A stretch of 64,000 nt of DNA from an uncultured Verrucomicrobiae bacterium (GTDB lineage: Bacteria > Verrucomicrobiota > Verrucomicrobiia > Opitutales > JABDGR01). The number at the start of each line of letters is the position of its first letter. Within the stretch, counting starts at the first letter, position 1. Under the pieces are notes generated by a model. It saw only the letters and a list, made by a program, of their open reading frames with translations, did not search any database and had not been told where the DNA came from. Made by a program: the position numbers and the translations under genes. The stretch covers positions 32,001 to 96,000 of the forward strand of contig CAVXVB010000005.1 of NCBI GenBank assembly GCA_963765205.1, in the 5' to 3' direction. Positions 1 through 64,000 of this stretch are shown piece by piece.

Positions 1-1164
1 ACAGAACGTGACATGCACTACCGAAAATCCGAGTCGCAAGGAGGTTTGTTCGATTATCACCAGCATTGCGCCGGGTTGGCGGCGCGGGGCACGAGTCTGG
101 ACCGGCTGAAGGCGGCGGTGGACTGGGAAGCCTTCCGCGCCCCACTCGAGCGCCACCTGGCCTATGAGGACGGGGCCAAAGGCGGGCGTCCGGCGTGGGA
201 TCCGGTGCTGATGTTCCAGGTGCTGGTGCTGCAAAAGTTCCACGGGCTGAGCGACGCGCAGACCGAGTTTCAAATCCTCGATCGGTTCAGCTTCCAGCGG
301 TTCATGGGCCTGCGGGCGGGCGACGCCGCGCCGGACGAGAAGACGATCTGGGTGTTCAAGGAGCGCCTCGGCCCGGACGGGGTGCGGGCGTTGTTCGAGT
401 TGTTCAACGCGCAACTGGCCGCGCGGGGGCTGATCGGCCAGCAGGGCAAGATCGTGGACGCCACGTTTGTCGAGGCCCCGCGCCCGCGCGCCGCGCGCCA
501 GCCGGAGCATCCCCCCGCCGCGCGGCAGCAGGACGCCGACGCCCGCTGGACCGAGCAAGGCGGCCAGGCGCACTACGGTTACAAAAACCACGCCAAGGCC
601 GACGCGCGCAGCAAGCTCGTGGCGGACTACACGGTGACCCCCGCCAACACCCACGACAGCCAAAAACTCGACGAGCTGGCCGCGCCCGGCGACCGCGTCA
701 TTTACGCCGACAGCGCCTACAGCGGCGGGCCCATCGCGAAACAACTCGCGACCAAAAAGCTCGCCGGGCGCATCCTGGAAAAAGCGCGGCGCGGCCATCC
801 GCTGACCCGCGCGCAGGAAAAACGCAACCGCCGCCAAAGCGCCGTCCGCAGCCGGGTCGAGCACGTCTTCGCCCGGCTGGCCCACTGGCGGGCAGACTGG
901 TTCCGCCGCAAAGGTTTGGCCCGCGCCCGTTTTGAAATCGGCCTGGCCAACCTGGTTTACAACCTTGACCGCTACGCCTGGCTGCAAAGTGCCGGTTAGA
1001 GCCGGACGAATCGCGCCCCGCTGCCGGTTCAGAGCAAGAAACCCACTCATCATCCCGCCAAACCACCGCGGGCAACTCATGCCGGGCGCTTCCCTCCCGG
1101 ATGCCGCTAGAAAATCACGCAAAATTACCCTTGTGTGGCCCAAGCCAAGTTGTTAGAAGTGCCC
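1..1164 (+). mobile_element. IS5-family insertion sequence (left end outside window)
   Basis: Transposase 13-999; likely right terminal IR TTGTTAGAAGTGCCC ending at 1164; GC-richer than the following gene. Confidence 0.7.
13..999 (+). CDS. IS5-family DDE transposase
   Basis: Motifs GGRPAWD, LSD..TE, PDEKTIW, IVDAT, HYGYKNH, YADSAY, RSRVEHVF. Confidence 0.92.
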   Translation: MHYRKSESQGGLFDYHQHCAGLAARGTSLDRLKAAVDWEAFRAPLERHLAYEDGAKGGRPAWDPVLMFQVLVLQKFHGLSDAQTEFQILDRFSFQRFMGLRAGDAAPDEKTIWVFKERLGPDGVRALFELFNAQLAARGLIGQQGKIVDATFVEAPRPRAARQPEHPPAARQQDADARWTEQGGQAHYGYKNHAKADARSKLVADYTVTPANTHDSQKLDELAAPGDRVIYADSAYSGGPIAKQLATKKLAGRILEKARRGHPLTRAQEKRNRRQSAVRSRVEHVFARLAHWRADWFRRKGLARARFEIGLANLVYNLDRYAWLQSAG

Positions 1165-1167
1165 ACC

Positions 1168-3666
1168 ATGAAAACCGACATTCTTCCCGCGGAACTACTC
1201 CAGAAGATTAACGCTTACTGGCGCGCCGCCAACTACCTATCCGTCGGTCAGATTTATCTCTATGATAATCCGCTGCTGAAACAGCCGCTGAAACTGTCGC
1301 ACGTCAAGCCGCTGGTGGTTGGGCACTGGGGCACAACGCCGGGCCAGAACTTTATCTATGTGCATTTGAACCGGGTCATCAAGAAGTATGACTTGGACAT
1401 GTTCTATATCGCCGGTCCCGGCCACGGCGGTCCGGCGCTGGTAGGTAATGTCTATCTCGAAGGCACCTGGAGCGAAATTTATCCGAATGTCACCCAGGAT
1501 GAAGCCGGGCTGAAAAAGCTGTTCAAGCAATTTTCGTTTCCCGGCGGAATTTCCAGCCACGTTGCGCCAACAACGCCGGGGTCAATTCACGAGGGTGGCG
1601 AATTAGGCTATTCGCTCAGCCACGCCTTCGGGGCGGCTTTCGACAATCCTGATTTGATTGTCGCCTGCGTCATCGGCGACGGCGAGGCGGAAACCGGTCC
1701 CTTGGCGACTGCCTGGCAATCCAACAAACTGCTCGATCCAATATCTGACGGCGCGGTGCTCCCGATTCTGCATCTAAATGGCTACAAAATCAGCAACCCG
1801 ACCGTCCTGGCCCGCATCGAACATGAAGAGTTGGAGCAATTTCTGCGCGGCTGCGGCTGGACGCCCTACTTTGTGGAGGGTGATGAACCGGAGAAAATGC
1901 ATCAACTCATGGCTGCAACTTTGGAAACGGCTATTGAGGGCATCCGGCAAATCCAAAGCAATGCACGGAACAATCACGACCCTTCTCGACCACGTTGGCC
2001 CATGATTGTCCTCCGGTCACCCAAAGGCTGGACGGGGCCGAAAATTGTTGATGGCCTGCAAATCGAGGGAACTTTTCGAGCGCATCAGGTGCCACTTTTG
2101 GTGGATGCTGAACACCCCGAGCATGTTCAACAGCTTGAAAGCTGGATGAAAAGCTACAAAGCCGAGGAGCTGTTCGATAAAAATGGCCGTCTTATACCAG
2201 AATTGGCCGAATTGGCACCCAAAGGCAACCGACGGATGGGCGCGAATCCTCACGCCAATGGCGGCATTCTGCTGCGCGACCTGCGGATGCCGGACTTTCA
2301 TGTCCACGCGGTAAATGTCCCTTCGCCGGGTGCGGTTGACGGCCAGGATACGCTCGTGCTGGGCAATTTCCTGCGCGATGTGACCAAGCTGAATCAGGAC
2401 CAGCATAATTTCCGCATCTTCGGCCCCGATGAGACGCTCTCCAATCTCTTGGGCGCAGTATTTGAAGTCACGAGCCGCCAGTGGGATGCCCGTGAAGTAA
2501 AAAATGATGAATTCCTCGCGCCGGCGGGACGCGTGCTGGATTCAATGCTTAGCGAGCACCAATGCGAAGGCTGGCTGGAAGGCTATCTGCTCACCGGCAG
2601 GCATGGGCTGTTCAACAGTTACGAGGCCTTCATTCGTATTGTGGACTCAATGTTTAGCCAGCACGCCAAATGGTTAAAGGTAACGCTGGAACTGCCTTGG
2701 CGGCGGAAAATTGCGTCGTTGAACTACCTGCTGGCCTCCCATGTCTGGCAACAGGACCACAATGGTTTCACACATCAGGATCCCGGTTTCCTTGACCATG
2801 TCATCAACAAGAAGGCTGATATCGTGCGCGTTTATCTTCCGCCCGATGCCAATTGCCTACTGTCCGTCTTTGATCACTGCCTGCGCAGCCGCCATTACGT
2901 CAATGTGGTGGTGGCGGGCAAACACGCCCTCCCGCAATGGTTGACCATGGATGCCGCTGTGGTGCATTGCACGGAAGGAATTGGCATTTGGCAATGGGCC
3001 AGCAACGATCAAGGCGCAGAACCGGACGTGGTCATGGCTTGCTGCGGCGACACACCCACGCTCGAGATTCTGGCTGCGGTTTCGATTCTGCGCCAGTATT
3101 TGCCCGATCTGAAAATCCGGGTGATCAATGTGGTTGATCTGATGAAACTTCAGCCTGCGAGCGAGCACCCTCACGGCCTGAGCGAAACAGACTACGATTC
3201 GCTGTTTACGAAAGACAAGCACATCATCTTTGGCTTTCATGGCTACCCTTGGCTGGTTCACCGGCTGACCTACCATCGCACCAACCGCAACCTCCATGTG
3301 CGCGGATACAAGGAAGAAGGCACCATCACGACGGCCTTTGACATGAGGGTGCAGAATGATTTGGACCGCTTCCATCTCGTGCAAGACGTGGTTGATCGCC
3401 TGCCGCAGTTGGGGGCCAAGGGGGCTTACCTGAAGCAAATGGTTCAAGACAAGCTCATCGAGCACAAACAATACATTAACCAACATGGCCAGGATTTGCC
3501 GGAAATCCGCAACTGGAAGTGGGGCAGAAGCGAAACCCATAAAGTCCAACCGTTACCGGAAAGGAAGCGGGTGAACGGAACGGCCATTGGAAATGCTGAA
3601 GCAAAGCCCGATAAAATTGCCCGGAAAAAAAACGAAGGAATCCCCCATGCCTATTCAACTCCATGA
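1168..3666 (+). CDS. xfp: Xylulose-5-P/fructose-6-P phosphoketolase
   Basis: [29 protein letters not shown] (ThDP motif), [19 protein letters not shown]; start placed at ATG 1168 because upstream codons are IS sequence. Confidence 0.95.
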
Positions 3667-4069
3667 AGAAAATGACGGGAAGATACTCGTCGTTCACGTC
3701 ACCGGAAGGCTGGTAAAGAAGGATTACGGGCACTTTGTGTCGGAATTCGCGCGACTCCTCCGGCTGCATGGAAGATTGCGCGTGCTCTTCGACATGACCG
3801 GTTTCCAGGGCTGGAACGCGGCTGCGATGTGGGAGGACATCAAGTTCGATTTCAAACACTTTGCCGACATCGAACGACTCGCGATGGTTGGGGACAAGCA
3901 GTGGCAGCATTTCATGGCGATCTTCTTCAAGCCTTTCACCAACGCGGAGAGCCGCTACTTCGACCACGCCGACCTAGTGAAGGCGCGGAAGTGGCTGCAC
4001 GCAGGAAATCGCACCCGAAAAAAACTGGAGCCAAGCAAGCGCAACCCCGGCCCAAAATTATTCCTCTAA
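3647..4069 (+). CDS. STAS/SEC14 (SpoIIAA-like) domain protein
   Basis: [37 protein letters not shown]...A..WL pattern. Confidence 0.8.
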
Positions 4070-4094
4070 AGACATGGAAAGCAGGGAAAAGCCA

Positions 4095-4319
4095 ATGAAT
4101 GACCATCAAAACAGTGACAGCGCGCACGGCGGCCCGAACCCCGACGGCATTCACCATGTCCAGCGCCCTTACTGGAAGCGCGCGCACCATGACTGGCGCT
4201 TCTGGGTCGCCGCTTTTTTTATTTTTGCGGCAATGATTTTCTACGTGGTGACAGTGGAGTTTTCGCTGGCACCTGGTCGCCACTCACCACAACTGATTGT
4301 AAGCCCGGCCGGAAAATAA
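4095..4319 (+). CDS. Small single-pass membrane protein
   Basis: RPYWKRAHHDWRFWV followed by one hydrophobic helix; in operon orientation. Confidence 0.55.
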   Translation: MNDHQNSDSAHGGPNPDGIHHVQRPYWKRAHHDWRFWVAAFFIFAAMIFYVVTVEFSLAPGRHSPQLIVSPAGK

Positions 4320-4360
4320 CCGGACCAACACCGGGTCTTCCATCCAGGAAATTCTCCCCA

Positions 4361-5428
4361 ATGAATGTGCAGGATTTAATCAACACGGCGAAGGCCCTCG
4401 TCGCAGACGACAAGGGCTTGCTGGCGATGGATGAAAGCAATCCCACCTGCAACAAACGATTTGCCCAGTTGGGGATTCCGCAGACGGTGGAGGCTCGGCG
4501 CGCCTATCGGGAGTTGATTGTGACGACACCCGGTCTCGGTGAGAGCATTGGCGGTGCGATCCTCTACGACGAAACAATCCGCCAGGAGAAAAAAGACGGG
4601 ACTCCCTTTATTAAAGTCCTTGCCGATGCGGGAATCATTCCCGGCATCAAGGTTGACGCCGGGGCCAAGGACATGGCGGGTCATCCCGGCGAAAAAGTAA
4701 CCGAAGGGCTGGATGGATTGCGCGACCGTCTGGCGGAATATTCCCAAATGGGCGCCCGTTTTGCCAAATGGCGCGCGGTAATTGCCGTGGGCGAGAGCAT
4801 TCCCAGCCGAGGTTGTATTGAGGCCAACGCGCACGCGCTGGCCCGTTACGCCGCATTATGCCAGGAAGCTGGGCTGGTTCCCGTTGTTGAGGCGGAAGTA
4901 CTCATGGGCGGCGAGCATATTTTAGAACGGTGCCGCGAACTGACGGAGGAAGCCCTGCGATCGGTTTTTATTCAGCTTAACCATCAACGCGTGATGCTGG
5001 AGGGCCTGATCCTCAAACCCAACATGGTGCTGCCGGGATTGACCTGCCCAAAGCAGGAAACGGTGGACGAGGTCGCCGAAACTACGGTGAAGAGTCTCTT
5101 ACGAGTTGTGCCTGCGGCCGTTCCGGCGATTGCATTCTTATCTGGCGGCCAATCCGGCGAACTGGCGTCCGCCCGTCTTAATGCCATGAATGTCCAATTC
5201 AAGTCGCGCCTGCCATGGGCGCTGGCGTTTTCGTTTGCCCGCGCCATTCAGCAACCGGCTTTGGAAATTTGGCACGGCCAGGAGAGCTATGTGCCAGCGG
5301 CGCAGCAAGCACTTTTACATCGTGCGAAGTGCAACCGCGCCGCGCGCCGAGGCGAATACAGTTCCACCATGGAAAAAAACATGCTGAGGGCAACGACGTT
5401 CCCGCAACCTGCGAAACCCGCAGCCTAG
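4361..5428 (+). CDS. Class I fructose-bisphosphate aldolase
   Basis: KGLLAMDES, GIKVD, FAKWRAV, LKPNMV (Schiff-base Lys), FLSGGQ. Confidence 0.93.
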   Translation: MNVQDLINTAKALVADDKGLLAMDESNPTCNKRFAQLGIPQTVEARRAYRELIVTTPGLGESIGGAILYDETIRQEKKDGTPFIKVLADAGIIPGIKVDAGAKDMAGHPGEKVTEGLDGLRDRLAEYSQMGARFAKWRAVIAVGESIPSRGCIEANAHALARYAALCQEAGLVPVVEAEVLMGGEHILERCRELTEEALRSVFIQLNHQRVMLEGLILKPNMVLPGLTCPKQETVDEVAETTVKSLLRVVPAAVPAIAFLSGGQSGELASARLNAMNVQFKSRLPWALAFSFARAIQQPALEIWHGQESYVPAAQQALLHRAKCNRAARRGEYSSTMEKNMLRATTFPQPAKPAA

Positions 5429-5451
5429 CGAAGATAGAAAGAACATCCCAT

Positions 5452-8166
5452 ATGAACACTGACACCAACAAGCCTTCTGCGCCCGAATCAAAGAACGATG
5501 CGCCCAAAGAATCGAAGCCCAAGGCCCCCGAATTGAAACCGGGAGCGAAGCCCGATGCCAAGGCCGCCCCGCAGGACGATTTGAAAACGCTGCCTTTACC
5601 CGAAGTGGAGAAAAAATTGCAGTCGTCTCCAGACGGCCTCACTCAAGCTGAGGCGGTAAAGCGGCTGGCTCAATATGGACCGAACGAAATTGAAGAGAAG
5701 AAGACTAACCTGTTCCTAAAATTCCTCACTTATTTTTGGGGTCCCATTCCATGGATGATTGAAATCGCGGTGATTCTGTCGGGTGTGGTCCGGCATTGGC
5801 CGGATTTTTTCATCATCCTCGTTTTGCTTGTTTCCAACGCCGTGGTCGGATTCTGGGAAGAACGCGCGGCGGGCAATGCCATCGAAGCCCTGAAGGCCAA
5901 GCTGGCGATCAAGGCCCGGGTGAAACGAGACGGCAAGTGGCTCAACCCACCAGCGCGGGAACTCGTGCCGGGCGATGTCATCCGTATGCGACTGGGCGAC
6001 ATTGTGCCGGCGGATGCGCGCCTGCTGGATGGCGATGAGATTTCTGTGGATCAGTCCGCACTTACTGGTGAATCGTTGCCGACCACGCGCAAACCCGGCG
6101 AAGCGGTGTTTTCCGGTTCAATCATTCGCCGGGGTGAGATCGGCGCCTTGGTCTATGCCACGGGTGGAAAGACTTACTTCGGCAAGACGGCGCAATTAGT
6201 GCAGGACGCGCATACCGTAAGCCACTTTCAAAAAGCGGTTTTGAAGATCGGTAATTACCTTATCATTCTCGCGGTGGCTTTGGTGGCGGTGATTATCACC
6301 GTCGCGATCTTCCGCGGCGACCCCATCCTCACTACGTTGCAATTTGCCCTGGTGTTGACCGTGGCCGCGATCCCGGTGGCGATGCCGACGGTGTTGTCGG
6401 TGACGATGGCTGTCGGCGCGCGCCTGCTCGCCAAGAAACAGGCGATTGTCAGCAAGTTAGTGGCCATCGAGGAATTGGCGGGGGTGGACGTGTTATGCGC
6501 GGACAAGACCGGCACTCTGACCCAGAACAAATTGACGCTGGGCGACCCGTTCAGCGTGAACAATATTCCCGCCGAGCAAGTCATCCTCAACGGCGCGCTG
6601 GCGTCGCGCGCGGATAACAATGACACCATTGATCTGGCCGTGCTGGGTGGCCTGAAAGACAAGGATGCCATGAAGGGCTATCAGGTGCTCCACTTCCAGC
6701 CCTTCGATCCGGTGCATAAACGCACCGAGGCTACCATCAAGGGCTCGGACGGCAAAGAATTCAAGGTGTCAAAAGGTGCGCCGCAGGTGATTTTGCAGTT
6801 GTCGGCCAACGCCGGCCAAGTGAAGAACGCCGTTGACAATGCTGTCAACGAATTCGCGGCGCGCGGCTTTCGTTCGCTGGGCGTCGCGCGAGCCGGTGGA
6901 GACGGCCAATGGCAATTTCTGGGAGTGCTGCCCTTATTTGACCCGCCTCGTGAAGATGCCAAGGCCACCATCGCAACTGCGCTGGCCATGGGGGTAAAGG
7001 TCAAGATGGTGACGGGAGATGCATTGGCCATCGCCAAAGAAACCGCCCAAAAGTTGAACATGGGCGCAAATATCCTCGACGCCGCCGGCCTGGGTGACTC
7101 GAAGCATGATGAGACGGCGGCGGTGGCCGAGTCCATTGAAAAAGCGGACGGTTTCGCCCAGGTGTTCCCCGAGCACAAATACCACATTGTGGATGTGCTG
7201 CAAAAACGCGGCCACATCGTCGGCATGACGGGCGACGGGGTGAACGACGCCCCGGCCTTGAAGAAAGCCGATTGCGGCATCGCCGTTTCGGGCGCGACGG
7301 ACGCGGCGCGCGCCGCCGCCGCCATCGTGCTGCTGACGCCCGGCCTGTCGGTGATTATTGATGCGATCAAGGAGAGCCGGCGCATCTTTCAACGGATGAA
7401 CAGCTACGCGATTTACCGCATCGCCGAAACGCTGCGCGTGCTGTTCTTTATGACCCTGGCGATCCTGGTGTTTAACTTTTATCCCCTGACGGCGGTGATG
7501 ATCGTAATGCTGGCATTGCTCAACGACGGCGCCATCCTGTCCATCGCGTATGACAACGTTCACTACAAGGATAAGCCCGAGGCGTGGAACATGCGCATGG
7601 TGCTGGGAGTCTCCACGGTGCTGGGGGTGATCGGAGTCGTCTCTGCATTCGGTTTGTTTTATCTCGGTGAGCGCGTGTTTAAACTCGACCGTGCGCACAT
7701 TCAGACTCTGATGTATTTGAAACTGTCCGTGGCGGGACATTTGACAATTTTCCTCACTCGCACGCGCGGCCCCTTCTGGTCCATCCGCCCGGCCAAGACT
7801 TTATGGATCGCCGTGCTCGGCACGCAAATCGTGGCGACACTGATCGCCGTTTATGGACTTTTTATGACCCCACTTGGCTGGGGTTGGGCCGCGTTTGTTT
7901 GGGTTTATGCGCTGGCCTGGTTTCTCGTGAATGACCGTTTGAAACTGCTCGCCTATCGGATTTTCGATCCAGTGAAAGCCCCGGCCCCGACCGATTTGAC
8001 GCCGCAAATCGCCCGGCAAGCTTATGCACTCTATGAGCAACAGGGCCACCACGAAGGCCACGCCGTAGAGAATTGGCTGCAGGCGGAGCAAAAGATCCGA
8101 AAAGATGAGTCCCCGCAGCAAGCCGACGTGAAACCAACGGTGGTTACGACGAAAGGATCAAAATGA
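5452..8166 (+). CDS. Plasma-membrane proton-efflux P-type ATPase (type IIIA) with DUF2934-like tail
   Basis: [36 protein letters not shown]; tail [24 protein letters not shown]. Confidence 0.92.
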
Positions 8167-9026
8167 AAATCCGGTCAAAAAATTTCCGCGTGCCGCCCGA
8201 AAAAGAGGTTAAACTCACAGAGTGGCCGACAAAGGTGAAGCCCTTTTTCAAATCGAAGAAGCAGTATCAAAAAATTCTAAGCGAACACGTCGAGGGGTTG
8301 AGTTCGCTGCAACGCCTGCATTATGCATCCAGTCGCTACGCGCTGCTGCTGATTTTTCAGGGCATGGACTCTGCCGGAAAGGACGGCGCCATCCGTCACG
8401 TCATGTCCGGGGTGAATCCACAAGGCTGTGAGGTCTTCAGCTTCAAACAGCCGAGCGAGGAGGAATTGAAGCACGATTTTCTTTGGCGAGAGACCCGCTG
8501 TTTACCGGAACGCGGGCGAATCGGAATTTTCAATCGCTCCTATTACGAAGAGGTGCTTGTGGCGCGCGTGCACCCGGAGATTCTCCGCCGCCAGGAATTG
8601 CCAGTCAAGTTGCTCGACGAGAAAACGATTTGGGAGAAGCGATTTCGGTCGATCGTGGATTTAGAGAGACATCTTCACCGCAATGGCACACGCGTTATAA
8701 AGTTCTTTCTCCACCTATCAAAAGGCGAACAGCGCAAGCGATTCCGCGAGCGCATTGATGAGCCGGAAAAGAACTGGAAATTCAGCCTTGCGGATATTCA
8801 CGAGCGGAAATACTGGAAGCATTACATGGCGGCTTACGAGTCTTGCCTGCGCGCGACCAGCACGCATCACGCCCCATGGTATGTTGTTCCCGCCGACGAC
8901 AAGGAGAACGCCCGATTGATTGTTTCCCAAATTGTTCTTGATGCGCTTAACGGCCTCAAAATGGCTTATCCCGAGACCACCGCAAAACGCCGACAGGAAT
9001 TGAAAGCCATCCGTAAACAGCTCTGA
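8163..9026 (+). CDS. ppk2: Polyphosphate kinase 2 family protein
   Basis: [11 protein letters not shown]alker [23 protein letters not shown]; overlaps ATPase stop (ATGA). Confidence 0.92.
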
Positions 9027-9199
9027 ATGCAAACGATCTGACATAAGGCAACAGTGCGGCGCATAGTAGGCAGCTTTGACCATCGGAAGGAGTTTCAGTC
9101 CATCTGCAAGCTGGTCGTGCAAAAACTATCTCGAAGCCTCGGCATGAGCACTATATAGCTCTCACGCTGATAGTGGTGAGTTAATCTGAAACACTCCCT

Positions 9200-10396
9200 G
9201 TGGAGCATTCTAATCCCCAATCAAGTTCTTCGACCTTTAGCCGACTTTTGCGCTGCAAAAGGCGGTTTGCGGCGCTTTGGCCGCAAGGCCCAATTGCCCT
9301 CGCCCTCGTGCTGATTGGTGCTGTCAATATTCTCGATGGGTTGAGCATGCCCTGGGCTGTTTTGCAGCAAGTCAGCCCCCTTAACGGAATTGCGGAATCT
9401 CTTTCCGCCCTTGGCGGCACGGTCCAGTGCATCTTGGGTTTGATGCTTGTGCTGGTGAGTTTGGGTCTTTTGTGGCGCTTGGTTTCCGCTTGGATGCTGT
9501 CGCTTTTGTTGCTGGCAATCATGATGGGGGTCAGCGTGGCTGTGCGGCGCTGGGGCTTTGGGCTCGCGCTCCAAGCCATTTTGTTCGCAGCCTTGTTGTG
9601 GGCAAAGCGTAGTTTTCGACGCCGGACTGCCGTGGCCAACCTCGTTTTCTCTATAAGCAGTGTCGTCGGCATAATGGCTTATGGGATCTTTGGCAGTTAT
9701 CTGCTGGGACAGGGCTTTAAGCCGGAGATTCACGACCTGAACACAGCCGCTTATTTCACCGTCACCACCCTCACCACAGTCGCATTTGGCGATATTGTGC
9801 CGGTTACGAACGAGGCACGCTGGTTCGTCGTCTCGCTGGTGGTGATTGGAATCGGTGTGTTTGTTGGCACCATTGCCACGGTGATTGTCCCGAGAATATC
9901 GAGTGAACTTAGCCGCATATTCAATCCAAAGGAAATTATTATGGAACTCAAAGATCATGTCATTCTTGTCGGTCAAGGATCCATTGCGCGAAACACCGCA
10001 GAGGAACTCAAGCGGCGCGGCGTGTCCTTTGTACAAATCGTGGCCACCAAGGTTGGCGCGGACGCACCTGGCCATTTGATCATCGAAGGCGATGCCACCA
10101 CTGATGCCGTCTTGCAAAAAGCCGGCATTCAACATGCCCGCATGGTCATTGCCGCACGGGAAGACGATGGTGAAAATGCTTTCATTTCACTGGGGGCCAA
10201 AGACCTCAATCCAAATGTGCGGGTCATGGCCGTGGCTAGTTCGGCGCTTTCGATGCGACGGTTAAAACTGGCCCGGGCCGATTTGGTGTTTTCGCCTGCC
10301 GCAGTGGGCAGCCGATTGTTGGCCGATCTGGTGGAGGGAGGTCAAATCTCCCCAGAATTTAAGGACTTACTGGAAGGTCACCCCAAAAAGGTTTAA
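9200..10396 (+). CDS. Kch-like potassium channel with TrkA/RCK domain
   Basis: Several TM helices, pore loop YFTVTTLTTVAFGD, C-terminal HVILVG.G / GDAT / A..DD.EN RCK motifs. Confidence 0.82.
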   Translation: MEHSNPQSSSSTFSRLLRCKRRFAALWPQGPIALALVLIGAVNILDGLSMPWAVLQQVSPLNGIAESLSALGGTVQCILGLMLVLVSLGLLWRLVSAWMLSLLLLAIMMGVSVAVRRWGFGLALQAILFAALLWAKRSFRRRTAVANLVFSISSVVGIMAYGIFGSYLLGQGFKPEIHDLNTAAYFTVTTLTTVAFGDIVPVTNEARWFVVSLVVIGIGVFVGTIATVIVPRISSELSRIFNPKEIIMELKDHVILVGQGSIARNTAEELKRRGVSFVQIVATKVGADAPGHLIIEGDATTDAVLQKAGIQHARMVIAAREDDGENAFISLGAKDLNPNVRVMAVASSALSMRRLKLARADLVFSPAAVGSRLLADLVEGGQISPEFKDLLEGHPKKV

Positions 10397-10542
10397 GCCC
10401 ATGAAAATCAGCTTACTGACAGTAAAGGGAAGGGTTCTTGGATTGATAATGCTGCACAATCTGCTGCGAGCCCAAGTGTCTGTCGCAAAAGAAAACCAAT
10501 AATATTTTGAGCTGTGAAAATGCCGAATTTAGGTTGCCAGAA

Positions 10543-12121
10543 GGCAATGTTGCCCAAATCCGGTCAACGGTGGCTTCAATCCGCAATGATGGCATGTAAG
10601 ATGCTGTATTGTAGGACATCATGATGGGAATAAACGATCCGCAGAAGCAACTGTTCAACTACAACGTGGATTTAGACCGTCGGGTGCGGCGGGACAATCC
10701 ACTGCGAGCAATCCGGGAGAAGATCGACTTTGCCTGGGTGCGCGACGAGGTGGCGCACTGCTACGGCTACAATGGGAACGAATCGGTGGACCCGGTCGTG
10801 ATTCTCAAGCTCCTATTTCTGCTTTTCTTCGATGCGGTGAAGAGTGAACGGGAGCTCATGCGCATTGTGCCGGAGCGGCTCGATTATCTATGGTTCCTGG
10901 GCTACGGTCTGGATGACGAGATTCCCGATCATAGCGTCTTGTCCAAGGCGCGGGCGCGCTGGGGCCGCGTGGTGTTCGAGCGACTGTTTGTCCGCACGGT
11001 TTCCCAGTGTGTGGCGCTGGGTCTGGTTGACGGCAAGAAGATCCACATGGACAGCAGCATGGTGGATGCGAACGCTGCGTATGAGTCCTTTGTGGTAACG
11101 TCGCCCGAGTTGGTCAACGCCCTGCGGGCCGCTTACGCGGTCGAGGAGTCCAAGTTTGAAATTGACGAGGAACGCCAATCCCGCCTGCCGAAAAACCGGA
11201 CCAGTTTTTGCCAGACCGATCCAGACGCCACCATTGCCGCCAAGGAGCGGTGCGGCGGCTATTCTGTCGCCAAACCGCGCTACAAAAGCCATCGGGTGGT
11301 GGATGACCAATGCGGCGTCATCACCGCCGTCGAGACCACGCCGGGACACATCTATGATGGGGCCTGCCTGGTGGCGCTGACCGAGCAGCATCACCTCACC
11401 ACCGGCATCGGCGCGCAGACGGTCGTGGCTGACCAGCATTATGGCACCCGCGAAAACATCCGGGCATTACAAGCGCAGGGCATCCGTACCCACATGAAGG
11501 TGATTCGCAACACTGGCCTGACGGACAAGAAAGGCATCTTTCACGCCAGTGACTTCAAGTATGAGCCAGCGACCGACACCTACCGATGTCCCGCCCAACA
11601 AACGCTAACGCGCCGCAGTTACGACCGGTTTCAGCGCGGCTGGCTCTTTCGGCCAGACGCGAGTGTGTGTCGCGCCTGTCCCATCCGGAACCAATGCACC
11701 ACGGCGCGATTGGATGCCCCAACCGGTCGCGTCATCGTTCACCCGGACGGCTACGAACTGGTGGTCAAAGGATGTGCGCAGGCCAACAGTCCCGAAGCCA
11801 AGCGCGACCGACGGCGGCGCATGACGCTGATTGAGGGCAGCTTTGGGCAGGCTTCACAAAACCATCACTTCAAACGCGCCCGCTGGCGGCGACTCTGGCG
11901 CCAGCGCATCCAAGATCACCTCATCGCCGCCGTGCAAAACGTCAAAAAGATACTCCGGCACGGGCCGGAGAACGGCAAATCGACCACAACCAACCCATAC
12001 CCGGCAAGTTCGCCACTTTTTTCGCCGCAGTCACTAACCCTGATCGGTTGGTTTAACAAAATCTTTGCCACACTCTCGCCCGGCTGGAACTGAGTCCGCA
12101 AATCATTCGGGCAACATTGCC
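10543..12121 (+). mobile_element. Complete IS1182-family element
   Basis: Terminal IRs GGCAATGTTGCCCAAAT (10543) and ATTCGGGCAACATTGCC (ends 12121), 16/17 match; 4-bp target duplication AGAA on both sides. Confidence 0.92.
10621..12093 (+). CDS. IS1182-family transposase
   Basis: SVDPV, SERELM, PDHSVLS, MDSS, TDPDA, VADQHY, CPA and C..CP...C Zn motifs, IEGSFG. Confidence 0.92.
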   Translation: MMGINDPQKQLFNYNVDLDRRVRRDNPLRAIREKIDFAWVRDEVAHCYGYNGNESVDPVVILKLLFLLFFDAVKSERELMRIVPERLDYLWFLGYGLDDEIPDHSVLSKARARWGRVVFERLFVRTVSQCVALGLVDGKKIHMDSSMVDANAAYESFVVTSPELVNALRAAYAVEESKFEIDEERQSRLPKNRTSFCQTDPDATIAAKERCGGYSVAKPRYKSHRVVDDQCGVITAVETTPGHIYDGACLVALTEQHHLTTGIGAQTVVADQHYGTRENIRALQAQGIRTHMKVIRNTGLTDKKGIFHASDFKYEPATDTYRCPAQQTLTRRSYDRFQRGWLFRPDASVCRACPIRNQCTTARLDAPTGRVIVHPDGYELVVKGCAQANSPEAKRDRRRRMTLIEGSFGQASQNHHFKRARWRRLWRQRIQDHLIAAVQNVKKILRHGPENGKSTTTNPYPASSPLFSPQSLTLIGWFNKIFATLSPGWN

Positions 12122-12196
12122 AGAAGGTTGCCAAAAATCATGTTTTTTCTTGCATTTTTCAACATTTCAGTGCATCTTGTTTCCAGTTCTAAAACA

Positions 12197-13531
12197 TTAA
12201 CAATCAACTAAGTCCGCGTTATTGAACGACTTAGCTTCGCGGGGGAAATTAAGTTCGAGTCCCTGTTCTCCCACCACTTTCAAAATCGGACAGTCTTGGA
12301 CAACGAGGGACGGCAGTGGATAAACTGCCTCACTTTCAACGGGTTGCGAACCAGATGTTAAGTTTTGAGATTTTTTAGGATGGACATCGATTTCCTTCAA
12401 AACCCCCTTTTGACCACTTTTTAGTGGCTCAGGAAGTGAAACTGGCGCAAGGTTGGGGGTGCCAGCTTTGACGAGGTTTGCCAGCGTTTCGATGCCCTCC
12501 CGCAAGGGGAGTTGGGTGGCGTCGGTGTAGGTCACATCCGTCATCCGCAAGCTTTTGTGCCGGGCGAGTTGCATGATCACGCGGGAGTGAACGCCACGCT
12601 TTTGCAGGTGGCTGATGAAAGTCCGGCGAAAAGTATGAAATCCGGCAGCGCGCCCAAGGTCATCTTGATGCTGAATGCCCGCTTTGGCGAAGTCGCGATG
12701 CAGCGTTTCCATATTAGGCGCACCCTTCCAGAACACCCGAGTTTCGGGCTTGGCGAAGACCGGGCGAGCCGCACGAAACTCCGGCACCAGGTCTTTCAGG
12801 ATGGGAAGCCAGTCGGCCCGGCGGCTCTTGGTTGCCTCGGGGCGCAGGAACAGGCCCGGATTGTCGCCGTCCAGGCGGACATCGGCCCAAATCAAACGGC
12901 TGGCCTCTTTGTGGCGCAGGCCCGTTAAGGCCAAGAGACGATAGAAAAACCGACGGCGAGGCGCAGCCGCGTAGAGCCGGCTTAGCTCATCCTCAGTAAA
13001 TGCGCGGGGACCATCGGAGGACGGCTGCGGCACGCGCAGCTTTTGGAGGTGTTTGAGCGGGTTGGGGGTTTGATAGGTGCGTTCAGCCCAATTGAGAAAG
13101 ACGCGCATGGCGTCGAGGAAATGGTTTTGATAGCGAACGCTGAACCCGTGGTTCGAATTTCGCCAGTCGAGGAGGCTTTTTGGGGTTATATCGCTCAATG
13201 TCTTCCAGCGGCAGTATTTTACGATCTGCGGGAAGCGAAGCCGGAGATTGTTTAAGTAATCCACCGAAACCTCGGATTTGCGTTTCTCCTTCATGAATTC
13301 TTCAAACAATTCCAGGAGAGGCCGCTTCATGGCCGAACGAGTTACCTTGCCTGGGATCAGCCCGGCGTCTTCCTTCTGGGCGTCCTCGTAGGCTTCATTA
13401 AGGCGCTTTTCCGCGACCTCCTTGACGGTGGTATACAGCGCAACCTCGTGGATTTTGGGATTGTCGCCGACGCGGAAGCGGCCGCGGTATTCCCGGCGTT
13501 TGCCCTTTGGTTTGAGTAGAAATTTAAGCAT
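12197..13531 (-). CDS. Tyrosine recombinase/integrase
   Basis: Catalytic pattern TGLR..E, TKSR, HTFRR, ARH, Y; the C-terminus reads through the att core. Confidence 0.9.
   Translation of the reverse strand: MLKFLLKPKGKRREYRGRFRVGDNPKIHEVALYTTVKEVAEKRLNEAYEDAQKEDAGLIPGKVTRSAMKRPLLELFEEFMKEKRKSEVSVDYLNNLRLRFPQIVKYCRWKTLSDITPKSLLDWRNSNHGFSVRYQNHFLDAMRVFLNWAERTYQTPNPLKHLQKLRVPQPSSDGPRAFTEDELSRLYAAAPRRRFFYRLLALTGLRHKEASRLIWADVRLDGDNPGLFLRPEATKSRRADWLPILKDLVPEFRAARPVFAKPETRVFWKGAPNMETLHRDFAKAGIQHQDDLGRAAGFHTFRRTFISHLQKRGVHSRVIMQLARHKSLRMTDVTYTDATQLPLREGIETLANLVKAGTPNLAPVSLPEPLKSGQKGVLKEIDVHPKKSQNLTSGSQPVESEAVYPLPSLVVQDCPILKVVGEQGLELNFPREAKSFNNADLVDC
12253..12280 (+). repeat. Attachment core, tRNA 3'-end duplicate
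   Basis: GTTCGAGTCCCTGTTCTCCCACCACTTT contains a T-loop and CCA end; near-identical copy at 21731. Confidence 0.8.
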
Positions 13532-13739
13532 AAGATTCACCTTTGCCTTTGGCGATTTGACGTTGGATGTATTTATGCACTTCCGAGGGCAGAACATGGC
13601 GGCCAGCCCCAATTTTGAAGCTGGGCAAATGGCCCTGGCTGATCAGGCGGCGAACCGTTTTGACGCTTTTACGCAGCAGTTTCGCCACCTCTGCTAGAGT
13701 AAGCGGCGGCTCAAAGTTGGTGGGAAGGGGAGTGTTCAT
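13524..13739 (-). CDS. Excisionase-like HTH DNA-binding protein
   Basis: LTLAEVAKLL..SVKTVRRLI..G.LPSFKIG; directly upstream of the integrase. Confidence 0.85.
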   Translation of the reverse strand: MNTPLPTNFEPPLTLAEVAKLLRKSVKTVRRLISQGHLPSFKIGAGRHVLPSEVHKYIQRQIAKGKGESYA

Positions 13740-14143
13740 GGTTTGGCTTTGTCTTTTTTGCTTTTGGCTTTCTTGGGGAGAGTGGGCGGTAATTCGAAAT
13801 CAACCGGCACAGCGTTTGGCTCAAGGAAGGTTGTCTCCGCCATCTCATGCTCATCCTTTGCATCTTGCATATTTTCTTCTTCCTCGTGCGCATCATCTAC
13901 GCCAAGCGCGACAGGATCGGCCGTCAAAATGTACACCACCTGACTGCGATTTACTTCAATTCCCAGGGTTTCCGTAGCCCATAGGGCGATTTCACGAAAC
14001 GAGTATCCTTTGTCGCGCATTTTTTGTAATGCGCCTTGGTAGTTACGCAGGTTGATCTTCGGCGGCATGTCTGCCGCGATTTCAAAAGCTTCGTCTGGCG
14101 AAGGCGGCCTCGCATCGCTTTCTTGTTCTTGTTCATTATTCAT
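13736..14143 (-). CDS. Hypothetical protein (possible HTH)
   Basis: MRDKGYSFREIA motif; coupled to xis by an ATGA overlap. Confidence 0.6.
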   Translation of the reverse strand: MNNEQEQESDARPPSPDEAFEIAADMPPKINLRNYQGALQKMRDKGYSFREIALWATETLGIEVNRSQVVYILTADPVALGVDDAHEEEENMQDAKDEHEMAETTFLEPNAVPVDFELPPTLPKKAKSKKDKAKP

Positions 14144-14543
14144 CGTTTTTATACGATATTAAACAGTCCAGTCGCTTGCAAGCATAAATTTCATCTTTTT
14201 TACGCTCGGCCCGGTTGCCGGGTGGACCGCGAGCTCGCGGGGCGGCTACGTTCCACCCGGCAACCCTGCCTCGCTATAGCCCGCCTGACGCAGACCGTGC
14301 ATTATATCGCAAATTGCCCTGGGCGACATAACGCACGGACTGCGCTTAACCGGCGGCTAAAACACTTTCCCTTGCCTTTGTGGCTGTGTTCCGTTGGCCT
14401 GATGACAGCCAATCTGTCCCTTGCCGCCTGCGGATTGCCGGTGCTTCGAGGAAATTGACGAGAGTGGATTCCTGGCCCCACGCGCGCTTCTTTGTGAATA
14501 ACTTCCGCTTGATTCATTAGATGCCCATTTGTTCACTTATAGA

Positions 14544-16108
14544 ATGGGGGCCAGTTATCGCGCCAGACGACCGCGGGCTTCGCCTTGGTGGCAATGCCTC
14601 CACGCCTGCCTTGGTGATTTTCTGGCTAACTATCCCACACACTACGAAAAGGCCTCTGGCCCCTTGCGCCCGGTTGTGGCGACCAGTCTGCGCGCTTTTC
14701 TGCGCTGCGGCGACCTCGCCCAAGGCTTTGCCCGCATCCGCTGTGCGGATTGCGCCCACGAATACCTGCTCCCTTCACCTGCAAGAAACGCGGCGCCTGC
14801 CCGTCCTGCCACCAACGGCGCAGCGTGGACGCCGCCCACGTCATCGCCGGCGAAATCTGCGCGCCCGTGCCGCACCGGCAGATCGTCCTGACCGTGCCCC
14901 GCGCCTTGCGCTGGCCCTTCCGGCGCCATCGTGAACACCTCGCCCTGCTCTTCGCCGCCGCGCACGAATCCCTCCTGCTCTGGTTGCGCGAACGCACCGG
15001 CCAGCCCGCCGGCCAAATCGCCACCATCGCCGGCCTCCACACCTTTGGCGATTACCTGGTCTTTCATCCCCACCTGCACATTCTCGCCGCCAACGGGGTG
15101 TTCGACGAATCCGGCGCCTTTCACCTCGCCCCCAGCGGAGGGGGAGCCGACCTCGCCGAACTCTTTCGCCATGCCATCCTGCGCCGGTTCGTGGACGCCG
15201 GCGTCATCGAAGCCTGGCAGGCGCACCGCTTCCTCTCCTGGCGGCACAGCGGTTTTCAAGTGGATGTCGGTGAAGCCCCCCTCGCCGCGGACGATGCCGC
15301 TGGCCGCCAACGCCTGGCCGAATACCTCCTGCGCGCTCCGCTCGCGCTGGACAAGATGCACTGGAACCCCGCCACCCGCTCCGTCCTCTACCGCTCCGCG
15401 CGCAGTTGGCATACCAAGCGCAACTATGAAATCTTCTCCGGGGCCGACTTCGTCGCCGCCCTCGCCGAACACATCCCCGAAAAATCCAACCAACTGATCC
15501 GTTACTATGGCCGCTACAGCAACAAATGCCGGGGCCGCGAGGCGAAGGCCACCGCCGCGCGCGCTCCCTGGGCTGGGGAACGGCCCGCGGCGGTCATTCC
15601 GCCAGCGCCCATCCGCCCCCGCCGACGCACGTGGCGCGCGCTCCTTATCCGCGTGTGGGGAACCGACCCGCTCCGCTGTCCCTGTTGCGGCGGCCAGATG
15701 CAAAATATTGGCCTCATCAAAAAACCCACGGCCATCCGCGATTGGCTCACCCGCCTCGGTCTCTGGGAAGGCATCAGCGCCATCCCTCCCGCCCACGCCC
15801 CGCCGCTGCCCGTCAAAACCATCCTCTGGGGCGTGGACACCTGGGACAGCCGCATCGTGGAATTTGAACCCGGCATGGAAATGGTTGGCCTGCCCGACCG
15901 CCACCGCCAGCACAAATCCCCCGGCGAGCGCTACCGCACCTACCCCCGCGAAGAATGGGACGAGCCGAGTCTGGAAACACACGAGGCCGACGAAAGCCAG
16001 GAGCAACCCTGGCAACCTCCGGCCCAACCGCGTGAAGGCGGCCTGCTCCTCATCTTTGATGGCGACCCGCCGCCCTCGGACGACCTCCCTGTCTTCTGGA
16101 CCGATTAG
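14544..16108 (+). pseudogene. IS91-family (Y2 HUH) transposase, frameshifted
   Basis: LRCGDLAQGFARIRCADC then FTCKKRGACPSC in another frame (one base missing near 14772); HRQIVLTVP, LHTFG...HPHLH, WRHSGF, YLLR, RYYGRYSN, DPLRCPCC. Confidence 0.85.
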
Positions 16109-16312
16109 TCGAACCCCGGGTTGCGCCCAAAATCGTCGTCTCAACCCTGAGACGGAGGCGGAGCCAGGCTTGCCCACGGACAAATACCCTTGCCACCCGC
16201 TCACCAACTGCCCATTTTGCGAGCCATGAAGCGGCCATGCATGAAACGACGCTGCTGCAATCTTCATCCCGCTTTATTTGGGGGACTTAACGGGGCCTAT
16301 CCGTCCTCCCCC

Positions 16313-16418
16313 TTAACCCCCTCCCCCAAACCCAATCAACCCCAAAAGAGCAAATTCCTTTCAGTTTAACCCCCTCCCCCAAACCCAATCAACCCCAAAA
16401 GAGCAAATTCCTTTCAGT
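16313..16418 (+). repeat. Two tandem copies of a 53-bp repeat (candidate IS91 ori end)
   Basis: TTAACCCCCTCCCCCAAACCCAATCAACCCCAAAAGAGCAAATTCCTTTCAGT at 16313 and 16366. Confidence 0.95.
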
Positions 16419-16549
16419 AATCAAGGTACTTTGGATGCAAACTGGGCCGGCCCGGATGACGCTGGAGATATTGATAGTGGTGCTTGTTAATATATGCTTT
16501 TTAAAAAAGAGTAAATGAATCCTTCGAATACCGATCTTTAAATCTGACC

Positions 16550-16876
16550 ATGGGCCCCACTTTTGCTTTTCTTGCCTTCCTGAACACCATGTCGCCATTC
16601 GTCGGCTCGATCTGGTGGGGCGCGAAAACAGGAGGGGTTCATGGCGCCTTGATCGGTTTGATTGTTGGATTGGGAATTGGTATAAGTAATTTTTTTGGGA
16701 TTAGAGCGATATACAAGATCTGGTGGCGTTGGTATTCGCGTTGCAGAGAAAAAAACGATTCGATGTATTGGCCTGAGAATGTAGGAAGGCTTTTGTTTAT
16801 TGGGTTATTTTTCTGGACGTTTGTATCCGGTCTTTTTGGACTGTTAATTACAACATTAGTGATTAACGCAGTTTGA
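16550..16876 (+). CDS. Small membrane protein
   Basis: Three hydrophobic segments, AT-rich codons. Confidence 0.55.
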   Translation: MGPTFAFLAFLNTMSPFVGSIWWGAKTGGVHGALIGLIVGLGIGISNFFGIRAIYKIWWRWYSRCREKNDSMYWPENVGRLLFIGLFFWTFVSGLFGLLITTLVINAV

Positions 16877-17363
16877 AATGAACCCACGCGCCAACCATAA
16901 CTGGGACAACTACATCCAGAAGTCTAGCGGGAGCACGATGCTGGACCAGGACCGGGAGTCGTCGGTGTTCAACCAGTTGGTGGCGGTGTACAACACGGGG
17001 ACGCCGATAGACGTGGATTACGACGCGGGGGGGCACCTGATCCTCGCGCCGGCGGGCGGGAACTGGAGCACGCTTTTGGGCCTCATCTACGACGCGTAAA
17101 TGAACCCACGCGCCAACCATGGCAGCGGAAGTGCCCCGTGCCACTTTCCAAGATCCGTGCCATTATTTTGCGTCACTGGGTCTAGCTTCTCGGTCGTGAA
17201 CCCATTCTTTTTTCAAATGCGAAGTGGACCTACGTCTGACTCAACACCCCAACGGCTTGCCCTCCTCGGACCGCTTGTCCCGGTGAACCACCCGCATACC
17301 CGGCGGCCTCTTTCATCCGCCGTGGCCCGGTCGAAATTGGTAGGGATGCGACTGCCCAAGCTA

Positions 17364-17416
17364 TTAACCCCCTCCCCCAAACCCAATCAACCCCAAAAGA
17401 GCAAATTCCTTTCAGT
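17364..17416 (+). repeat. 53-bp repeat, copy 3
   Basis: Identical to 16313-16365. Confidence 0.95.
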
Positions 17417-17533
17417 TGACAAAGCGATTCCAGTGGACCCGAGACAGGCCGTTGACGGTTTCGCCGTCAAAGCCATCAATGTCGAGACCCGCCTGATAAC
17501 ATCGGTCACTGTAAGCCGCAGCCTCCGCTTCGC

Positions 17534-17586
17534 TTAACCCCCTCCCCCAAACCCAATCAACCCCAAAAGAGCAAATTCCTTTCAGT
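17534..17586 (+). repeat. 53-bp repeat, copy 4
   Basis: Identical to 16313-16365. Confidence 0.95.
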
Positions 17587-17635
17587 ACCCGGATTCAGGA
17601 AAAATCCACCAGGAGAAACCAGTGAATGGCAATGG

Positions 17636-17664
17636 TTGACCAGCCGGGGCGGACATGCTAGGGT
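17636..17664 (+). promoter_or_regulatory. Putative sigma70 promoter of hicB
   Basis: TTGACC-17 bp-TAGGGT with extended TG, 6 bp before the ATG. Confidence 0.45.
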
Positions 17665-17670
17665 ATCCGC

Positions 17671-17910
17671 ATGGACAAACGATACGCATACACCATTGAA
17701 TTGCATCCCGCCGAGGAGGGCGGTTACGTCGTGACTGTCCCGGCCTTGCCAGGCTGCCACACCCAGGGCGACACCTATGATGAAGCCCTTACGCACGCCG
17801 AGGAAGCCATCCAGGGTTTCATCGAGTTCCTTCAAAAGACCGGACGCCCTGTGCCGGTTGAAAACGAGCATCCATCCAAACTTCGCCTTGGAGTCAAGGT
17901 GGCCGCTTGA
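17671..17910 (+). CDS. hicB: HicB-family antitoxin
   Basis: EEGGYVVTVPALPGCHTQGDTYDEAL..AEEAI. Confidence 0.88.
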   Translation: MDKRYAYTIELHPAEEGGYVVTVPALPGCHTQGDTYDEALTHAEEAIQGFIEFLQKTGRPVPVENEHPSKLRLGVKVAA

Positions 17911-18124
17911 ATATTCAATAAACCCTCTTGTATTATCGGGAGTACCGCCGTATAAGGCGGATGAATTTATCGAAAGCCTTCGACCCCATGCCCGCAAGCA
18001 CTTAAATGCCAGCAGCTTATCGCTTCATAATCTTGGCAAGAAAGGCTTTCGGGCCCCTTTGGTTGGTAAGCATTTCGGATTCTAGCACTATTTTCTTTAG
18101 TAATTGAATTTGGCTGAATGCTTT

Positions 18125-18949
18125 ATGATATCTCGCATACTTTTGGGCATTTCTCTTGTCGCAGCGTTTGTCGTTGTGATTTGGTTAATTTGTAAGTTGC
18201 CATCTTCGGAACCCGTTAGAATCACCTCGATTGTCGCGGTTCCTCCCACCGTGTCACAGCCTAGCAACAACGCGTTTGCGATACCAATGCACCTTGTGTC
18301 CTCGATCGCACCGTCATCTGCTGCCGGTCCCAATAACGCGGTTTTATCGGCAGCCAGCCAGAAACCGATGACGGAACCCACTGTACCGATTCGATTTGCG
18401 GAGGGGCCGGCAGACGGCTCGGAACGAGTCATAGCCGCTGCGAAGGGAAGTGCTTGGATGCCTGTGAAAATCCCAACTGACAATTTGGTAGCCCGGCCTC
18501 CGCTTGCCTACTATCGCATGCAAACTAGATACGACGACTTGGAGGCTTTAACCCCGATGGGGTATTTCTATTTTGTCGAAAGTAATGGTAAGGTTGTCGC
18601 TATCGCCCGGATTAATAATGCCAGCGGGAGTGTATCGCCGTTTGGGGCAGCCAATGTAGATGAAATTCAATGGGCTAAAATAATTGACCAACTGGCAACG
18701 TTCGACCAGGTCAAAGGCGGCTCGTACGAAGTGCGCCTCCTGGCCATACCTACCCCAAATGTGTATTATCGCCAAACCTTCAACGTGCTCTGGCTTAAAT
18801 CCGATCCGGGCGGCACCGATCTCATTTACCAACTCCCCAACAGCGGTCTTTTGAGTTCACCCTACGGCGAGAAGCCGGGCACATTCTACAAGGCCGACGA
18901 TTTTCTAAAAATGATTCGACCTGCAACTGAACAGTTAGACAAAACTTAA
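18125..18949 (+). CDS. Exported/membrane-anchored hypothetical protein (paralog 1)
   Basis: N-terminal TM, Pro/Ser linker; shares PIRFA, GSYE.RLL, WLKSDPGG.DLIY with the next gene. Confidence 0.75.
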   Translation: MISRILLGISLVAAFVVVIWLICKLPSSEPVRITSIVAVPPTVSQPSNNAFAIPMHLVSSIAPSSAAGPNNAVLSAASQKPMTEPTVPIRFAEGPADGSERVIAAAKGSAWMPVKIPTDNLVARPPLAYYRMQTRYDDLEALTPMGYFYFVESNGKVVAIARINNASGSVSPFGAANVDEIQWAKIIDQLATFDQVKGGSYEVRLLAIPTPNVYYRQTFNVLWLKSDPGGTDLIYQLPNSGLLSSPYGEKPGTFYKADDFLKMIRPATEQLDKT

Positions 18950-18971
18950 ATGGATTAATCGAATTTCCACC

Positions 18972-19874
18972 ATGAAATTGCGCATTATTTTGGCTGTTAT
19001 TCTCATTGCCAGCATTGCTAGCGGCGTGGTTTGGTGGCTGGAGCAGTCCCCGGCTGCAGAACCCGAAAAAATAGCCGTCACTCTGAATTCCACCCTTGCG
19101 GCGTCAACGGGTAACTCTACGACCGTGATGCCCGCGCTCAAAGTAGTTGCGCCGGCCACTAGCGAGAATGTATCCTTGCCCGTCCCGTCGGGGATCAAGC
19201 GAGTAGTGATTGCGCCACCACCCATAATGGCCATTATGCCACCCGCAAATATAACCAGCATGCCAGCCAATAGTTTGGAAACGAACGCCACACGCACTGG
19301 ACCGATTCGATTTGCCGTTGCCCCCGTTAACGGCTCGGCGCTAGTCCTCAAGCGCTTGGCTTCAATGGGCACCGAGCCTCGGTACGCTGACCAACTGGGT
19401 GATCCGGCCAAACTGAAGTTGCTACCCCCGCTAGCCACCTATTATTTGCAGTTGAACTTGCTCGACCAAGGTGGCACCTTGGAGAGTGCAGCGCTATTGG
19501 AGGGATTTAATTATGTAGTCCTGTCCTCTGAGCAGGCATTTGCGAATGTAACCGTGGTTGCAAATAATTCTGGCAAAGCACAGAGCCTACGTATGTTGGC
19601 TACCGGCGCTAATATTGGGGACGTACCAAACGCCCTCGATCAACTGCGAATCCTCGACCAACTTCAGTCCGGGTCCTATGAAGCGCGACTCTTAAGTTCG
19701 CCGGGACTCTTCAGGGCGATCTGGCTCAAGTCCGACCCCGGCGGCTCCGATCTGATTTATATTGTCGCGCCCGCACCGCCGCTGGAAGCGGGGAAGTTGT
19801 ATACGGTAGAAGAATTTGTAAAAACTATCCTGATGATGTATCATGATCGTCAAAACCAGAACGGATTCGGTTGA
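18972..19874 (+). CDS. Exported/membrane-anchored hypothetical protein (paralog 2)
   Basis: Same architecture and shared C-terminal motifs as 18125-18949. Confidence 0.75.
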   Translation: MKLRIILAVILIASIASGVVWWLEQSPAAEPEKIAVTLNSTLAASTGNSTTVMPALKVVAPATSENVSLPVPSGIKRVVIAPPPIMAIMPPANITSMPANSLETNATRTGPIRFAVAPVNGSALVLKRLASMGTEPRYADQLGDPAKLKLLPPLATYYLQLNLLDQGGTLESAALLEGFNYVVLSSEQAFANVTVVANNSGKAQSLRMLATGANIGDVPNALDQLRILDQLQSGSYEARLLSSPGLFRAIWLKSDPGGSDLIYIVAPAPPLEAGKLYTVEEFVKTILMMYHDRQNQNGFG

Positions 19875-19972
19875 GCAGGACACCGTCAAACGTGACAATT
19901 CGCCTTCCCGGTGGAACGGATTTCCCTTTGCGCATTGCAGGGGCGCTGGTTCGCGGGTAGGGTGGGGTGCTT

Positions 19973-20311
19973 ATGGCTTTGCTTAGTCTGCTCGATCTCG
20001 ACCTCTCGTTTGGCGGTCCGCTCATCCTGGACAAGGTCAACCTGCAGGCGGACCCCGGCGAGCGCGTGTGCCTCGTGGGGCGCAACGGCGCGGGCAAATC
20101 CACCTTGATGCGCGTCATCGCCGGCGAATTGGCCGCCGACTCCGGCTCGGTGTTCCGGCCCGACGGCTCCGTCGCCACCCGGCTGACCCAGGAGATTCCG
20201 ACCGACGTGCGCGGCACGGTCCACGACATCGTGGCGGCGGGCCTGCGCGACCCCGGCGGGCATGAGGAGGATTGGGAAAAGGACGTGCGCCTCGAAGACT
20301 TGCTCGCGCGC
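19973..20311 (+). pseudogene. 5' fragment of an ABC-F (Uup-like) ATPase truncated by the 53-bp repeat
   Basis: LSFGGPLILD, GERVCLVGRNGAGKSTL, then similarity stops at repeat copy 5. Confidence 0.8.
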
Positions 20312-20364
20312 TTAACCCCCTCCCCCAAACCCAATCAACCCCAAAAGAGCAAATTCCTTTCAGT
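20312..20364 (+). repeat. 53-bp repeat, copy 5
   Basis: Identical to 16313-16365. Confidence 0.95.
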
Positions 20365-21382
20365 AGTTAGTCCGCGCGCGTCTGACCCCATGCAGAAGTT
20401 CCCCAATGACAAAGCGATTCCAGTGGACCCGAGACAGGCCGTTGACGGTTTCGCCGTCAAAGCCATCAATGTCGAGACCCGCCTGATAACATCGGTCACT
20501 GTAAGCCGCAGCCTCCGCTTCGCTTTCAAAAATCAGGTAAGCACAGTCTTTCGGTGGCACCAGCCGGGGGGCGTAATCTATCATTTTTTTTCCCCACCTT
20601 CGCCCGAAAATTTCACGCATTCCTTCTTTGAAATTTGAGGTGATGCCAAGGGCGTTCGCCATCATGGCTTTTTGAATCTTGAACATCCGCGCGCCAGGAC
20701 TCTCCCACCGGAATGGCAGCATTTTCGCACGCGGGAATTTCCGGCCATAGTTGTAGCAGCGTGGCCGTCTCTGCTTGCCAACGGGAGGATCCTTCATTTG
20801 GGCTTTAGAAATGTAGTTCGAGATGTAGCCAGCCAGGTTGCCCGCCTTCCCGGGTCGGACAGGTTCAGCGAGCCAGCGACCAAGTCCACGGTATCGTCTC
20901 CCTGGCTTTTTTTTGCTGCACCAGGGTTTACGAACCGCTCGTTTCAGCGCATCGTGAACCTTCCTCATCGGTGTCCCACGAGGAACCGCCAAGTCGTAGA
21001 GCTTTTCCGCCTCACGATCAGGATGCCAGCGCAGCCGCTGCATCCGTTTTTTGTAGGCTTCCCAAGCGGCCCAGTTGAAACCCTCATTGAAGTCAATTCC
21101 ACGGGTGCTAAGGCCCACGCAATGGTCATGAACCCGGCCGTTTTGCTCGCCTTCTTCACGTGCACGGAAATAGCTCGTCAGGCCCATTTCTCCAAACAGG
21201 CCTGTCCTTACCCGGTTGAACACCTTGGACGCTTCCTCGTGGGTGGGAGGCCTGGTGGCACCGCCTTCCTGGACATCCAAGTAAGTGAAGGTGGCCACCA
21301 AGGCGGACCGGAAGAGGTTCACGGCCGTTTCGATGTTCTCGATGTTGGCTGCCCTGGACTTTACCTGGTAAGTCGAGCTCAC
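20360..21382 (-). CDS. Putative rolling-circle replication initiator (HUH endonuclease)
   Basis: FTY motif 1, E...NGRVHDH motif 2, YISNYISK motif 3; stop codon supplied by the repeat. Confidence 0.65.
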   Translation of the reverse strand: MSSTYQVKSRAANIENIETAVNLFRSALVATFTYLDVQEGGATRPPTHEEASKVFNRVRTGLFGEMGLTSYFRAREEGEQNGRVHDHCVGLSTRGIDFNEGFNWAAWEAYKKRMQRLRWHPDREAEKLYDLAVPRGTPMRKVHDALKRAVRKPWCSKKKPGRRYRGLGRWLAEPVRPGKAGNLAGYISNYISKAQMKDPPVGKQRRPRCYNYGRKFPRAKMLPFRWESPGARMFKIQKAMMANALGITSNFKEGMREIFGRRWGKKMIDYAPRLVPPKDCAYLIFESEAEAAAYSDRCYQAGLDIDGFDGETVNGLSRVHWNRFVIGELLHGVRRARTNY

Positions 21383-21444
21383 AATGCCCTCCCTCTTCCA
21401 CCCTGAGAACCGCTCGTTTGAGTTATGACTATTCTTACAAGGAA

Positions 21445-21499
21445 GGCCGTCGTCGGGCCGGGGGACGCGCGTAGCGCGTCCCCCGGCCCGACGACGGCC
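21445..21499. repeat. Perfect 26-bp inverted repeat, candidate double-strand origin
   Basis: GGCCGTCGTCGGGCCGGGGGACGCGC-GTA-GCGCGTCCCCCGGCCCGACGACGGCC upstream of the Rep gene. Confidence 0.7.
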
Positions 21500-21730
21500 A
21501 TTCCCGACGCCGCAATGAGTTCATTGCTCATGGCTTGCCTCCTTTCGCGGCTTGAACGAGTGCCAGGATGGCCGCGCGGACTTTCTCGGACAAGTTTGCC
21601 CAAGCTAAGACAACGTCCGACAGGTCTTCCCCAGGCTGGACAGAATTGAGTGGCCGAGGAAGTGAAACGCCTTTTTCTGCGACGGGCTTAACTGTCGCGC
21701 TTGGATTTGCTTCTAAAATCTTAGCTGAGG

Positions 21731-21757
21731 GTTCGAGTCCTGTTCCCCCACCACTTT
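21731..21757 (+). repeat. Attachment core, tRNA 3'-end duplicate (second copy)
   Basis: GTTCGAGTCCTGTTCCCCCACCACTTT; one indel and one mismatch versus 12253. Confidence 0.78.
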
Positions 21758-21826
21758 ACTCTCTGATAGTTAGAGGGTTAAGTTTTCCGCGAAGCTAAGT
21801 TGCCCAGTTGACGTGGCAACTCTAGC

Positions 21827-23011
21827 ATGAAACAGTCAACATTCGCGCTGACGCGATTTGAAAATCAGAGCGGTCTCCTCTCCTGGCGGGTGGAGGGAAG
21901 GCTGCATGGAATCCGCATTCGCAAGAACTTCCAAAGCCGCGAGGAGGCCGCCGCCGAAAAGGCCGCGTTGGAATTGAAATCCATGCAGGCCGCTTCGGGC
22001 CTGCGCATGACCACCACGTTTCTTACTGATGGGCAGTTGCGCGAGGCTGAGGCAGCCTACCAGCGTCTAATCGGCCAGCCGCGATCCCTGGCCTGCTACC
22101 TCGACTATGCGCTGACGAATTATCGCGCCCCGGAGTTGGAAGTGTCGCTGCCCGATGCGGCGGCTGAATACGTCGCCGCCAAGTGGGCAGAGTGCAAGCG
22201 GGGGCTGGTATCTGACCTCCAATGCCGTGCAATCAAGTGGGAATTGGAGAATCTCAAGAAGTGGTTCCCGGCGCACACAATGGCGAAATTCACGGCCGCT
22301 GCGCTGGTGCCTTACCTTGAACGGAATTCGCCGTGCCTGAAAACTTACAACAATCGGCGCGGGGTCCTCTCGACCTTCTTTAAGTTCGCCTTTCGGAAGG
22401 ATTGGGTTTTGACCAATCCAGTCGAAAAGACTCCGCACCATCGCATCAATCATCGGCGCGGTTCGGCGGTCACGATTACGGCGGAACAGGCGGGCAAGCT
22501 CATGGCTCATGTCGAAAGCATCAACGGCGGCGCGATGGTGCCGTATTTCGCGCTCTGCCTCTTTGCGGGCATCCGCCCCAATGTGAAGTTTGGAGAAATC
22601 AAGAAACTCCGGCCTGAGCATGTTCGTCTCGACACGGGCGTTATCCATATCGAGCCGGAAGTTTCCAAGGTGCGGATGAAACGGCATGTCACGATTCAAC
22701 CCAATCTTGCGATGTGGCTGCGGGCATATCCGCTGGAGAAGTTCCCCATCGTTCCAAAGAACATGACGAAAATGCGGGGTCGGGTTTTCGATGCATTCGG
22801 CCTGACGCATGATGTTCTGCGGCACACGTTTATTTCGATGTTCGTGGCAAAATTCCGTTCGATGGGCGAAGCCGCCCTGCAAGCGGGCAATTCGGAGAGC
22901 ATCATCCGCAAGCACTATCTCGACTTGAAAAACCCGTCTGAGGCGGAACGGTTTTTCAACATCGTGCCGCAGAGCGGCGAAAAGACGATTGCCTTCCCCA
23001 TTGCGGTTTAG
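21827..23011 (+). CDS. Tyrosine recombinase/integrase
   Basis: FAGIRP, SKVR, HDVLRH, GNS, KHY; 70 bp from the att core. Confidence 0.9.
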   Translation: MKQSTFALTRFENQSGLLSWRVEGRLHGIRIRKNFQSREEAAAEKAALELKSMQAASGLRMTTTFLTDGQLREAEAAYQRLIGQPRSLACYLDYALTNYRAPELEVSLPDAAAEYVAAKWAECKRGLVSDLQCRAIKWELENLKKWFPAHTMAKFTAAALVPYLERNSPCLKTYNNRRGVLSTFFKFAFRKDWVLTNPVEKTPHHRINHRRGSAVTITAEQAGKLMAHVESINGGAMVPYFALCLFAGIRPNVKFGEIKKLRPEHVRLDTGVIHIEPEVSKVRMKRHVTIQPNLAMWLRAYPLEKFPIVPKNMTKMRGRVFDAFGLTHDVLRHTFISMFVAKFRSMGEAALQAGNSESIIRKHYLDLKNPSEAERFFNIVPQSGEKTIAFPIAV

Positions 23012-23030
23012 CCGCAGTTGACTGGCTGGA

Positions 23031-23267
23031 ATGGGTATGGAAACACTACCAAAATCCCCTGTTCTCACCAATCAACTCACCGATGTCGTCGGGCTTCGCT
23101 TCTGCGGCATCTTCCCGACGGGCAAGGAACCGTCAATCCGCACGCTGCGCGAATGGACGAAGCTGCGGCGCATTCCATTCCACAAGGTCGGGCACTTCAT
23201 CTACTACGATGCTGCCGAGGTCGGAGTGCATATTCGCACCAAGCTGAAAGTTCCGGCGCGAGGCTGA
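23031..23267 (+). CDS. Excisionase-like DNA-binding protein
   Basis: SIRTLREW...RRIPFHKVG..IYYD winged-HTH pattern after the integrase. Confidence 0.65.
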   Translation: MGMETLPKSPVLTNQLTDVVGLRFCGIFPTGKEPSIRTLREWTKLRRIPFHKVGHFIYYDAAEVGVHIRTKLKVPARG

Positions 23268-23451
23268 CAATCCCTCGCCCTTACCTTTGACGCCGCGCTG
23301 GTTCTGCCAGCGCGGCGTCTTGCTTTTCAATTGTAAAAAAACGAACCGCCGGTTCGTTTTTCTAATTAGGACAACCGCCCGCCTGCGGAATGGTGACCCT
23401 ATTTTGAATGGGTGGATGGAGCTAAAATGGCGGTGTAACCCAATTCCACCT

Positions 23452-23736
23452 ATGAAATACACCAACGATGATTCATTCTTCACGGAACCACTCAACCCGG
23501 AGCAGGAGGCGCGTGCGCAAATGGTCGAGGCAATGGCGCAACTGCTACTCTGGGTTTCCCATGTCCCCAGCCTCGAAGATCGCGGCCTGCGGGCAACCGT
23601 CGTGCTCTTCTGCGTGCGGCCCGATTTGATTAACGGGGCGACCCTCGAACAAATCGGCCAATCGTCGGGACGAACCAAACAACACGTTTACAACCTGGTG
23701 CGGAGCTTTCGCCGGGCCACCGGCTTCAAGCCATGA
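23452..23736 (+). CDS. Hypothetical protein with C-terminal HTH
   Basis: TLEQIG..GRTKQHV; ATGA overlap with the next gene. Confidence 0.55.
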   Translation: MKYTNDDSFFTEPLNPEQEARAQMVEAMAQLLLWVSHVPSLEDRGLRATVVLFCVRPDLINGATLEQIGQSSGRTKQHVYNLVRSFRRATGFKP

Positions 23737-24308
23737 ACACCTCCATTGTTGTCGCCAGCGCCGAAGGCGAAATCAACCGGCTTCATGCGGAAGTCGTGCG
23801 ACTCTCCACTGAATCCAAACAATCGCTGCTCGGGGCGCTGGCGGCGGCATGGAAAGCAGGCGCCCTCTTGATTGAGGAAAAGCGGCGGGTTCGCCGCACG
23901 ATGGGGCCGGGCGCATGGTTGCTCTGGCTAGAGGAACGTTTCCACGGTTCGGACCGCACCGCACAGAAATATATGCGGTTGGCGCAGACTGTGGACGATT
24001 TCTCTAAACTTCAAGGAATGAGTCTGCGGCAGATTTATTTCCAATTGGGAATCGCAACGGAGCCAAAATCCCGGCTGGAATCGGCGCGGGCGCATCCGTT
24101 GCCTGCCCGCATTCTCCTGGCGGGCAAACTTGTGGAAGAAATTCGTCCGTGCCTGGACGCCCGCTTTGCCACGGCGGAACAGTGGGAATCCTGCCGCCGC
24201 GACCTGCGGCCATTATATGAACTACTGCGGCGTCTGTTCGAGACGGGTTCTGCGGGAAACGTTCTGAAAAAAGCCGGAATCATCCAAGTAAAGGCAAGCC
24301 GTCCGTAG
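23733..24308 (+). CDS. DUF3102-like protein
   Basis: G..L...K....PG.W..WL...F..S.RTAQ.YMRLA. Confidence 0.65.
   Translation: MNTSIVVASAEGEINRLHAEVVRLSTESKQSLLGALAAAWKAGALLIEEKRRVRRTMGPGAWLLWLEERFHGSDRTAQKYMRLAQTVDDFSKLQGMSLRQIYFQLGIATEPKSRLESARAHPLPARILLAGKLVEEIRPCLDARFATAEQWESCRRDLRPLYELLRRLFETGSAGNVLKKAGIIQVKASRP
24255..24290 (+). promoter_or_regulatory. Conserved box 1 (putative AraC site)
   Basis: GGAAACGTTCTGAAAAAAGCCGGAATCATCCAAGTA; similar at 31478 and 35060. Confidence 0.6.
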
Positions 24309-24322
24309 TAATCTAGCGGTTA

Positions 24323-25141
24323 ATGAAGAAGGTCGCAAATCACTCGGCAGGCGACGAATCGCTTTTGCGCCGATTGGCAGAAAACAGCAATGAATCCGCC
24401 ACCGTGGCGATGCTGATTCAGCTTTGCCGGGAATCGCCGCAACTGCGGCACTGGCTGTGGGAAGACTTTGGCCGGGAGGCTAAAGTGAGGGAGGATTTCG
24501 CCGAAATTGTGGGCAATCCTGCCGCGCCATCGGTGGGCCGATTTATCGAGTTGACAGAGGACGGCCCAGCGTGGCTGGAGGAGCGTCAGCGGTTGCGCGA
24601 GCAAATGCCCGCTGGCATCTACGGCGGTCTCAAGTGGGGCGAAGTCACGCGCTTAATTCGTCATTTCCAAGCGGGCACGATTGATCTCGGCGTTTTCCTG
24701 CTGGCCCATAGTTGGCGAAAAGACGGAAAGGCGTCGCCGCTTTTGCGGTGGGCCGGCCTTGAATTTCTTGAACGGGTCTTGCCGTCAGGCCGTCGCCGCT
24801 TGCTCGTGCATCTGGAAAGGGCGCTGGCCTTCGTCAACGGTTACAAGAATAAAGCCAACCGTCGCGCCATGCTCGGCCCTGCCGACCGCTGGAAAATGCA
24901 CGTCCTGTTCTACATGCTGCGGCATCCTGCCGCATCCTATCGCACCCGCGACCTCTGCGCCCATGTCAAAACGCTGGGGATGACGGTATCCGCAAGGGAG
25001 ATGCGGCGGTTCTGCGTTCGGCACCACATTCGTCGCGACATGCGCGCCGGCCGCCCGCCCAGAAAGCCCGGAGCCAAAGCCACGCCAAAATACTTCAATC
25101 CCACCGGCACGCGCAGAAAAAAGAAAGGCGGCGGCCCGTGA
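24323..25141 (+). CDS. Hypothetical protein
   Basis: 272-aa ORF after the conserved box; basic C-terminus. Confidence 0.6.
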   Translation: MKKVANHSAGDESLLRRLAENSNESATVAMLIQLCRESPQLRHWLWEDFGREAKVREDFAEIVGNPAAPSVGRFIELTEDGPAWLEERQRLREQMPAGIYGGLKWGEVTRLIRHFQAGTIDLGVFLLAHSWRKDGKASPLLRWAGLEFLERVLPSGRRRLLVHLERALAFVNGYKNKANRRAMLGPADRWKMHVLFYMLRHPAASYRTRDLCAHVKTLGMTVSAREMRRFCVRHHIRRDMRAGRPPRKPGAKATPKYFNPTGTRRKKKGGGP

Positions 25142-25289
25142 TTAACGAACCCACTTTCCTCCACCACACATCCATAACCGCGCCTCTTCCGCCGCAGTCA
25201 AGGTGGAGAGCGAAGCGGACCTTGACGGCGGCGATATAATTGAGGCGCGATGGGGTGGTGGTTAAAAGATACTGCGACTGCCAGTAATG

Positions 25290-26411
25290 CTAATGCGCCT
25301 CGCCCAGGTGTTTCAATTCGCGGTTCATCGCCGTCTTCAATTCGGTCTCGGTCGGCAAATGCAATTGGTAACGGCTCGTGAAAATCTTATTCTTCTGCTC
25401 GGGGCCAAGGGTGTATTTAACGACCGCATCGTTCTTGTCCGTGCACAGCACCAGCCCGAGGGTTGGGTTGTCGCCTGCCGTGCGAACCTCGCGGTCGAAG
25501 TAGTTTACATAAAGCTGGAGCTGGCCCAGATTTTCATGGGTGAGCTTTGCCACTTTCAAGTCCACCACCACATAGCACTTCAAAATTGTATGGTAGAAAA
25601 CGAGGTCAATATAGAAGTGGTCGCCATCGAGAGTGATGCGCTTCTGACGGGCAACAAAGGCAAATCCTTTGCCAAGTTCCAAAAGGAACGTTTGAAGGTT
25701 ATTGATGAGCGCCGTTTCAAGGTTGGCCTCAACGAGGCGCGGCGATTCCGGCAAGCCGAGGAATTCAATTACCATCGGGTCTTTGAAGAGATCCGCTGGC
25801 TGTTGGATTTCCTGGCCCTTAGTAGCGAGTTCAAGCACCCCGGCCTTGTCCTTGCTCTTTGACACCCGCTCAAACAGCAAACTGGCTATCTGTCGCTCAA
25901 GTTCACGGGCTGACCATGCGTTGGTCACGGCTTCTATTTCGTAGAAATTCCGTGTATTCACCGATTCGACCCGGAGTAACACCCGATATAGCGACCAAGA
26001 CAAAGAGGGGTGCCATTGGCCGGGTCGCCAAGATTGGTTACACACTGTGTAACCGATCTCAGTTTCGGTCGTTGCGGGCAGAGCATGGGCCGATTGGTTA
26101 CACAGTGTGTGACCAATCTGGCCTAACTGGAAACGCGGGTAATTGAGGTAGAATTGGCGGAAGAGTTTCAAATTGGTCGTGCTATAGCCTTGCGCAAACT
26201 CCTTCTGGAGCCGGACGGACAAGTCGGCTATGACTTTGTCGCCGTAGTTCGTTCCGTGAGCGCCCTTTTGCTCTTCCTCGACGATTTGTTGACCGATGAG
26301 CCAATTGGCCGCCACTTGGGCGGAATTGACCGACCGGGCAACCCCGGCCTGTGCTGATGCCAGGATGCGCCGGACTCGTTCAAAGATGGGGGAATGCTTG
26401 GTAGTGTTCAT
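25290..26411 (-). CDS. DUF1016/YhcG PD-(D/E)XK nuclease family protein
   Basis: NW.IG..IVEEEQ, LSWS.Y, WSARELERQI, KDP...EFL, LELGKGFAFV.RQ, IDLVFY, DLK, GQLQLYV. Confidence 0.9.
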   Translation of the reverse strand: MNTTKHSPIFERVRRILASAQAGVARSVNSAQVAANWLIGQQIVEEEQKGAHGTNYGDKVIADLSVRLQKEFAQGYSTTNLKLFRQFYLNYPRFQLGQIGHTLCNQSAHALPATTETEIGYTVCNQSWRPGQWHPSLSWSLYRVLLRVESVNTRNFYEIEAVTNAWSARELERQIASLLFERVSKSKDKAGVLELATKGQEIQQPADLFKDPMVIEFLGLPESPRLVEANLETALINNLQTFLLELGKGFAFVARQKRITLDGDHFYIDLVFYHTILKCYVVVDLKVAKLTHENLGQLQLYVNYFDREVRTAGDNPTLGLVLCTDKNDAVVKYTLGPEQKNKIFTSRYQLHLPTETELKTAMNRELKHLGEAH

Positions 26412-26503
26412 GGGAATTCAGGTGTTACAAGGCGCAAGTGCGCCCATACCCTGCTCTCCCCGTCAACTGGACCGGATTTCCATAGTCGGCCAATTGGCCG
26501 GAC

Positions 26504-26959
26504 TCATCCGATAAGTCCGGCGTCGCGGAAGCTATAAAAGCCCCTCCCTGAGGGGTCGTCGTCCTGGTGGCCGATGACGATATGGTCTAACAACTCGATA
26601 CCGATAATCTTGGATGCTTCATTCAATTGTCGCGTCACCTCCAAGTCGGCAGAACTTGGCGAAGGGTCGCCACTAGGATGATTGTGAACACACACTATGG
26701 CGGCGGCTGACGCCAATATCGCGATTCGGAATACCTCCCGAGGATGCGCCAGCGTTGAGGTAGCCGTTCCCAGCGTCACGCGGTTTCGGCAAATTGGCCG
26801 ATGCTTCCGATTAAGGCATACCACGTAAAAGCTCTCCTGCAAGGGAGCATCGTCGAAAGCTCCCCTCATGTATTCGACAATTCCCGGTGGGGTGTTGGTC
26901 ATCTCCTGATGACTGGTTCTTACCACCGTGTATTGAATGCTTGCTTCATAAACTTGCAT
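26504..26959 (-). CDS. radC: RadC-like JAB domain protein
   Basis: QESF, HPREVF, HNHPSGDP.PS.AD, LLDHIVIG. Confidence 0.9.
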   Translation of the reverse strand: MQVYEASIQYTVVRTSHQEMTNTPPGIVEYMRGAFDDAPLQESFYVVCLNRKHRPICRNRVTLGTATSTLAHPREVFRIAILASAAAIVCVHNHPSGDPSPSSADLEVTRQLNEASKIIGIELLDHIVIGHQDDDPSGRGFYSFRDAGLIG

Positions 26960-27217
26960 AGTTGGTGCGAAATCGCGCCAGTTCCGGTTCCGGCAACGTG
27001 CCGGGTTATCCAGTCAGCCCGATCTCGCCTCCATGGTCACGCCAAGGCAAAGCGCGCCCGGCCAAGTGGCCGGGCGCGCGTGGTGGAGGCGACGAAGGAG
27101 CACTACCTTGCCTGGCGTGATAAAATGGGGCGACAGAGGGCAGGCCCAGGCGGTTCAATTCAGTTGGCTAACTTTGCTCTCGCCTCGGATAGGCACCGTT
27201 AACGTGCCCACTGGACA

Positions 27218-27613
27218 TTAACTGTGTAGGGCCAGTTCTTTTTGGGCGGGGCTAAGCCATCTTACAAAGCGCTCAAATACCTCCCGTTGGTTATCGTTGA
27301 TTAGCGAGTCTCGTCCTCTGACTCCGTCCGCCACTTTTCTTTCCAAAGCCAATTTACCGGTATCCAAGGCTTCCTCGCGGGTCGCATAACTTTCATATTT
27401 CCCGGTTAACGGGCCGCCGTGGCCGGCGTAATTCCCGGTGTGGTAGGCATGTTCAGTTGCCATAATCCATCGTCCATTTTGGAGCCGGGTCACATGGATT
27501 TCTGCGGACAGGTATTTGTCTTTAAACGAAAGCACCTCGACCTGTTCGCGGTCAACGAATTCGTCACATGATTGCAGCAAATGCTGAGTATCTTCATTGG
27601 TGGATTGGTTCAT
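27218..27613 (-). CDS. Hypothetical leading-region protein
   Basis: 131-aa ORF co-oriented with radC, protein-like composition. Confidence 0.55.
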   Translation of the reverse strand: MNQSTNEDTQHLLQSCDEFVDREQVEVLSFKDKYLSAEIHVTRLQNGRWIMATEHAYHTGNYAGHGGPLTGKYESYATREEALDTGKLALERKVADGVRGRDSLINDNQREVFERFVRWLSPAQKELALHS

Positions 27614-28326
27614 GGGATCATGCGCCCGTGCGAACCCCGTCCGGGCTTCCTTGCCCGGTTATCAAGGCGCACTCCGCGCGCTGAACCGCGCAGTCACGCC
27701 TCGCCACCGACAAGGCCGCCGAGCGAGGAGCCTTGTTGCTCCTCGCGAGGGGGAAGGACGAAGGAGGGAATGGAGGAGCGCAGCGCAGCGAGAACTCCAT
27801 GGCGGGCGTGACAAAATGGGGCAGCGAGCGGAGGCGGGGCATTCTATTCAATTCATCTTTTCGTGGATGTCGCCCGATGTCGGTTTTGGTCTGTGTCCAT
27901 ATCGCATCAATTTGCGCCATTTTGCCAGGCTCAACGGGAGTCTCGGGCTGCGAGGCGCGGAGCCGGGCCGGAAGCCATAAGCTGCCGCCAAGTGGCGGCG
28001 AGCGGTGGCGGACGGCGGCGGAAGTGACTCGCGCCCGGGTCTCCCGGTCAGTGCCAGATTCATTCCGTCTGCTTCACGAGGGCGCGCCGATTAAGCGAAG
28101 CGCGGCGCGTTGTCGTGAGCGTCGGAATGGACGCAACTGCGAATGGCCGCCAAGTCCACTTTGAGCAGGCGATACCCTGCCCGGTTGACGGCGTTCCTTG
28201 GGTAACGGCGGGCGTCACTTACGCAACCTGAAACCTTACGCGAAGCGTTAAGGAGTAGGGCGTCCCCCTGAAAGAAAACGCGACTGCGCTTTCGTAACTA
28301 AACACTGCAAGTCAGACTTTATTGCC

Positions 28327-31098
28327 ATGTTAAGTCCCAAAGCACAGCTAAATCTAAAGAGCGCTAAAGAATACTTTCGCGAACATCTGGACGTGGGTGA
28401 CTACTATGCCGAGGGTCAAAAGGTGAAAGGCGAATGGTTCGGGATTGGGGCTGAAAAGCTGGGTCTGAAAGGAGTCGTCAAGGAAGCTGAATTTATAGCC
28501 TTGTGCGATGGATTGCACCCGCAGACAGGTGAGCAATTGACGGTACGGAAGAATACGAATCGGCGTAACGCTGATGGCCGGACAATGGCGAATCGGCGGG
28601 TATTCTATGACTTCACGATTAGTCCGCCAAAGTCGGTGTCGGTGGTCGCACTTTTGCAAGATGACCGGATTGTGGGGCTGCATAATGAGGCGGTGAAAAT
28701 GGCGATGTTGGAACTGGAAAAGTTCGGCGCAACGAGAGTGCGGAAGGCCGGACAGCGTTGCGATAGAGCGACCGGGAATGTGGTGGTGGCGGCGTTCCGG
28801 CATGACACCAGCCGCGAACTTGATCCGCACTTGCATACCCATTGCGTGGTGCTAAACGCCACCTTTGACCAGGTGGAAAATCGTTGGAAGGCATTGGAAG
28901 TATCGGGAATGTATCGGGCGCAAAAGTTGGCCGAAAACCTCTATTACCATGAACTCGCCAAGGGCCTGCGGGCGCTCGGCTATGAAATCGAATCCAACGC
29001 TCGTGACTTTGAAATCAAGAATGTTCTGGCCAACGTCATTACGACGTTTTCCAAGCGGAATCAGCAAATAAGCGAAGAAACCCGAAAGCGGGTAGAAGCC
29101 GAAGGGCTGAGGGGTAACGTCAAGGAGGTCAGAGAACAGGTAGCTCGGGACGAGAGAAGGCGGAAGATCAAGGATTCGACGGCCAGCAATTTGCGTCCAA
29201 TGTGGGGAAAGCAACTGACGAAATCCGATCAAGCCTCTTTGGATGCCTTGCGGATGGTCTCGCCGCGACCCTTGGAAAGAACCGATTTGAACAATGTTGT
29301 TGCCTGGGCGGATGAACACCTTTTTGAGCGGCGCTCGGTCGTGAATGACTATGAATTGATGGCTACGGCGTTGGCGCATGGACGCGGACAAGATTTTGAT
29401 TTGGCCTCATTACGGTCGGCCATTGAAGGTCGTGGCTATGTCCGCGAAGCGGGCACACATAAGCTCACGTCTCGCGACATGCTACGCTGCGAATATGGTA
29501 TCGTGGTAGCCGCTCGCGATGGGCGCGGCATGGAAATGGCGCTAAATCCAAGTTACCCTCCGGCTTCCGCATTGTCGCGGGAACAAGCGACGGCGGTGAA
29601 AAGGATTCTCAATAGTCGGGATTTTATCACTTTGTTTCGGGGCAGCGCGGGCACTGGCAAAAGCTTTACCTTGCGTGAGGTGACACAGGGAATTCAGGCC
29701 GCTGGTCTGCCCGTGGTCGTATTGGCCCCGCAACGTCAGCAAGTGGCCGATTTGTGCGCCGATGGCCTTGCTGCGGACACTCTCGCACATTGCCTGCTTA
29801 CGAAAACATTGCCACGTCGCGCCGTGGTGCTCGTGGATGAGGCGGGTCAGATTGGAGGAAAGCAAATGAATTTGCTGATTACCTTGGTGAAGGCTCACAA
29901 TGGCCGTTTAATTCTGTCCGGTGACACGCGGCAGCATGGCGCGGTTCAAGCTTCGGATGGGTTGCGAGCCATCGAGAAATTCAGTGGATTAAGGGCGGCG
30001 GTGCTGCGGGATATTCGGCGGCAAAATCCGGCACTGGCAAAATCGGCCAGGGAACGAGCCTTCGTGACTGGATACCGACAGGCGGTTAAGGCGGCTGCGT
30101 CCGGGTTCGTCGGTGAATCTTTCGACCGCCTTGATGGGCTGGGCTGCATAGTCGAAACGACGCCGGACGAGCGCCGTGAGATGCTGGCGCGGGAATACCT
30201 CGCCAGCCTTGACCGCAAGGAACGTACTTTAGTTGTGGCGCAAACGTGGACTGAGGTAAACGCGGTGAACGAGGCCATCCGTGAACAAATGAGGATGAGC
30301 GAAAAATTGAGCGGCGGCACGACACTCACCGCCTATCAGGCGGTGGATGCCACTGAGGCGCAGAAGCGCGAGGCCAGTTTCTACCAGGTCGGTCAACACG
30401 CTTATTTCTTTCGACGGTATGGGCGTTTTACCAAGGGTGATCTCTGTCTCGTTGCCGGCGCAAATGAACATGGCGTTGTGCTAATCAAGAATGGGCGGCG
30501 GTCAACCGTGAGCTATCGTTACGCCAATAGATTTTCGATAACCACTGAAAGGGAATTGGAGGTGGCCTTGGGTGATCGCCTGCAATTGAAGTTTAATGGC
30601 GAGTCGAAAGAAGGACAGGTGATAAACAACGGCGAACTGGTGACCGTCCGCCGTGTGCGCAAGAACGGCTCGCTAGTGGTCGAGGACGATGTCGGGATGC
30701 GGAAAACGCTCTCCCCCGCCCAAAGAATGTTCAACCGTGGATATGCGGTCACCTCCTACGCCTCACAAGGCAAGACGGTTGACACGGTACTGATTTCCGA
30801 TGCGGGCTCCCGCATGGCAACGAACCGCAACCAATGGTATGTCGCCATCTCGCGTGGGCGAAAACGGGTGATGGTTTTCACGGATAACAAGGCGGATTTG
30901 CGAGCCAACATCGAGCAAAGTGGCGACCGGAGCCTTGCCTTGGAAATGAAACTCCCCGTTGGGCTGTCGGTTGCCAAAGAAGTGCGCGCGTGGCTCCCGG
31001 AGTTATCGCAACAGGCCATGTGTGACCAAGCCCAGCGGCATGAGGCCATCATGCAGTTGACTAATCAATCTACGGTGCATCCAAAAATTTCTATATGA
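28327..31098 (+). CDS. MOBF (TrwC/TraI-like) relaxase-helicase
   Basis: EYF..GDYY, DFTISPPKSVS, HDTSRELDPHLHTH, FSKR, GSAGTGKS, VDEAG, GYAVTSYASQGKTVD, YVAISR. Confidence 0.95.
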   Translation: MLSPKAQLNLKSAKEYFREHLDVGDYYAEGQKVKGEWFGIGAEKLGLKGVVKEAEFIALCDGLHPQTGEQLTVRKNTNRRNADGRTMANRRVFYDFTISPPKSVSVVALLQDDRIVGLHNEAVKMAMLELEKFGATRVRKAGQRCDRATGNVVVAAFRHDTSRELDPHLHTHCVVLNATFDQVENRWKALEVSGMYRAQKLAENLYYHELAKGLRALGYEIESNARDFEIKNVLANVITTFSKRNQQISEETRKRVEAEGLRGNVKEVREQVARDERRRKIKDSTASNLRPMWGKQLTKSDQASLDALRMVSPRPLERTDLNNVVAWADEHLFERRSVVNDYELMATALAHGRGQDFDLASLRSAIEGRGYVREAGTHKLTSRDMLRCEYGIVVAARDGRGMEMALNPSYPPASALSREQATAVKRILNSRDFITLFRGSAGTGKSFTLREVTQGIQAAGLPVVVLAPQRQQVADLCADGLAADTLAHCLLTKTLPRRAVVLVDEAGQIGGKQMNLLITLVKAHNGRLILSGDTRQHGAVQASDGLRAIEKFSGLRAAVLRDIRRQNPALAKSARERAFVTGYRQAVKAAASGFVGESFDRLDGLGCIVETTPDERREMLAREYLASLDRKERTLVVAQTWTEVNAVNEAIREQMRMSEKLSGGTTLTAYQAVDATEAQKREASFYQVGQHAYFFRRYGRFTKGDLCLVAGANEHGVVLIKNGRRSTVSYRYANRFSITTERELEVALGDRLQLKFNGESKEGQVINNGELVTVRRVRKNGSLVVEDDVGMRKTLSPAQRMFNRGYAVTSYASQGKTVDTVLISDAGSRMATNRNQWYVAISRGRKRVMVFTDNKADLRANIEQSGDRSLALEMKLPVGLSVAKEVRAWLPELSQQAMCDQAQRHEAIMQLTNQSTVHPKISI

Positions 31099-31490
31099 CC
31101 ACTTTGAAGGAAGAACTTCAAAAGCGGCGATTGGCGGAACCGCAAGTCGTCCGTTCCTACGAGTTGGCGAAAGAGCCGGTTCGTTCGCTGCAAATCCATT
31201 CGTGGAACGGCGAAAAGCTGGTGCTGCCGTGGTCGCAGTTTCATTCTGCCGCCCACCGGGCCGCGAATGACGGTGAGCAGTTGGTGCTCGGATTCTCCAA
31301 GCATGAGGTTGTATTACAAGGCGGGCGTTTGGCGATCCTGTTGCCAAAGATTGCCAGTTTCCATCTTGCTTGCGTTTGGGGTGAGTCGGCGGAATTCCAA
31401 AATGAATCGGACCTAAAAGAAGCATTTATCAGCCGGGTCGCGGTGCGCTGTCTGACGAATTTGACCGGGCGAGGCCCGGAAACGTTCTGA
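31095..31490 (+). CDS. Hypothetical protein coupled to the relaxase
   Basis: ATGA overlap with the relaxase stop. Confidence 0.65.
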   Translation: MTTLKEELQKRRLAEPQVVRSYELAKEPVRSLQIHSWNGEKLVLPWSQFHSAAHRAANDGEQLVLGFSKHEVVLQGGRLAILLPKIASFHLACVWGESAEFQNESDLKEAFISRVAVRCLTNLTGRGPETF

Positions 31491-31513
31491 AAAATTCCGG
31501 GATTGTCCAAGTA
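31478..31513 (+). promoter_or_regulatory. Conserved box 2 (putative AraC site)
   Basis: GGAAACGTTCTGAAAAATTCCGGGATTGTCCAAGTA upstream of the coupling protein. Confidence 0.6.
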
Positions 31514-31584
31514 AATGCGGCTGGGGACGGGTAGATTGGGGATGGCTCCGTTACCCCGATGGTGACGGTTCGCCGTCCGTCGCC

Positions 31585-33060
31585 ATGTCGGCCAATTTCT
31601 TTCTTTCCGTTGGGAGCGCCTTTATCGCCATGGCATTATGGGCGCAGACAGGAATCAGCCGCACGGTTCCCTTGGCTTTTGGGCTGCTTTCCATTTGGCA
31701 GTTGCGCTGCGCCATGGAACGCCGTGTGGAGTCCTCCATCATTCTTCGGTTGGGCGGATTCGCCTGGGACGTGCACAGTTTTTGCCGGGGCTGGCTCATT
31801 ACCGGGCAAGTGGGCACGGGTAAGACGGCTGGGGCCATAAACACGATGCTTTGGCAGGTATCGAAAAATTGCCCCACTTGGGGCGGCGTTTGTGTGGATG
31901 ACAAGGGGCTGTATTGGGAAGCCCTGTCGGCGATGCTCAAACATCAGGGCCGCGCCGCTGATCTCATCCTATTGCAAGTGCGCCCAGAAAACGCCGGGGC
32001 TGACTGGAAGCCCCTGCATCGGTTCAATTTCTTGGACAATCCCCATTTACCAGATTCGGCCAAGGCCAAAATCGTCTGCGATGTGGCGGCGGCGATGGGC
32101 CAGCGGAGTGAGCAAAGTTTCTTTCGTATGCAAGCCCAGGTGCAAATGGAATTTGTTTTCAAGGCTTTGCGCTTTGCCGACGTGCCGGTGACTTTAGCGA
32201 ACACCTACGATTTCATTACCTCCGAAAGTCAGTTTACGGAGATAATGAACATGCTGAAAAAGAATCCTTCGCCCCAGGCGGAGTTGGTGGCCGATCACTT
32301 CCGCGAGAATTTTTTGACGCAACCCGGAGAGCAATTGGGCGGCGTCAAGACCACAGTGGCAAACTACCTGAAGCACTTTACGGAGCCGGATATTGAAGAA
32401 GTCTTTTGCCCGAAAGAGTCCACTTTCAATTTCGATGATATTGACCGAGGGAAAATCATCTGTGTTTCCATCCCGCAACGCTTCGCGGTGGAAAGGCGCT
32501 ATATCAATACGCTGCTCAAGCTGACGTTTTACGCCCATGCATTGCGCCGTTTCGACCGGCCCGCCGTCGAGCGAGCACGCGACAACCTGATTATTTTTTG
32601 GGCGGATGAGGCCCAGAAAATCGTCACGGCAAGTGAAGATGGCATGAGTGATTACAACGTGGTGGACGTATTGCGGGAAGCTCGCGCCACTGTGGTTGCC
32701 GCAACGCAATCCTATGCGTCGCTGATTCCGCCGATGGGTGATGAAAAGAAGGCCAAGGTCTTTATCGCGAATATGGCCAACCGGATTACCTTCTGCGCGG
32801 CGGATGAGGATTCCGCCAAAATTGCGGCCGATACCCTGGGCAAGCGCAAGGCCCGGCGTCGCACGGTAGGCTACTCGCTGGGGAAACGATCCACCTCCTA
32901 CACGGATGAGGACAAATATTTTATCGAACCTTATGAACTGCGGCATCTGCGGAAATTCCAAGCCGTCGTACAACACTGCGATTTTGGATTTCGCAAAGTA
33001 ACCATTCCCGCCCTCGGCACGGACGGGCGGATGCCGGCGTGGTATCGCAAAAGACTTTAA
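31585..33060 (+). CDS. Type IV coupling protein (VirD4/TraD-like)
   Basis: N-terminal TMs, ITGQVGTGKT, DDKG, ADEAQ, REAR..VVAATQS. Confidence 0.82.
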   Translation: MSANFFLSVGSAFIAMALWAQTGISRTVPLAFGLLSIWQLRCAMERRVESSIILRLGGFAWDVHSFCRGWLITGQVGTGKTAGAINTMLWQVSKNCPTWGGVCVDDKGLYWEALSAMLKHQGRAADLILLQVRPENAGADWKPLHRFNFLDNPHLPDSAKAKIVCDVAAAMGQRSEQSFFRMQAQVQMEFVFKALRFADVPVTLANTYDFITSESQFTEIMNMLKKNPSPQAELVADHFRENFLTQPGEQLGGVKTTVANYLKHFTEPDIEEVFCPKESTFNFDDIDRGKIICVSIPQRFAVERRYINTLLKLTFYAHALRRFDRPAVERARDNLIIFWADEAQKIVTASEDGMSDYNVVDVLREARATVVAATQSYASLIPPMGDEKKAKVFIANMANRITFCAADEDSAKIAADTLGKRKARRRTVGYSLGKRSTSYTDEDKYFIEPYELRHLRKFQAVVQHCDFGFRKVTIPALGTDGRMPAWYRKRL

Positions 33061-33065
33061 TCGCC

Positions 33066-34037
33066 ATGTCCCCTGAAACCGCCACCATTCCATTTTCCTC
33101 CGCGATTGTGCGAGCTGAGAAATTGCGCGGTCTGCGCCCGCATTTGGAAGCAAACATTCGGGGCCAGCCGCATGTCATGGAGCGCACTACTTCGGTTTTG
33201 ACGCGCGGGGAATTGGGCCTATCCCATCCCGGAAGGCCCAAAGGTTCGTTCCTCTTTGTTGGCCCTACCGGCGTGGGGAAAACTGAGCTTACCAACGTCT
33301 TTACGTCCTACCTTTTCGGCGAGCGGAAGCCGATTCGGTTTGATATGTCGGAATACCAGAATCAGTCTTCGGTGGAAAAGTTGATTGGACAGGCTGCCGA
33401 TCAAACAGGGCTGTTAGGCCGGGCGCTCGATGGCATCGCGGAAGGCACGTTGCTTTTCGACGAAATTGAAAAGGCGCATCCGCTCGTCCTGGATTTGTTC
33501 CTGCAAATGCTCGACGATGCGAGTATCACGTTCGCCACGGGTGAGCGGAAGAATCTATCTCGGTTCTATACGGTTTTTACGAGTAACATTGGCTCGTCCG
33601 AGGTTATGCGGATGACTTCCGCGCCGATGGCGACGGTGGAACGAACAGTGCTGTCGCGCGTCGGTCAGCAACTTCGCCCTGAATTGGTCGGGCGCATAAC
33701 CGAAAAGTTGGTGTTCGGTCGCTTGGGCTTCGACACGCAACGCGAGATTTGCGAGCTGATGATTGAGCGGGAACGCGCCCGGTTGCGCAACTTGGGCTTT
33801 GTCCTGGAAGCAAATGGCGAAGTCGTGGAATTCTTAATTCGGCGCGGTTTCCACAAAAATCTCGGTGCGCGGCCCATGCGTGCCGCAGTCGAACGTCATT
33901 TGCAGGATGCCATCGCGGAGGGGATGCTTTGCAATGGAGAAGGCTCTGGGCGCGTAGTTGTGGATGAGCGAAACGAACGTTTAGTGCTTCACCCCAATAG
34001 CCCTCCAATTTGCGACGATACCGTGACGACGCCGTGA
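33066..34037 (+). CDS. Stand-alone ClpB-D2-like AAA+ ATPase
   Basis: IRGQ, RPKGSFLFVGPTGVGKTE, DMSEYQ, FDEIEKAH, TSN, RPELVGR, GARP. Confidence 0.88.
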   Translation: MSPETATIPFSSAIVRAEKLRGLRPHLEANIRGQPHVMERTTSVLTRGELGLSHPGRPKGSFLFVGPTGVGKTELTNVFTSYLFGERKPIRFDMSEYQNQSSVEKLIGQAADQTGLLGRALDGIAEGTLLFDEIEKAHPLVLDLFLQMLDDASITFATGERKNLSRFYTVFTSNIGSSEVMRMTSAPMATVERTVLSRVGQQLRPELVGRITEKLVFGRLGFDTQREICELMIERERARLRNLGFVLEANGEVVEFLIRRGFHKNLGARPMRAAVERHLQDAIAEGMLCNGEGSGRVVVDERNERLVLHPNSPPICDDTVTTP

Positions 34038-34145
34038 AAACACGGTGAACCTCTCTCTACAAATTTGAAACCAAGCCTAATGCAAGGTAGGTTAGGCAAA
34101 GTCACTTTTCCCCTCAAAAGCTTTTGACTCAAATGACTCCGCACT

Positions 34146-35072
34146 ATGAATGCCGTTTGCATCGAACTCGTCCCAACGCGCTCGCGGGCGGGGAGTCGAA
34201 ATGTTCAACGGCCAAATTTGACCATGCAGCCCTTTGGCCCGTGGCTTTGCCATGGTGAAGAAGTCAGTGTCTATTATACGAGGTTGAAGCCGAATAGTTG
34301 GCCGAAGCACAATCATAGGCACGCTGAACTGCTGCTTACCTTTGATTCGGCTCAGGGTGAGATTGTCTGGGAGAAAGGCGCGGATTGCACGCGGCGGCAA
34401 CTGCTGGGGCCGCATCAATTCTGTTTGATTCCACCCAATGTGCCGCACGCTTGCGAATGGAAGCGTGCGGCTGATGTCGTGGTGGTGTTTTTTGGCGAAG
34501 GGCTGCTCAAATCGCAAGTGCGCCAGCCGCAAGGCAACGTGGTGGTGGGTGATTTTCGACCGCTTACCCGATTGGATGGATGCCTATGGTCGTTGGGGTG
34601 CATTTTTCACGATTTGTGCCACAAAAAGGAAAGACCGTCTGCCGACTTCATCGAAGGTGTCGGAACCGCCTTGGCCTCGCGCACGCTTGAATTGCATTTT
34701 AACGCTAATCAACGGGGTGTAAGGCCGCAACCCGGATTGCCGGACCATGTGCTGCATCGGGTGGTCACGTATATTGACGGGCATTTGAACGAATCCATCA
34801 CGGTAAGCGATATGGCCCGTCAAGCGGCATTGGGAGTTGATCGCTTCACCCAACTCCTGAAAATCACCACCGGCGCGTCGCCGCTGCAATTTCTTTTGAA
34901 ATGCCGGGTTGAAAAGGCGCTGGAACTTTTACGCACCGGAAAATTTCGCGTGGGGGAAGCGGCCTGCCAGGTGGGATTCTGCGACCAAAGCCATCTCGAC
35001 CGGCACTGCCGAAAAATTTTCGGATGTGCGCCTAAGACGGCGATTACAGCACATGAACGGGAATCGTTCTGA
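34146..35072 (+). CDS. AraC-family transcriptional regulator
   Basis: Cupin-like H.H...IPPNVPH N-terminus; C-terminal VGFCDQSHL.R. Confidence 0.9.
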   Translation: MNAVCIELVPTRSRAGSRNVQRPNLTMQPFGPWLCHGEEVSVYYTRLKPNSWPKHNHRHAELLLTFDSAQGEIVWEKGADCTRRQLLGPHQFCLIPPNVPHACEWKRAADVVVVFFGEGLLKSQVRQPQGNVVVGDFRPLTRLDGCLWSLGCIFHDLCHKKERPSADFIEGVGTALASRTLELHFNANQRGVRPQPGLPDHVLHRVVTYIDGHLNESITVSDMARQAALGVDRFTQLLKITTGASPLQFLLKCRVEKALELLRTGKFRVGEAACQVGFCDQSHLDRHCRKIFGCAPKTAITAHERESF

Positions 35073-35094
35073 AAAATCCCGGAATCATCCAAGA
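35060..35094 (+). promoter_or_regulatory. Conserved box 3 (putative AraC site)
   Basis: GGAATCGTTCTGAAAAATCCCGGAATCATCCAAGA upstream of the pilin operon. Confidence 0.6.
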
Positions 35095-35133
35095 CGGTTT
35101 AAGTGAAGTGAGGTAGGTTTGGGCACATTCGCC

Positions 35134-35460
35134 ATGAAAACTATCCTAAAACTTATTCCTGTTTTGATTTCGCTCCAGCCGCTGCAAAGCCGCGCCGGGG
35201 TGCTGCCAGCACCGATGCTGGCGCAAGTGTCGGGCACGCTCAAGCAATCCATGCAAGCCGGGTTGGGCGTGATGTTCCTCTTCGGCTTCCTCTGGGGTGT
35301 CGTCAAAATCTGGTCGGGTGCAGATCGAATGTCGAAAGGGGACGTGGATGGGAAAATGGGCATCGTTGCCGGTATTATCATCGCGGGCGCCGCCGCCATC
35401 ATGGGCGCTCTGTTCGCAATTTTCGGCATGGGTGACGGGGTGTTGACGCCACAATTCTAG
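35134..35460 (+). CDS. VirB2-like pilin
   Basis: Signal peptide plus two hydrophobic helices; first gene of the T4SS operon. Confidence 0.6.
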   Translation: MKTILKLIPVLISLQPLQSRAGVLPAPMLAQVSGTLKQSMQAGLGVMFLFGFLWGVVKIWSGADRMSKGDVDGKMGIVAGIIIAGAAAIMGALFAIFGMGDGVLTPQF

Positions 35461-35471
35461 CCTCACTCGCC

Positions 35472-35813
35472 ATGAGCGAATTGCGCATAACGGACACGAA
35501 TAGCGCAAACGACAGCAAAGGGCGCGCGTTCGGATTGGAGGGCAACGATTTTATCTACGTCCTCGTGGCTTTCGTCACTTCCCTCGGTCTCTACATCCTC
35601 CTCACCGCCTTATTTGGCATCGGTAAAATTGCCGCATTAGTCCTCGTCCTACCCTTCCTGCTTGGCCCGCTGGCCTGGGTGCTGCTTCTGCGGCACAACA
35701 AACCGGAAGGCTACGCGAGAGATTGGTTTGATCAAAAATTCAACGGAGAAGGCTGGTCGTTTGTTGTTCAAACGCAACCCGCCCCCCACCAACGCCGTGA
35801 ACGCCGCACCTAA
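35472..35813 (+). CDS. VirB3-like membrane protein
   Basis: Two TMs, KPEGY; directly before VirB4. Confidence 0.6.
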   Translation: MSELRITDTNSANDSKGRAFGLEGNDFIYVLVAFVTSLGLYILLTALFGIGKIAALVLVLPFLLGPLAWVLLLRHNKPEGYARDWFDQKFNGEGWSFVVQTQPAPHQRRERRT

Positions 35814-38415
35814 TGGATATTTTGCCGATGGGCTGATACTCTTCGGCTCGCTGGAGAAAGGCGGCTGCGCGGCCAAAGGCTACGTCCTCCAGCCGCCAGA
35901 CTTGCGGGGCGGCAGCGTGTCGAATCTGAATGCCTACCAGGACAAGATTCGTAGTTTGCTGGCGAACGTCTCGGTCGGAATGCGGGTGCAACTCCAATGG
36001 ACGTGCAATTGCGATTACAAGAAGGAGCTAACCCGGTATTTCCGGGAAACGGAAAAGGTAACTCATCCGCATATCAAGCGGGTGCGCACGGAACGGTTTC
36101 AACGGTTTTGGGACAGGATGCACCGCCGCGAGCTGCGACGGGAAAATTTGGTGCTTTTCGTAACGACGGCAATTACGAGTTATTCGGGAAATGTCAAAGG
36201 TCACGATGCGTTGTTGCGCTATTACGAAAAGCTCTTGGGACAACTGCGCGGCCAGTTTGACGAATTGACGGGCACGCTGCGAACGATTTTCGGCGGCGAT
36301 ACCCCGGTGACGCCGATGGGCGATATTGAGCATTACGTTTACTGCAAGAAATTCCTCAATCCGTCGCTGGCGGATCGTTTCGACGTGGATTTTGAGGCGC
36401 AATTCAACCCGGCTTTGTCGCTGCAAGAAAACTGCTGGAATTCGGACGGCGTAAGTCTGCCAAAAATCGGTTTTTATTTCGATGGCCTCTATCATACGAT
36501 TTACACGCTCAAGCGTTGGCCGAGTCGAACATACCCTGGCATTATTCACCGGCTAACCGGATTGTCGTTTCTCGACTATCAAATCACGGTCAACATAGAA
36601 CCGCTGCCCGCTAAGCGCGAAGTCGAGAAGGAGGAAAAGGCCATTGAACGGCTGCGCGGGGAATACGAAGATTCGGAGCGGCACTCGCTGTTGGTCGCCA
36701 TTGGGAAAAAGGAGAAGAAGATTGAATCGCTTTCGACCGGCTTCATCAATGCCTTCGCCGTTACTTACATTTTTCGCGTCTGGGATGAAAGCGAGTCGGC
36801 GTTAAGCGCGAAGTGTGCCGCGATCAAAAATGCAATCAATTCGATGGGTGGCGCACAGTATTACGAGTGCGCCCTTCCTTCGACGGCCAAAAAGCTGTTT
36901 TTCGCCTCCTGGCCGGGCTGGACTGGCTCCGATTACCGCTACCGCAACCTTTACGGGGAGGATGCCTACTTGGCGGACATGCTACCGTTTTCGGCCACGT
37001 TCACCGGGCATCTGGACGAGGCAGAAGCAATCTACGATGGCTCTCAAAACAATCTCGTCGGCTTGCGCACCTTCCTTGGCTCGCCGCCAACGCCGCAACA
37101 TACGGTTCTTATCGGCGCAACGGGCGCGGGCAAATCCGTGCATATGCGGGACTTTTTGGAGCAAACGGCCTGTTATTACGATTACACGGTCTTGATTGAA
37201 GAGGGTTTGTCCTACAAGGCGTTCACGCAAGCCCTGGGAGAGCGGCCAATCATCCTGCACCCGGATGGTGATTTGACCATTAACTATTTCGACACGGGCG
37301 GCTTGCCGCTCGGTCAATTGCAACTGGCGACTGCCGTGGCTCTGGTCGCCCGGATGATTGGCGAAGCGCCCGGTGTCGAGGCGCAGCAAATCCGTCAAGC
37401 GTTGCTGGCCCAATACATTACCCAGCTCTATGAGGATACTTTTGAGGAATGGGCGAAGCGGCATCGCGAGCTGGTGCCGGGCATCGAGCGGATGGCCTGT
37501 GCCACGCATCGTTGGAAGCTCGAAAAAATGGGATTGGGTGCAACGGAATTAGAAGCCTTCGCGGAACTGCGTGACCGTCAAAAGGCAAATGACGATGAGG
37601 CCCTACAATTCATCGCCGCGATTACTGAGGGGGAGATTACCAAGTTCCTCAAGCAACCTCAAACGGAACGTTCGGTGGTGGCAATGGCGCACGCGCATTA
37701 TCGCCGGGAAGATTTTCCGGTTCACGCGAGTCTCGTTGAATTGATGCAATTCTCCCGATTCCCCGAGCACAAGAAAGAGGAAATTGACCATTTGGCTACG
37801 TTGCTCTCCGCCTGGACGGCGCAAGGGCATTATGGCCGGCTGTTCGATGGCCCCACGAATGTTTCCCTTACGGGCAAGATTGCCCATTTTGAACTCGGTT
37901 ATATCCCGGAACAGGCCACGGAATTGAAAACCGCTGCGGGGCTGCTGGTCAGTGGCTTTGCTCGGCAGCATATCATCAGCCTGCCTCGGGCTCTCTGGAA
38001 ACGGGTGGTTTACGAGGAATTGGCGCGGTTTCTCGACGTGCCGGGCGGGGAGAAAATTGTCGCGGAGTCCTACGCGCAATTGCGCAAGTTCAACTGCTGG
38101 ACGGCCTCCATAGTCCAGCAATACAGCAAGTTCAAGGATACGCGGATTCGTCCGGTCGTCATTGGTAACAGCAAGCAATTCTTCTTGATGCGGCAGTTTG
38201 ACCGGGCCGATGTGGAAGACATTGCACTGGCGATCAATCTGCCGGAGTCGGTCTGCGCCTCCATCCAGAATTATCCCATGCCGGAGCAACAACCGACCGA
38301 CCGGAAATTCTCCAGCATCTGCTTTTTCAGCCCGGTCACAGATCCGCCGCTGTGCGGCACGGTGCGCAACGTTCAACCGCCCAAGGAGGTTTCCCATGAA
38401 AAAGTCGCGGTCTAA
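35797..38415 (+). CDS. virB4: VirB4-like conjugative ATPase
   Basis: HTVLIGATGAGKS, YEE Walker B, LRK.N...IVQQ, NS..FFL; GTG start inferred. Confidence 0.82.
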   Translation: MNAAPNGYFADGLILFGSLEKGGCAAKGYVLQPPDLRGGSVSNLNAYQDKIRSLLANVSVGMRVQLQWTCNCDYKKELTRYFRETEKVTHPHIKRVRTERFQRFWDRMHRRELRRENLVLFVTTAITSYSGNVKGHDALLRYYEKLLGQLRGQFDELTGTLRTIFGGDTPVTPMGDIEHYVYCKKFLNPSLADRFDVDFEAQFNPALSLQENCWNSDGVSLPKIGFYFDGLYHTIYTLKRWPSRTYPGIIHRLTGLSFLDYQITVNIEPLPAKREVEKEEKAIERLRGEYEDSERHSLLVAIGKKEKKIESLSTGFINAFAVTYIFRVWDESESALSAKCAAIKNAINSMGGAQYYECALPSTAKKLFFASWPGWTGSDYRYRNLYGEDAYLADMLPFSATFTGHLDEAEAIYDGSQNNLVGLRTFLGSPPTPQHTVLIGATGAGKSVHMRDFLEQTACYYDYTVLIEEGLSYKAFTQALGERPIILHPDGDLTINYFDTGGLPLGQLQLATAVALVARMIGEAPGVEAQQIRQALLAQYITQLYEDTFEEWAKRHRELVPGIERMACATHRWKLEKMGLGATELEAFAELRDRQKANDDEALQFIAAITEGEITKFLKQPQTERSVVAMAHAHYRREDFPVHASLVELMQFSRFPEHKKEEIDHLATLLSAWTAQGHYGRLFDGPTNVSLTGKIAHFELGYIPEQATELKTAAGLLVSGFARQHIISLPRALWKRVVYEELARFLDVPGGEKIVAESYAQLRKFNCWTASIVQQYSKFKDTRIRPVVIGNSKQFFLMRQFDRADVEDIALAINLPESVCASIQNYPMPEQQPTDRKFSSICFFSPVTDPPLCGTVRNVQPPKEVSHEKVAV

Positions 38416-38824
38416 ATTTCTCTGGCTACTCTTGCTGCCCCTGTTCGCTTTAGCGGGCTGCGCGTCCGGCATGGGCGGCGCGGCGTCGGACATTGGGCTA
38501 ACCGGGGCTGGTGGCGCGGTCGGCTATGAGGTGTCCGGTGGCAAAATCGGGGGCACTGCCATTGGCGCGGGTGCTGGCTACCTCGCGTCAAAAATCGCGC
38601 AGTCGCAATTTGCGAATGCTACCCAGGAAGCGGACAAGGCCGGATTCGACCGCGCCATGAATCAAGCGGTGAAGCAGCAATACTGGATTATCCAAAACCA
38701 GCAAAAATCCACGGTCGTGGCTGATGAGCGGAATCCGCGTCTCGTGCCGGTGGTCATTCCTGAATCCAACATCAACGGCGTCGTTCAAAATTCCCATGTT
38801 GAATATCTATCCATCGAACCATGA
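38396..38824 (+). CDS. T4SS-associated lipoprotein
   Basis: LAGC lipobox, glycine zipper. Confidence 0.7.
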   Translation: MKKSRSKFLWLLLLPLFALAGCASGMGGAASDIGLTGAGGAVGYEVSGGKIGGTAIGAGAGYLASKIAQSQFANATQEADKAGFDRAMNQAVKQQYWIIQNQQKSTVVADERNPRLVPVVIPESNINGVVQNSHVEYLSIEP

Positions 38825-39603
38825 AAACTTACCTCTTACTTCTTTTTCTCGTGCCGGTAACGGCTTTCGGTCAATACCCGGTTTTCGACGGTGCCAATCT
38901 GGCTAACAATCAGTCGGCGCACGCCGAGGATATTGCCAAGTGGGTGCAAAGCATCGCGCAGTTGAAAACGCAAATAGACCAGTTGAACCAGCAAATCAGC
39001 ATCCAAAGCGATATTCGCCAGTGGCAGGGCGATCCGGTGGAAGCGGGCGCAAAGGTGGTGCTGGTGGGCCTCGGGCAGCAGGATTTGGCCCAGCAATACG
39101 GCCAGATAAAGACGGTTCTACTTAGTCTCGTAAACAGCGTGGCGTCGTTGACGAACACCGGCCAGGGCACTTACCGGCCAATCAACGATGTCGATTTAAG
39201 CGGCAACGCGTTCCAGCCGGACCCGTTGACGCATCGCCGCTATTCGGTATTGGACGCCGCGCAAGCGAACTCTGACCAAGTTACGGATGAAACGAAGGCT
39301 CGGGAAGATATTTTACAGGCCGATATTGCCGCCACACTCGCCCAATTGGCGACGGCCTCGACGGATGCCGAGGCGCAAAAACTGACCGCAAAGCTGATTG
39401 TGTTGAATGGGCAGCTTGCCCAGGTGGAGGCAACGCAAAAGCGGGAAGCGGATGCCGTCACATTGCAAAAGGTCGCGAACGATTCGCGCAAGGATGAGGA
39501 AATTCAGGCGGCGGCAGAACTTGAGATGCAGGACGATTATTTAGCGAACCAACGGGTCACGGCCTACATGCACACTATCAAACTGAGGACAACCACGCCA
39601 TGA
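38821..39603 (+). CDS. VirB5/TrbJ-like exported protein
   Basis: Signal peptide, YPVFDGAN, Gln-rich coiled coil. Confidence 0.65.
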   Translation: MKTYLLLLFLVPVTAFGQYPVFDGANLANNQSAHAEDIAKWVQSIAQLKTQIDQLNQQISIQSDIRQWQGDPVEAGAKVVLVGLGQQDLAQQYGQIKTVLLSLVNSVASLTNTGQGTYRPINDVDLSGNAFQPDPLTHRRYSVLDAAQANSDQVTDETKAREDILQADIAATLAQLATASTDAEAQKLTAKLIVLNGQLAQVEATQKREADAVTLQKVANDSRKDEEIQAAAELEMQDDYLANQRVTAYMHTIKLRTTTP

Positions 39604-39860
39604 ACATAAAACGTCATATCACCGTTGTACTGCTGCTCGCCTTTGTGCTCGGCGGTGCCGCCTGCTCGAAAAAAGACGATACGAACGAGAAGCAGCGCCT
39701 TGCACAGGAACAGCAAGATGAGCGGGACGCTGCGATAGCGAACAAGGCGATTTCGGACAACAATAGGAACGCCCTTGGGCGCAAGCCGCCAAATTTTGAT
39801 TTGGGCTTACCGCCCGTGATGGACAACGGGACGGCGCAAACTCAAACGCAACAACCTTAA
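39600..39860 (+). CDS. Small lipoprotein (possible entry exclusion)
   Basis: GAAC lipobox; lies between virB5-like and virB6-like genes. Confidence 0.55.
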   Translation: MNIKRHITVVLLLAFVLGGAACSKKDDTNEKQRLAQEQQDERDAAIANKAISDNNRNALGRKPPNFDLGLPPVMDNGTAQTQTQQP

Positions 39861-39866
39861 ATTATC

Positions 39867-40817
39867 ATGGAAATCTTTCTTCCAACGCTGGAAAGCAAAA
39901 TGACGGCCATCGTGGTCGCCTTTCGTTTTGTCGTTTTTGCGATAATGGTGGCGGGATTGATTGGGTATGCCTCCACTGGTCGTGCGCAAGGGGCCGGACT
40001 ATTCGGGCCATTGTTCCGCGCCCTCATAATCGTTACGGCCATCGCATTTCAGGATACATGGTTTCCGCAAGTGGAAAATACCTTCCTCTCGGTCTCCGAG
40101 TATATTGACCCCGGCTATAACGCCAATCCAACTTCCTCGGCGGATGCCATACGCGAATCCACCACGACGAATCCGCAAGGCCAGTCGTGGTCATGGCGGC
40201 GGCTCAACCAATCCATCTACCAGGCGGTCACAAACGCGCTCGCGAATGTTTTCATTTACATCGGCACGCTGATTACGGTCCCGATGCTGATTCTCCAATA
40301 CGTCCTGCGTTGGCTGCTGTATATGCTGACGCCGTTTGCGTTGGCTATGTTTATGGTGCCGGGGTTTAGCGGGATAGCCATACGGTTCTTTCAACAATTA
40401 TTGGCGATTTTAGCGTGGCCGGTCGGATTCGCCATAACGAACCTCGTTGCTCTGGCCGTTTGGCAAGATTTTCGCAACGCGGTGGGAGCCAATCCACAAA
40501 CCGTCAGTGATGCCCTCTATTCGCCTCTTTTGACCTTCATGGGGGGAATCCTGGCTACGATTATGATTATCGTGGGGATGGTCTCGACGCCCATTGTCAT
40601 GCAGATGCTCTTTGCGCAAGGCCATGCCTTTACCGGGTCGTCGGGCAATCCCATTTCCATTATCCGCGGCAGTGCCAGTGTCCTTTACGGCGTCGGCGAC
40701 CGCCTGGTAGGTCGTCGCGGTCGTGGCGCCCTCCTCGCGCCGCAGCAGGGGGCTGCGCAACCGTCAACCCCGCCTAACCCGCCGCCGATGGGGGCTGATC
40801 CCCGGCCCGGAATATGA
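39867..40817 (+). CDS. VirB6/TrbL-like membrane protein
   Basis: Polytopic hydrophobic protein, ILAWPVG; position in operon. Confidence 0.7.
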   Translation: MEIFLPTLESKMTAIVVAFRFVVFAIMVAGLIGYASTGRAQGAGLFGPLFRALIIVTAIAFQDTWFPQVENTFLSVSEYIDPGYNANPTSSADAIRESTTTNPQGQSWSWRRLNQSIYQAVTNALANVFIYIGTLITVPMLILQYVLRWLLYMLTPFALAMFMVPGFSGIAIRFFQQLLAILAWPVGFAITNLVALAVWQDFRNAVGANPQTVSDALYSPLLTFMGGILATIMIIVGMVSTPIVMQMLFAQGHAFTGSSGNPISIIRGSASVLYGVGDRLVGRRGRGALLAPQQGAAQPSTPPNPPPMGADPRPGI

Positions 40818-40830
40818 AGAAAGCTTTGCC

Positions 40831-41505
40831 ATGGATGCTGAAACCACCGCAACCGGCCTGCACGAAAGCCCCGTGGATCAAACCCGCCAGCTTCCGGCGG
40901 CCAAGCGTGCGCGTTTTTCGCCAGTGCGTCTCTTTGCGGACAATGCGTTTGCGGCACGCCTGTGGTTTCTTGTGGCCTGCGGCGCATTGGCGTTCTGTGT
41001 AATCCAACCCTACCTTATTATCTCGGCCTATCGGACAAGGGAGCGGGTCGTCGTGTTGGACGGCGCGGGAACCTTTTCAGTTTCGCCGTTGCTGGGCTTT
41101 GAGGAGGCCAAGGATTTGCATGAGGCCATCGCCCTGTGGGCCACGCTGGCGCTTTTTGAGCGCAATCCCAAAGACTTTGATTACCCGGAAATGCTGCAAC
41201 GCCTGTATCTCGCGGATGCCTTTCAAAAGGCGGAGGCTGACCGTGACAAGTCGCGGGACGAATTTGCCGTAAAGTCCATTCACCAAAAGCCGGAAGTCTT
41301 CAAGATAGACATTCTGCAAACCCGCGACAACCAGGTGCTCGTCAAGGTGGAAGGCCAATTGATTCGCACAGGCATTTTTGAAGGCCAGTCATTCGCGGAA
41401 TCTCCAAAATTTACGCTCACCCTTACTCTGGTGCGAAACCCGGACATGTTCGCCAATAAACGCTATCCCCTCGGTGTATGGAAATTCGACTACACTTTAA
41501 ATTAG
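40831..41505 (+). CDS. VirB8-like protein
   Basis: Single TM, periplasmic domain ending RNP...YPLGV. Confidence 0.6.
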   Translation: MDAETTATGLHESPVDQTRQLPAAKRARFSPVRLFADNAFAARLWFLVACGALAFCVIQPYLIISAYRTRERVVVLDGAGTFSVSPLLGFEEAKDLHEAIALWATLALFERNPKDFDYPEMLQRLYLADAFQKAEADRDKSRDEFAVKSIHQKPEVFKIDILQTRDNQVLVKVEGQLIRTGIFEGQSFAESPKFTLTLTLVRNPDMFANKRYPLGVWKFDYTLN

Positions 41506-42353
41506 CGGCGCTGCTAATCCCGCTGCTTGCAACCGTTGCGCTGGCCGATCCGCCCGCGCCGCATCCAAGCGTCGTCAAGCAGTTCCCCTTGGATGAGCGC
41601 ACGGTTTACGAAATTCCCATCGGGCGTGACGTGCCTACCACGCTCATGTTCCCTTCGGCGATTTCCGCCATTGATAGCGCAAACGTGTCGGGCAATCCTG
41701 ATACCCCTGCGCCTGTGATGCTGGCCTATACGCCGGGACAGTATTTTTTCAGCGTGCGGGCAATGACGCCGGGGGCCAAGGGCGCGGTGAACGTGGTGTG
41801 GCACAATCGCACGTTTGTCATTCGGTTCGCGGAAGGCGCGGAGCCGTATGGCTCGGTGACGTTCTACGACGATGATTTCGCGGGCCGTGACCATGCGGTG
41901 CAAAAACGGGTCACGCCGGAAACCCTGTTGGGCCTGCTCGACCGCGCCAAGAGTTACCAATTGATCGAAATGCAATATCCCGAGGCTGTGCAGCAAATTG
42001 AGCACGCGGAGCCGGGCAGCATCAGTTATTACAAGGATTTTCAAGTGACGGTGGAAGAGGTCTTTCGCTTCGACCCCGAGGATACGCTGGTTTTCAAACT
42101 GAAATTGGAAAACATGGGCGATGTGGAAATCCATTACCAGCCGCAACGGCTGGCCGTCCGGGTTGGGCAAAACGTCTATTATGCCTCCATCGTGGATGCC
42201 TCCGGCATCATTCCGCCCAAAGCAGTAACGACAGCCTACTTTGCGGTTACCGGCAGCCCCACCGGGGGGCGAGCCAACCTGAGCATTAAGAATACTTTCA
42301 ACATCATCGTCACGCGCATTGAGCGTGACGTGAAACTTATCGTTCCCCAATAG
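41478..42353 (+). CDS. VirB9/TraK-like exported protein
   Basis: Signal peptide, PTTLMFPSAI; precedes VirB10. Confidence 0.55.
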   Translation: MEIRLHFKLAALLIPLLATVALADPPAPHPSVVKQFPLDERTVYEIPIGRDVPTTLMFPSAISAIDSANVSGNPDTPAPVMLAYTPGQYFFSVRAMTPGAKGAVNVVWHNRTFVIRFAEGAEPYGSVTFYDDDFAGRDHAVQKRVTPETLLGLLDRAKSYQLIEMQYPEAVQQIEHAEPGSISYYKDFQVTVEEVFRFDPEDTLVFKLKLENMGDVEIHYQPQRLAVRVGQNVYYASIVDASGIIPPKAVTTAYFAVTGSPTGGRANLSIKNTFNIIVTRIERDVKLIVPQ

Positions 42354-42355
42354 CC

Positions 42356-43369
42356 ATGCGCGTCATCGCTTTTTTGAAGTCTCCAATGGGCAACCTGGCC
42401 CTCTTCTTCGGTTTCATCGCCGCGGGTGGTTTGTTGCTTTATCAAAGCAACGCGCGGGCGCGGGCACAATCGGCTCAAATGACGAAAATCGAGGGGGCTG
42501 GCCCTGCGATGTCGGCGGCGTCAATTTTCCGCACTTCAGTGCCGTTCAAGCCACCCGCAGCGGCGGCTGATGGCGACGCGGAGCCAGCCTCGGCAGCGGT
42601 GAAAGCAAAGGCCCCAAGTGGGCCAAAGCCGCTGCCCATTTCCCTTTTCATCGCGGGCAAAACGGCGCAAGACGCCCAGGAATTGTCGAAAAACTACGCG
42701 CCTTTTGGTCGCCTGATTCCCTGTGAGACAGTTATCACTTTGGAGTCTTCTAAACTTGATACGCCGGTTATCGGCCTCGTTACTGAAGATGTCTGGAACA
42801 ATGGACGGCTTATCATCCCGGCGGGTGCCGAGGTGCATGGTCGTGCGTCGCTAGACCACTCGCGCGATAGGATAGCGGCTTCCGGGAAGTGGGTCATTGT
42901 CTGGCGGGACGCCAGCAATTTGAACGGCACGGAATTGGTAGTCTCTGGCATCGCGCTCGACCGCGAAAAAGATGACACCACCGGCCAATTCGGCTTGCTG
43001 GATGGTTCGGCGGGCCTCACCGGGGCCATTATCAAGACCGACGATATGGAGGAAATAAAACTTTTCGCCGCGACATTTTTAGCCGGAATGGCGAGCGGGT
43101 TTCAACAACTGCAAACGCAAGTCACGCCGCTGGGCATCGCGCAGATTTCCACCGGCTCGGCCCGTAACGCGGCCCTGCAAGGAACTGCCAGCGTGCTTAA
43201 CCTGTATGCGCAACAAATCCAGGCGGCGATTGAGCAAGACGGGGTCTATGTGCGGGTGCCGACTGGCAAACAGTTTTATCTCTACGTCACCCAAACCGTA
43301 GATCAGGCGCAAGGGACGCGAGACAATCTGAGCAACCAAGAACTCTGGAGGAAAGACAATGCAAAATAG
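42356..43369 (+). CDS. virB10: VirB10/TrbI-like protein
   Basis: G.LIPC, PVIGLVTEDV, IPAGAEVHG, DGSAGL.G, VPTG..F. Confidence 0.8.
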   Translation: MRVIAFLKSPMGNLALFFGFIAAGGLLLYQSNARARAQSAQMTKIEGAGPAMSAASIFRTSVPFKPPAAAADGDAEPASAAVKAKAPSGPKPLPISLFIAGKTAQDAQELSKNYAPFGRLIPCETVITLESSKLDTPVIGLVTEDVWNNGRLIIPAGAEVHGRASLDHSRDRIAASGKWVIVWRDASNLNGTELVVSGIALDREKDDTTGQFGLLDGSAGLTGAIIKTDDMEEIKLFAATFLAGMASGFQQLQTQVTPLGIAQISTGSARNAALQGTASVLNLYAQQIQAAIEQDGVYVRVPTGKQFYLYVTQTVDQAQGTRDNLSNQELWRKDNAK

Positions 43370-43859
43370 AATCATCATCTTGCTTTCGATTTTCATTTTG
43401 GCGGGTTGCCAGACAGTGAAAAAGGCTCCCGCGCCGCCTCCGCTGGAGGTGCCACCGCCTGTTGCGGGCACGGAATTAGACCAAAACAACATGGAAAATG
43501 TACGGGTCAGTGAATCACTCAAAGCCTACCCGGTGGGGCGCTTTGTTGACCCCAATAATCCGAATGTCATGGACGAGGCGCATACGGTTTATCGCCGCGA
43601 AGCCGGGGCGGAGTGGAATTTGAATCCCAATGCTCCTACGGTGGTGCCGCTTGGCCCGGTGCTTGCGGTAGCGGACCCGGCCAAGGTGCCTAACCCGCTG
43701 CCGGCGGAATTGGAGCAGAAAATTGCGGAGCAGAATCAACTCATGGCTTCGCTGATTGAGCAAAATGAGGCTCTGGCAGCTCAACTGGCAAAACTAAACA
43801 AAGACATCGCAGACATGCGCGCGAGGCAATCCGTGCCGGGCGGGGAAGGCGGCAAATGA
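43359..43859 (+). CDS. Lipoprotein with C-terminal coiled coil
   Basis: LAGC lipobox, YPVGRFVDP. Confidence 0.7.
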   Translation: MQNRIIILLSIFILAGCQTVKKAPAPPPLEVPPPVAGTELDQNNMENVRVSESLKAYPVGRFVDPNNPNVMDEAHTVYRREAGAEWNLNPNAPTVVPLGPVLAVADPAKVPNPLPAELEQKIAEQNQLMASLIEQNEALAAQLAKLNKDIADMRARQSVPGGEGGK

Positions 43860-44122
43860 ATCTGGAACTAAAATCACCCCCTGAAGTGGAGGGTTTGACC
43901 GTGATCTTGCCTCCGCATTTGGCGGAAAAATTTGAACGGGCAGACCGCGAGTTGCGTGAGATATACGGCCAGAGTCCGGGTGCTGCGGTTTTGTTGCGGA
44001 TGTGGCTCGGGTATAGTTCAACCACACGTATTCGCCGTGAATTCGAGCACGCCGTTTTGGAAATAGAAAGTCGCAATCCCACCCCTAACGAGGAAGGGGA
44101 TTACGATGAAGACTGCCTATAA
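43856..44122 (+). CDS. Hypothetical protein
   Basis: ATGA-coupled ORF at the end of the operon. Confidence 0.5.
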   Translation: MNLELKSPPEVEGLTVILPPHLAEKFERADRELREIYGQSPGAAVLLRMWLGYSSTTRIRREFEHAVLEIESRNPTPNEEGDYDEDCL

Positions 44123-44212
44123 CTTTGGGCGATATTCGCCCAAACAAGGTCAAGTGCCAATGGCGACCAGCCGCCTTGGTTAAATAATGGCTGGGGAAAA
44201 ACAGGAGGCATT

Positions 44213-44587
44213 ATGCCAACACTAAAACAGTCAATCGCCGAGAAAAAGGCGCAGGAACCGGGGCTTCGCAGGAATCCTGAAATTGATGCCAAGCTGGATC
44301 AATTCATTCAGGAAAACTCGAAACTCCGCGAGTTCTACCAGGGCCTGAGCAAGGAGGATCTGATCCGCAAGCTCATGCTCGCGAAAATGCAACGCAGCGA
44401 ATACACCAACGGCCGCAATCAGGAGATTCGGGCGTGGGTGGAAGAGCACCCCGAGATCAAGGCAAAGATCGAGGAGCGCATCCGCAACGTCCCGGAGGCG
44501 AAACGTGAACGCGCGTTCTTGAACGCCGCGAAAACGGAAGCCATGAACCAGACGGTGCGCGCCAACGGCAACGGCGTCCGCCCGTAG
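44213..44587 (+). CDS. Hypothetical charged helical protein
   Basis: AGGAGG RBS, followed by a terminator. Confidence 0.75.
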   Translation: MPTLKQSIAEKKAQEPGLRRNPEIDAKLDQFIQENSKLREFYQGLSKEDLIRKLMLAKMQRSEYTNGRNQEIRAWVEEHPEIKAKIEERIRNVPEAKRERAFLNAAKTEAMNQTVRANGNGVRP

Positions 44588-44604
44588 CTGCGGCGGTTCC
44601 GGAG

Positions 44605-44638
44605 GGCGGTGGGCGCTTTTGCGCCCGCCGCCTTTTTT
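44605..44638 (+). terminator. Rho-independent terminator
   Basis: GGCGGTGGGCGC-TTTT-GCGCCCGCCGCC followed by T6. Confidence 0.8.
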
Positions 44639-44832
44639 GATAACGCAATGGAGGATTAACCAATTACACAAGTACGGAAGAGCTTGATGTTCAAGGGGAA
44701 ACTTTCAATATACCCACGGATAGATTTCAATAAGGGTGAAAAGAACATTTTTATGCTTGCAGATGCTTACAACAGAGTTCATCGTGAATTTCCAAATTAG
44801 GGCAACAACACTTAACTTAATTTCATCCTCCC

Positions 44833-45264
44833 ATGAGCTTTCCTTCAATCAAAGAAAAGTTAACCACCTTCGCGGCTGGGCTCGGTACCGACCAGCAGAA
44901 CCAGCTTCAACGTATTTTAGAAGCCGCTGAGGCAAGTATAAAAAATCCGGCGTTAAAATCCGGGATGGCTCCAAAGAATCCCAAAATTCGCGAAGAAAAG
45001 TCGAATTCGGATCCTTACGCAGAAGCTGGCTTATATGTAAAGCCCATGTCGGCACACGAAGTTGTCGGTCGCGAGCACAAGCCAAATCCAGACCCCTATG
45101 AGCAAGGTGGTCTTTATACGAAGCCGATGTCAGCTCACGAACTTGTAGGCCACGAAAGCAAAACGAATGCTGACCCTTATGAGCAAGGTGGCCTTTATGT
45201 AAAGCCGATGTCGGCTCATGAACTCGTTGGACGCGATGACAAAACGGGTTCGGCTCAAGAATAA
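44833..45264 (+). CDS. Candidate multicore RiPP precursor peptide
   Basis: Helical N-terminal leader then three 27-aa repeats containing DPYxxxGLYxKPMSAHExVG; upstream of tailoring enzymes. Confidence 0.7.
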   Translation: MSFPSIKEKLTTFAAGLGTDQQNQLQRILEAAEASIKNPALKSGMAPKNPKIREEKSNSDPYAEAGLYVKPMSAHEVVGREHKPNPDPYEQGGLYTKPMSAHELVGHESKTNADPYEQGGLYVKPMSAHELVGRDDKTGSAQE

Positions 45265-45463
45265 ACATTTAACAATCTGAGAACGACATGGTTAGTTGAA
45301 GCGCAGTTAATTACTCGCTGACCAGAAACAGGCCATCAAAACTAGAGATTATATGTGCTTTGCAGCACAAAATCGACCGTGCTGCAATACATTGAAGTAG
45401 TATTCTATTGGCTCGACCTAACCACTGGTCCAACGGGTAGACCAGATTGTTTGGATACCATCT

Positions 45464-46207
45464 ATGACTACGCCGATGTCAACAGATTTGAGCCGAGAAT
45501 TGAGTTTCTTCGCTAACACCTCACTCGAACCGGAGGAAAGAGAAACGGTTCGCTTGTGTCTTGGAACTGCTGTTGGTGAGTTTATCGACAAGAAAACATT
45601 AGAGCCGTTGCCCGACCGGCAAAATGCTGTGCGCGATATAAGCGGAACTCTTAATTTAATGAACCCGCTCGGGAATGTTATCCCACAGAGTGGCATATTA
45701 TTCACTGGTCGCCCAACTTTCATAACTGACGAACTTCTGCATTCACTAAAGGAAGAAGCCCGATTACAATATCGTAAGGCAATATTCAATTATTAACAGT
45801 ATTTGGGCGATGGCGGCCCAATAGCGATTAGCTTAAGTCGGTCCGCACGATTGCTCGGAATAATCTCAACGATTTCGCACTGCTCATTTATGCCAAATTC
45901 GGCGAGTTTTCTTTACTACAATTATCCTGGCTCTCGTGTTTTGCCCCATGTAGACAATAGGAGATTTTTTATCAATGTTCTTCTGATGATAGAGCATAAT
46001 GGGGTGCATGAATTAAGGCCTTCTTGCACGGTCGTTTACCCGCCGAACGGACCGCCACAATATTTCGACCTACAACCTGGAGAAATGTTAATATTTTGTG
46101 CCGCATACGTGCCCCATGCACGTAGTCCAGTAGCGGGCGACGAAACTGTCACGGTTTTGTCTCTCGGATATGAGTTGCAAACCGTTAACTTACAACCCGC
46201 AATTTAA
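45464..46207 (+). pseudogene. 2OG-Fe(II) oxygenase interrupted by an in-frame TAA (45794-45796)
   Basis: Both ORF halves are in one frame; PHVD and HAR motifs; colinear with 48769-49512. Confidence 0.75.
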
Positions 46208-46209
46208 CT

Positions 46210-48219
46210 GTGGTGTCGCGATCAGGTAACTATGTTCTTGGAATTCATTTAGGCCACGATGCGTCATGCGCAGTGGTGCGCGACGGTGTATTACTAGCCG
46301 CGGTTCAAGCAGAACGAATTACAAGAAAAAAGCATCAAATTCAGCACACCCTTTCGGACGCTCTTCCAATTAAAGCGGTCTTACGAGCTGCGGCTATTGA
46401 GTTGGCCGATGTTCGACTAATAGTTTCAAGTTTCCAAGGAATGGCTCCTGGCGGGTTTGGGTTACACACACCTCTTATAGACCCAGGTTTCAATTCTTTC
46501 GACCCTTTTGATGAAAGACATTTCTGTATTTCACATCATTTAGCTCATGCGTATTACGGGTTTGGAAGTTCGGGATTCTCAGATGCTGCGGTCCTTGTAT
46601 GTGACATGGCAGGGTCGTCGACGCACGATGGGAACGACTATTGCTTGCCTTTCCGACGCTGGCACGATGGGCTTACAAGCTTTGAAAAGGTGCCTGCCAC
46701 AAAAACAGAAACTCTCTCAATATACCATGCGACAATGAGCGGGATTGAGTTAAAGGAGCGACAGTTTTGGATAAGCCATGTTCAACCTCATTCTTATATC
46801 CAGAGCGCTACAACGTTATACGAGAATGTTTCATTTGCGGTGTTTCGTAGGCACAATTGCCATGGGCAGCTAATGGCGTTAGCCGCCTTTTCGGATGAGA
46901 AAAACGGTCTCGTCACTTGGGAATCAATTATAGACACGGATAGTGCTTGCGCCATACAATTCAAAAACAATTGGCAACATCGAATTCCGACTGAAATGAC
47001 CTTTAGCGCCTCCGCATCTTTAGCACATGCTTGCCAAATAGCATTTGAATATTGCATTTTAGCTCACGTTAGGAACGCTAAACGGTTGGTGTTGTCTGAT
47101 AATCTAGTAGGATCAGGAGGTGCGTTTTTAAATATTCCTGCGAACACAAAAGTTTACGACAGTCATGTTTTCAATCGTTACTTTGTTCCCAGCGCGCCTC
47201 ATGACGCTGGAATATCTGCGGGTTGCGCGTTCTGGGGAGACCGTTTTCTTCGACGTGAGCAATACTTTTTTGCAAATACGCCAGCGCCATGCAGAGCGAA
47301 TGATCGGCTTGGTGTTCAATATTCAAGAGTGGAGATATTAGATGCTTTACGGCGATTTGATTACTTTGTTGAATTTGAAGCCGCGTCCCCGACGGTAGTA
47401 GCTGAAAAACTCTTTGCTGGGCGTATTCTAGCCCGTTATTCAGGAAGAGCCGAATTTGGCCCAAGGGCACTTGGCGGTCGAAGTTTATTAGCATCGCCCT
47501 TGTTGGAAGCAACAAAAGTGCGAATGAATCACATAAAGGGGCGCCAACCTTGGAGGCCAGTGGCACCGGTAATACTGGAAAACCATGTCCACGAGTTCTT
47601 TGTTGGTCCAGCAAGTAGTCCCTACATGTTATTTTCATATCGGGTTAGACCCGAGGTTGTCGATCAATTACCCGCGCTGCATCACCCTGACAATTCAACG
47701 CGCCCGCAGACATTACAACGAGCAGATGATGAGGATTTGTACGACCTGATCTCTGCATTTTCCAAGCTAAGCGGCGTTCCCATTCTTGTAAATACCTCGC
47801 TCAATGGCGCTGGTGAAGCAATGATAGAAACGCCAAATGAAGCTGTGCAGTTCTTTCTCGACCATGAGGACGTAGATGATTTACTCATCGACGGCTGGAT
47901 GGTTTCGCGGCGGGGAACTTGGGACGATGAGCGCCTGAAGAATCTACGCTTGAGACTACCTAGCCATACGCGAATAGAGTTAGTTCTTGATGAAGCTGAG
48001 TGGACTGCATTCGTACATAACGGGCGTGTTTCCCAAAAGATGAGTTTGAAGCTTGCGGGTGTACTTGTGACATGCACTGGTAACGAAACAGCGGGAAGAA
48101 TTTTGCAGAAACTTGACGATGAAGCGACCCGGAATTTCTTATACAAGCTTCTCGCAATTGGTCTTGTCGAGGTGGATGGCGACCCGATGCCTATCGAAGA
48201 TAACGGAGGGACATTCTAA
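46210..48219 (+). CDS. NodU/CmcH-family carbamoyltransferase
   Basis: GHDAS, ERITR.K, HHLAHA, LMALA, GG.FLN..AN, P.DAG.S.G, EFGPRALG.RS, KGRQ.WRP.AP, NTSLN. Confidence 0.92.
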   Translation: MVSRSGNYVLGIHLGHDASCAVVRDGVLLAAVQAERITRKKHQIQHTLSDALPIKAVLRAAAIELADVRLIVSSFQGMAPGGFGLHTPLIDPGFNSFDPFDERHFCISHHLAHAYYGFGSSGFSDAAVLVCDMAGSSTHDGNDYCLPFRRWHDGLTSFEKVPATKTETLSIYHATMSGIELKERQFWISHVQPHSYIQSATTLYENVSFAVFRRHNCHGQLMALAAFSDEKNGLVTWESIIDTDSACAIQFKNNWQHRIPTEMTFSASASLAHACQIAFEYCILAHVRNAKRLVLSDNLVGSGGAFLNIPANTKVYDSHVFNRYFVPSAPHDAGISAGCAFWGDRFLRREQYFFANTPAPCRANDRLGVQYSRVEILDALRRFDYFVEFEAASPTVVAEKLFAGRILARYSGRAEFGPRALGGRSLLASPLLEATKVRMNHIKGRQPWRPVAPVILENHVHEFFVGPASSPYMLFSYRVRPEVVDQLPALHHPDNSTRPQTLQRADDEDLYDLISAFSKLSGVPILVNTSLNGAGEAMIETPNEAVQFFLDHEDVDDLLIDGWMVSRRGTWDDERLKNLRLRLPSHTRIELVLDEAEWTAFVHNGRVSQKMSLKLAGVLVTCTGNETAGRILQKLDDEATRNFLYKLLAIGLVEVDGDPMPIEDNGGTF

Positions 48220-48767
48220 TGATACACCGTACCCCAATTACTTCAGAAACTCTAGTTACGCGCCGGTTACACCTGGAGTTTTTTAAGAAAGATCATGCCA
48301 TGTGTTTATTCAAGGGGTTACAGGACCCTCGAATTTATCTATTTATTCCTGATGATCCTCCGGCTGATTTAAGCGTGCTTCAAAAGAGGTATGAAATATT
48401 AGAAAAGGGGGTATCGCCTAACGGAGAGGAATTATGGCTTAATTGGGCAATCCAGTTGCAAAATGGAACTTATATCGGTTACGTTCAAGCGACTGTGTTT
48501 CAAGACGACACCGCATCGTTAGCCTATGTAGTCTTTCCTCAATTTTGGCGTAAAGGTTATGCGAAAGAAGCATGTCAACGAGTAGTAAACTTTCTATTCG
48601 AAGGCAAGCATGCCGCATTGATTACTGCGAACACGAATACGAAAAACGAAGCATCTATAGCGCTTCTGCATTCGCTTGGCTTTTATCATGTGCGGTCAAT
48701 ATCCAATGCTGAAACAATAAGGGGGGTTCCAAGCGATGAACATGTATTCCATCTCTCGAAAAGCTGA
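48219..48767 (+). CDS. GNAT (RimJ/RimL-like) N-acetyltransferase
   Basis: T.RL.L, FWRKGYAKEA, N.ASI.LL..LGF. Confidence 0.88.
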   Translation: MIHRTPITSETLVTRRLHLEFFKKDHAMCLFKGLQDPRIYLFIPDDPPADLSVLQKRYEILEKGVSPNGEELWLNWAIQLQNGTYIGYVQATVFQDDTASLAYVVFPQFWRKGYAKEACQRVVNFLFEGKHAALITANTNTKNEASIALLHSLGFYHVRSISNAETIRGVPSDEHVFHLSKS

Positions 48768-48768
48768 T

Positions 48769-49512
48769 ATGCAAGGCAAAGATGCCATGGAAGAGAAACA
48801 AGCCGGATCGACAACGCTTGCCGAGTCGCTATCGTCATTCGGCAATACACTAAACCCGGAAGAACAAAGCGCACTGCGGAAAGTTTTGGCGGTTGCTATT
48901 CCAGAGCTTATTCCAAACAATGGTTCACTTCCGTCTGAGCTAGATGCTGCTGTTAAATTTGCAACTGTTTGTGAATGTCTGAGGTCTCTTCAGCCATTCT
49001 CTCGTCGGATTCCTGAAAATGGAATTGTCTTTCACGGTCGCCCGTCATGGCTTACTGATACATTGCTGAGTAAATTACAGATTGAAGCTGAGGAAACTCG
49101 GCCTTCCGCTATTGTACAACACGGCCATTTTCTAGGAAAAGGTGGTTTGCTAGCAGACCAACTTGCTTTTGATGAAGGGGTGCTCCAATGGGTAATCAGG
49201 TATGCCGGAACCTCAAAACCGACTGGCATTGCCAGCTACATTCATTATGAGCAGGAAGGAGATGGGCTATATCCCCATGTTGATACAGATATTTTCGCCA
49301 TTAACGTATTAGTGATGTTGAAACACGTATACCCATCTCATGGTCCAGTGTCTGAAACGTGCGTTTATCCAAATGGGAATCGGGTTGAGAAATACGATCT
49401 AAAACCAGGTGAGACGATCATGATGTTTGGCGGCAGCGTCGTCCATGCGCGCCTTCCGCTTCAAAAGGGCGAAATGGTTCGTATCGTAACATTTGGCTTT
49501 CAGCCGATGTGA
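48769..49512 (+). CDS. 2OG-Fe(II) oxygenase
   Basis: YPHVDT (HxD), LKPGE...F.G..VHAR.P. Confidence 0.78.
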   Translation: MQGKDAMEEKQAGSTTLAESLSSFGNTLNPEEQSALRKVLAVAIPELIPNNGSLPSELDAAVKFATVCECLRSLQPFSRRIPENGIVFHGRPSWLTDTLLSKLQIEAEETRPSAIVQHGHFLGKGGLLADQLAFDEGVLQWVIRYAGTSKPTGIASYIHYEQEGDGLYPHVDTDIFAINVLVMLKHVYPSHGPVSETCVYPNGNRVEKYDLKPGETIMMFGGSVVHARLPLQKGEMVRIVTFGFQPM

Positions 49513-49667
49513 AATATTATTTTGCTTGTGTGATGCAAAATGTTGCTGGTTCGCCTGAGAAGTCTTTCGACAATATAAACATTATGATCAATGCAGGGAA
49601 TCGCAACCGTTATGGCTGAGAATTCCCTTTGACTGGAAAATGCCCTTTCGATTACCTACGAATCACT

Positions 49668-49850
49668 ATGACAAAAAAATCCAGAAAACCACCTCAATCA
49701 GCGCGTGCCAAGGGCATGACGCAAATTTCCATTAGTCTTCCCGAGGGGCTTGTCGGGAAGATTGATGCGATGGCTGGCGCTGAAAATCGCAATCGCTCTA
49801 ATTTTATCGCCAATACGCTTCAAGCCTTGGCGACAAAATCGGGTGTGTAA
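49668..49850 (+). CDS. CopG/ribbon-helix-helix protein
   Basis: ISISLP..LV..ID..A..ENRNRS.FI. Confidence 0.8.
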   Translation: MTKKSRKPPQSARAKGMTQISISLPEGLVGKIDAMAGAENRNRSNFIANTLQALATKSGV

Positions 49851-49871
49851 TGCCGCTTTTGCGTGAGGCAG

Positions 49872-52800
49872 TTAGTGGTAGTTGTGCGATGCCTGTTCTG
49901 GCATTCCGTCGCTGGGCATCGCTGCGATTTTTTCGGCCATGACGTGAATTACTCCTTGCTCGTTTTGCAGTCGTCCGCTGATGATGAGTGCGGGCACTAG
50001 GTTGATAATCAAGCGGGCTTGTTCAAAAAGGGTTGGCCGCACGATGGCGTTGGCGTGCCCGGTTTCATCTTCTACAGTAATGAAGCAGAAGCCTTTCGCG
50101 GTGCCCGGCCTTTGCCGGGTGATAACTGCGCCCCCGATCTTTACCCGGCTTCCGGGGGGCAAGTTTTTCAAATCGGCGGCGGGGCATAGTCCATCCAGGC
50201 GGGAGCGAAGCAATTTCATCGGATGCGCTCCGGTGGTGAGTTCGGTGGTCGCGTAGTCCGCTTGCAATCGCTCTAAAAGGGACATGCGCTCAAGCGGAGA
50301 GAGTTCTTGCTCCTCGCCGGTCGCCGCTTGTTGGAAAAGCTCGTCCTCGGGGTGCATGGACTCGACATGCCAAAGCGCGGCTCGGCGATGTCCGGTCAAC
50401 GCATTAAGGGCGCCTGATGCTGCGAGCACCCGGCGCTCGTTGGGGTTAAAGGTCGTGCGCTGCAAAAAATCGGTGAGAGAAAGAAAAGGCCGGTCGCTGC
50501 GAGCGGCCAGTAATTTTTGCCGGGACCCGGCCTTCACTCCTTTCAATGAAATCAATCCGAGCCGGATAGTGTCGTCGCTTTCGACCTGGCATTTTTCGGC
50601 GGAAAGCTGGACGCAAACCGGCAAGGTGCGGATGCCGTGTCGTCGGGCGTCCTGCACTAAAGACGCGGGCGAGTAAAACCCCATCGGCTGATTATTGAGC
50701 AACGCGGCATAGAAGGCCGTTGGCCGATGCACCTTTAGCCAAGCCAAGGCGTAGGCGATTAGCGCAAACGAAATGGCATGGCTTTCGGGAAAGCCGTAGA
50801 GCGCGAATGACGCAAGCGATTTTAGAATGTATTCCACGGCTGGGTCGTTCACGTTGTTCTTCCTCAAAGCGTCGCCTAGCTTTGCCTTCACCCGGTCAAG
50901 GCGCTCCTGCGAGCGGGTAAAACCGATGGCACGCCGCAATTCGTCGGCCTCGGCTGCGCTAAAGCCGCCAAGCTCCATCGCCAGCCGCAAGATTTGCTCC
51001 TGAAATAAAACCACCCCGAGTGTGCGCTCAAGAATGGGCTTGGCGCGTTCGTCAGGATAGGTGACAGGTTCCTCGCCGGAACGCCGCCGCAAGTAGGGAT
51101 TCACGGCGTCGCCCTGGATTGGGCCGGGCCGGATGATTGCCACTTCAATCGCAAGGTCATAGAAGTTTTGCGGTTTCATGCGCGGCAGCGTGGACATCTG
51201 AGCGCGGCTTTCAATTTGGAACAGCCCGATGGTGTCGGCCTCCTGAATCAATTTGAACGTGGCCGGGTCGTCTTTGGGCAGCGCCGCCAAGTCCACCGGC
51301 TGGCCCCGCTGGGCACAGATTTCCAAGGAGTCCTGCAATGCGGCCATCATACCCAGCCCGAGCAAGTCCACTTTGATGATGCCCATATCCTCGCAATCGT
51401 TTTTATCCCATTGCAAAACGGAACGGCCCGGCATCCTCGCGTTTTCCAAAGGGACAAATTGGTCGAGGTTGCCCGCGCTCAAAACCATCCCTCCCGAGTG
51501 TTGACCCAGGTGGCGCGGAAGTTTATAAACTTGTCGGCACGTATCGAGCAATGGCACAAGTTGCGGATAGTCCCGCGTGACTCCCGCCGCCCGCAACTGC
51601 TCCTTTAATTTCATTGTGTGGGGATAGTCGCCGCCATGAAAAAGGCTGGAAAAACGGTCAAGCACGTCGTCGGGCAAGTTGAACACCTTGCCCACTTCCC
51701 GCATGGTGCTGCGGCCCTGAAAGGTGATTACGTTGGCGGTCATGGCCGCGCCGCGCCGGCCATAACGCCGATAGACTTCCTGAATCACGGCCTCGCGTGG
51801 ATCGCCGCTGGGCAAATCGAGGTCAATGTCGGGCCAGTCCGTCCGGCCTTCCGAAAGAAACCGCTCAAAGAGCAACTTGCTGCCGATGGGGTCAACGGCG
51901 GTGATTCCAAGCGCATAGCAGACGGCGGAATTCGCGGCACTGCCCCGGCCCTGCACAAGGTAGCCGCGCTCACGGGCAAAGGCGCAAATGTCCCACACAA
52001 TGAGAAAATAGCCCGAAAACCCCAACTTGGTAATGAGGTTTAATTCGCGTTCTAGCTGCTTCCGCACGTCGCCTCCAACGCTGCCATAACGCTGTTGCGC
52101 TCCGAAATAGGTCATCTTGCGAAGAAAAGTATCCTGCGATTCCCCGGCTGGCGCGGCGAAGTCAGGAAACCGATAGCCCAAATTGGTGAGCGTGAATTGA
52201 ATCCGCTCCGCGAGTCTTTCCGTGTTGGTAATCGCCTCCGGCAAATCAGCAAACAAAGCCGCCATCGCTTGCGGGCTTTTAAGATGTCGCTCGCTGTTTT
52301 GTGCCAGTCGTCGTCCGGCTTCGGTGAGGGTGGTATGTTCCCGCAAACAGGTGAGAACGTCGGCAACATGGCGAGCCTGTGGCGTGGCATGGAGCACGCC
52401 GTTGGTCGCGAGCAACGGCACGCCTGACGCCTGCGCCCAATCAATCAGGAATTCATTCTCGGCTTCCTCCTCGGGAATCAAGTGACGTTGGATTTCAGCA
52501 TAGAGCCGATTGAATCCGAAAACTTTCAAAAGCTTTGCTCCTTCCACCGCTGCGGCCTCGGTTCCTTGTTCACGCCAAGCTCGCCGGACCGGGCCGTATT
52601 CATCGCCCGTCAGGGCGATCAATCCATCATGGTCTTCGGCCAATTCCTGCCAGGCAACGCGGCCTTCACCTTTGGGTGCTCGCAAATGCGCGGTCGTCAA
52701 TAGGTGGCACAATCGCCGATACCCGGTCTGAGTTTCCACCAATACGGGGATAACGCTTTCGTCCTCCATCGTGAGTTCGCAGCCGACAAGGGCGCGAACG

Positions 52801-52973
52801 CCCGCTTCTTTTCCTGCCATGTGTGCTCGCACGATGCCATAAACTCCGTCGCGGTCGCAAAGCGCAACGGCGGGCAATTCCTGGCGGGCAGCCTCAACCA
52901 TAAGCGATTCGGGAAGCGAGCCGCCGCGTAAGAAAGAGAACGCGCTTCGCGCATGGAGTTCCGCGTAGGCCAT
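49872..52973 (-). CDS. dnaE2: Error-prone DNA polymerase DnaE2 (ImuC)
   Basis: YAELH.RS.FSFL, GRGSAANS, PDIDLD, QHSGG, YGFPESHA, RQRPGTAKG, C-terminal SHNYH. Confidence 0.95.
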   Translation of the reverse strand: MAYAELHARSAFSFLRGGSLPESLMVEAARQELPAVALCDRDGVYGIVRAHMAGKEAGVRALVGCELTMEDESVIPVLVETQTGYRRLCHLLTTAHLRAPKGEGRVAWQELAEDHDGLIALTGDEYGPVRRAWREQGTEAAAVEGAKLLKVFGFNRLYAEIQRHLIPEEEAENEFLIDWAQASGVPLLATNGVLHATPQARHVADVLTCLREHTTLTEAGRRLAQNSERHLKSPQAMAALFADLPEAITNTERLAERIQFTLTNLGYRFPDFAAPAGESQDTFLRKMTYFGAQQRYGSVGGDVRKQLERELNLITKLGFSGYFLIVWDICAFARERGYLVQGRGSAANSAVCYALGITAVDPIGSKLLFERFLSEGRTDWPDIDLDLPSGDPREAVIQEVYRRYGRRGAAMTANVITFQGRSTMREVGKVFNLPDDVLDRFSSLFHGGDYPHTMKLKEQLRAAGVTRDYPQLVPLLDTCRQVYKLPRHLGQHSGGMVLSAGNLDQFVPLENARMPGRSVLQWDKNDCEDMGIIKVDLLGLGMMAALQDSLEICAQRGQPVDLAALPKDDPATFKLIQEADTIGLFQIESRAQMSTLPRMKPQNFYDLAIEVAIIRPGPIQGDAVNPYLRRRSGEEPVTYPDERAKPILERTLGVVLFQEQILRLAMELGGFSAAEADELRRAIGFTRSQERLDRVKAKLGDALRKNNVNDPAVEYILKSLASFALYGFPESHAISFALIAYALAWLKVHRPTAFYAALLNNQPMGFYSPASLVQDARRHGIRTLPVCVQLSAEKCQVESDDTIRLGLISLKGVKAGSRQKLLAARSDRPFLSLTDFLQRTTFNPNERRVLAASGALNALTGHRRAALWHVESMHPEDELFQQAATGEEQELSPLERMSLLERLQADYATTELTTGAHPMKLLRSRLDGLCPAADLKNLPPGSRVKIGGAVITRQRPGTAKGFCFITVEDETGHANAIVRPTLFEQARLIINLVPALIISGRLQNEQGVIHVMAEKIAAMPSDGMPEQASHNYH

Positions 52974-54424
52974 TAGTCCAAGACTCCCTCCACGCGCCAG
53001 CCGTCGTCGGAGTGCGTGAGTTGATATACGCCGCCTTCGCTGAGTTCGACGTGCCAGGTTTCGACTGCCCAGGCTTTGGGCCTCCACCATTCGCCCGATA
53101 CACGCCATGGCCCCGCCACGGCGCAAATCGCGCCGCGAATTTGTGTGCTGTCAATCGTCGCGGGGCGCTCTCCGGCCAATTCTACATGAATGGGCCAAGG
53201 TGGGCGAAAGCGGCGCAACCGCAAACCGCGCGGCGGATGTATCGGCGGCTCGGCGGGTGCGGGCACAAGCTCGGTCGGTTTGACCAAAATAAAGGCATCG
53301 GGTTTGTGTGTGTCGGCGATAACCGGGGTGCCGACACGTCCTTCTCCAACAATCGCACTGACTCGCGCAAGATTTTCCCAAAAAGCGGCGGGGTCGCGCA
53401 AACCGGTGTCGAATAGACCGCCTTGTTTCTCCGGTGCGCGGATGGGCTTTGCAACCAAGCGCACTCGGGCAACTCGCGCAGCCGTCCGCACAGTTTCCAA
53501 GTGCGAATTCAAGACTCGCAACCACGAATCCAAATCCGTGTTTGCTTCCGGCAATCGAAAATTCCGGCGATAGTCGGTCTCGTCCTCAAGAAACAAAGTC
53601 ATGGTGAGTTCTTCGGCGACAAGCTGCGCGGCCCGCAACTCCAGGGTGATGCGTTCGGCAAAAGCCCGCAATCGAAAGAAAAGCGGCTCAATGGATTCGA
53701 CGGGTGGTTCGTATTCCCATTCGGCTTCAAACGTCTGTGACGGTTCAACGAGCCGGAGCACGCTTGTTGTTTCACCTGCGGCGCGTTCCCAAAGCGTCAC
53801 GCCTTCGGTGCCAAGTCGCTGTGCGATGTCCGCCTTGGATAACGCGGTCAGGTCGCCAAGCGTTCGGATACCCCAGCCGGAAAGAATTTCGGCTTGGGTT
53901 GGTGTCGGGGCGGCGAAAGTCAACGGCAACGGGGCGAGAAAATTTCTGGTGTCGGTGACGATCAACAATGGCTCGGCGCAATGGGCGGCAATGTTGGCGA
54001 GCAAAGGCGTCGCGGCTGCGCCGATGCGAGCGGGAAGACCCACCTTGGTGAGTTCCCGGATGCAAAGCCGCATTTGAGTTTCCGTTTTCACGGCGTCTGC
54101 ACCCTGCAAATCCACTGTGCAACACCCTCCGGCAGTAGTCTCGACGCGCGGCGAAAGGCTAAAGGAGGTGGCAATCAAGATGCGTTGTGCCTCGACTTCG
54201 GCGGTGGGGTCGCGCGGACGCAACACGATGCCTGGGCATTGCGCCATTGCCAAGGTGACTGCGAGGCCGGGCGTCACGCCTTTGGCTTCGGGTGATGTCT
54301 CGGCAATGGTCGCCTTACGGCCCTCGCCAGAGATCAACGCGGTGGCACGGCCTGCCAGCGTTGCGTCGTTCCGGCGCAAGGCGTGTAACCGGAAATCGGG
54401 AACCCAAAGAACGCAGAATTTCAT
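52973..54424 (-). CDS. imuB: ImuB, Y-family polymerase-like
   Basis: GV.PG...A.A.CP, WGIRTLGDL, GPWRVSGEWW, W.VEG.LD; TAATG coupled to dnaE2. Confidence 0.88.
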   Translation of the reverse strand: MKFCVLWVPDFRLHALRRNDATLAGRATALISGEGRKATIAETSPEAKGVTPGLAVTLAMAQCPGIVLRPRDPTAEVEAQRILIATSFSLSPRVETTAGGCCTVDLQGADAVKTETQMRLCIRELTKVGLPARIGAAATPLLANIAAHCAEPLLIVTDTRNFLAPLPLTFAAPTPTQAEILSGWGIRTLGDLTALSKADIAQRLGTEGVTLWERAAGETTSVLRLVEPSQTFEAEWEYEPPVESIEPLFFRLRAFAERITLELRAAQLVAEELTMTLFLEDETDYRRNFRLPEANTDLDSWLRVLNSHLETVRTAARVARVRLVAKPIRAPEKQGGLFDTGLRDPAAFWENLARVSAIVGEGRVGTPVIADTHKPDAFILVKPTELVPAPAEPPIHPPRGLRLRRFRPPWPIHVELAGERPATIDSTQIRGAICAVAGPWRVSGEWWRPKAWAVETWHVELSEGGVYQLTHSDDGWRVEGVLD

Positions 54425-55074
54425 ACGGCCCTTTCCATCGCTTCGCTGACATGGCCGCGCGCGATTTCAACGGTAAGGTTGGCAGCAAGCTGCTCTTGGG
54501 ACATGCGCTTCGTCGCAAGTCCGTGTGAAGTGGACAAAACCAGCCGCCAAGATACGGCGGGCACAAGGGGGCATGGGCTTAGCACGAGCACTGCCGGGGC
54601 CGCGTGTTCAATCACGCGATGCAAACGATGCCAGGTGGTGCCGGGCTGATTCCTGAGCACCTTCTCGGCAACCCCGCGCAAATCAATCACGACGGCGGCA
54701 TAGTTGCCGTCGCGCACTAGCACGTCACCTGATGCAAGTGCATCCGCGAAGGCACGGCAACGCACCCAAACAAGGTGCCGCAAGGCGTCGGGGGAAATCG
54801 CGTGGGGCGCGAAGCCGTCTGCTGCATCTATCAAGGCAATCCTTTGCCGGGCCGTGCGTGTGGTCTCAAGGAATCGGGCTAGGACAAGCTGCCCGCCGCT
54901 GCTTGGGGCCGTTGAAACCAACTCTGTGAGTTGGCTGGCGGGGAGGCCGTCGCCTAGCGCCTCGTCAATGGCCGGCACTCCGGTTGGCACGCCGACGCCC
55001 TGCCGCCGCGCTTTTTGGGGAAACCGGGCGGCCACAAGCGACCGCAACGCGGCCATGGTGGCGGGTGGTGACAT
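54421..55074 (-). CDS. imuA: ImuA, RecA-like
   Basis: PTGVPAIDEALGDGLP..LTEL, ALID.ADGF.P; first gene of the cassette. Confidence 0.8.
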   Translation of the reverse strand: MSPPATMAALRSLVAARFPQKARRQGVGVPTGVPAIDEALGDGLPASQLTELVSTAPSSGGQLVLARFLETTRTARQRIALIDAADGFAPHAISPDALRHLVWVRCRAFADALASGDVLVRDGNYAAVVIDLRGVAEKVLRNQPGTTWHRLHRVIEHAAPAVLVLSPCPLVPAVSWRLVLSTSHGLATKRMSQEQLAANLTVEIARGHVSEAMERAV

Positions 55075-55131
55075 GGCTGCTGGCGTCTTGCATCGGTTTG
55101 AATGCGGGCGGACTGGCCCCATTCCGTCAAT

Positions 55132-55151
55132 AAGTGCTCAAATGAGCACTT
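55132..55151. promoter_or_regulatory. Palindrome upstream of imuA, LexA-box-like
   Basis: AAGTGCTCA-AA-TGAGCACTT, i.e. TGCTC-N4-GAGCA. Confidence 0.55.
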
Positions 55152-55368
55152 TTAGAATTCTTGGCAAGTCCCAAAAATGAAACCTCTATCGCGGGTCGGT
55201 CGTATCGCGTACAAGTTTGTCGAGGCGTATCTCCGAAACGTCTGAGGCTTTCTCTACTTTCCCGCCCTTTCAGATCGCCCCAAACCGATATACTACTCAC
55301 GAGTTGCTTCTATGGATTAGAAGATGCAACATCGACAACAAGTCGAAAAATGAAGCCAAAGGCATTAT

Positions 55369-57219
55369 ATGTGGTCAGATAACGAAACAAATAGGGATTT
55401 TCTGAATTTCAGAACAGTGGCCGACACTGCTGCTGAAATGATTCATCGAGCCAACGGGAAGCCTCTTTCGATGGGGATTTCTGGAGGGTGGGGGGTGGGA
55501 AAGTCATCCATGGTGAAGCTGATCCGAGAATCCCTTTCAGAGCGATTTGGTGAAAAATTTGTCTTTGTTGAATTTAACGCGTGGCTCTATCAAGGCTACG
55601 ATGATGCAAAAGCGGCGCTCTTGGAAGTGATCGCTGATAGTTTGTTGGAATATGGAGAAAAGCATCAGAAGGGCATCGATCAAGCTCTCGGGTTTTTAGC
55701 GAGAATAAATTGGGTGCGTGCTGCTGGGTTTACCGCGCGAGTCACCGCGGCGGTAAAAACTGCCGGTGTTTCCGAGGTCGCCATTCGGTCTGCAATGAAG
55801 GCAGCAAGTCATGGAGAAATCAGCCAGGAAGAAATTGAAACCGTTGAGAGTAAAGGAAAGGACATAGCTGATTCGGCTAAAGGACTTTTGCGCCCAAAGA
55901 AGACTGAAACACCCCCAAAGGCAATTCAAGGCTTGCGTGATCATTTTGCGAGTCTTCTTAAGGAAATGGATGTAACCTTGGTTGTTTTTGTGGATGATTT
56001 GGACAGATGTCTTCCTGATACGGCAATTTCGACGCTCGAAGCCATGCGGCTGTTTCTTTTTATGGATAGGACTGCGTTCGTCATCGCGGCGGACGAAAAG
56101 ATGATAAGACAGGCTGTCAAAGCGCATTTTAAAGAGACTGACTTAGACGATGAACTTGTTACGAATTATTTCGACAAATTGATTCAAGTTCCCATTCGAG
56201 TACCGCCACTCGGAACGCAGGAAGTCCGGGCATATTTATTCCTGCTGTTCATTGAAGATAGCAATATACCTCAACATATAAAGGACGAGGCCAGGAAAAG
56301 CATTTGCAAACAGCTTGGCGAGACCTGGCTCGGGAAAAGAGTAGAGCGAAATTTTGTCGCATCACTAATTCCGGGATGTCCGGCACAATTATTGTCTCAA
56401 TTTGAGTTGTGTGACAGAATTGCCCCACTGATGACTTCGGCACCACAGATTCGCGGGAATCCACGGTTGATAAAGCGTTTTTTGAATACTCTTTATATTC
56501 GTCTTTCGACCGCTTCGGCACAACAGGTTACAGTGGATGAAGCCGCACTTGCGAAGATGCTTCTTTTCGAGCGCTGCGGTAAGGAAGCCGCCCACGCGCG
56601 TCTTCTCAAATACATAAACGAACACGATGACGGAAAGCCTGCATTTTTGAAGCCGTGGGAAGAGGCGGCAACAAAGGGTGAAGAGATTCCATCATTGGCT
56701 CCTGAATGGAGTGGAGATTTTGAGCGAGACTGGCTGGCGTTGTCGCCAATGTTGAATGATTTAGATCTAAGAGCCGTGGTTTATGTGAGTCGAGAGCACA
56801 TGCCAATAATTACAAGGGCCGATCAGTTGTCCGTCGATGCGGCAAAGCTACTTGAAGCGTTGTTAACGCTTAAACACGCCGCCGCCGTTGAATTGGTTAC
56901 ACAATTGAAGAGCGTTGGTAAACGCGATTTGACAATTATGATGGAAAGGCTACTGGTTCGGGCCAAACAAGTCCACGAATGGGGCACTCCACCTATTCTG
57001 CACGCTTGTTTGGCTGTGGTTGCGGCAGAAGATAGCCTCGCGGATAACCTAACCCGTTTTCTTGCCCTACTTCCTCCAAGCCAAATTCGGACTCCAATCA
57101 TCCCACTTTTGAAAGATAAGCAATGGTCTCAAGGTTTACTCGTCGGTTGGTCTAACCATGCTGAAACACAGAGCACCGTGAAAAAGGCGATTGTGGCAGA
57201 ACAGAAGGGAGCACGGTAA
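55369..57219 (+). CDS. qatA: QatA KAP-family P-loop NTPase
   Basis: MWSDNET, GGWGVGKSS, FNAWLY, VDDLDRC, YFDKLIQVP, NPRLIKRFLN; qat gene order. Confidence 0.92.
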   Translation: MWSDNETNRDFLNFRTVADTAAEMIHRANGKPLSMGISGGWGVGKSSMVKLIRESLSERFGEKFVFVEFNAWLYQGYDDAKAALLEVIADSLLEYGEKHQKGIDQALGFLARINWVRAAGFTARVTAAVKTAGVSEVAIRSAMKAASHGEISQEEIETVESKGKDIADSAKGLLRPKKTETPPKAIQGLRDHFASLLKEMDVTLVVFVDDLDRCLPDTAISTLEAMRLFLFMDRTAFVIAADEKMIRQAVKAHFKETDLDDELVTNYFDKLIQVPIRVPPLGTQEVRAYLFLLFIEDSNIPQHIKDEARKSICKQLGETWLGKRVERNFVASLIPGCPAQLLSQFELCDRIAPLMTSAPQIRGNPRLIKRFLNTLYIRLSTASAQQVTVDEAALAKMLLFERCGKEAAHARLLKYINEHDDGKPAFLKPWEEAATKGEEIPSLAPEWSGDFERDWLALSPMLNDLDLRAVVYVSREHMPIITRADQLSVDAAKLLEALLTLKHAAAVELVTQLKSVGKRDLTIMMERLLVRAKQVHEWGTPPILHACLAVVAAEDSLADNLTRFLALLPPSQIRTPIIPLLKDKQWSQGLLVGWSNHAETQSTVKKAIVAEQKGAR

Positions 57220-58070
57220 TGGGCACTCAAAGATCAAGCGACGGTCCGGGTGGCGGGGTTCCCTTGATTCCTTCTTGGGTGCAACCGGTGAGTGTGCCGG
57301 CAGAACCGGTCGTTGTTCAACCTGGTGAAAGCAACGGCGATATGACGCCAGAACAAAGTCAGCCGCCCGGTCAGTCTCCCGTTGCATCTATTCTCGCTCC
57401 ACCTGCACGGTTTAAGGCTGCTCGAACAAGTCTCGGGAGATTTGCAAATTCCGGGTATCGTCAGGACCTAAAATCAGGACTTGGGCATTATGTTCGGACT
57501 GGATTGGGTGGCGCAGTCCAAGGAGCTAGACGAATGGGTGGAACTGCAAGTGTCGCGGGAAAACTTTATGGTGGCCTGGAAGGCTTCCGCGCAGGCGAAG
57601 CTCGCCCGGCTGAACTTGGTCTCGACAAAGCTGCATTATCAGGAAAGCCCGCTCGGGAGGTCGGCGACCGCATAATCGATTCAGTTTGCCCTGTGGATGG
57701 AAGTCAGGACACAGAAGCGCGGAGAGATTCGCTCTCCCGCTCAATATCGGAACTTGCCGAGCAGTTTCCGAACCTGGATTTAACTGCGCTAACTCCAGAA
57801 CAGATCGACCTTCTCTTGGAACGTTTCGTGGCTTTTGACCTCTGCCATAGAATCGAATTGGATGTTGGGAAAGCAATTTTCTCAAAAGCTGCAAACCCCG
57901 CAATTGCCGTAAAGCGGATAGAGGAAATGCGCCAATATGTCAGAGAAAAAATATCCGCATTCTTTCGCGCAAAGGGAAAGCAGGGGCAAGGTCTGACGCG
58001 AAGTGCCGCCGCCGTTCTTACGGCTGGAGTAATTCAGGACACCTTGGCAGTCTTTGAGGGCTACGTGTGA
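57219..58070 (+). CDS. qatB: QatB
   Basis: MGT..S..GP...PL.P.W, RF..AR; between qatA and qatC. Confidence 0.85.
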   Translation: MGTQRSSDGPGGGVPLIPSWVQPVSVPAEPVVVQPGESNGDMTPEQSQPPGQSPVASILAPPARFKAARTSLGRFANSGYRQDLKSGLGHYVRTGLGGAVQGARRMGGTASVAGKLYGGLEGFRAGEARPAELGLDKAALSGKPAREVGDRIIDSVCPVDGSQDTEARRDSLSRSISELAEQFPNLDLTALTPEQIDLLLERFVAFDLCHRIELDVGKAIFSKAANPAIAVKRIEEMRQYVREKISAFFRAKGKQGQGLTRSAAAVLTAGVIQDTLAVFEGYV

Positions 58071-59347
58071 TGAAAATTATTTGCACTCCATCGAAGGTTG
58101 CGGTCAAAGAGTCTTTTGATCTGCAATACGTACTATTTGGTCGCCCAATGGTGCCCACGCTCGGCGCATCTGGGCCAACCCTTTTTAAGGATATAGAACG
58201 TTTTGGAGTTGGTCCTCCTGTTCGGGCTTGGGATTTACTCAGTATTGCTCTTGCGGTAGGAGCCGCTGATGAAGGTTGCCTTCGCAATGTTAGCAGTGAT
58301 GGGTGGACGCGGGAGATTGAGCTGCACGTTGCGGTTCAAGATGTGACTTTTTGGCGGACTCAAGGAGAGCTTTTGGAGAAAATGCTTCGCTTTCTTACGG
58401 GCGACATTTGGAACATCGAATTCTTAAAAGGGGGGAGTTCACCTCCAAAACCCAAAAAAAAGAAGCTGCGGTCTTCGCAAGAAGACTGTGTATGCCTTTT
58501 GTCGGGCGGTGCCGATAGTTTGGTTGGCGCAATTGACCTCGTCGCGAGTGGTAAACATCCGTTACTTGTGAGCCAAATTGCCAATGGTGACAAAGAGCAT
58601 CAGCGGGTCTTCGCCAATGGAATCGCTGGCCCTGATCATCATCTCCAGTTGAACCATAACATTACGGAGCCTGGCATTGCTGAACGGTCACAAAGAGCAC
58701 GTTCAATGCTTTTCATTGCCTACGGGGTCATTGGAGCAACCTGCCTTGAGCGTTATGTCAAAGGTGAACATATCAAATTATACATTCCTGAAAATGGTTT
58801 CATCAGTCTTAACATTCCCCTTACCCCGCTTCGTATGGGAAGCCTTAGCACGCGAACCACGCATCCATTTTATTTGACGATGTTCCAACAGATTTTAGGC
58901 GCTGCTGATCTAAGGGTTGGTTTTGACAATCCGTATAGATTGAAAACAAAGGGTGAATTGCTGCGGGAATGCAAAAACCAAAACCAGCTTAAACAATTTG
59001 TTTGTCAATCTACCAGTTGTGGTCGCTTCGCAAGAATGGGTTTTGTTCATTGTGGACGATGCGTGCCGTGTATCATACGGCGAGCTTCCCTTCATGCGTT
59101 TGGAATAATAGATTCTACGGAATATCGCTATGAGGATTTGTCAATTAATGATCAAGAACACCGAAATTTTGATGATGTTCGGTCAGCATGTTTCGCTGTG
59201 CGGCAAGTTGAACGGCGAGGATTGAATGAATGGATCGGCGGAGCACTTTCAACTACGCAATTGGGCGAAACAAACGACTTTAGGGAATTGCTGGACCGCG
59301 GAATTAATGAACTAAAGTCATTTCTTACTCATTCTGGTGCGCTATGA
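58067..59347 (+). CDS. qatC: QatC, QueC-like protein
   Basis: DGWTRE, LSGGADS, SQRARS, PENGFISLN, STRTTHP, NPY..KTKGE, CGRCVPC. Confidence 0.92.
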   Translation: MMKIICTPSKVAVKESFDLQYVLFGRPMVPTLGASGPTLFKDIERFGVGPPVRAWDLLSIALAVGAADEGCLRNVSSDGWTREIELHVAVQDVTFWRTQGELLEKMLRFLTGDIWNIEFLKGGSSPPKPKKKKLRSSQEDCVCLLSGGADSLVGAIDLVASGKHPLLVSQIANGDKEHQRVFANGIAGPDHHLQLNHNITEPGIAERSQRARSMLFIAYGVIGATCLERYVKGEHIKLYIPENGFISLNIPLTPLRMGSLSTRTTHPFYLTMFQQILGAADLRVGFDNPYRLKTKGELLRECKNQNQLKQFVCQSTSCGRFARMGFVHCGRCVPCIIRRASLHAFGIIDSTEYRYEDLSINDQEHRNFDDVRSACFAVRQVERRGLNEWIGGALSTTQLGETNDFRELLDRGINELKSFLTHSGAL

Positions 59348-60090
59348 TCGATTTTCATTGCCATATTGACTTGTATCCTGACCCTGCGGCGCTGATTCGT
59401 GAAGTTGGCGCTGACGGCATTTATGTTTTAGCTGTTACAACTACTCCAAAATCTTGGAGTCATTTACAACAATTGATTTGTGGACACAAAAGAATTAAAG
59501 CCGCTATTGGCCTACATCCTGAGCTTGTGGCGGAGCGTTTTGACGAGGTCGAGGAAGTATGCTCTATTGCTAAAGAAACCCGCTACGTCGGTGAAATTGG
59601 ATTGGATGGTTCTCCGAGTCTTAAAGATTCGTTTGCCCTTCAAAAGCAGGTTTTTGAGAGAATTCTGGAACGTTGCTGCGAGTTGGGAGGTCGAATTTTG
59701 AGCGTACATTCAAAACGCGCGGCGACCGAGGTTTTGAATTCCCTAGAAGCTTTTCCTAAATCCGGGAAAACTGTTTTACATTGGTTTTCTGGCACAAGGA
59801 CGGAACTCGAACGAGCAATTAAAATGGATGCTTGGTTCTCGGTCGGCCCAGTAATGCTAAGGTCGGCGAAGGGGCGTCAATTGATAAGCGCAATGCCTCG
59901 GTCGAGGCTTTTGACCGAGTCGGATGGACCTTTCGCCAGAATAGGCGCAAGTCCAATTATGCCGAATAACATGGTTGAAGCAGAGAGGGATATTGCAAAA
60001 ATATGGAACACTTCACCTGAAGATGTAAGGTCTGAGATTCACGAGAATTTTAAAAGCCTCGTCACCGGTGTTGAGAATTTCCGTGACTAG
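59344..60090 (+). CDS. qatD: QatD, TatD-family nuclease
   Basis: DFHCHIDLY, GLHP, GEIGLD, SVHS, LHWF, TESDGPF. Confidence 0.92.
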   Translation: MIDFHCHIDLYPDPAALIREVGADGIYVLAVTTTPKSWSHLQQLICGHKRIKAAIGLHPELVAERFDEVEEVCSIAKETRYVGEIGLDGSPSLKDSFALQKQVFERILERCCELGGRILSVHSKRAATEVLNSLEAFPKSGKTVLHWFSGTRTELERAIKMDAWFSVGPVMLRSAKGRQLISAMPRSRLLTESDGPFARIGASPIMPNNMVEAERDIAKIWNTSPEDVRSEIHENFKSLVTGVENFRD

Positions 60091-60142
60091 ATTTACAAGT
60101 GAATTGATTGGGATCACCGCGTGAGTCTAGCCATCCAGTAAA

Positions 60143-60847
60143 TCACATACCCAGCTTCAATTCCGGTTCCGGGTCGTCCGGTGGTGCCAAGCAACCCGGA
60201 CCCTCGCTCCGGGGCTTGTTGCCGTATCGGTTGACCTCGCGGGCAACCATACGCTTACCAGCTATCGGTTGGCAAAGTTTCTGGATGGTTGATTCCGAAA
60301 GGGGCTGGTCGCCAAGCCAGCGGAGCATGTCTGCCGGGGTCAATACAACCGGCATTCGGTCATGCAAGGTGGCAATCAACTCGTTAGGGTGGGTCGTCAA
60401 CATGCTAAAACTTGGCGGTAGGTCGTCGGCCAAGCCCGGTTCCCATATCCCGGCGATTGCAAACGGTTCCTCGTCCTTCAACATGAACACAAAGGGGCGG
60501 CTGGACTTGCCCTGGGTAATTGACTCATAGAATCCGTTGGCGGGAATAAGGCATCGTCGTCGCTGCACGGCCTCGCGGAAACTAGGCAAAGTTGTGACCG
60601 TTTCGGAGCGGGCATTGTGCAAGAGTTTCTTCTTCGGATTGCCCCGCTGAAACGAAGGGACGAGCCCAAACATCATCGGCGCAAGGGTTATCTCGGCCTT
60701 TTGCTCCGCAAACACCGGCGCAACTTCGCTGATGCGAATGTTGAAACGGTCAACCAACCACGCCGGGCGGCGATACATCTGCCCGACGGCCTTGGCGACT
60801 GCCGCCAGTGCGGCATCGGATTTGTGTAGGGTATAACGGACACACAC
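60143..60847 (-). CDS. SOS response-associated peptidase (SRAP/YedK)
   Basis: N-terminal MC.RY, NARSET, RRCLIPANGFYE, AGIW, HDRMPV. Confidence 0.92.
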   Translation of the reverse strand: MCVRYTLHKSDAALAAVAKAVGQMYRRPAWLVDRFNIRISEVAPVFAEQKAEITLAPMMFGLVPSFQRGNPKKKLLHNARSETVTTLPSFREAVQRRRCLIPANGFYESITQGKSSRPFVFMLKDEEPFAIAGIWEPGLADDLPPSFSMLTTHPNELIATLHDRMPVVLTPADMLRWLGDQPLSESTIQKLCQPIAGKRMVAREVNRYGNKPRSEGPGCLAPPDDPEPELKLGM

Positions 60848-60935
60848 GCTATGAGTTCAACCGATTTTTGATCGCGCCGCAAGTCGGACATACCAGTGAA
60901 TCCGTAGTCAAAGAACCTCGTCGAGTGTTTCCGCC

Positions 60936-61154
60936 TTACCAGTCGGGGGCGACAACTGCATTTGGATCAATGCCAACCCAACGGCACACTTCCCGGTGGG
61001 TAGTTCTTCCGTAAAGGCGTGGCTGCCGATGCGGATAGAGGGTTCCGTCCAGAAGCGCCAAGGCAATCGCGTCTTTTTCAAGCGGGATTCCCGCCTTCGT
61101 CAAACAGTTGGCGGTTCGTCGGGTCAAGCCGTTCGTTAAGCGGATGGACTTCAT
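60936..61154 (-). CDS. Small protein resembling the RNA polymerase alpha C-terminal domain
   Basis: LTRRTANCLTKAGI ... YGRTTHREV; start chosen at an internal ATG. Confidence 0.45.
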   Translation of the reverse strand: MKSIRLTNGLTRRTANCLTKAGIPLEKDAIALALLDGTLYPHRQPRLYGRTTHREVCRWVGIDPNAVVAPDW

Positions 61155-61433
61155 GCCGATCAATGGAATTTGATCTTCGTTTGGCAGCCTGTCAAAAAGA
61201 AATCCCTTGCGTATGTCGTCGGGCCTAAAGCAGTCCCCGGACAAATGACTTCCAGGTGAGTTTACGCCGGGGTCTGCGACTGCACATCTAAAACGGGACC
61301 CGCAGTCCGGGGAGCAGACGGGCGGGAGGTGTATCGAATATGGAACGCCCATTCGGTCGCCGCCCCGGTCTGTGGGGCGTCTTGATTTCATTTTGACTCT
61401 TTTCCTTGCCGTAAGCAGATTGAATTGCTTGCT

Positions 61434-64000
61434 ATGCCCGCCACCGTCAATAACTCCGGCCTGCGCGACAATTACTCTCGTGGTAATGTCGCGGATTTCC
61501 TGCGCAACAAGGTTCAGGACGGGTCGCACCTCTCGGTCGTTTCAGCTTACTTTACAATATACGCTTATGATGCCCTCAAAGACTGCCTCGACCGAATAGA
61601 CCATCTCGACTTCCTGTTTGGCGAACCCTCCTTTGTCAATCGCCTTGACCCAGAAAAGACAGAGAAAAAGGCATTTATCATTGATGCCGCCGGACTTGAA
61701 TTAGCCAACAAGCTTCAACAAAGGCGCGTTGCGCGTGAATGCGCCGATTGGATTGAACGGAAGGTGGACATCAAGACGATCAAGCAGTCCAATTTGCTGC
61801 ATGGAAAGATGTATCACGTTGCCACGGCTGGAGTAGATGACGCCATTTTGGGCAGTTCCAATTTTACCGTGCGCGGCCTTGGCCTGGGAAGCGCTGGAAA
61901 TAATATCGAATTGAATCTGATCGTGGACAGCAATCGCGACCGGCAAGAACTCAAACAGTGGTTTGATGAGCTTTGGCTTAACCCCGCACTTGTTAAAGAT
62001 GTCAAGCAAGAGGTTCTCAATTACTTAAAGCAGCTTTACGAAAATAACACCCCTGAATTTATTTACTACAAGACGCTTTACCATATTTTTGAAAAGTTTC
62101 TCGGCGATGCAGGCAAGACCGATGCTGAATTGGGTCAAACAAGTCTATTTGAAACGGACATTTGGAAAACGCTCTTTGAATTTCAAAAGGACGGAGCCAA
62201 GGGCGCAATAAACAAAATCCTTCGCCATAATGGCTGCATTCTGGCCGATAGTGTCGGCCTGGGGAAAACCTATGAGGCTCTTGCGGTCATCAAGTATTTT
62301 GAGCTGAAAAATGAGCGTGTGCTCGTGCTATGCCCGAAAAAATTGCGCGAAAACTGGACGGTTTATAAAGCAAACAGCTTGCTCAATCCTCTTATCCAAG
62401 ACCGTTTCCGCTTCGACGTTCTCTCACACACTGATCTGAGTCGTGATCGGGGTATTTCTGGCGACATCAATCTTGAAACGCTCAATTGGGGTAATTACGA
62501 CCTAATCGTCATAGACGAATCGCACAATTTTAGAAACAACACGCCGGGCAAGCGCGATGACGAGGGTAACATAATCCGCAAGAGTCGTTACCAACGCCTC
62601 ATGGATGACATCGTCAAAGCCGGTGTTCGTAGCAAAGTCCTTTTGCTCTCGGCAACTCCCGTAAACAACGACCTCAAAGACCTTCGCAATCAAGTGTATT
62701 TTTTAACGGAAGGAAAGGACGAAGCCTTTTCAGAATCTCTCGGCATTGGCAGCCTCAAGGAAACCCTGGCAACCGCGCAGAAAGTGTTCACTCAATGGGC
62801 GCGCAAGCACTCCTCGGAACGGAAAACCAGTGAGTTGCTCGAGAAGCTTAATGCTTCGTTTTTTAAATTGTTGGATGAATTGACAATAGCCCGATCCCGA
62901 AAACACATTCAGAAATACTATAAGGAGACCATCGCTCTGCTAGGCGGTTTTCCTGAGCGAAAGAAACCCGTTTCTATATACCCCGAAATTGATTTGCGGG
63001 GCCACTTCCTCTCCTACGATAAGCTCAATGATGAAATCACGGGCTATAAGCTGTCGCTTTTTAGCCCTTCCAAATACGTTTTCGATGAATTCAAACCGCT
63101 CTACCAAACTCCCTCTAATGACCCTTTTACACAGGCAGACCGTGAAAAGTTCTTAATCGGAATGATGAAAATGAATTTTCTCAAACGCTTGGAAAGTTCG
63201 GTGAAGTCATTTGAGATTACGATGGAACGCACTATCGCAAAGATTGAAAGCCTGGAACGCAAAATCCGCAATTTTCAAACCCTTCCAAACCAAAACCCTG
63301 AATCGGATGAACTGGAACTTGAACTTGATGATCCCGGCCATGATGAGGAGTTGGAAGAGGCGTTGCTCGTCGGTGGAAAGTTCAAATATAAACTTCAACA
63401 TCTGCGTCTGAATGATTGGCTCAAGGAATTGAAGAAGGACAAAGACCAACTCCGCATTTTGTTTAACGCTGCACGGAATGTAAACCCCGCCACTGACGCC
63501 AAACTGCATGAACTCAAGAAACTAATTGCAGCTAAAGTCTCCGAACCAACCACAAATAAGCTCGGCGAACCAAACAAGAAAGTTCTCGTATTTACCGCGT
63601 TCGCAGATACCGCAACTTATCTTTACGAGTCGCTTCACGAATGGGCTACAAAAGAGAAGGGAATCAACATCGCATTGGTTTGTGGCGGCGGGGACACCCG
63701 CACAAACTTTGGCGAGCGTCCATTTGACCAGATTCTGACGAACTTTTCCCCGCGCTCCAAACATAGGAGCAAGATTCCGACTATGCCGCAAAATGGGGAA
63801 ATTGATCTCCTTATCGCCACTGATTGTATTTCTGAGGGGCAAAATCTTCAAGACTGCGACTATCTCGTCAACTACGACATTCATTGGAACCCCGTTCGCA
63901 TTATCCAACGCTTTGGTCGCATAGACCGAATTGGAAGCGCAAGTCACTCCGTTCAACTCGTCAATTTTTGGCCTACGGAAGACCTTAACAAATACATCAA
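61434..64000 (+). CDS. PLD-domain + SNF2-like helicase (runs off the window; absent from the ORF track)
   Basis: Manual translation: SAYFTIYAY, LHGKMY, GSSNFT, LADSVGLGKT, IDESHNFRN, LSATP, SEGQNLQD, WNPVRIIQRFGRIDRIGS. Confidence 0.88.
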   Translation, partial: MPATVNNSGLRDNYSRGNVADFLRNKVQDGSHLSVVSAYFTIYAYDALKDCLDRIDHLDFLFGEPSFVNRLDPEKTEKKAFIIDAAGLELANKLQQRRVARECADWIERKVDIKTIKQSNLLHGKMYHVATAGVDDAILGSSNFTVRGLGLGSAGNNIELNLIVDSNRDRQELKQWFDELWLNPALVKDVKQEVLNYLKQLYENNTPEFIYYKTLYHIFEKFLGDAGKTDAELGQTSLFETDIWKTLFEFQKDGAKGAINKILRHNGCILADSVGLGKTYEALAVIKYFELKNERVLVLCPKKLRENWTVYKANSLLNPLIQDRFRFDVLSHTDLSRDRGISGDINLETLNWGNYDLIVIDESHNFRNNTPGKRDDEGNIIRKSRYQRLMDDIVKAGVRSKVLLLSATPVNNDLKDLRNQVYFLTEGKDEAFSESLGIGSLKETLATAQKVFTQWARKHSSERKTSELLEKLNASFFKLLDELTIARSRKHIQKYYKETIALLGGFPERKKPVSIYPEIDLRGHFLSYDKLNDEITGYKLSLFSPSKYVFDEFKPLYQTPSNDPFTQADREKFLIGMMKMNFLKRLESSVKSFEITMERTIAKIESLERKIRNFQTLPNQNPESDELELELDDPGHDEELEEALLVGGKFKYKLQHLRLNDWLKELKKDKDQLRILFNAARNVNPATDAKLHELKKLIAAKVSEPTTNKLGEPNKKVLVFTAFADTATYLYESLHEWATKEKGINIALVCGGGDTRTNFGERPFDQILTNFSPRSKHRSKIPTMPQNGEIDLLIATDCISEGQNLQDCDYLVNYDIHWNPVRIIQRFGRIDRIGSASHSVQLVNFWPTEDLNKYI

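Follow-up and report, generated by a model that had tools for sequence, protein, structure and literature searches.

Origin-end repeats delimit arrays of acquired DNA behind an ISCR-like transposase in Verrucomicrobiota

The window, a stretch of 64,000 nucleotides from an uncultured Verrucomicrobiae bacterium, contains an ISCR-like HUH transposase gene (14544..16108, plus strand) that encodes a zinc domain, an HPHLH motif and a catalytic helix with a single tyrosine (EYLLRAP), and that is frameshifted near 14770. Directly ahead of it lies the left remnant of the element (14411..14543, plus strand), consisting of the transposase leader and the last codons of an upstream gene, labelled PIN-like from a reading of its translation. 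This remnant is common to a second transposase copy on contig C9 of the same genome (G000) and to two related loci (L064 and L065), and homology to other element copies ends at 14411; the terIS side, upstream, is cut at this position in the window copy, and C9 and L065 share a further 975 bp there. Downstream of the transposase, five direct repeats of 53 bp, 100% identical and all on the plus strand, were located at 16313..16365, 16366..16418, 17364..17416, 17534..17586 and 20312..20364; as the original prediction had claimed, they are separated by inserts of 0, 945, 117 and 2725 bp. The first repeat is the transposon's own origin end, preceded just inside the repeat border by a C-run tract (16290..16312, plus strand) that exists only ahead of parent copies, and the second is its full-length tandem re-copy without an insert. 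Repeat 5 is followed by AGT-T-AGT (20365..20371, plus strand), a stutter made of re-copies of the repeat end of 3, 1 and 3 bases, and the rolling-circle rep gene of a host integrative element lies at 20360..21382 (minus strand).

The window transposase matched the Pfam families Zn_Tnp_IS91 (PF14319) and Y2_Tnp (PF04986). A Y2 HUH transposase had been predicted upstream of the repeats; the HUH, zinc and Y2_Tnp domains are present, but the catalytic helix has one tyrosine, not two. A single-tyrosine catalytic helix defines ISCR. One tyrosine was found in this helix in 74 of 75 clade proteins, the remaining protein having no match to the motif, in an alignment that did not include the IS91 protein itself. 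A separate RYYG motif, besides the catalytic helix, was also observed in the clade proteins. With model NF033538, the intact L064 protein (a metagenome protein of 530 residues in a single open frame, 98% identical to the window transposase) scored 155.9 bits against a cut-off of 125 and the window's partial frame 124.5, whereas the score with NF052416, the named ISCR clade, was 123.5 bits against a cut-off of 925. In a quick tree with a midpoint root, the Verrucomicrobiota clade was separate from the ISCR clade (support 99), and protein identity to the ISCR1 transposase was about 24%. A broad protein search, which covered the protein level without genomic context, returned 393 clusters at E ≤ 1e-30. 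The frameshift near 14770 was also found in sequencing run X1 and was absent from L064 and from a contig of run X4. Being frameshifted, the window copy is either inactive or depends in trans on the C9 copy, whose reading frame is open.

The five repeats are the origin end of an IS91/ISCR-like rolling-circle transposon. In the same genome, the second transposase on C9 is followed by a diverged repeat copy, and transposase remnants on C1 and C4 are likewise trailed by one. In the alignment of the ends, a block of C-runs on the left and a AAAAAGCAATTTCCT-NN-CAGT block on the right enclose a variable spacer, and the right block resembles both the ISCR1 end and the end of a Trichlorobacter plasmid element. 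Four C-runs were present in 35 of 38 parent ends compared with 6.5 in shuffles; as a lead only, they might form a G-quadruplex stop signal, and repeated protein-binding sites would account for them equally well. Folding of six ends from the clade gave z values between -1.67 and +1.83 and no shared stable hairpin, a weak test in which the ISPps1 and Trichlorobacter ends were also no better than shuffles, and IS91-type subterminal palindromes were not seen in the clade ends by the same weak test of six folds. An Rfam scan of the region returned nothing but three chance-level miRNA matches, and GC skew, used as a check of replication-strand bias, was too noisy. An nhmmer search yielded 38 repeat matches in this genome at E ≤ 0.05 and none in the reversed-genome control, so that 33 diverged repeat-like matches exist beyond the five of the window. 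The possibility that the repeat is a dispersed MITE was therefore borne out as far as a genome-wide diverged family is concerned, but not in its other part: the ends are asymmetric, and terminal inverted repeats, target duplication and clean insertion were not found. Among 92 copies, the flanks continued across the repeat in none of the seven testable cases, an eighth being a self-match of the repeat.

By Pfam scan and sequence comparison, the inserts contain what had been described (a HicB protein, two exported paralogs, the cut start of an ABC-F gene and a rep fragment), but they are arbitrary pieces cut in mid-gene and not the gene cassettes that had been proposed. Insert 2 (16419..17363, plus strand, 945 bp) carries a hydrophobic ORF of 108 aa (16550-16876), a second ORF of 73 aa flanked by two 23-bp repeats, and a dispersed element of 270 bp truncated a few bases short of its end. 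Insert 3 (17417..17533, plus strand, 117 bp) is an exact copy of 20407-20523, within the neighbouring rep gene and 42 bp past the last repeat. The left part of insert 4 (17587..19880, plus strand) comprises hicB (17671-17910) and the two exported paralogs (18104-18949 and 18972-19874), and its right part (19881..20311, plus strand) comprises the first 113 codons of a Uup-like ABC-F gene, preceded by its upstream region. These last 431 bp are 98.4% identical to an intact ABC-F gene on contig C10 of the same genome (29950-29520), and five of the six coding differences affect the third position of a codon, a pattern that suggests the donor was a sister strain. The internal joint at 19880/19881 carries no repeat, and thus stepwise pick-up elsewhere fits better than one capture. 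Two of the window inserts still have intact donors, at sites that carry no repeat; where insert and repeat meet, the three known window donors have 1, 3 and 1 bases in common with the element, too few for significance. At repeat 5, the final residues of the window Rep are replaced; its homologues extend about seven residues further, and the left flank is not clearly the source of the missing residues. The flanking tyrosine recombinases found by the Pfam scan go with the rep element and are absent from the scanned upstream ORFs of related loci, and a search for an empty site of this element gave no relative among viral contigs.

Short-read contigs from runs X1 and X2, of which X1 may be the window's source sample, cover the transposase-repeat, exported gene-ABC-F and ABC-F-repeat junctions; they also touch the junctions of the repeat with inserts 3 and 4, where the short side measures 30 and 29 letters, below the 31-letter bridging rule. 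The order of the inserts comes from the assembly alone. In the unrelated run X5, a contig of 53 nt had exactly the borders of the repeat, with a depth of 41 compared with 9.8 at the transposase end. One X2 contig joins the ABC-F-repeat junction straight to insert-3 sequence and skips 42 bp, as a real variant or a graph chimera. This contig would fit an artefact in which contigs were mis-joined through the repeated 53-mer, a fault to which metagenome contigs are prone, and no single read spans the array; we nevertheless consider such an artefact very improbable, since most of the window's junction types recur in short-read contigs, stutters also occur in complete plasmid records, and the same layout was observed at the 18 distinct independent loci described below.

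We fetched 129 loci with related transposases (49 from genomes and 80 from metagenomes), and the end motif was present in 48 of them. Most of the 81 loci without the motif end soon after the transposase gene; in 14 loci it was absent despite at least 2 kb of downstream sequence, which counts against the model that we prefer. Of the motif loci with 2 kb or more of downstream sequence, 20 of 27 had at least two end copies and the other 7, which likewise speak against that model, a single one; the proportion was 13 of 15 with 5 kb and 10 of 11 with 9 kb. Two of the 20 multi-copy loci are duplicates of others, three belong to a single genome, and 18 are distinct and independent. Thus, the expectation that homologous transposases would carry a recurring end around variable inserts was confirmed. 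The named hosts of related loci are Verrucomicrobiota. IS91/ISCR elements normally mobilise DNA past terIS, upstream of the transposase gene, and textbook rolling-circle read-through does not reach DNA behind the origin end. Here, 39 of the 40 extra end copies lie downstream and on the same strand, in a count that covered 215,684 upstream and 187,299 downstream bases, which agrees with the earlier proposal that DNA accumulates on the origin side and that the end is regenerated, at near-fixed length, each time. Each locus has its own end version of 53-81 nt, with a left border that shifts by 1-3 nt. Arrays reach eight end copies with inserts of 0-5.5 kb; one genome (G061) holds about 44 end copies in mostly same-strand clusters, and arrays were also found in G003, of the same genus.

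Comparison of close relatives showed where these loci vary. Loci L018 and L134 have 9,105 bp of upstream sequence in common at 98.3% identity and share only the end copies downstream; L096, L097, L098 and L100 share all available upstream sequence (2.2-6.3 kb, 99.6-100%) and have four different downstream starts. L096 and L098 were also considered as a before-and-after pair, which was set aside as weak, the shared flank being 80 nt including a stutter. Scanning of 77 ORFs in 21 arrays revealed pieces of ribonucleotide reductase, SMC, DnaJ and recombinase genes together with whole enzymes and IS elements. No close donor was found in their own genomes for the tested inserts of L036, L023 and L006, and thus most cargo would be foreign or moved as units. 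Insert-plus-end units are duplicated in tandem in L213 and L215, and the L134 array contains foreign end variants. Divergence was compared across the 11 arrays that hold at least three copies: it rose distally in four and not in five, was mixed in L134, and in L262 all copies were unlike the parent; an age polarity of arrays was therefore rejected as inconsistent. Such arrays might be passive leftovers, decayed ends having offered 53-80 bp of homology for circle integration or RecA recombination with no special chemistry. Rearrangement has been argued to produce most IS801 fragments (PMC3189936), recombination has been invoked for IS91/ISCR1 tandem regions (PMC5737581, PMC13023784), and the Trichlorobacter element shows a longer end duplication of 462 bp. 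We regard this explanation as unlikely, since it accounts neither for the near-fixed left border, the terminal stutters of 1-48 nt and the one-sided polarity, nor for the origin of the first insert-plus-end unit.

The junctions behind the end copies were more informative about the reaction. Exact suffixes of the end open 30 of 79 distinct junctions, compared with a control mean of 2.4 and maximum of 7, and their lengths are 1, 3, 4 (the mode), 5, 6, 8, 12-22, 31-44, 53, 69, 76 and 81 nt. In G061, a suffix was found at 23 of 41 junctions (control mean 1.6, maximum 6), a set that overlaps the former by six. The window provides a full-length case (repeats 1-2) and the AGT-T-AGT case after repeat 5. 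When the junctions were parsed with a nick before the tetranucleotide, as in the IS91 geometry (PMC13181058), no suffixes remained. The tetranucleotide is constant within loci and part of the stutters, and the donor of insert 3 has CCAA, not CAGT, ahead of the cut; together with the suffixes of 1 and 3 nt, this CCAA excludes the IS91 target geometry. Since a nick before the tetranucleotide could not give suffix stutters, the nick probably lies after CAGT, at its outer edge. The suffixes would need no homology if the 3' end of the flank were extended over the end and then rejoined to the enzyme-bound 5' end. On the other side of the repeat, the preceding base in G061 was a pyrimidine in all 24 cases (T in 13, C in 11, the C possibly being element-derived), which may indicate that the enzyme made these joints as well. 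At other loci this preference was weak or ambiguous; the first foreign base was A in 13, T in 12, G in 6 and C in 1 of 32 cases, and a strict target tetranucleotide at left junctions was rejected as not general across loci.

From the observed anatomy, polarity, stutters, donors and variability, we infer a chemistry, with about an even chance of being correct, in which the enzyme reuses its own origin nick as a joining site, re-copying the end and closing around foreign DNA. The transposase would nick the bottom strand at the outer edge of CAGT and stay on the 5' end of the element, and the free 3' end of the flank would be extended into the element. Synthesis would in most cases end either a few bases in or on reaching the C-run border, which lies 53 nt away here and 68-81 nt away in relatives. 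The new 3' end could then attack the enzyme-DNA bond, giving a stutter or a tandem repeat, or it could first be joined to a foreign single strand whose 3' end closes the nick, giving end-insert-end; for this joining, a second enzyme molecule might cut at a loosely chosen site, or 1-3 shared bases might serve. A full-length repeat would thus be a stutter whose synthesis ran on to the C-run border, an insert would come from the same reaction with a foreign strand spliced in, and existing insert-plus-end units could be duplicated or moved by the same reaction.

The same enzyme and products might instead have acted through miniature origin elements: rolling would stop at the C-run border, the 53-nt mini-element would insert elsewhere and then roll into adjacent DNA by one-ended transposition, and the resulting insert-plus-end unit would prefer an existing origin nick. 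This is possible but doubtful. IS801 origin fragments of 229, 360 and 679 nt do transpose (PMC3189936); diverged dispersed matches number 33 in the window's genome and about 44 in G061; and the composite insert 4 and the foreign end variants in arrays such as L134 would be accounted for. However, none of the seven testable flanks indicated a clean insertion, though selection would hide such intermediates; no repeat is present at the donor sites of two window inserts; and IS801 fragments start at an element-derived tetranucleotide, whereas the left border here is defined by C-runs and varies by 1-3 nt. The nick-extend-rejoin and miniature-origin routes would yield the same products in a different order, and would look alike in sequence data.

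Capture downstream of the transposase had been considered unlike known elements, which did not hold. In ISCR1, the oriIS side is variable and gene-rich and the upstream side constant (PMC6218425, PMC13393415), with a gene behind the origin end in 84% of 1,127 records (PMC13393415); short origin-bearing pieces of IS801/IS91 type transpose without a transposase of their own and may carry adjoining DNA (PMC3189936, PMC13181058). ISCR28 forms a "sandwich" with armA between two sequential origin ends (Yuan 2024, as cited in PMC12772301), and pAME76 carries two IS91 end fragments of 45 bp each (PMC9676059). Precedents thus exist for origin fragments that move, for genes lying downstream of ISCR1 and for sandwiches between two ends. 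The last two are single cases, and the portions of these reports available to us describe no fixed border, arrays or stutters (PMC12772301, PMC9676059). In the literature searched, we found neither end arrays of fixed length nor terminal stutters described; supplements and some older papers, outside that scope, may cover end fragments.

The system works like ISCR. Both it and ISCR1 have one catalytic-helix tyrosine (RYISRP in ISCR1, EYLLRAP in the clade), ends of similar sequence with the last four bases invariant (...TTCCTATACCC in ISCR1, ...TTCCTTTCAGT here), and variable DNA directly past an invariant origin end. From 12 ISCR1 plasmid regions, with the end visible in 11, we obtained 10 distinct junctions, a small sample in which two had stutters (6 + 28 nt before blaPER-1 and 5 nt before msr(E)), and the element end in a complete Trichlorobacter plasmid showed a 22-nt stutter. 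In contrast, a second distant end copy was found at none of the 11 ISCR1 loci within 1.2-3.4 kb, whereas the clade described here closes every insert with a short end of fixed length, and the named ISCR clade excludes these Verrucomicrobiota proteins. Short end repeats were not found in 23 kb of pADP-1, where ISPps1 lies beside amidohydrolase genes. Strict IS91 membership fails: the zinc-domain HUH transposase is shared, but IS91 needs two catalytic tyrosines (YxxxY, Y249 and Y253; PMC5714925) and a tetranucleotide supplied by the recipient. In IS801/IS91, a target tetranucleotide flanks the ends and is also where fragments begin, whereas in the arrays described here the tetranucleotide forms part of what is copied with the end, and the pieces accumulate behind the parent end. 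The arrays resemble integrons and CRISPR in having a fixed platform and repeats that separate acquired DNA on one side. However, they lack attC-like hairpins and whole-gene cassettes, their inserts of 0-5.5 kb are not uniform short spacers, the enzyme is of the HUH type rather than IntI or Cas1, and no Cas families were detected by Pfam scan among 20 ORFs near the array. The system therefore falls outside integrons and CRISPR, as it does outside strict IS91 and MITEs.

The arrays provide a readable record of the end reaction, namely the nick site, the extent of copying and what is joined, and the junctions thus give a precise, testable account of origin-side capture. The nick-extend-rejoin model would also explain the pick-up of resistance genes by the clinical element ISCR1 on the same, origin side. 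We tentatively propose, as a possibility that falls somewhat short of even, that ISCR-type enzymes are mainly end-joining machines, sedentary HUH capture platforms that grow one-directional arrays at their own nick and sample any single-stranded DNA, and that blaPER-1, msr(E) and the other genes behind ISCR1 came to lie there through this reaction. If so, these arrays would represent a third route, besides integrons and CRISPR, to ordered arrays of acquired DNA, and would imply a single-strand joining activity that is tolerant of sequence, as well as a means by which Verrucomicrobiota gain genes.

The second insert of the array carries a 23-bp motif (window 16876-16898) and, further on, a dispersed 270-bp element (window 17096-17363) that is begun by this motif and is present in same-genus genomes too. 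Nine copies of the motif, at 19 or more matches of 23, were found in the genome, and motif pairs spaced 220-370 bp apart enclosed short ORFs; neither motif nor element had a match in Rfam. Possibly, such pairs with their short ORFs represent a separate small cassette system.

Among related loci, the cargo of the L121 array included a complete gene for nitric oxide synthase (L121:14901-15998). In L261, an origin end was joined head-to-head with an inverted end of a different variant (L261:6807-7007), and one array in L134 contained ends from other element variants (L134:17847-17922 and 19635-19710), one of them identical to the end of L018, with which L134 also had 9 kb of upstream sequence in common. 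On two ISCR1 plasmid regions, the end was followed by short re-copies of its own suffix, of 6 nt and 28 nt before blaPER-1 (L217:5503-5547) and of 5 nt before msr(E) (L216:5503-5518). The second transposase copy of the genome (G000:C9:231046-229413) had an open frame and one end, and upstream of it lay the same antitoxin and PIN-like gene pair as in the related locus L065.

The array was located within an integrative element (window 12197-14410 and 20360-23011) encoding two tyrosine recombinases, an excisionase-like gene, and a rolling-circle rep, and containing a perfect 26-bp hairpin (window 21445-21499). To its left lay a DDE transposase of the DUF772 type (window 10621-12093), and a YhcG/DUF1016 gene elsewhere in the window contained a 39-nt inverted repeat and a 28-nt direct repeat (window 26020-26130). 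Because rep elements of this type also adjoined the end of the related locus L066 and a solo end copy on another contig (G000:C2), their positions hint that the ends may prefer neighbours that produce single strands.

Follow-up and report, generated by a model that had tools for sequence, protein, structure and literature searches.

A five-gene cassette from an uncultured Verrucomicrobiae bacterium, located in a 64,000-nucleotide stretch of its DNA (hereafter the window, meaning that whole stretch), belongs to a family that is very probably a RiPP system. The cassette itself is likely to be a RiPP cluster whose class appears not to have been described before, working by the specific pathway proposed below. 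An earlier reading of the window made from the sequence alone (the sequence-only reading) had suggested that the cluster is of a new RiPP type and makes a multicore precursor. Co-occurring precursors support that suggestion, while its details concerning the core, the multicore architecture and the site of carbamoylation are corrected here.

A five-gene cassette carried by a conjugative element

Our ORF reading of the window places five co-directional ORFs in the cassette, which are given here with their parts and with the features upstream.

12200..44587: carrier element with tyrosine integrase, TrwC relaxase, coupling protein, and VirB4-like and TrbI-like T4SS genes
44601..44642, + strand: terminator-like hairpin with T-run (-33.2 kcal/mol, z -6.7), which shuts the upstream conjugation operon and forms the insert boundary
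44833..45264, + strand: precursor peptide of 143 aa, with a helical leader and three cores (profile of 29 relatives, E 3.8e-7)
44833..44958, + strand: leader, residues ~1-42, which shares homology (hhalign) with the N-terminal helices of the oxygenase and is modelled bound to these
45031..45069, + strand: core 1, preceded by Ala-Gly; invariant Lys70, Ser73
45112..45150, + strand: core 2, preceded by Gly-Gly; Lys97, Ser100
45193..45231, + strand: core 3, preceded by Gly-Gly; Lys124, Ser127
45464..46207, + strand: oxygenase 1, Fe/2OG fold, HxD...H triad retained, start codon uncertain
46210..48219, + strand: NodU/CmcH-type carbamoyltransferase with a C-terminal winged-helix RRE-like domain; proposed Ser O-carbamoyltransferase
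48219..48767, + strand: RimJ/RimL-type GNAT acetyltransferase (PF13302, E 4.7e-20), for tailoring or self-protection
48736..49512, + strand: oxygenase 2, leader-like N-terminal helices and DSBH Fe/2OG domain (H181, D183, H237, R239); its true start could be as many as 17 codons downstream of 48736

The GC content of the cassette is 0.42-0.49 (GC3 0.38-0.45), versus 0.55-0.57 (GC3 0.67-0.75) in two genes upstream of it and 0.60 over the contig. An AT-richer, co-oriented five-gene insert after a T4SS terminator had already been described in the sequence-only reading, and the ORFs, the low GC and the GC-rich hairpin with its T-run were all found again. The hairpin is absent from the output of a consensus terminator scan, and the consensus scan for promoters and terminators gave matches no better than chance.

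The cassette is cargo of an integrative conjugative element, whose genes for integrase, relaxase, coupling protein and T4SS are found upstream. Downstream come an imuABC-type mutagenesis cassette and, at 6 kb, a QatABCD system. The oxygenase cassette is sporadic mobile cargo: no match to the oxygenase family was found in 60 relatives of the host genome, nor in 400 genomes from each of the families of two other genomes (G003 and G001), and oxygenase 2 had no matches among phages or viral contigs. Among named genomes the cassette family occurs in six phyla or more, and it is also found on one Bacillota plasmid; its hosts include culturable Streptomyces, Roseateles, Kosakonia and Paraherbaspirillum.

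A precursor family with a short conserved core

The three 81-bp units that the sequence-only reading had placed at 45010, 45091 and 45172 were recovered at those positions, encoding the same peptide. That this peptide is under selection holds for the 20 conserved codons of the units (pS 0.57-0.86, pN 0.05-0.16; binomial p 2-4e-4 per pair) and does not extend to the 7-codon spacers between the cores, which show no sign of constraint. Purifying selection acts on the cores of the window.

As a lone query, the window precursor found itself only, and its relatives surfaced solely via enzyme neighbourhoods. Motifs derived from 19 closer oxygenases of one subfamily drew 38 genome loci and 48 metagenome loci. 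A related small precursor ORF stands just upstream in 36 of the 38 genome loci; of the other two, L024 is a decayed copy and L038 lies at the edge of a contig. Among the metagenome loci, 38 of 48 carry a precursor, and the remaining 10 break off no more than 90 nt upstream of the first oxygenase. At the distant locus L088 no precursor was seen. The enzymes recur as well, with a carbamoyltransferase in 34, a GNAT in 36 and at least two oxygenase ORFs in 35 of the 38 genome loci. The sequence-only reading had named a general lack of similar peptides beside homologous enzymes as grounds for abandoning it; instead, a precursor neighbour is almost always present.

Family members are 70-190 aa long and combine a helical-hairpin leader with a [YF]-x-K-P-x-[S/Q] core. 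When cores were read with a pattern demanding K and S/Q, the 75 loci with a readable core had K in 75, P in 74 and an aromatic residue at -2 in 72, with Ser (62) or Gln (13) at +3; all precursors found independently by profile (E < 1e-3) fit the K and S/Q pattern. Conservation across the family is limited to this motif and does not cover the whole 20-residue unit that had been taken for the conserved peptide. Nor is the multicore architecture, correctly recognised in the window with its three cores, a rule of the family: multicore precursors occur in 11 of the 75 loci, with at least ten tandem copies at most, and in these 11 only the core portion is multiplied in tandem, with variable spacers. 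The majority of relatives have a single core followed by a conserved amphipathic follower.

Nif11/NHLP models matched none of 21 precursors (Pfam) or 8 precursors (NCBIfam), and an Atlas query with one precursor returned unnamed clusters only (best score 0.88). Neither the precursor nor the oxygenases have a Pfam or NCBIfam model, so standard mining may miss the family.

A core residue that tracks the carbamoyltransferase

Of the 75 readable loci, 58 combine Ser at Lys+3 with a carbamoyltransferase, another 8 encode Gln and lack the enzyme, none is discordant, and 9 are undecidable because the sequence is cut too short; L062 is one further Ser locus with the enzyme. De-replication leaves 44 Ser loci with and 8 Gln loci without the enzyme at 90% identity, and 16 and 6 at 60%; Fisher p-values computed on these tables take no account of kinship, and we place no weight on them. 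In a tree built from the oxygenases of 65 loci, each of the two traits switches three times, and the independent pairs are concordant in 3 of 3 cases, a number with which a sign test (two-sided p 0.25) is incapable of reaching significance. A single clade of Gln loci, which had been designated before the tree was built, was rejected (p-AU 0.002).

The clearest case is L039, which has the same gene order as its sister L002 except for the missing carbamoyltransferase. The genomes of two Gln loci, L006 and L011 (completeness not given), contain no match to the carbamoyltransferase anywhere, and the genome of a third, L008, has another carbamoyltransferase (35%) elsewhere. Flanks are short in two of the eight Gln loci, namely L056 (1439/1417 nt) and L081 (181/1947 nt), the latter being the sole decidable member of the third Gln branch. 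Where the carbamoyltransferase is lost, the Lys and the oxygenases persist.

O-Carbamoylserine differs from Gln by an O in place of CH2. It serves as a Gln mimic in medicinal chemistry, according to the title of a reference listed in PMC3670284, and the carbamoyltransferase therefore probably targets the Ser at Lys+3. Based on the covariation, we consider it quite likely that the enzyme O-carbamoylates the ribosomal Ser of the core, whereas the sequence-only reading had put the carbamoyl group on a hydroxyl made by the oxygenases. On the simplest reading, the enzyme converts Ser into a Gln-like amide, which would be required as a nucleophile when the oxygenases react or else for binding to the target. 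The covariation thus predicts an exact modification site ahead of experiment.

Unnamed oxygenases with an Fe/2OG fold

The two oxygenases are related to each other (34% identity, E 3e-39) and neither has a Pfam or NCBIfam name. A profile search gathered their family, which is unnamed and of Fe/2OG fold, as 327 clusters at 50% identity. Searching PDB sequences with oxygenase 2 gave no match, and the profile gave weak matches only. The structure model (pLDDT 92.7) pairs a helical domain at the N-terminus with a DSBH domain. Its closest folds are HalB/HalD/BesD (Z 17.7; for the best match, HalB, rmsd 2.5 over 163 aligned residues), an unstudied 2OG oxygenase (Z 16.8) and prolyl hydroxylases (Z 15.8), and since these scores lie close together the fold does not fix the target residue.

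Among 141 oxygenases from the loci, H181 and D183 are present in 141 and H237 and R239 in 138. The DSBH fold and HxD...H triad place the enzymes in the Fe/2OG superfamily, so that the label of 2OG oxygenase given in the sequence-only reading is sustained by fold and metal triad, but not by Pfam or NCBIfam in the window proteins. The position at His+10, which we take to be the site of the Arg that binds the 2OG C5 carboxylate, is variable across these oxygenases; instead, 138 of 141 have an Arg at His+2. This invariant Arg may substitute for the one at His+10, and 2OG is a likely but tentative cosubstrate of the oxygenases.

In the window assembly, oxygenase 1 carries an in-frame TAA (45794-45796) that the sequence-only reading had overlooked. 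In two soil samples from one study, one contig per sample (depth 3.4 and 2.8) has G at 45794, giving GAA (Glu), although one of the samples is possibly the source of the window assembly. With a sense codon in the contigs of both samples, oxygenase 1 is probably intact and the TAA probably an assembly error or a strain variant; a pseudogene is disfavoured.

A leader that may be recognised by its own homologue

In hhalign, the profile of the leader aligns with the N-terminus of the oxygenases (probability 82%, E 1e-5), and the precursor profile gives weak matches to most oxygenases. A modelled complex of oxygenase 2 (22-258) with precursor residues 1-85 scored 0.86 against 0.00 for the best control, a mark attained by 116 of 157 solved pairs and 2 of 215 mismatched pairs, with the modelling here outside the calibration of the tool in using our own alignments and including iron. 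The runs have at least 47% of contacts in common, with a partner pLDDT of at least 56. The contacts predicted with confidence are between residues 3-42 of the leader and residues 27-78 of the enzyme; the leader is placed in the model, and the core is without confident placement. The model suggests that the leader packs against the homologous helical domain of the oxygenase.

The carbamoyltransferase and the GNAT

The carbamoyltransferase passes the Pfam cut-offs for PF02543 (43 vs 24 bits) and PF16861 (178 vs 27 bits), misses the NodU equivalog cut-off (148 of 1000 bits), and carries active-site-type motifs. Its C-terminal domain has the three-strand, three-helix order of elements of an RRE and a similar fold (PqqD, Z 7.6). 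We considered this tail as proof of a peptide substrate and rejected it: the top match is NovN (Z 10.9, rmsd 3.5, 93 aligned), and because NovN and GdmN, which are small-molecule enzymes, share the tail, it does not speak for a peptide as the substrate.

The GNAT is retained in 8 of 8 Gln loci and therefore belongs with the oxygenases and the Lys, not with the carbamoyl step. An MFS-GNAT fusion in Actinophytocola is only apparent, being a reading-frame artefact.

Release and export of the core

At loci L007, L009 and L068 the precursor terminates, as judged by eye, in a short core behind a double-Gly-like site, which may be the end of a double-glycine leader motif (hydrophobic, ending GG/AG). 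The Lys is the fourth residue past GG/AG in these precursors, and the same register is found in the three cores of the window. With model NF038167, the L009 leader scored 16 of 32 bits, and the L007 and L068 leaders gave nothing. A C39 peptidase ABC transporter adjoins L007 and L068, an S9 peptidase adjoins L009, and an MFS gene is present in 34 loci.

No protease or exporter is found among the cassette genes of the window, and no C39 peptidase (PF03412) in the host genome, which is 92% complete. The sequence-only reading had noted that a protease and an exporter are missing, and this is correct for the window copy but not for the family. Since many relatives have exporters, their absence from the window is local.

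A proposed pathway and its alternatives

In the pathway we propose, the helical leader would pack on the homologous helical domain at the oxygenase N-terminus, as in the modelled complex, and the carbamoyltransferase would put a carbamoyl group (+43 Da) on the Ser of each [YF]-x-K-P-x-S core, yielding a Gln isostere. One or two Fe/2OG-fold oxygenases would oxidise the core, most likely at the invariant Lys, a site that we favour slightly, or else at Pro or the aromatic residue. The outcome would be hydroxylation (+16 each) or else formation of a C-N bond with the nitrogen of the Lys+3 amide, which would create a four-residue ring (-2); ring closure seems to us less probable than plain hydroxylation. 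The GNAT may acetylate the Lys side chain or the freed N-terminus, with self-protection and tailoring about evenly balanced as its purpose. The cores would be freed behind the GG/AG pairs, in relatives with the help of a C39 transporter, of an S9 peptidase or of export by MFS proteins, and the window copy would use host enzymes for release and export or act intracellularly. An antagonistic (antibacterial) molecule is the most likely role of the product, an assignment that we hold with as much doubt as confidence.

A bolder version of this pathway is tentative and, in our estimate, rather doubtful: a new oxygenase subfamily would grip the leader via a built-in leader copy and close a Lys (or Pro)-amide C-N ring at Lys+3, taking the amide from Gln or from O-carbamoylserine. 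If this is true, an enzyme and a codon change would be interchangeable routes to the same amide group.

The family could also be a RiPP system in which the carbamoyl group goes onto an oxygenase-made hydroxyl or onto the Lys amine (giving homocitrulline), and the link between Ser/Gln and the enzyme is a by-product of lineage. Both published RiPP carbamoyltransferases, those of crocagin and StdF, do so, the core Lys is invariant, and independent Ser/Gln switches number just three. However, enzyme loss and the change from Ser to Gln coincide on all three branches and never occur apart, Gln is precisely the residue mimicked by O-carbamoylserine, and the Lys and oxygenases are retained after the enzyme is lost. 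We regard such a placement as unlikely and prefer the ribosomal Ser.

Other alternatives concern the precursor itself. The tandem arrays of at least ten cores with variable spacers, and the short C-terminal cores past double-Gly-like sites beside C39 transporters, suit the release of short peptides, and it is improbable that the precursor is instead left uncut, as a modified mini-protein or as a scaffold for one modified, released amino acid, even though most relatives have a conserved amphipathic follower after the core, the window copy has no nearby protease or exporter, and the closest folds work on free amino acids. The homology of the leader to the enzyme's own N-terminus is compatible with a partner subunit as well. 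The small ORF would then be an oxygenase partner or regulator, possibly anti-phage, and the enzymes would modify some free metabolite or a protein of the host; the QatABCD system lies nearby, and defence genes were seen near 4 of 22 sampled loci, a raw count without a baseline from the 125 of 137 listed neighbour ORFs that were scanned. This leaves the multiplication of the cores, the invariant Lys and the tracking of residue with enzyme unexplained, and PADLOC defence models matched no cassette protein beyond a weak generic 2OG match, which makes a partner or regulator highly improbable.

Comparison with known systems

No published description of the cluster was found in the literature searched, which took in few subscription journals and only main texts. 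A 2025 JACS article by Xia et al., said by its title to treat alpha-ketoglutarate-dependent macrocyclisation in RiPPs, may overlap with the present family.

The sequence-only reading had listed this enzyme set under a candidate new RiPP class, but a RiPP with a 2OG dioxygenase and a carbamoyltransferase already exists. This is crocagin (Chondromyces crocatus; CgnA-E, CgnI, CgnL). According to the available text of PMC10070186, its pathway employs an alpha-ketoglutarate dioxygenase together with a carbamoyltransferase; the precursor is 21 aa long and ends in an aromatic core of three residues, the enzymes carry out beta-hydroxylation of Tyr/Trp and ring closure, and the peptide-binding proteins CgnB/CgnE and the protease CgnD are needed. 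The cassette shares with it the pairing, proposed here, of carbamoylation with oxidation and differs in its internal KPx[S/Q] core, helical leader, GNAT and proposed Ser target; no CgnB/D/E-like genes are among its five genes. In the std cluster of Streptomyces thermodiastaticus (StdF, StdDE, StdGH), as presented in the available part of PMC13174530, StdF places the carbamoyl group on Lys and has an S8 protease fused to it, alongside an MNIO oxidase, YcaO-TfuA and an SNKEWQE core. Shared with std are a NodU-like carbamoyltransferase, with a Lys-conserved precursor as its probable substrate here, two oxidations, proposed for the cassette, and, in the family, an MFS permease; unlike in std, the cassette proteins have no Pfam or NCBIfam matches to MNIO, YcaO-TfuA or S8. 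By the defining genes and cores in their published descriptions, the cassette belongs to neither crocagin nor std. The same part of PMC13174530 names crocagin as the sole earlier RiPP carbamoyltransferase. The enzyme described here would be the third, after crocagin and std, and the first on Ser in the literature searched.

Both Pfam domains, the motifs and the C-terminal domain of the carbamoyltransferase are shared with TobZ, NovN, GdmN and NodU, whose substrates are small molecules, in contrast to the peptide Ser proposed here. RRE-carbamoyltransferase fusions are noted in PMC12710340, whose available text holds no description of the cassette family but whose RRE-Finder data set may include its carbamoyltransferases, and O-carbamoyl-homoserine is reported in a non-ribosomal peptide in that of PMC8471579.

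The oxygenases have the DSBH fold and His/Asp/His triad of BesD/HalB/HalD and PHD-type hydroxylases (7u6i, Z 17.7; 6f0w, Z 15.8), but are only ~12-17% identical to them and have an extra leader-like helical domain and the invariant Arg at His+2; the HalD Pfam model matched none of 62 family members at E 0.01. With three or four genes, the Gln versions offer a minimal setting in which the oxygenase chemistry can be isolated; those of L006 (Paraherbaspirillum) and L011 (Niabella) consist of the precursor, two oxygenases and the GNAT. In Nif11 and NHLP folded-leader systems such as MppE/MppG, a helical leader guides an Fe/alpha-ketoglutarate enzyme, and MppG recognises its leader via an RRE, as described in the available text of bioRxiv 10.64898/2026.10.04.756588. 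In contrast, the leader of the cassette appears, in our model, to be bound by its own homologous copy within the enzyme. A helical domain that recognises a leader through homology to it would offer a new option beside the RRE.

Surroundings of the cluster

On the contig that carries the window, the interval 12472-107280 (G000:C5 contig coordinates) contains a tRNA-Val gene with a 16-bp repeat at 106939. It also contains direct repeats of 26 bp and 85 bp, in which window positions 12195 and 13652 are paired with contig positions 106881 and 107195. We conclude that this interval probably represents nested or tandem integrated elements. A perfect tandem duplication of 53 bp lies at window 16313-16418.

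Downstream of the RiPP-type cluster, two neighbours were annotated in the window:
49872-55122, (-) strand, imuA/imuB/dnaE2-type mutagenesis cassette, immediately beyond the cluster
55369-60090, anti-phage system QatABCD, complete, with PADLOC E values of 1e-152 to 1e-45

A small ribbon-helix-helix gene, with three paralogues in the genome, ends at window 49850.

Variation among related loci

Two of the related loci, L087 and L095, lie on a Metabacillus plasmid (NZ_CP088246.1), where the cluster has a single oxygenase gene alongside those for the precursor, the carbamoyltransferase, the MFS protein and the GNAT, and adjoins a Tn3 transposase. The copy in Acinetobacter pittii (L024) appears to be decayed, as no precursor was seen in it and its first oxygenase is broken, whereas a near-identical metagenome locus (L068) retains a precursor and a C39 transporter.

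Gene content varies further. At L037, a radical SAM gene (6181-7986) is inserted between the two oxygenases, its top match being a RiPP C-methyltransferase model, under the cut-off; the core at this locus is the only one with K-S in place of K-P, and L037 is possibly a further variant. A Gln-type cluster, L039, has a TylF-type O-methyltransferase (7169-7906) 3' of its MFS gene, and at L023 another carbamoyltransferase gene (24-2276) is located 5 kb upstream of the cluster; this second enzyme is more distantly related, but its C-terminal tail is similar.

Architectures also differ among the distant oxygenase family members P0025, P0154, P0119, P0033, P0043 and L088, taken jointly. These include, as labelled by eye, fusions to methyltransferase-like or adenylation-like domains and a doubled leader-like domain, as well as annotation as TPR proteins. 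Such oxygenases may mark other precursor types.
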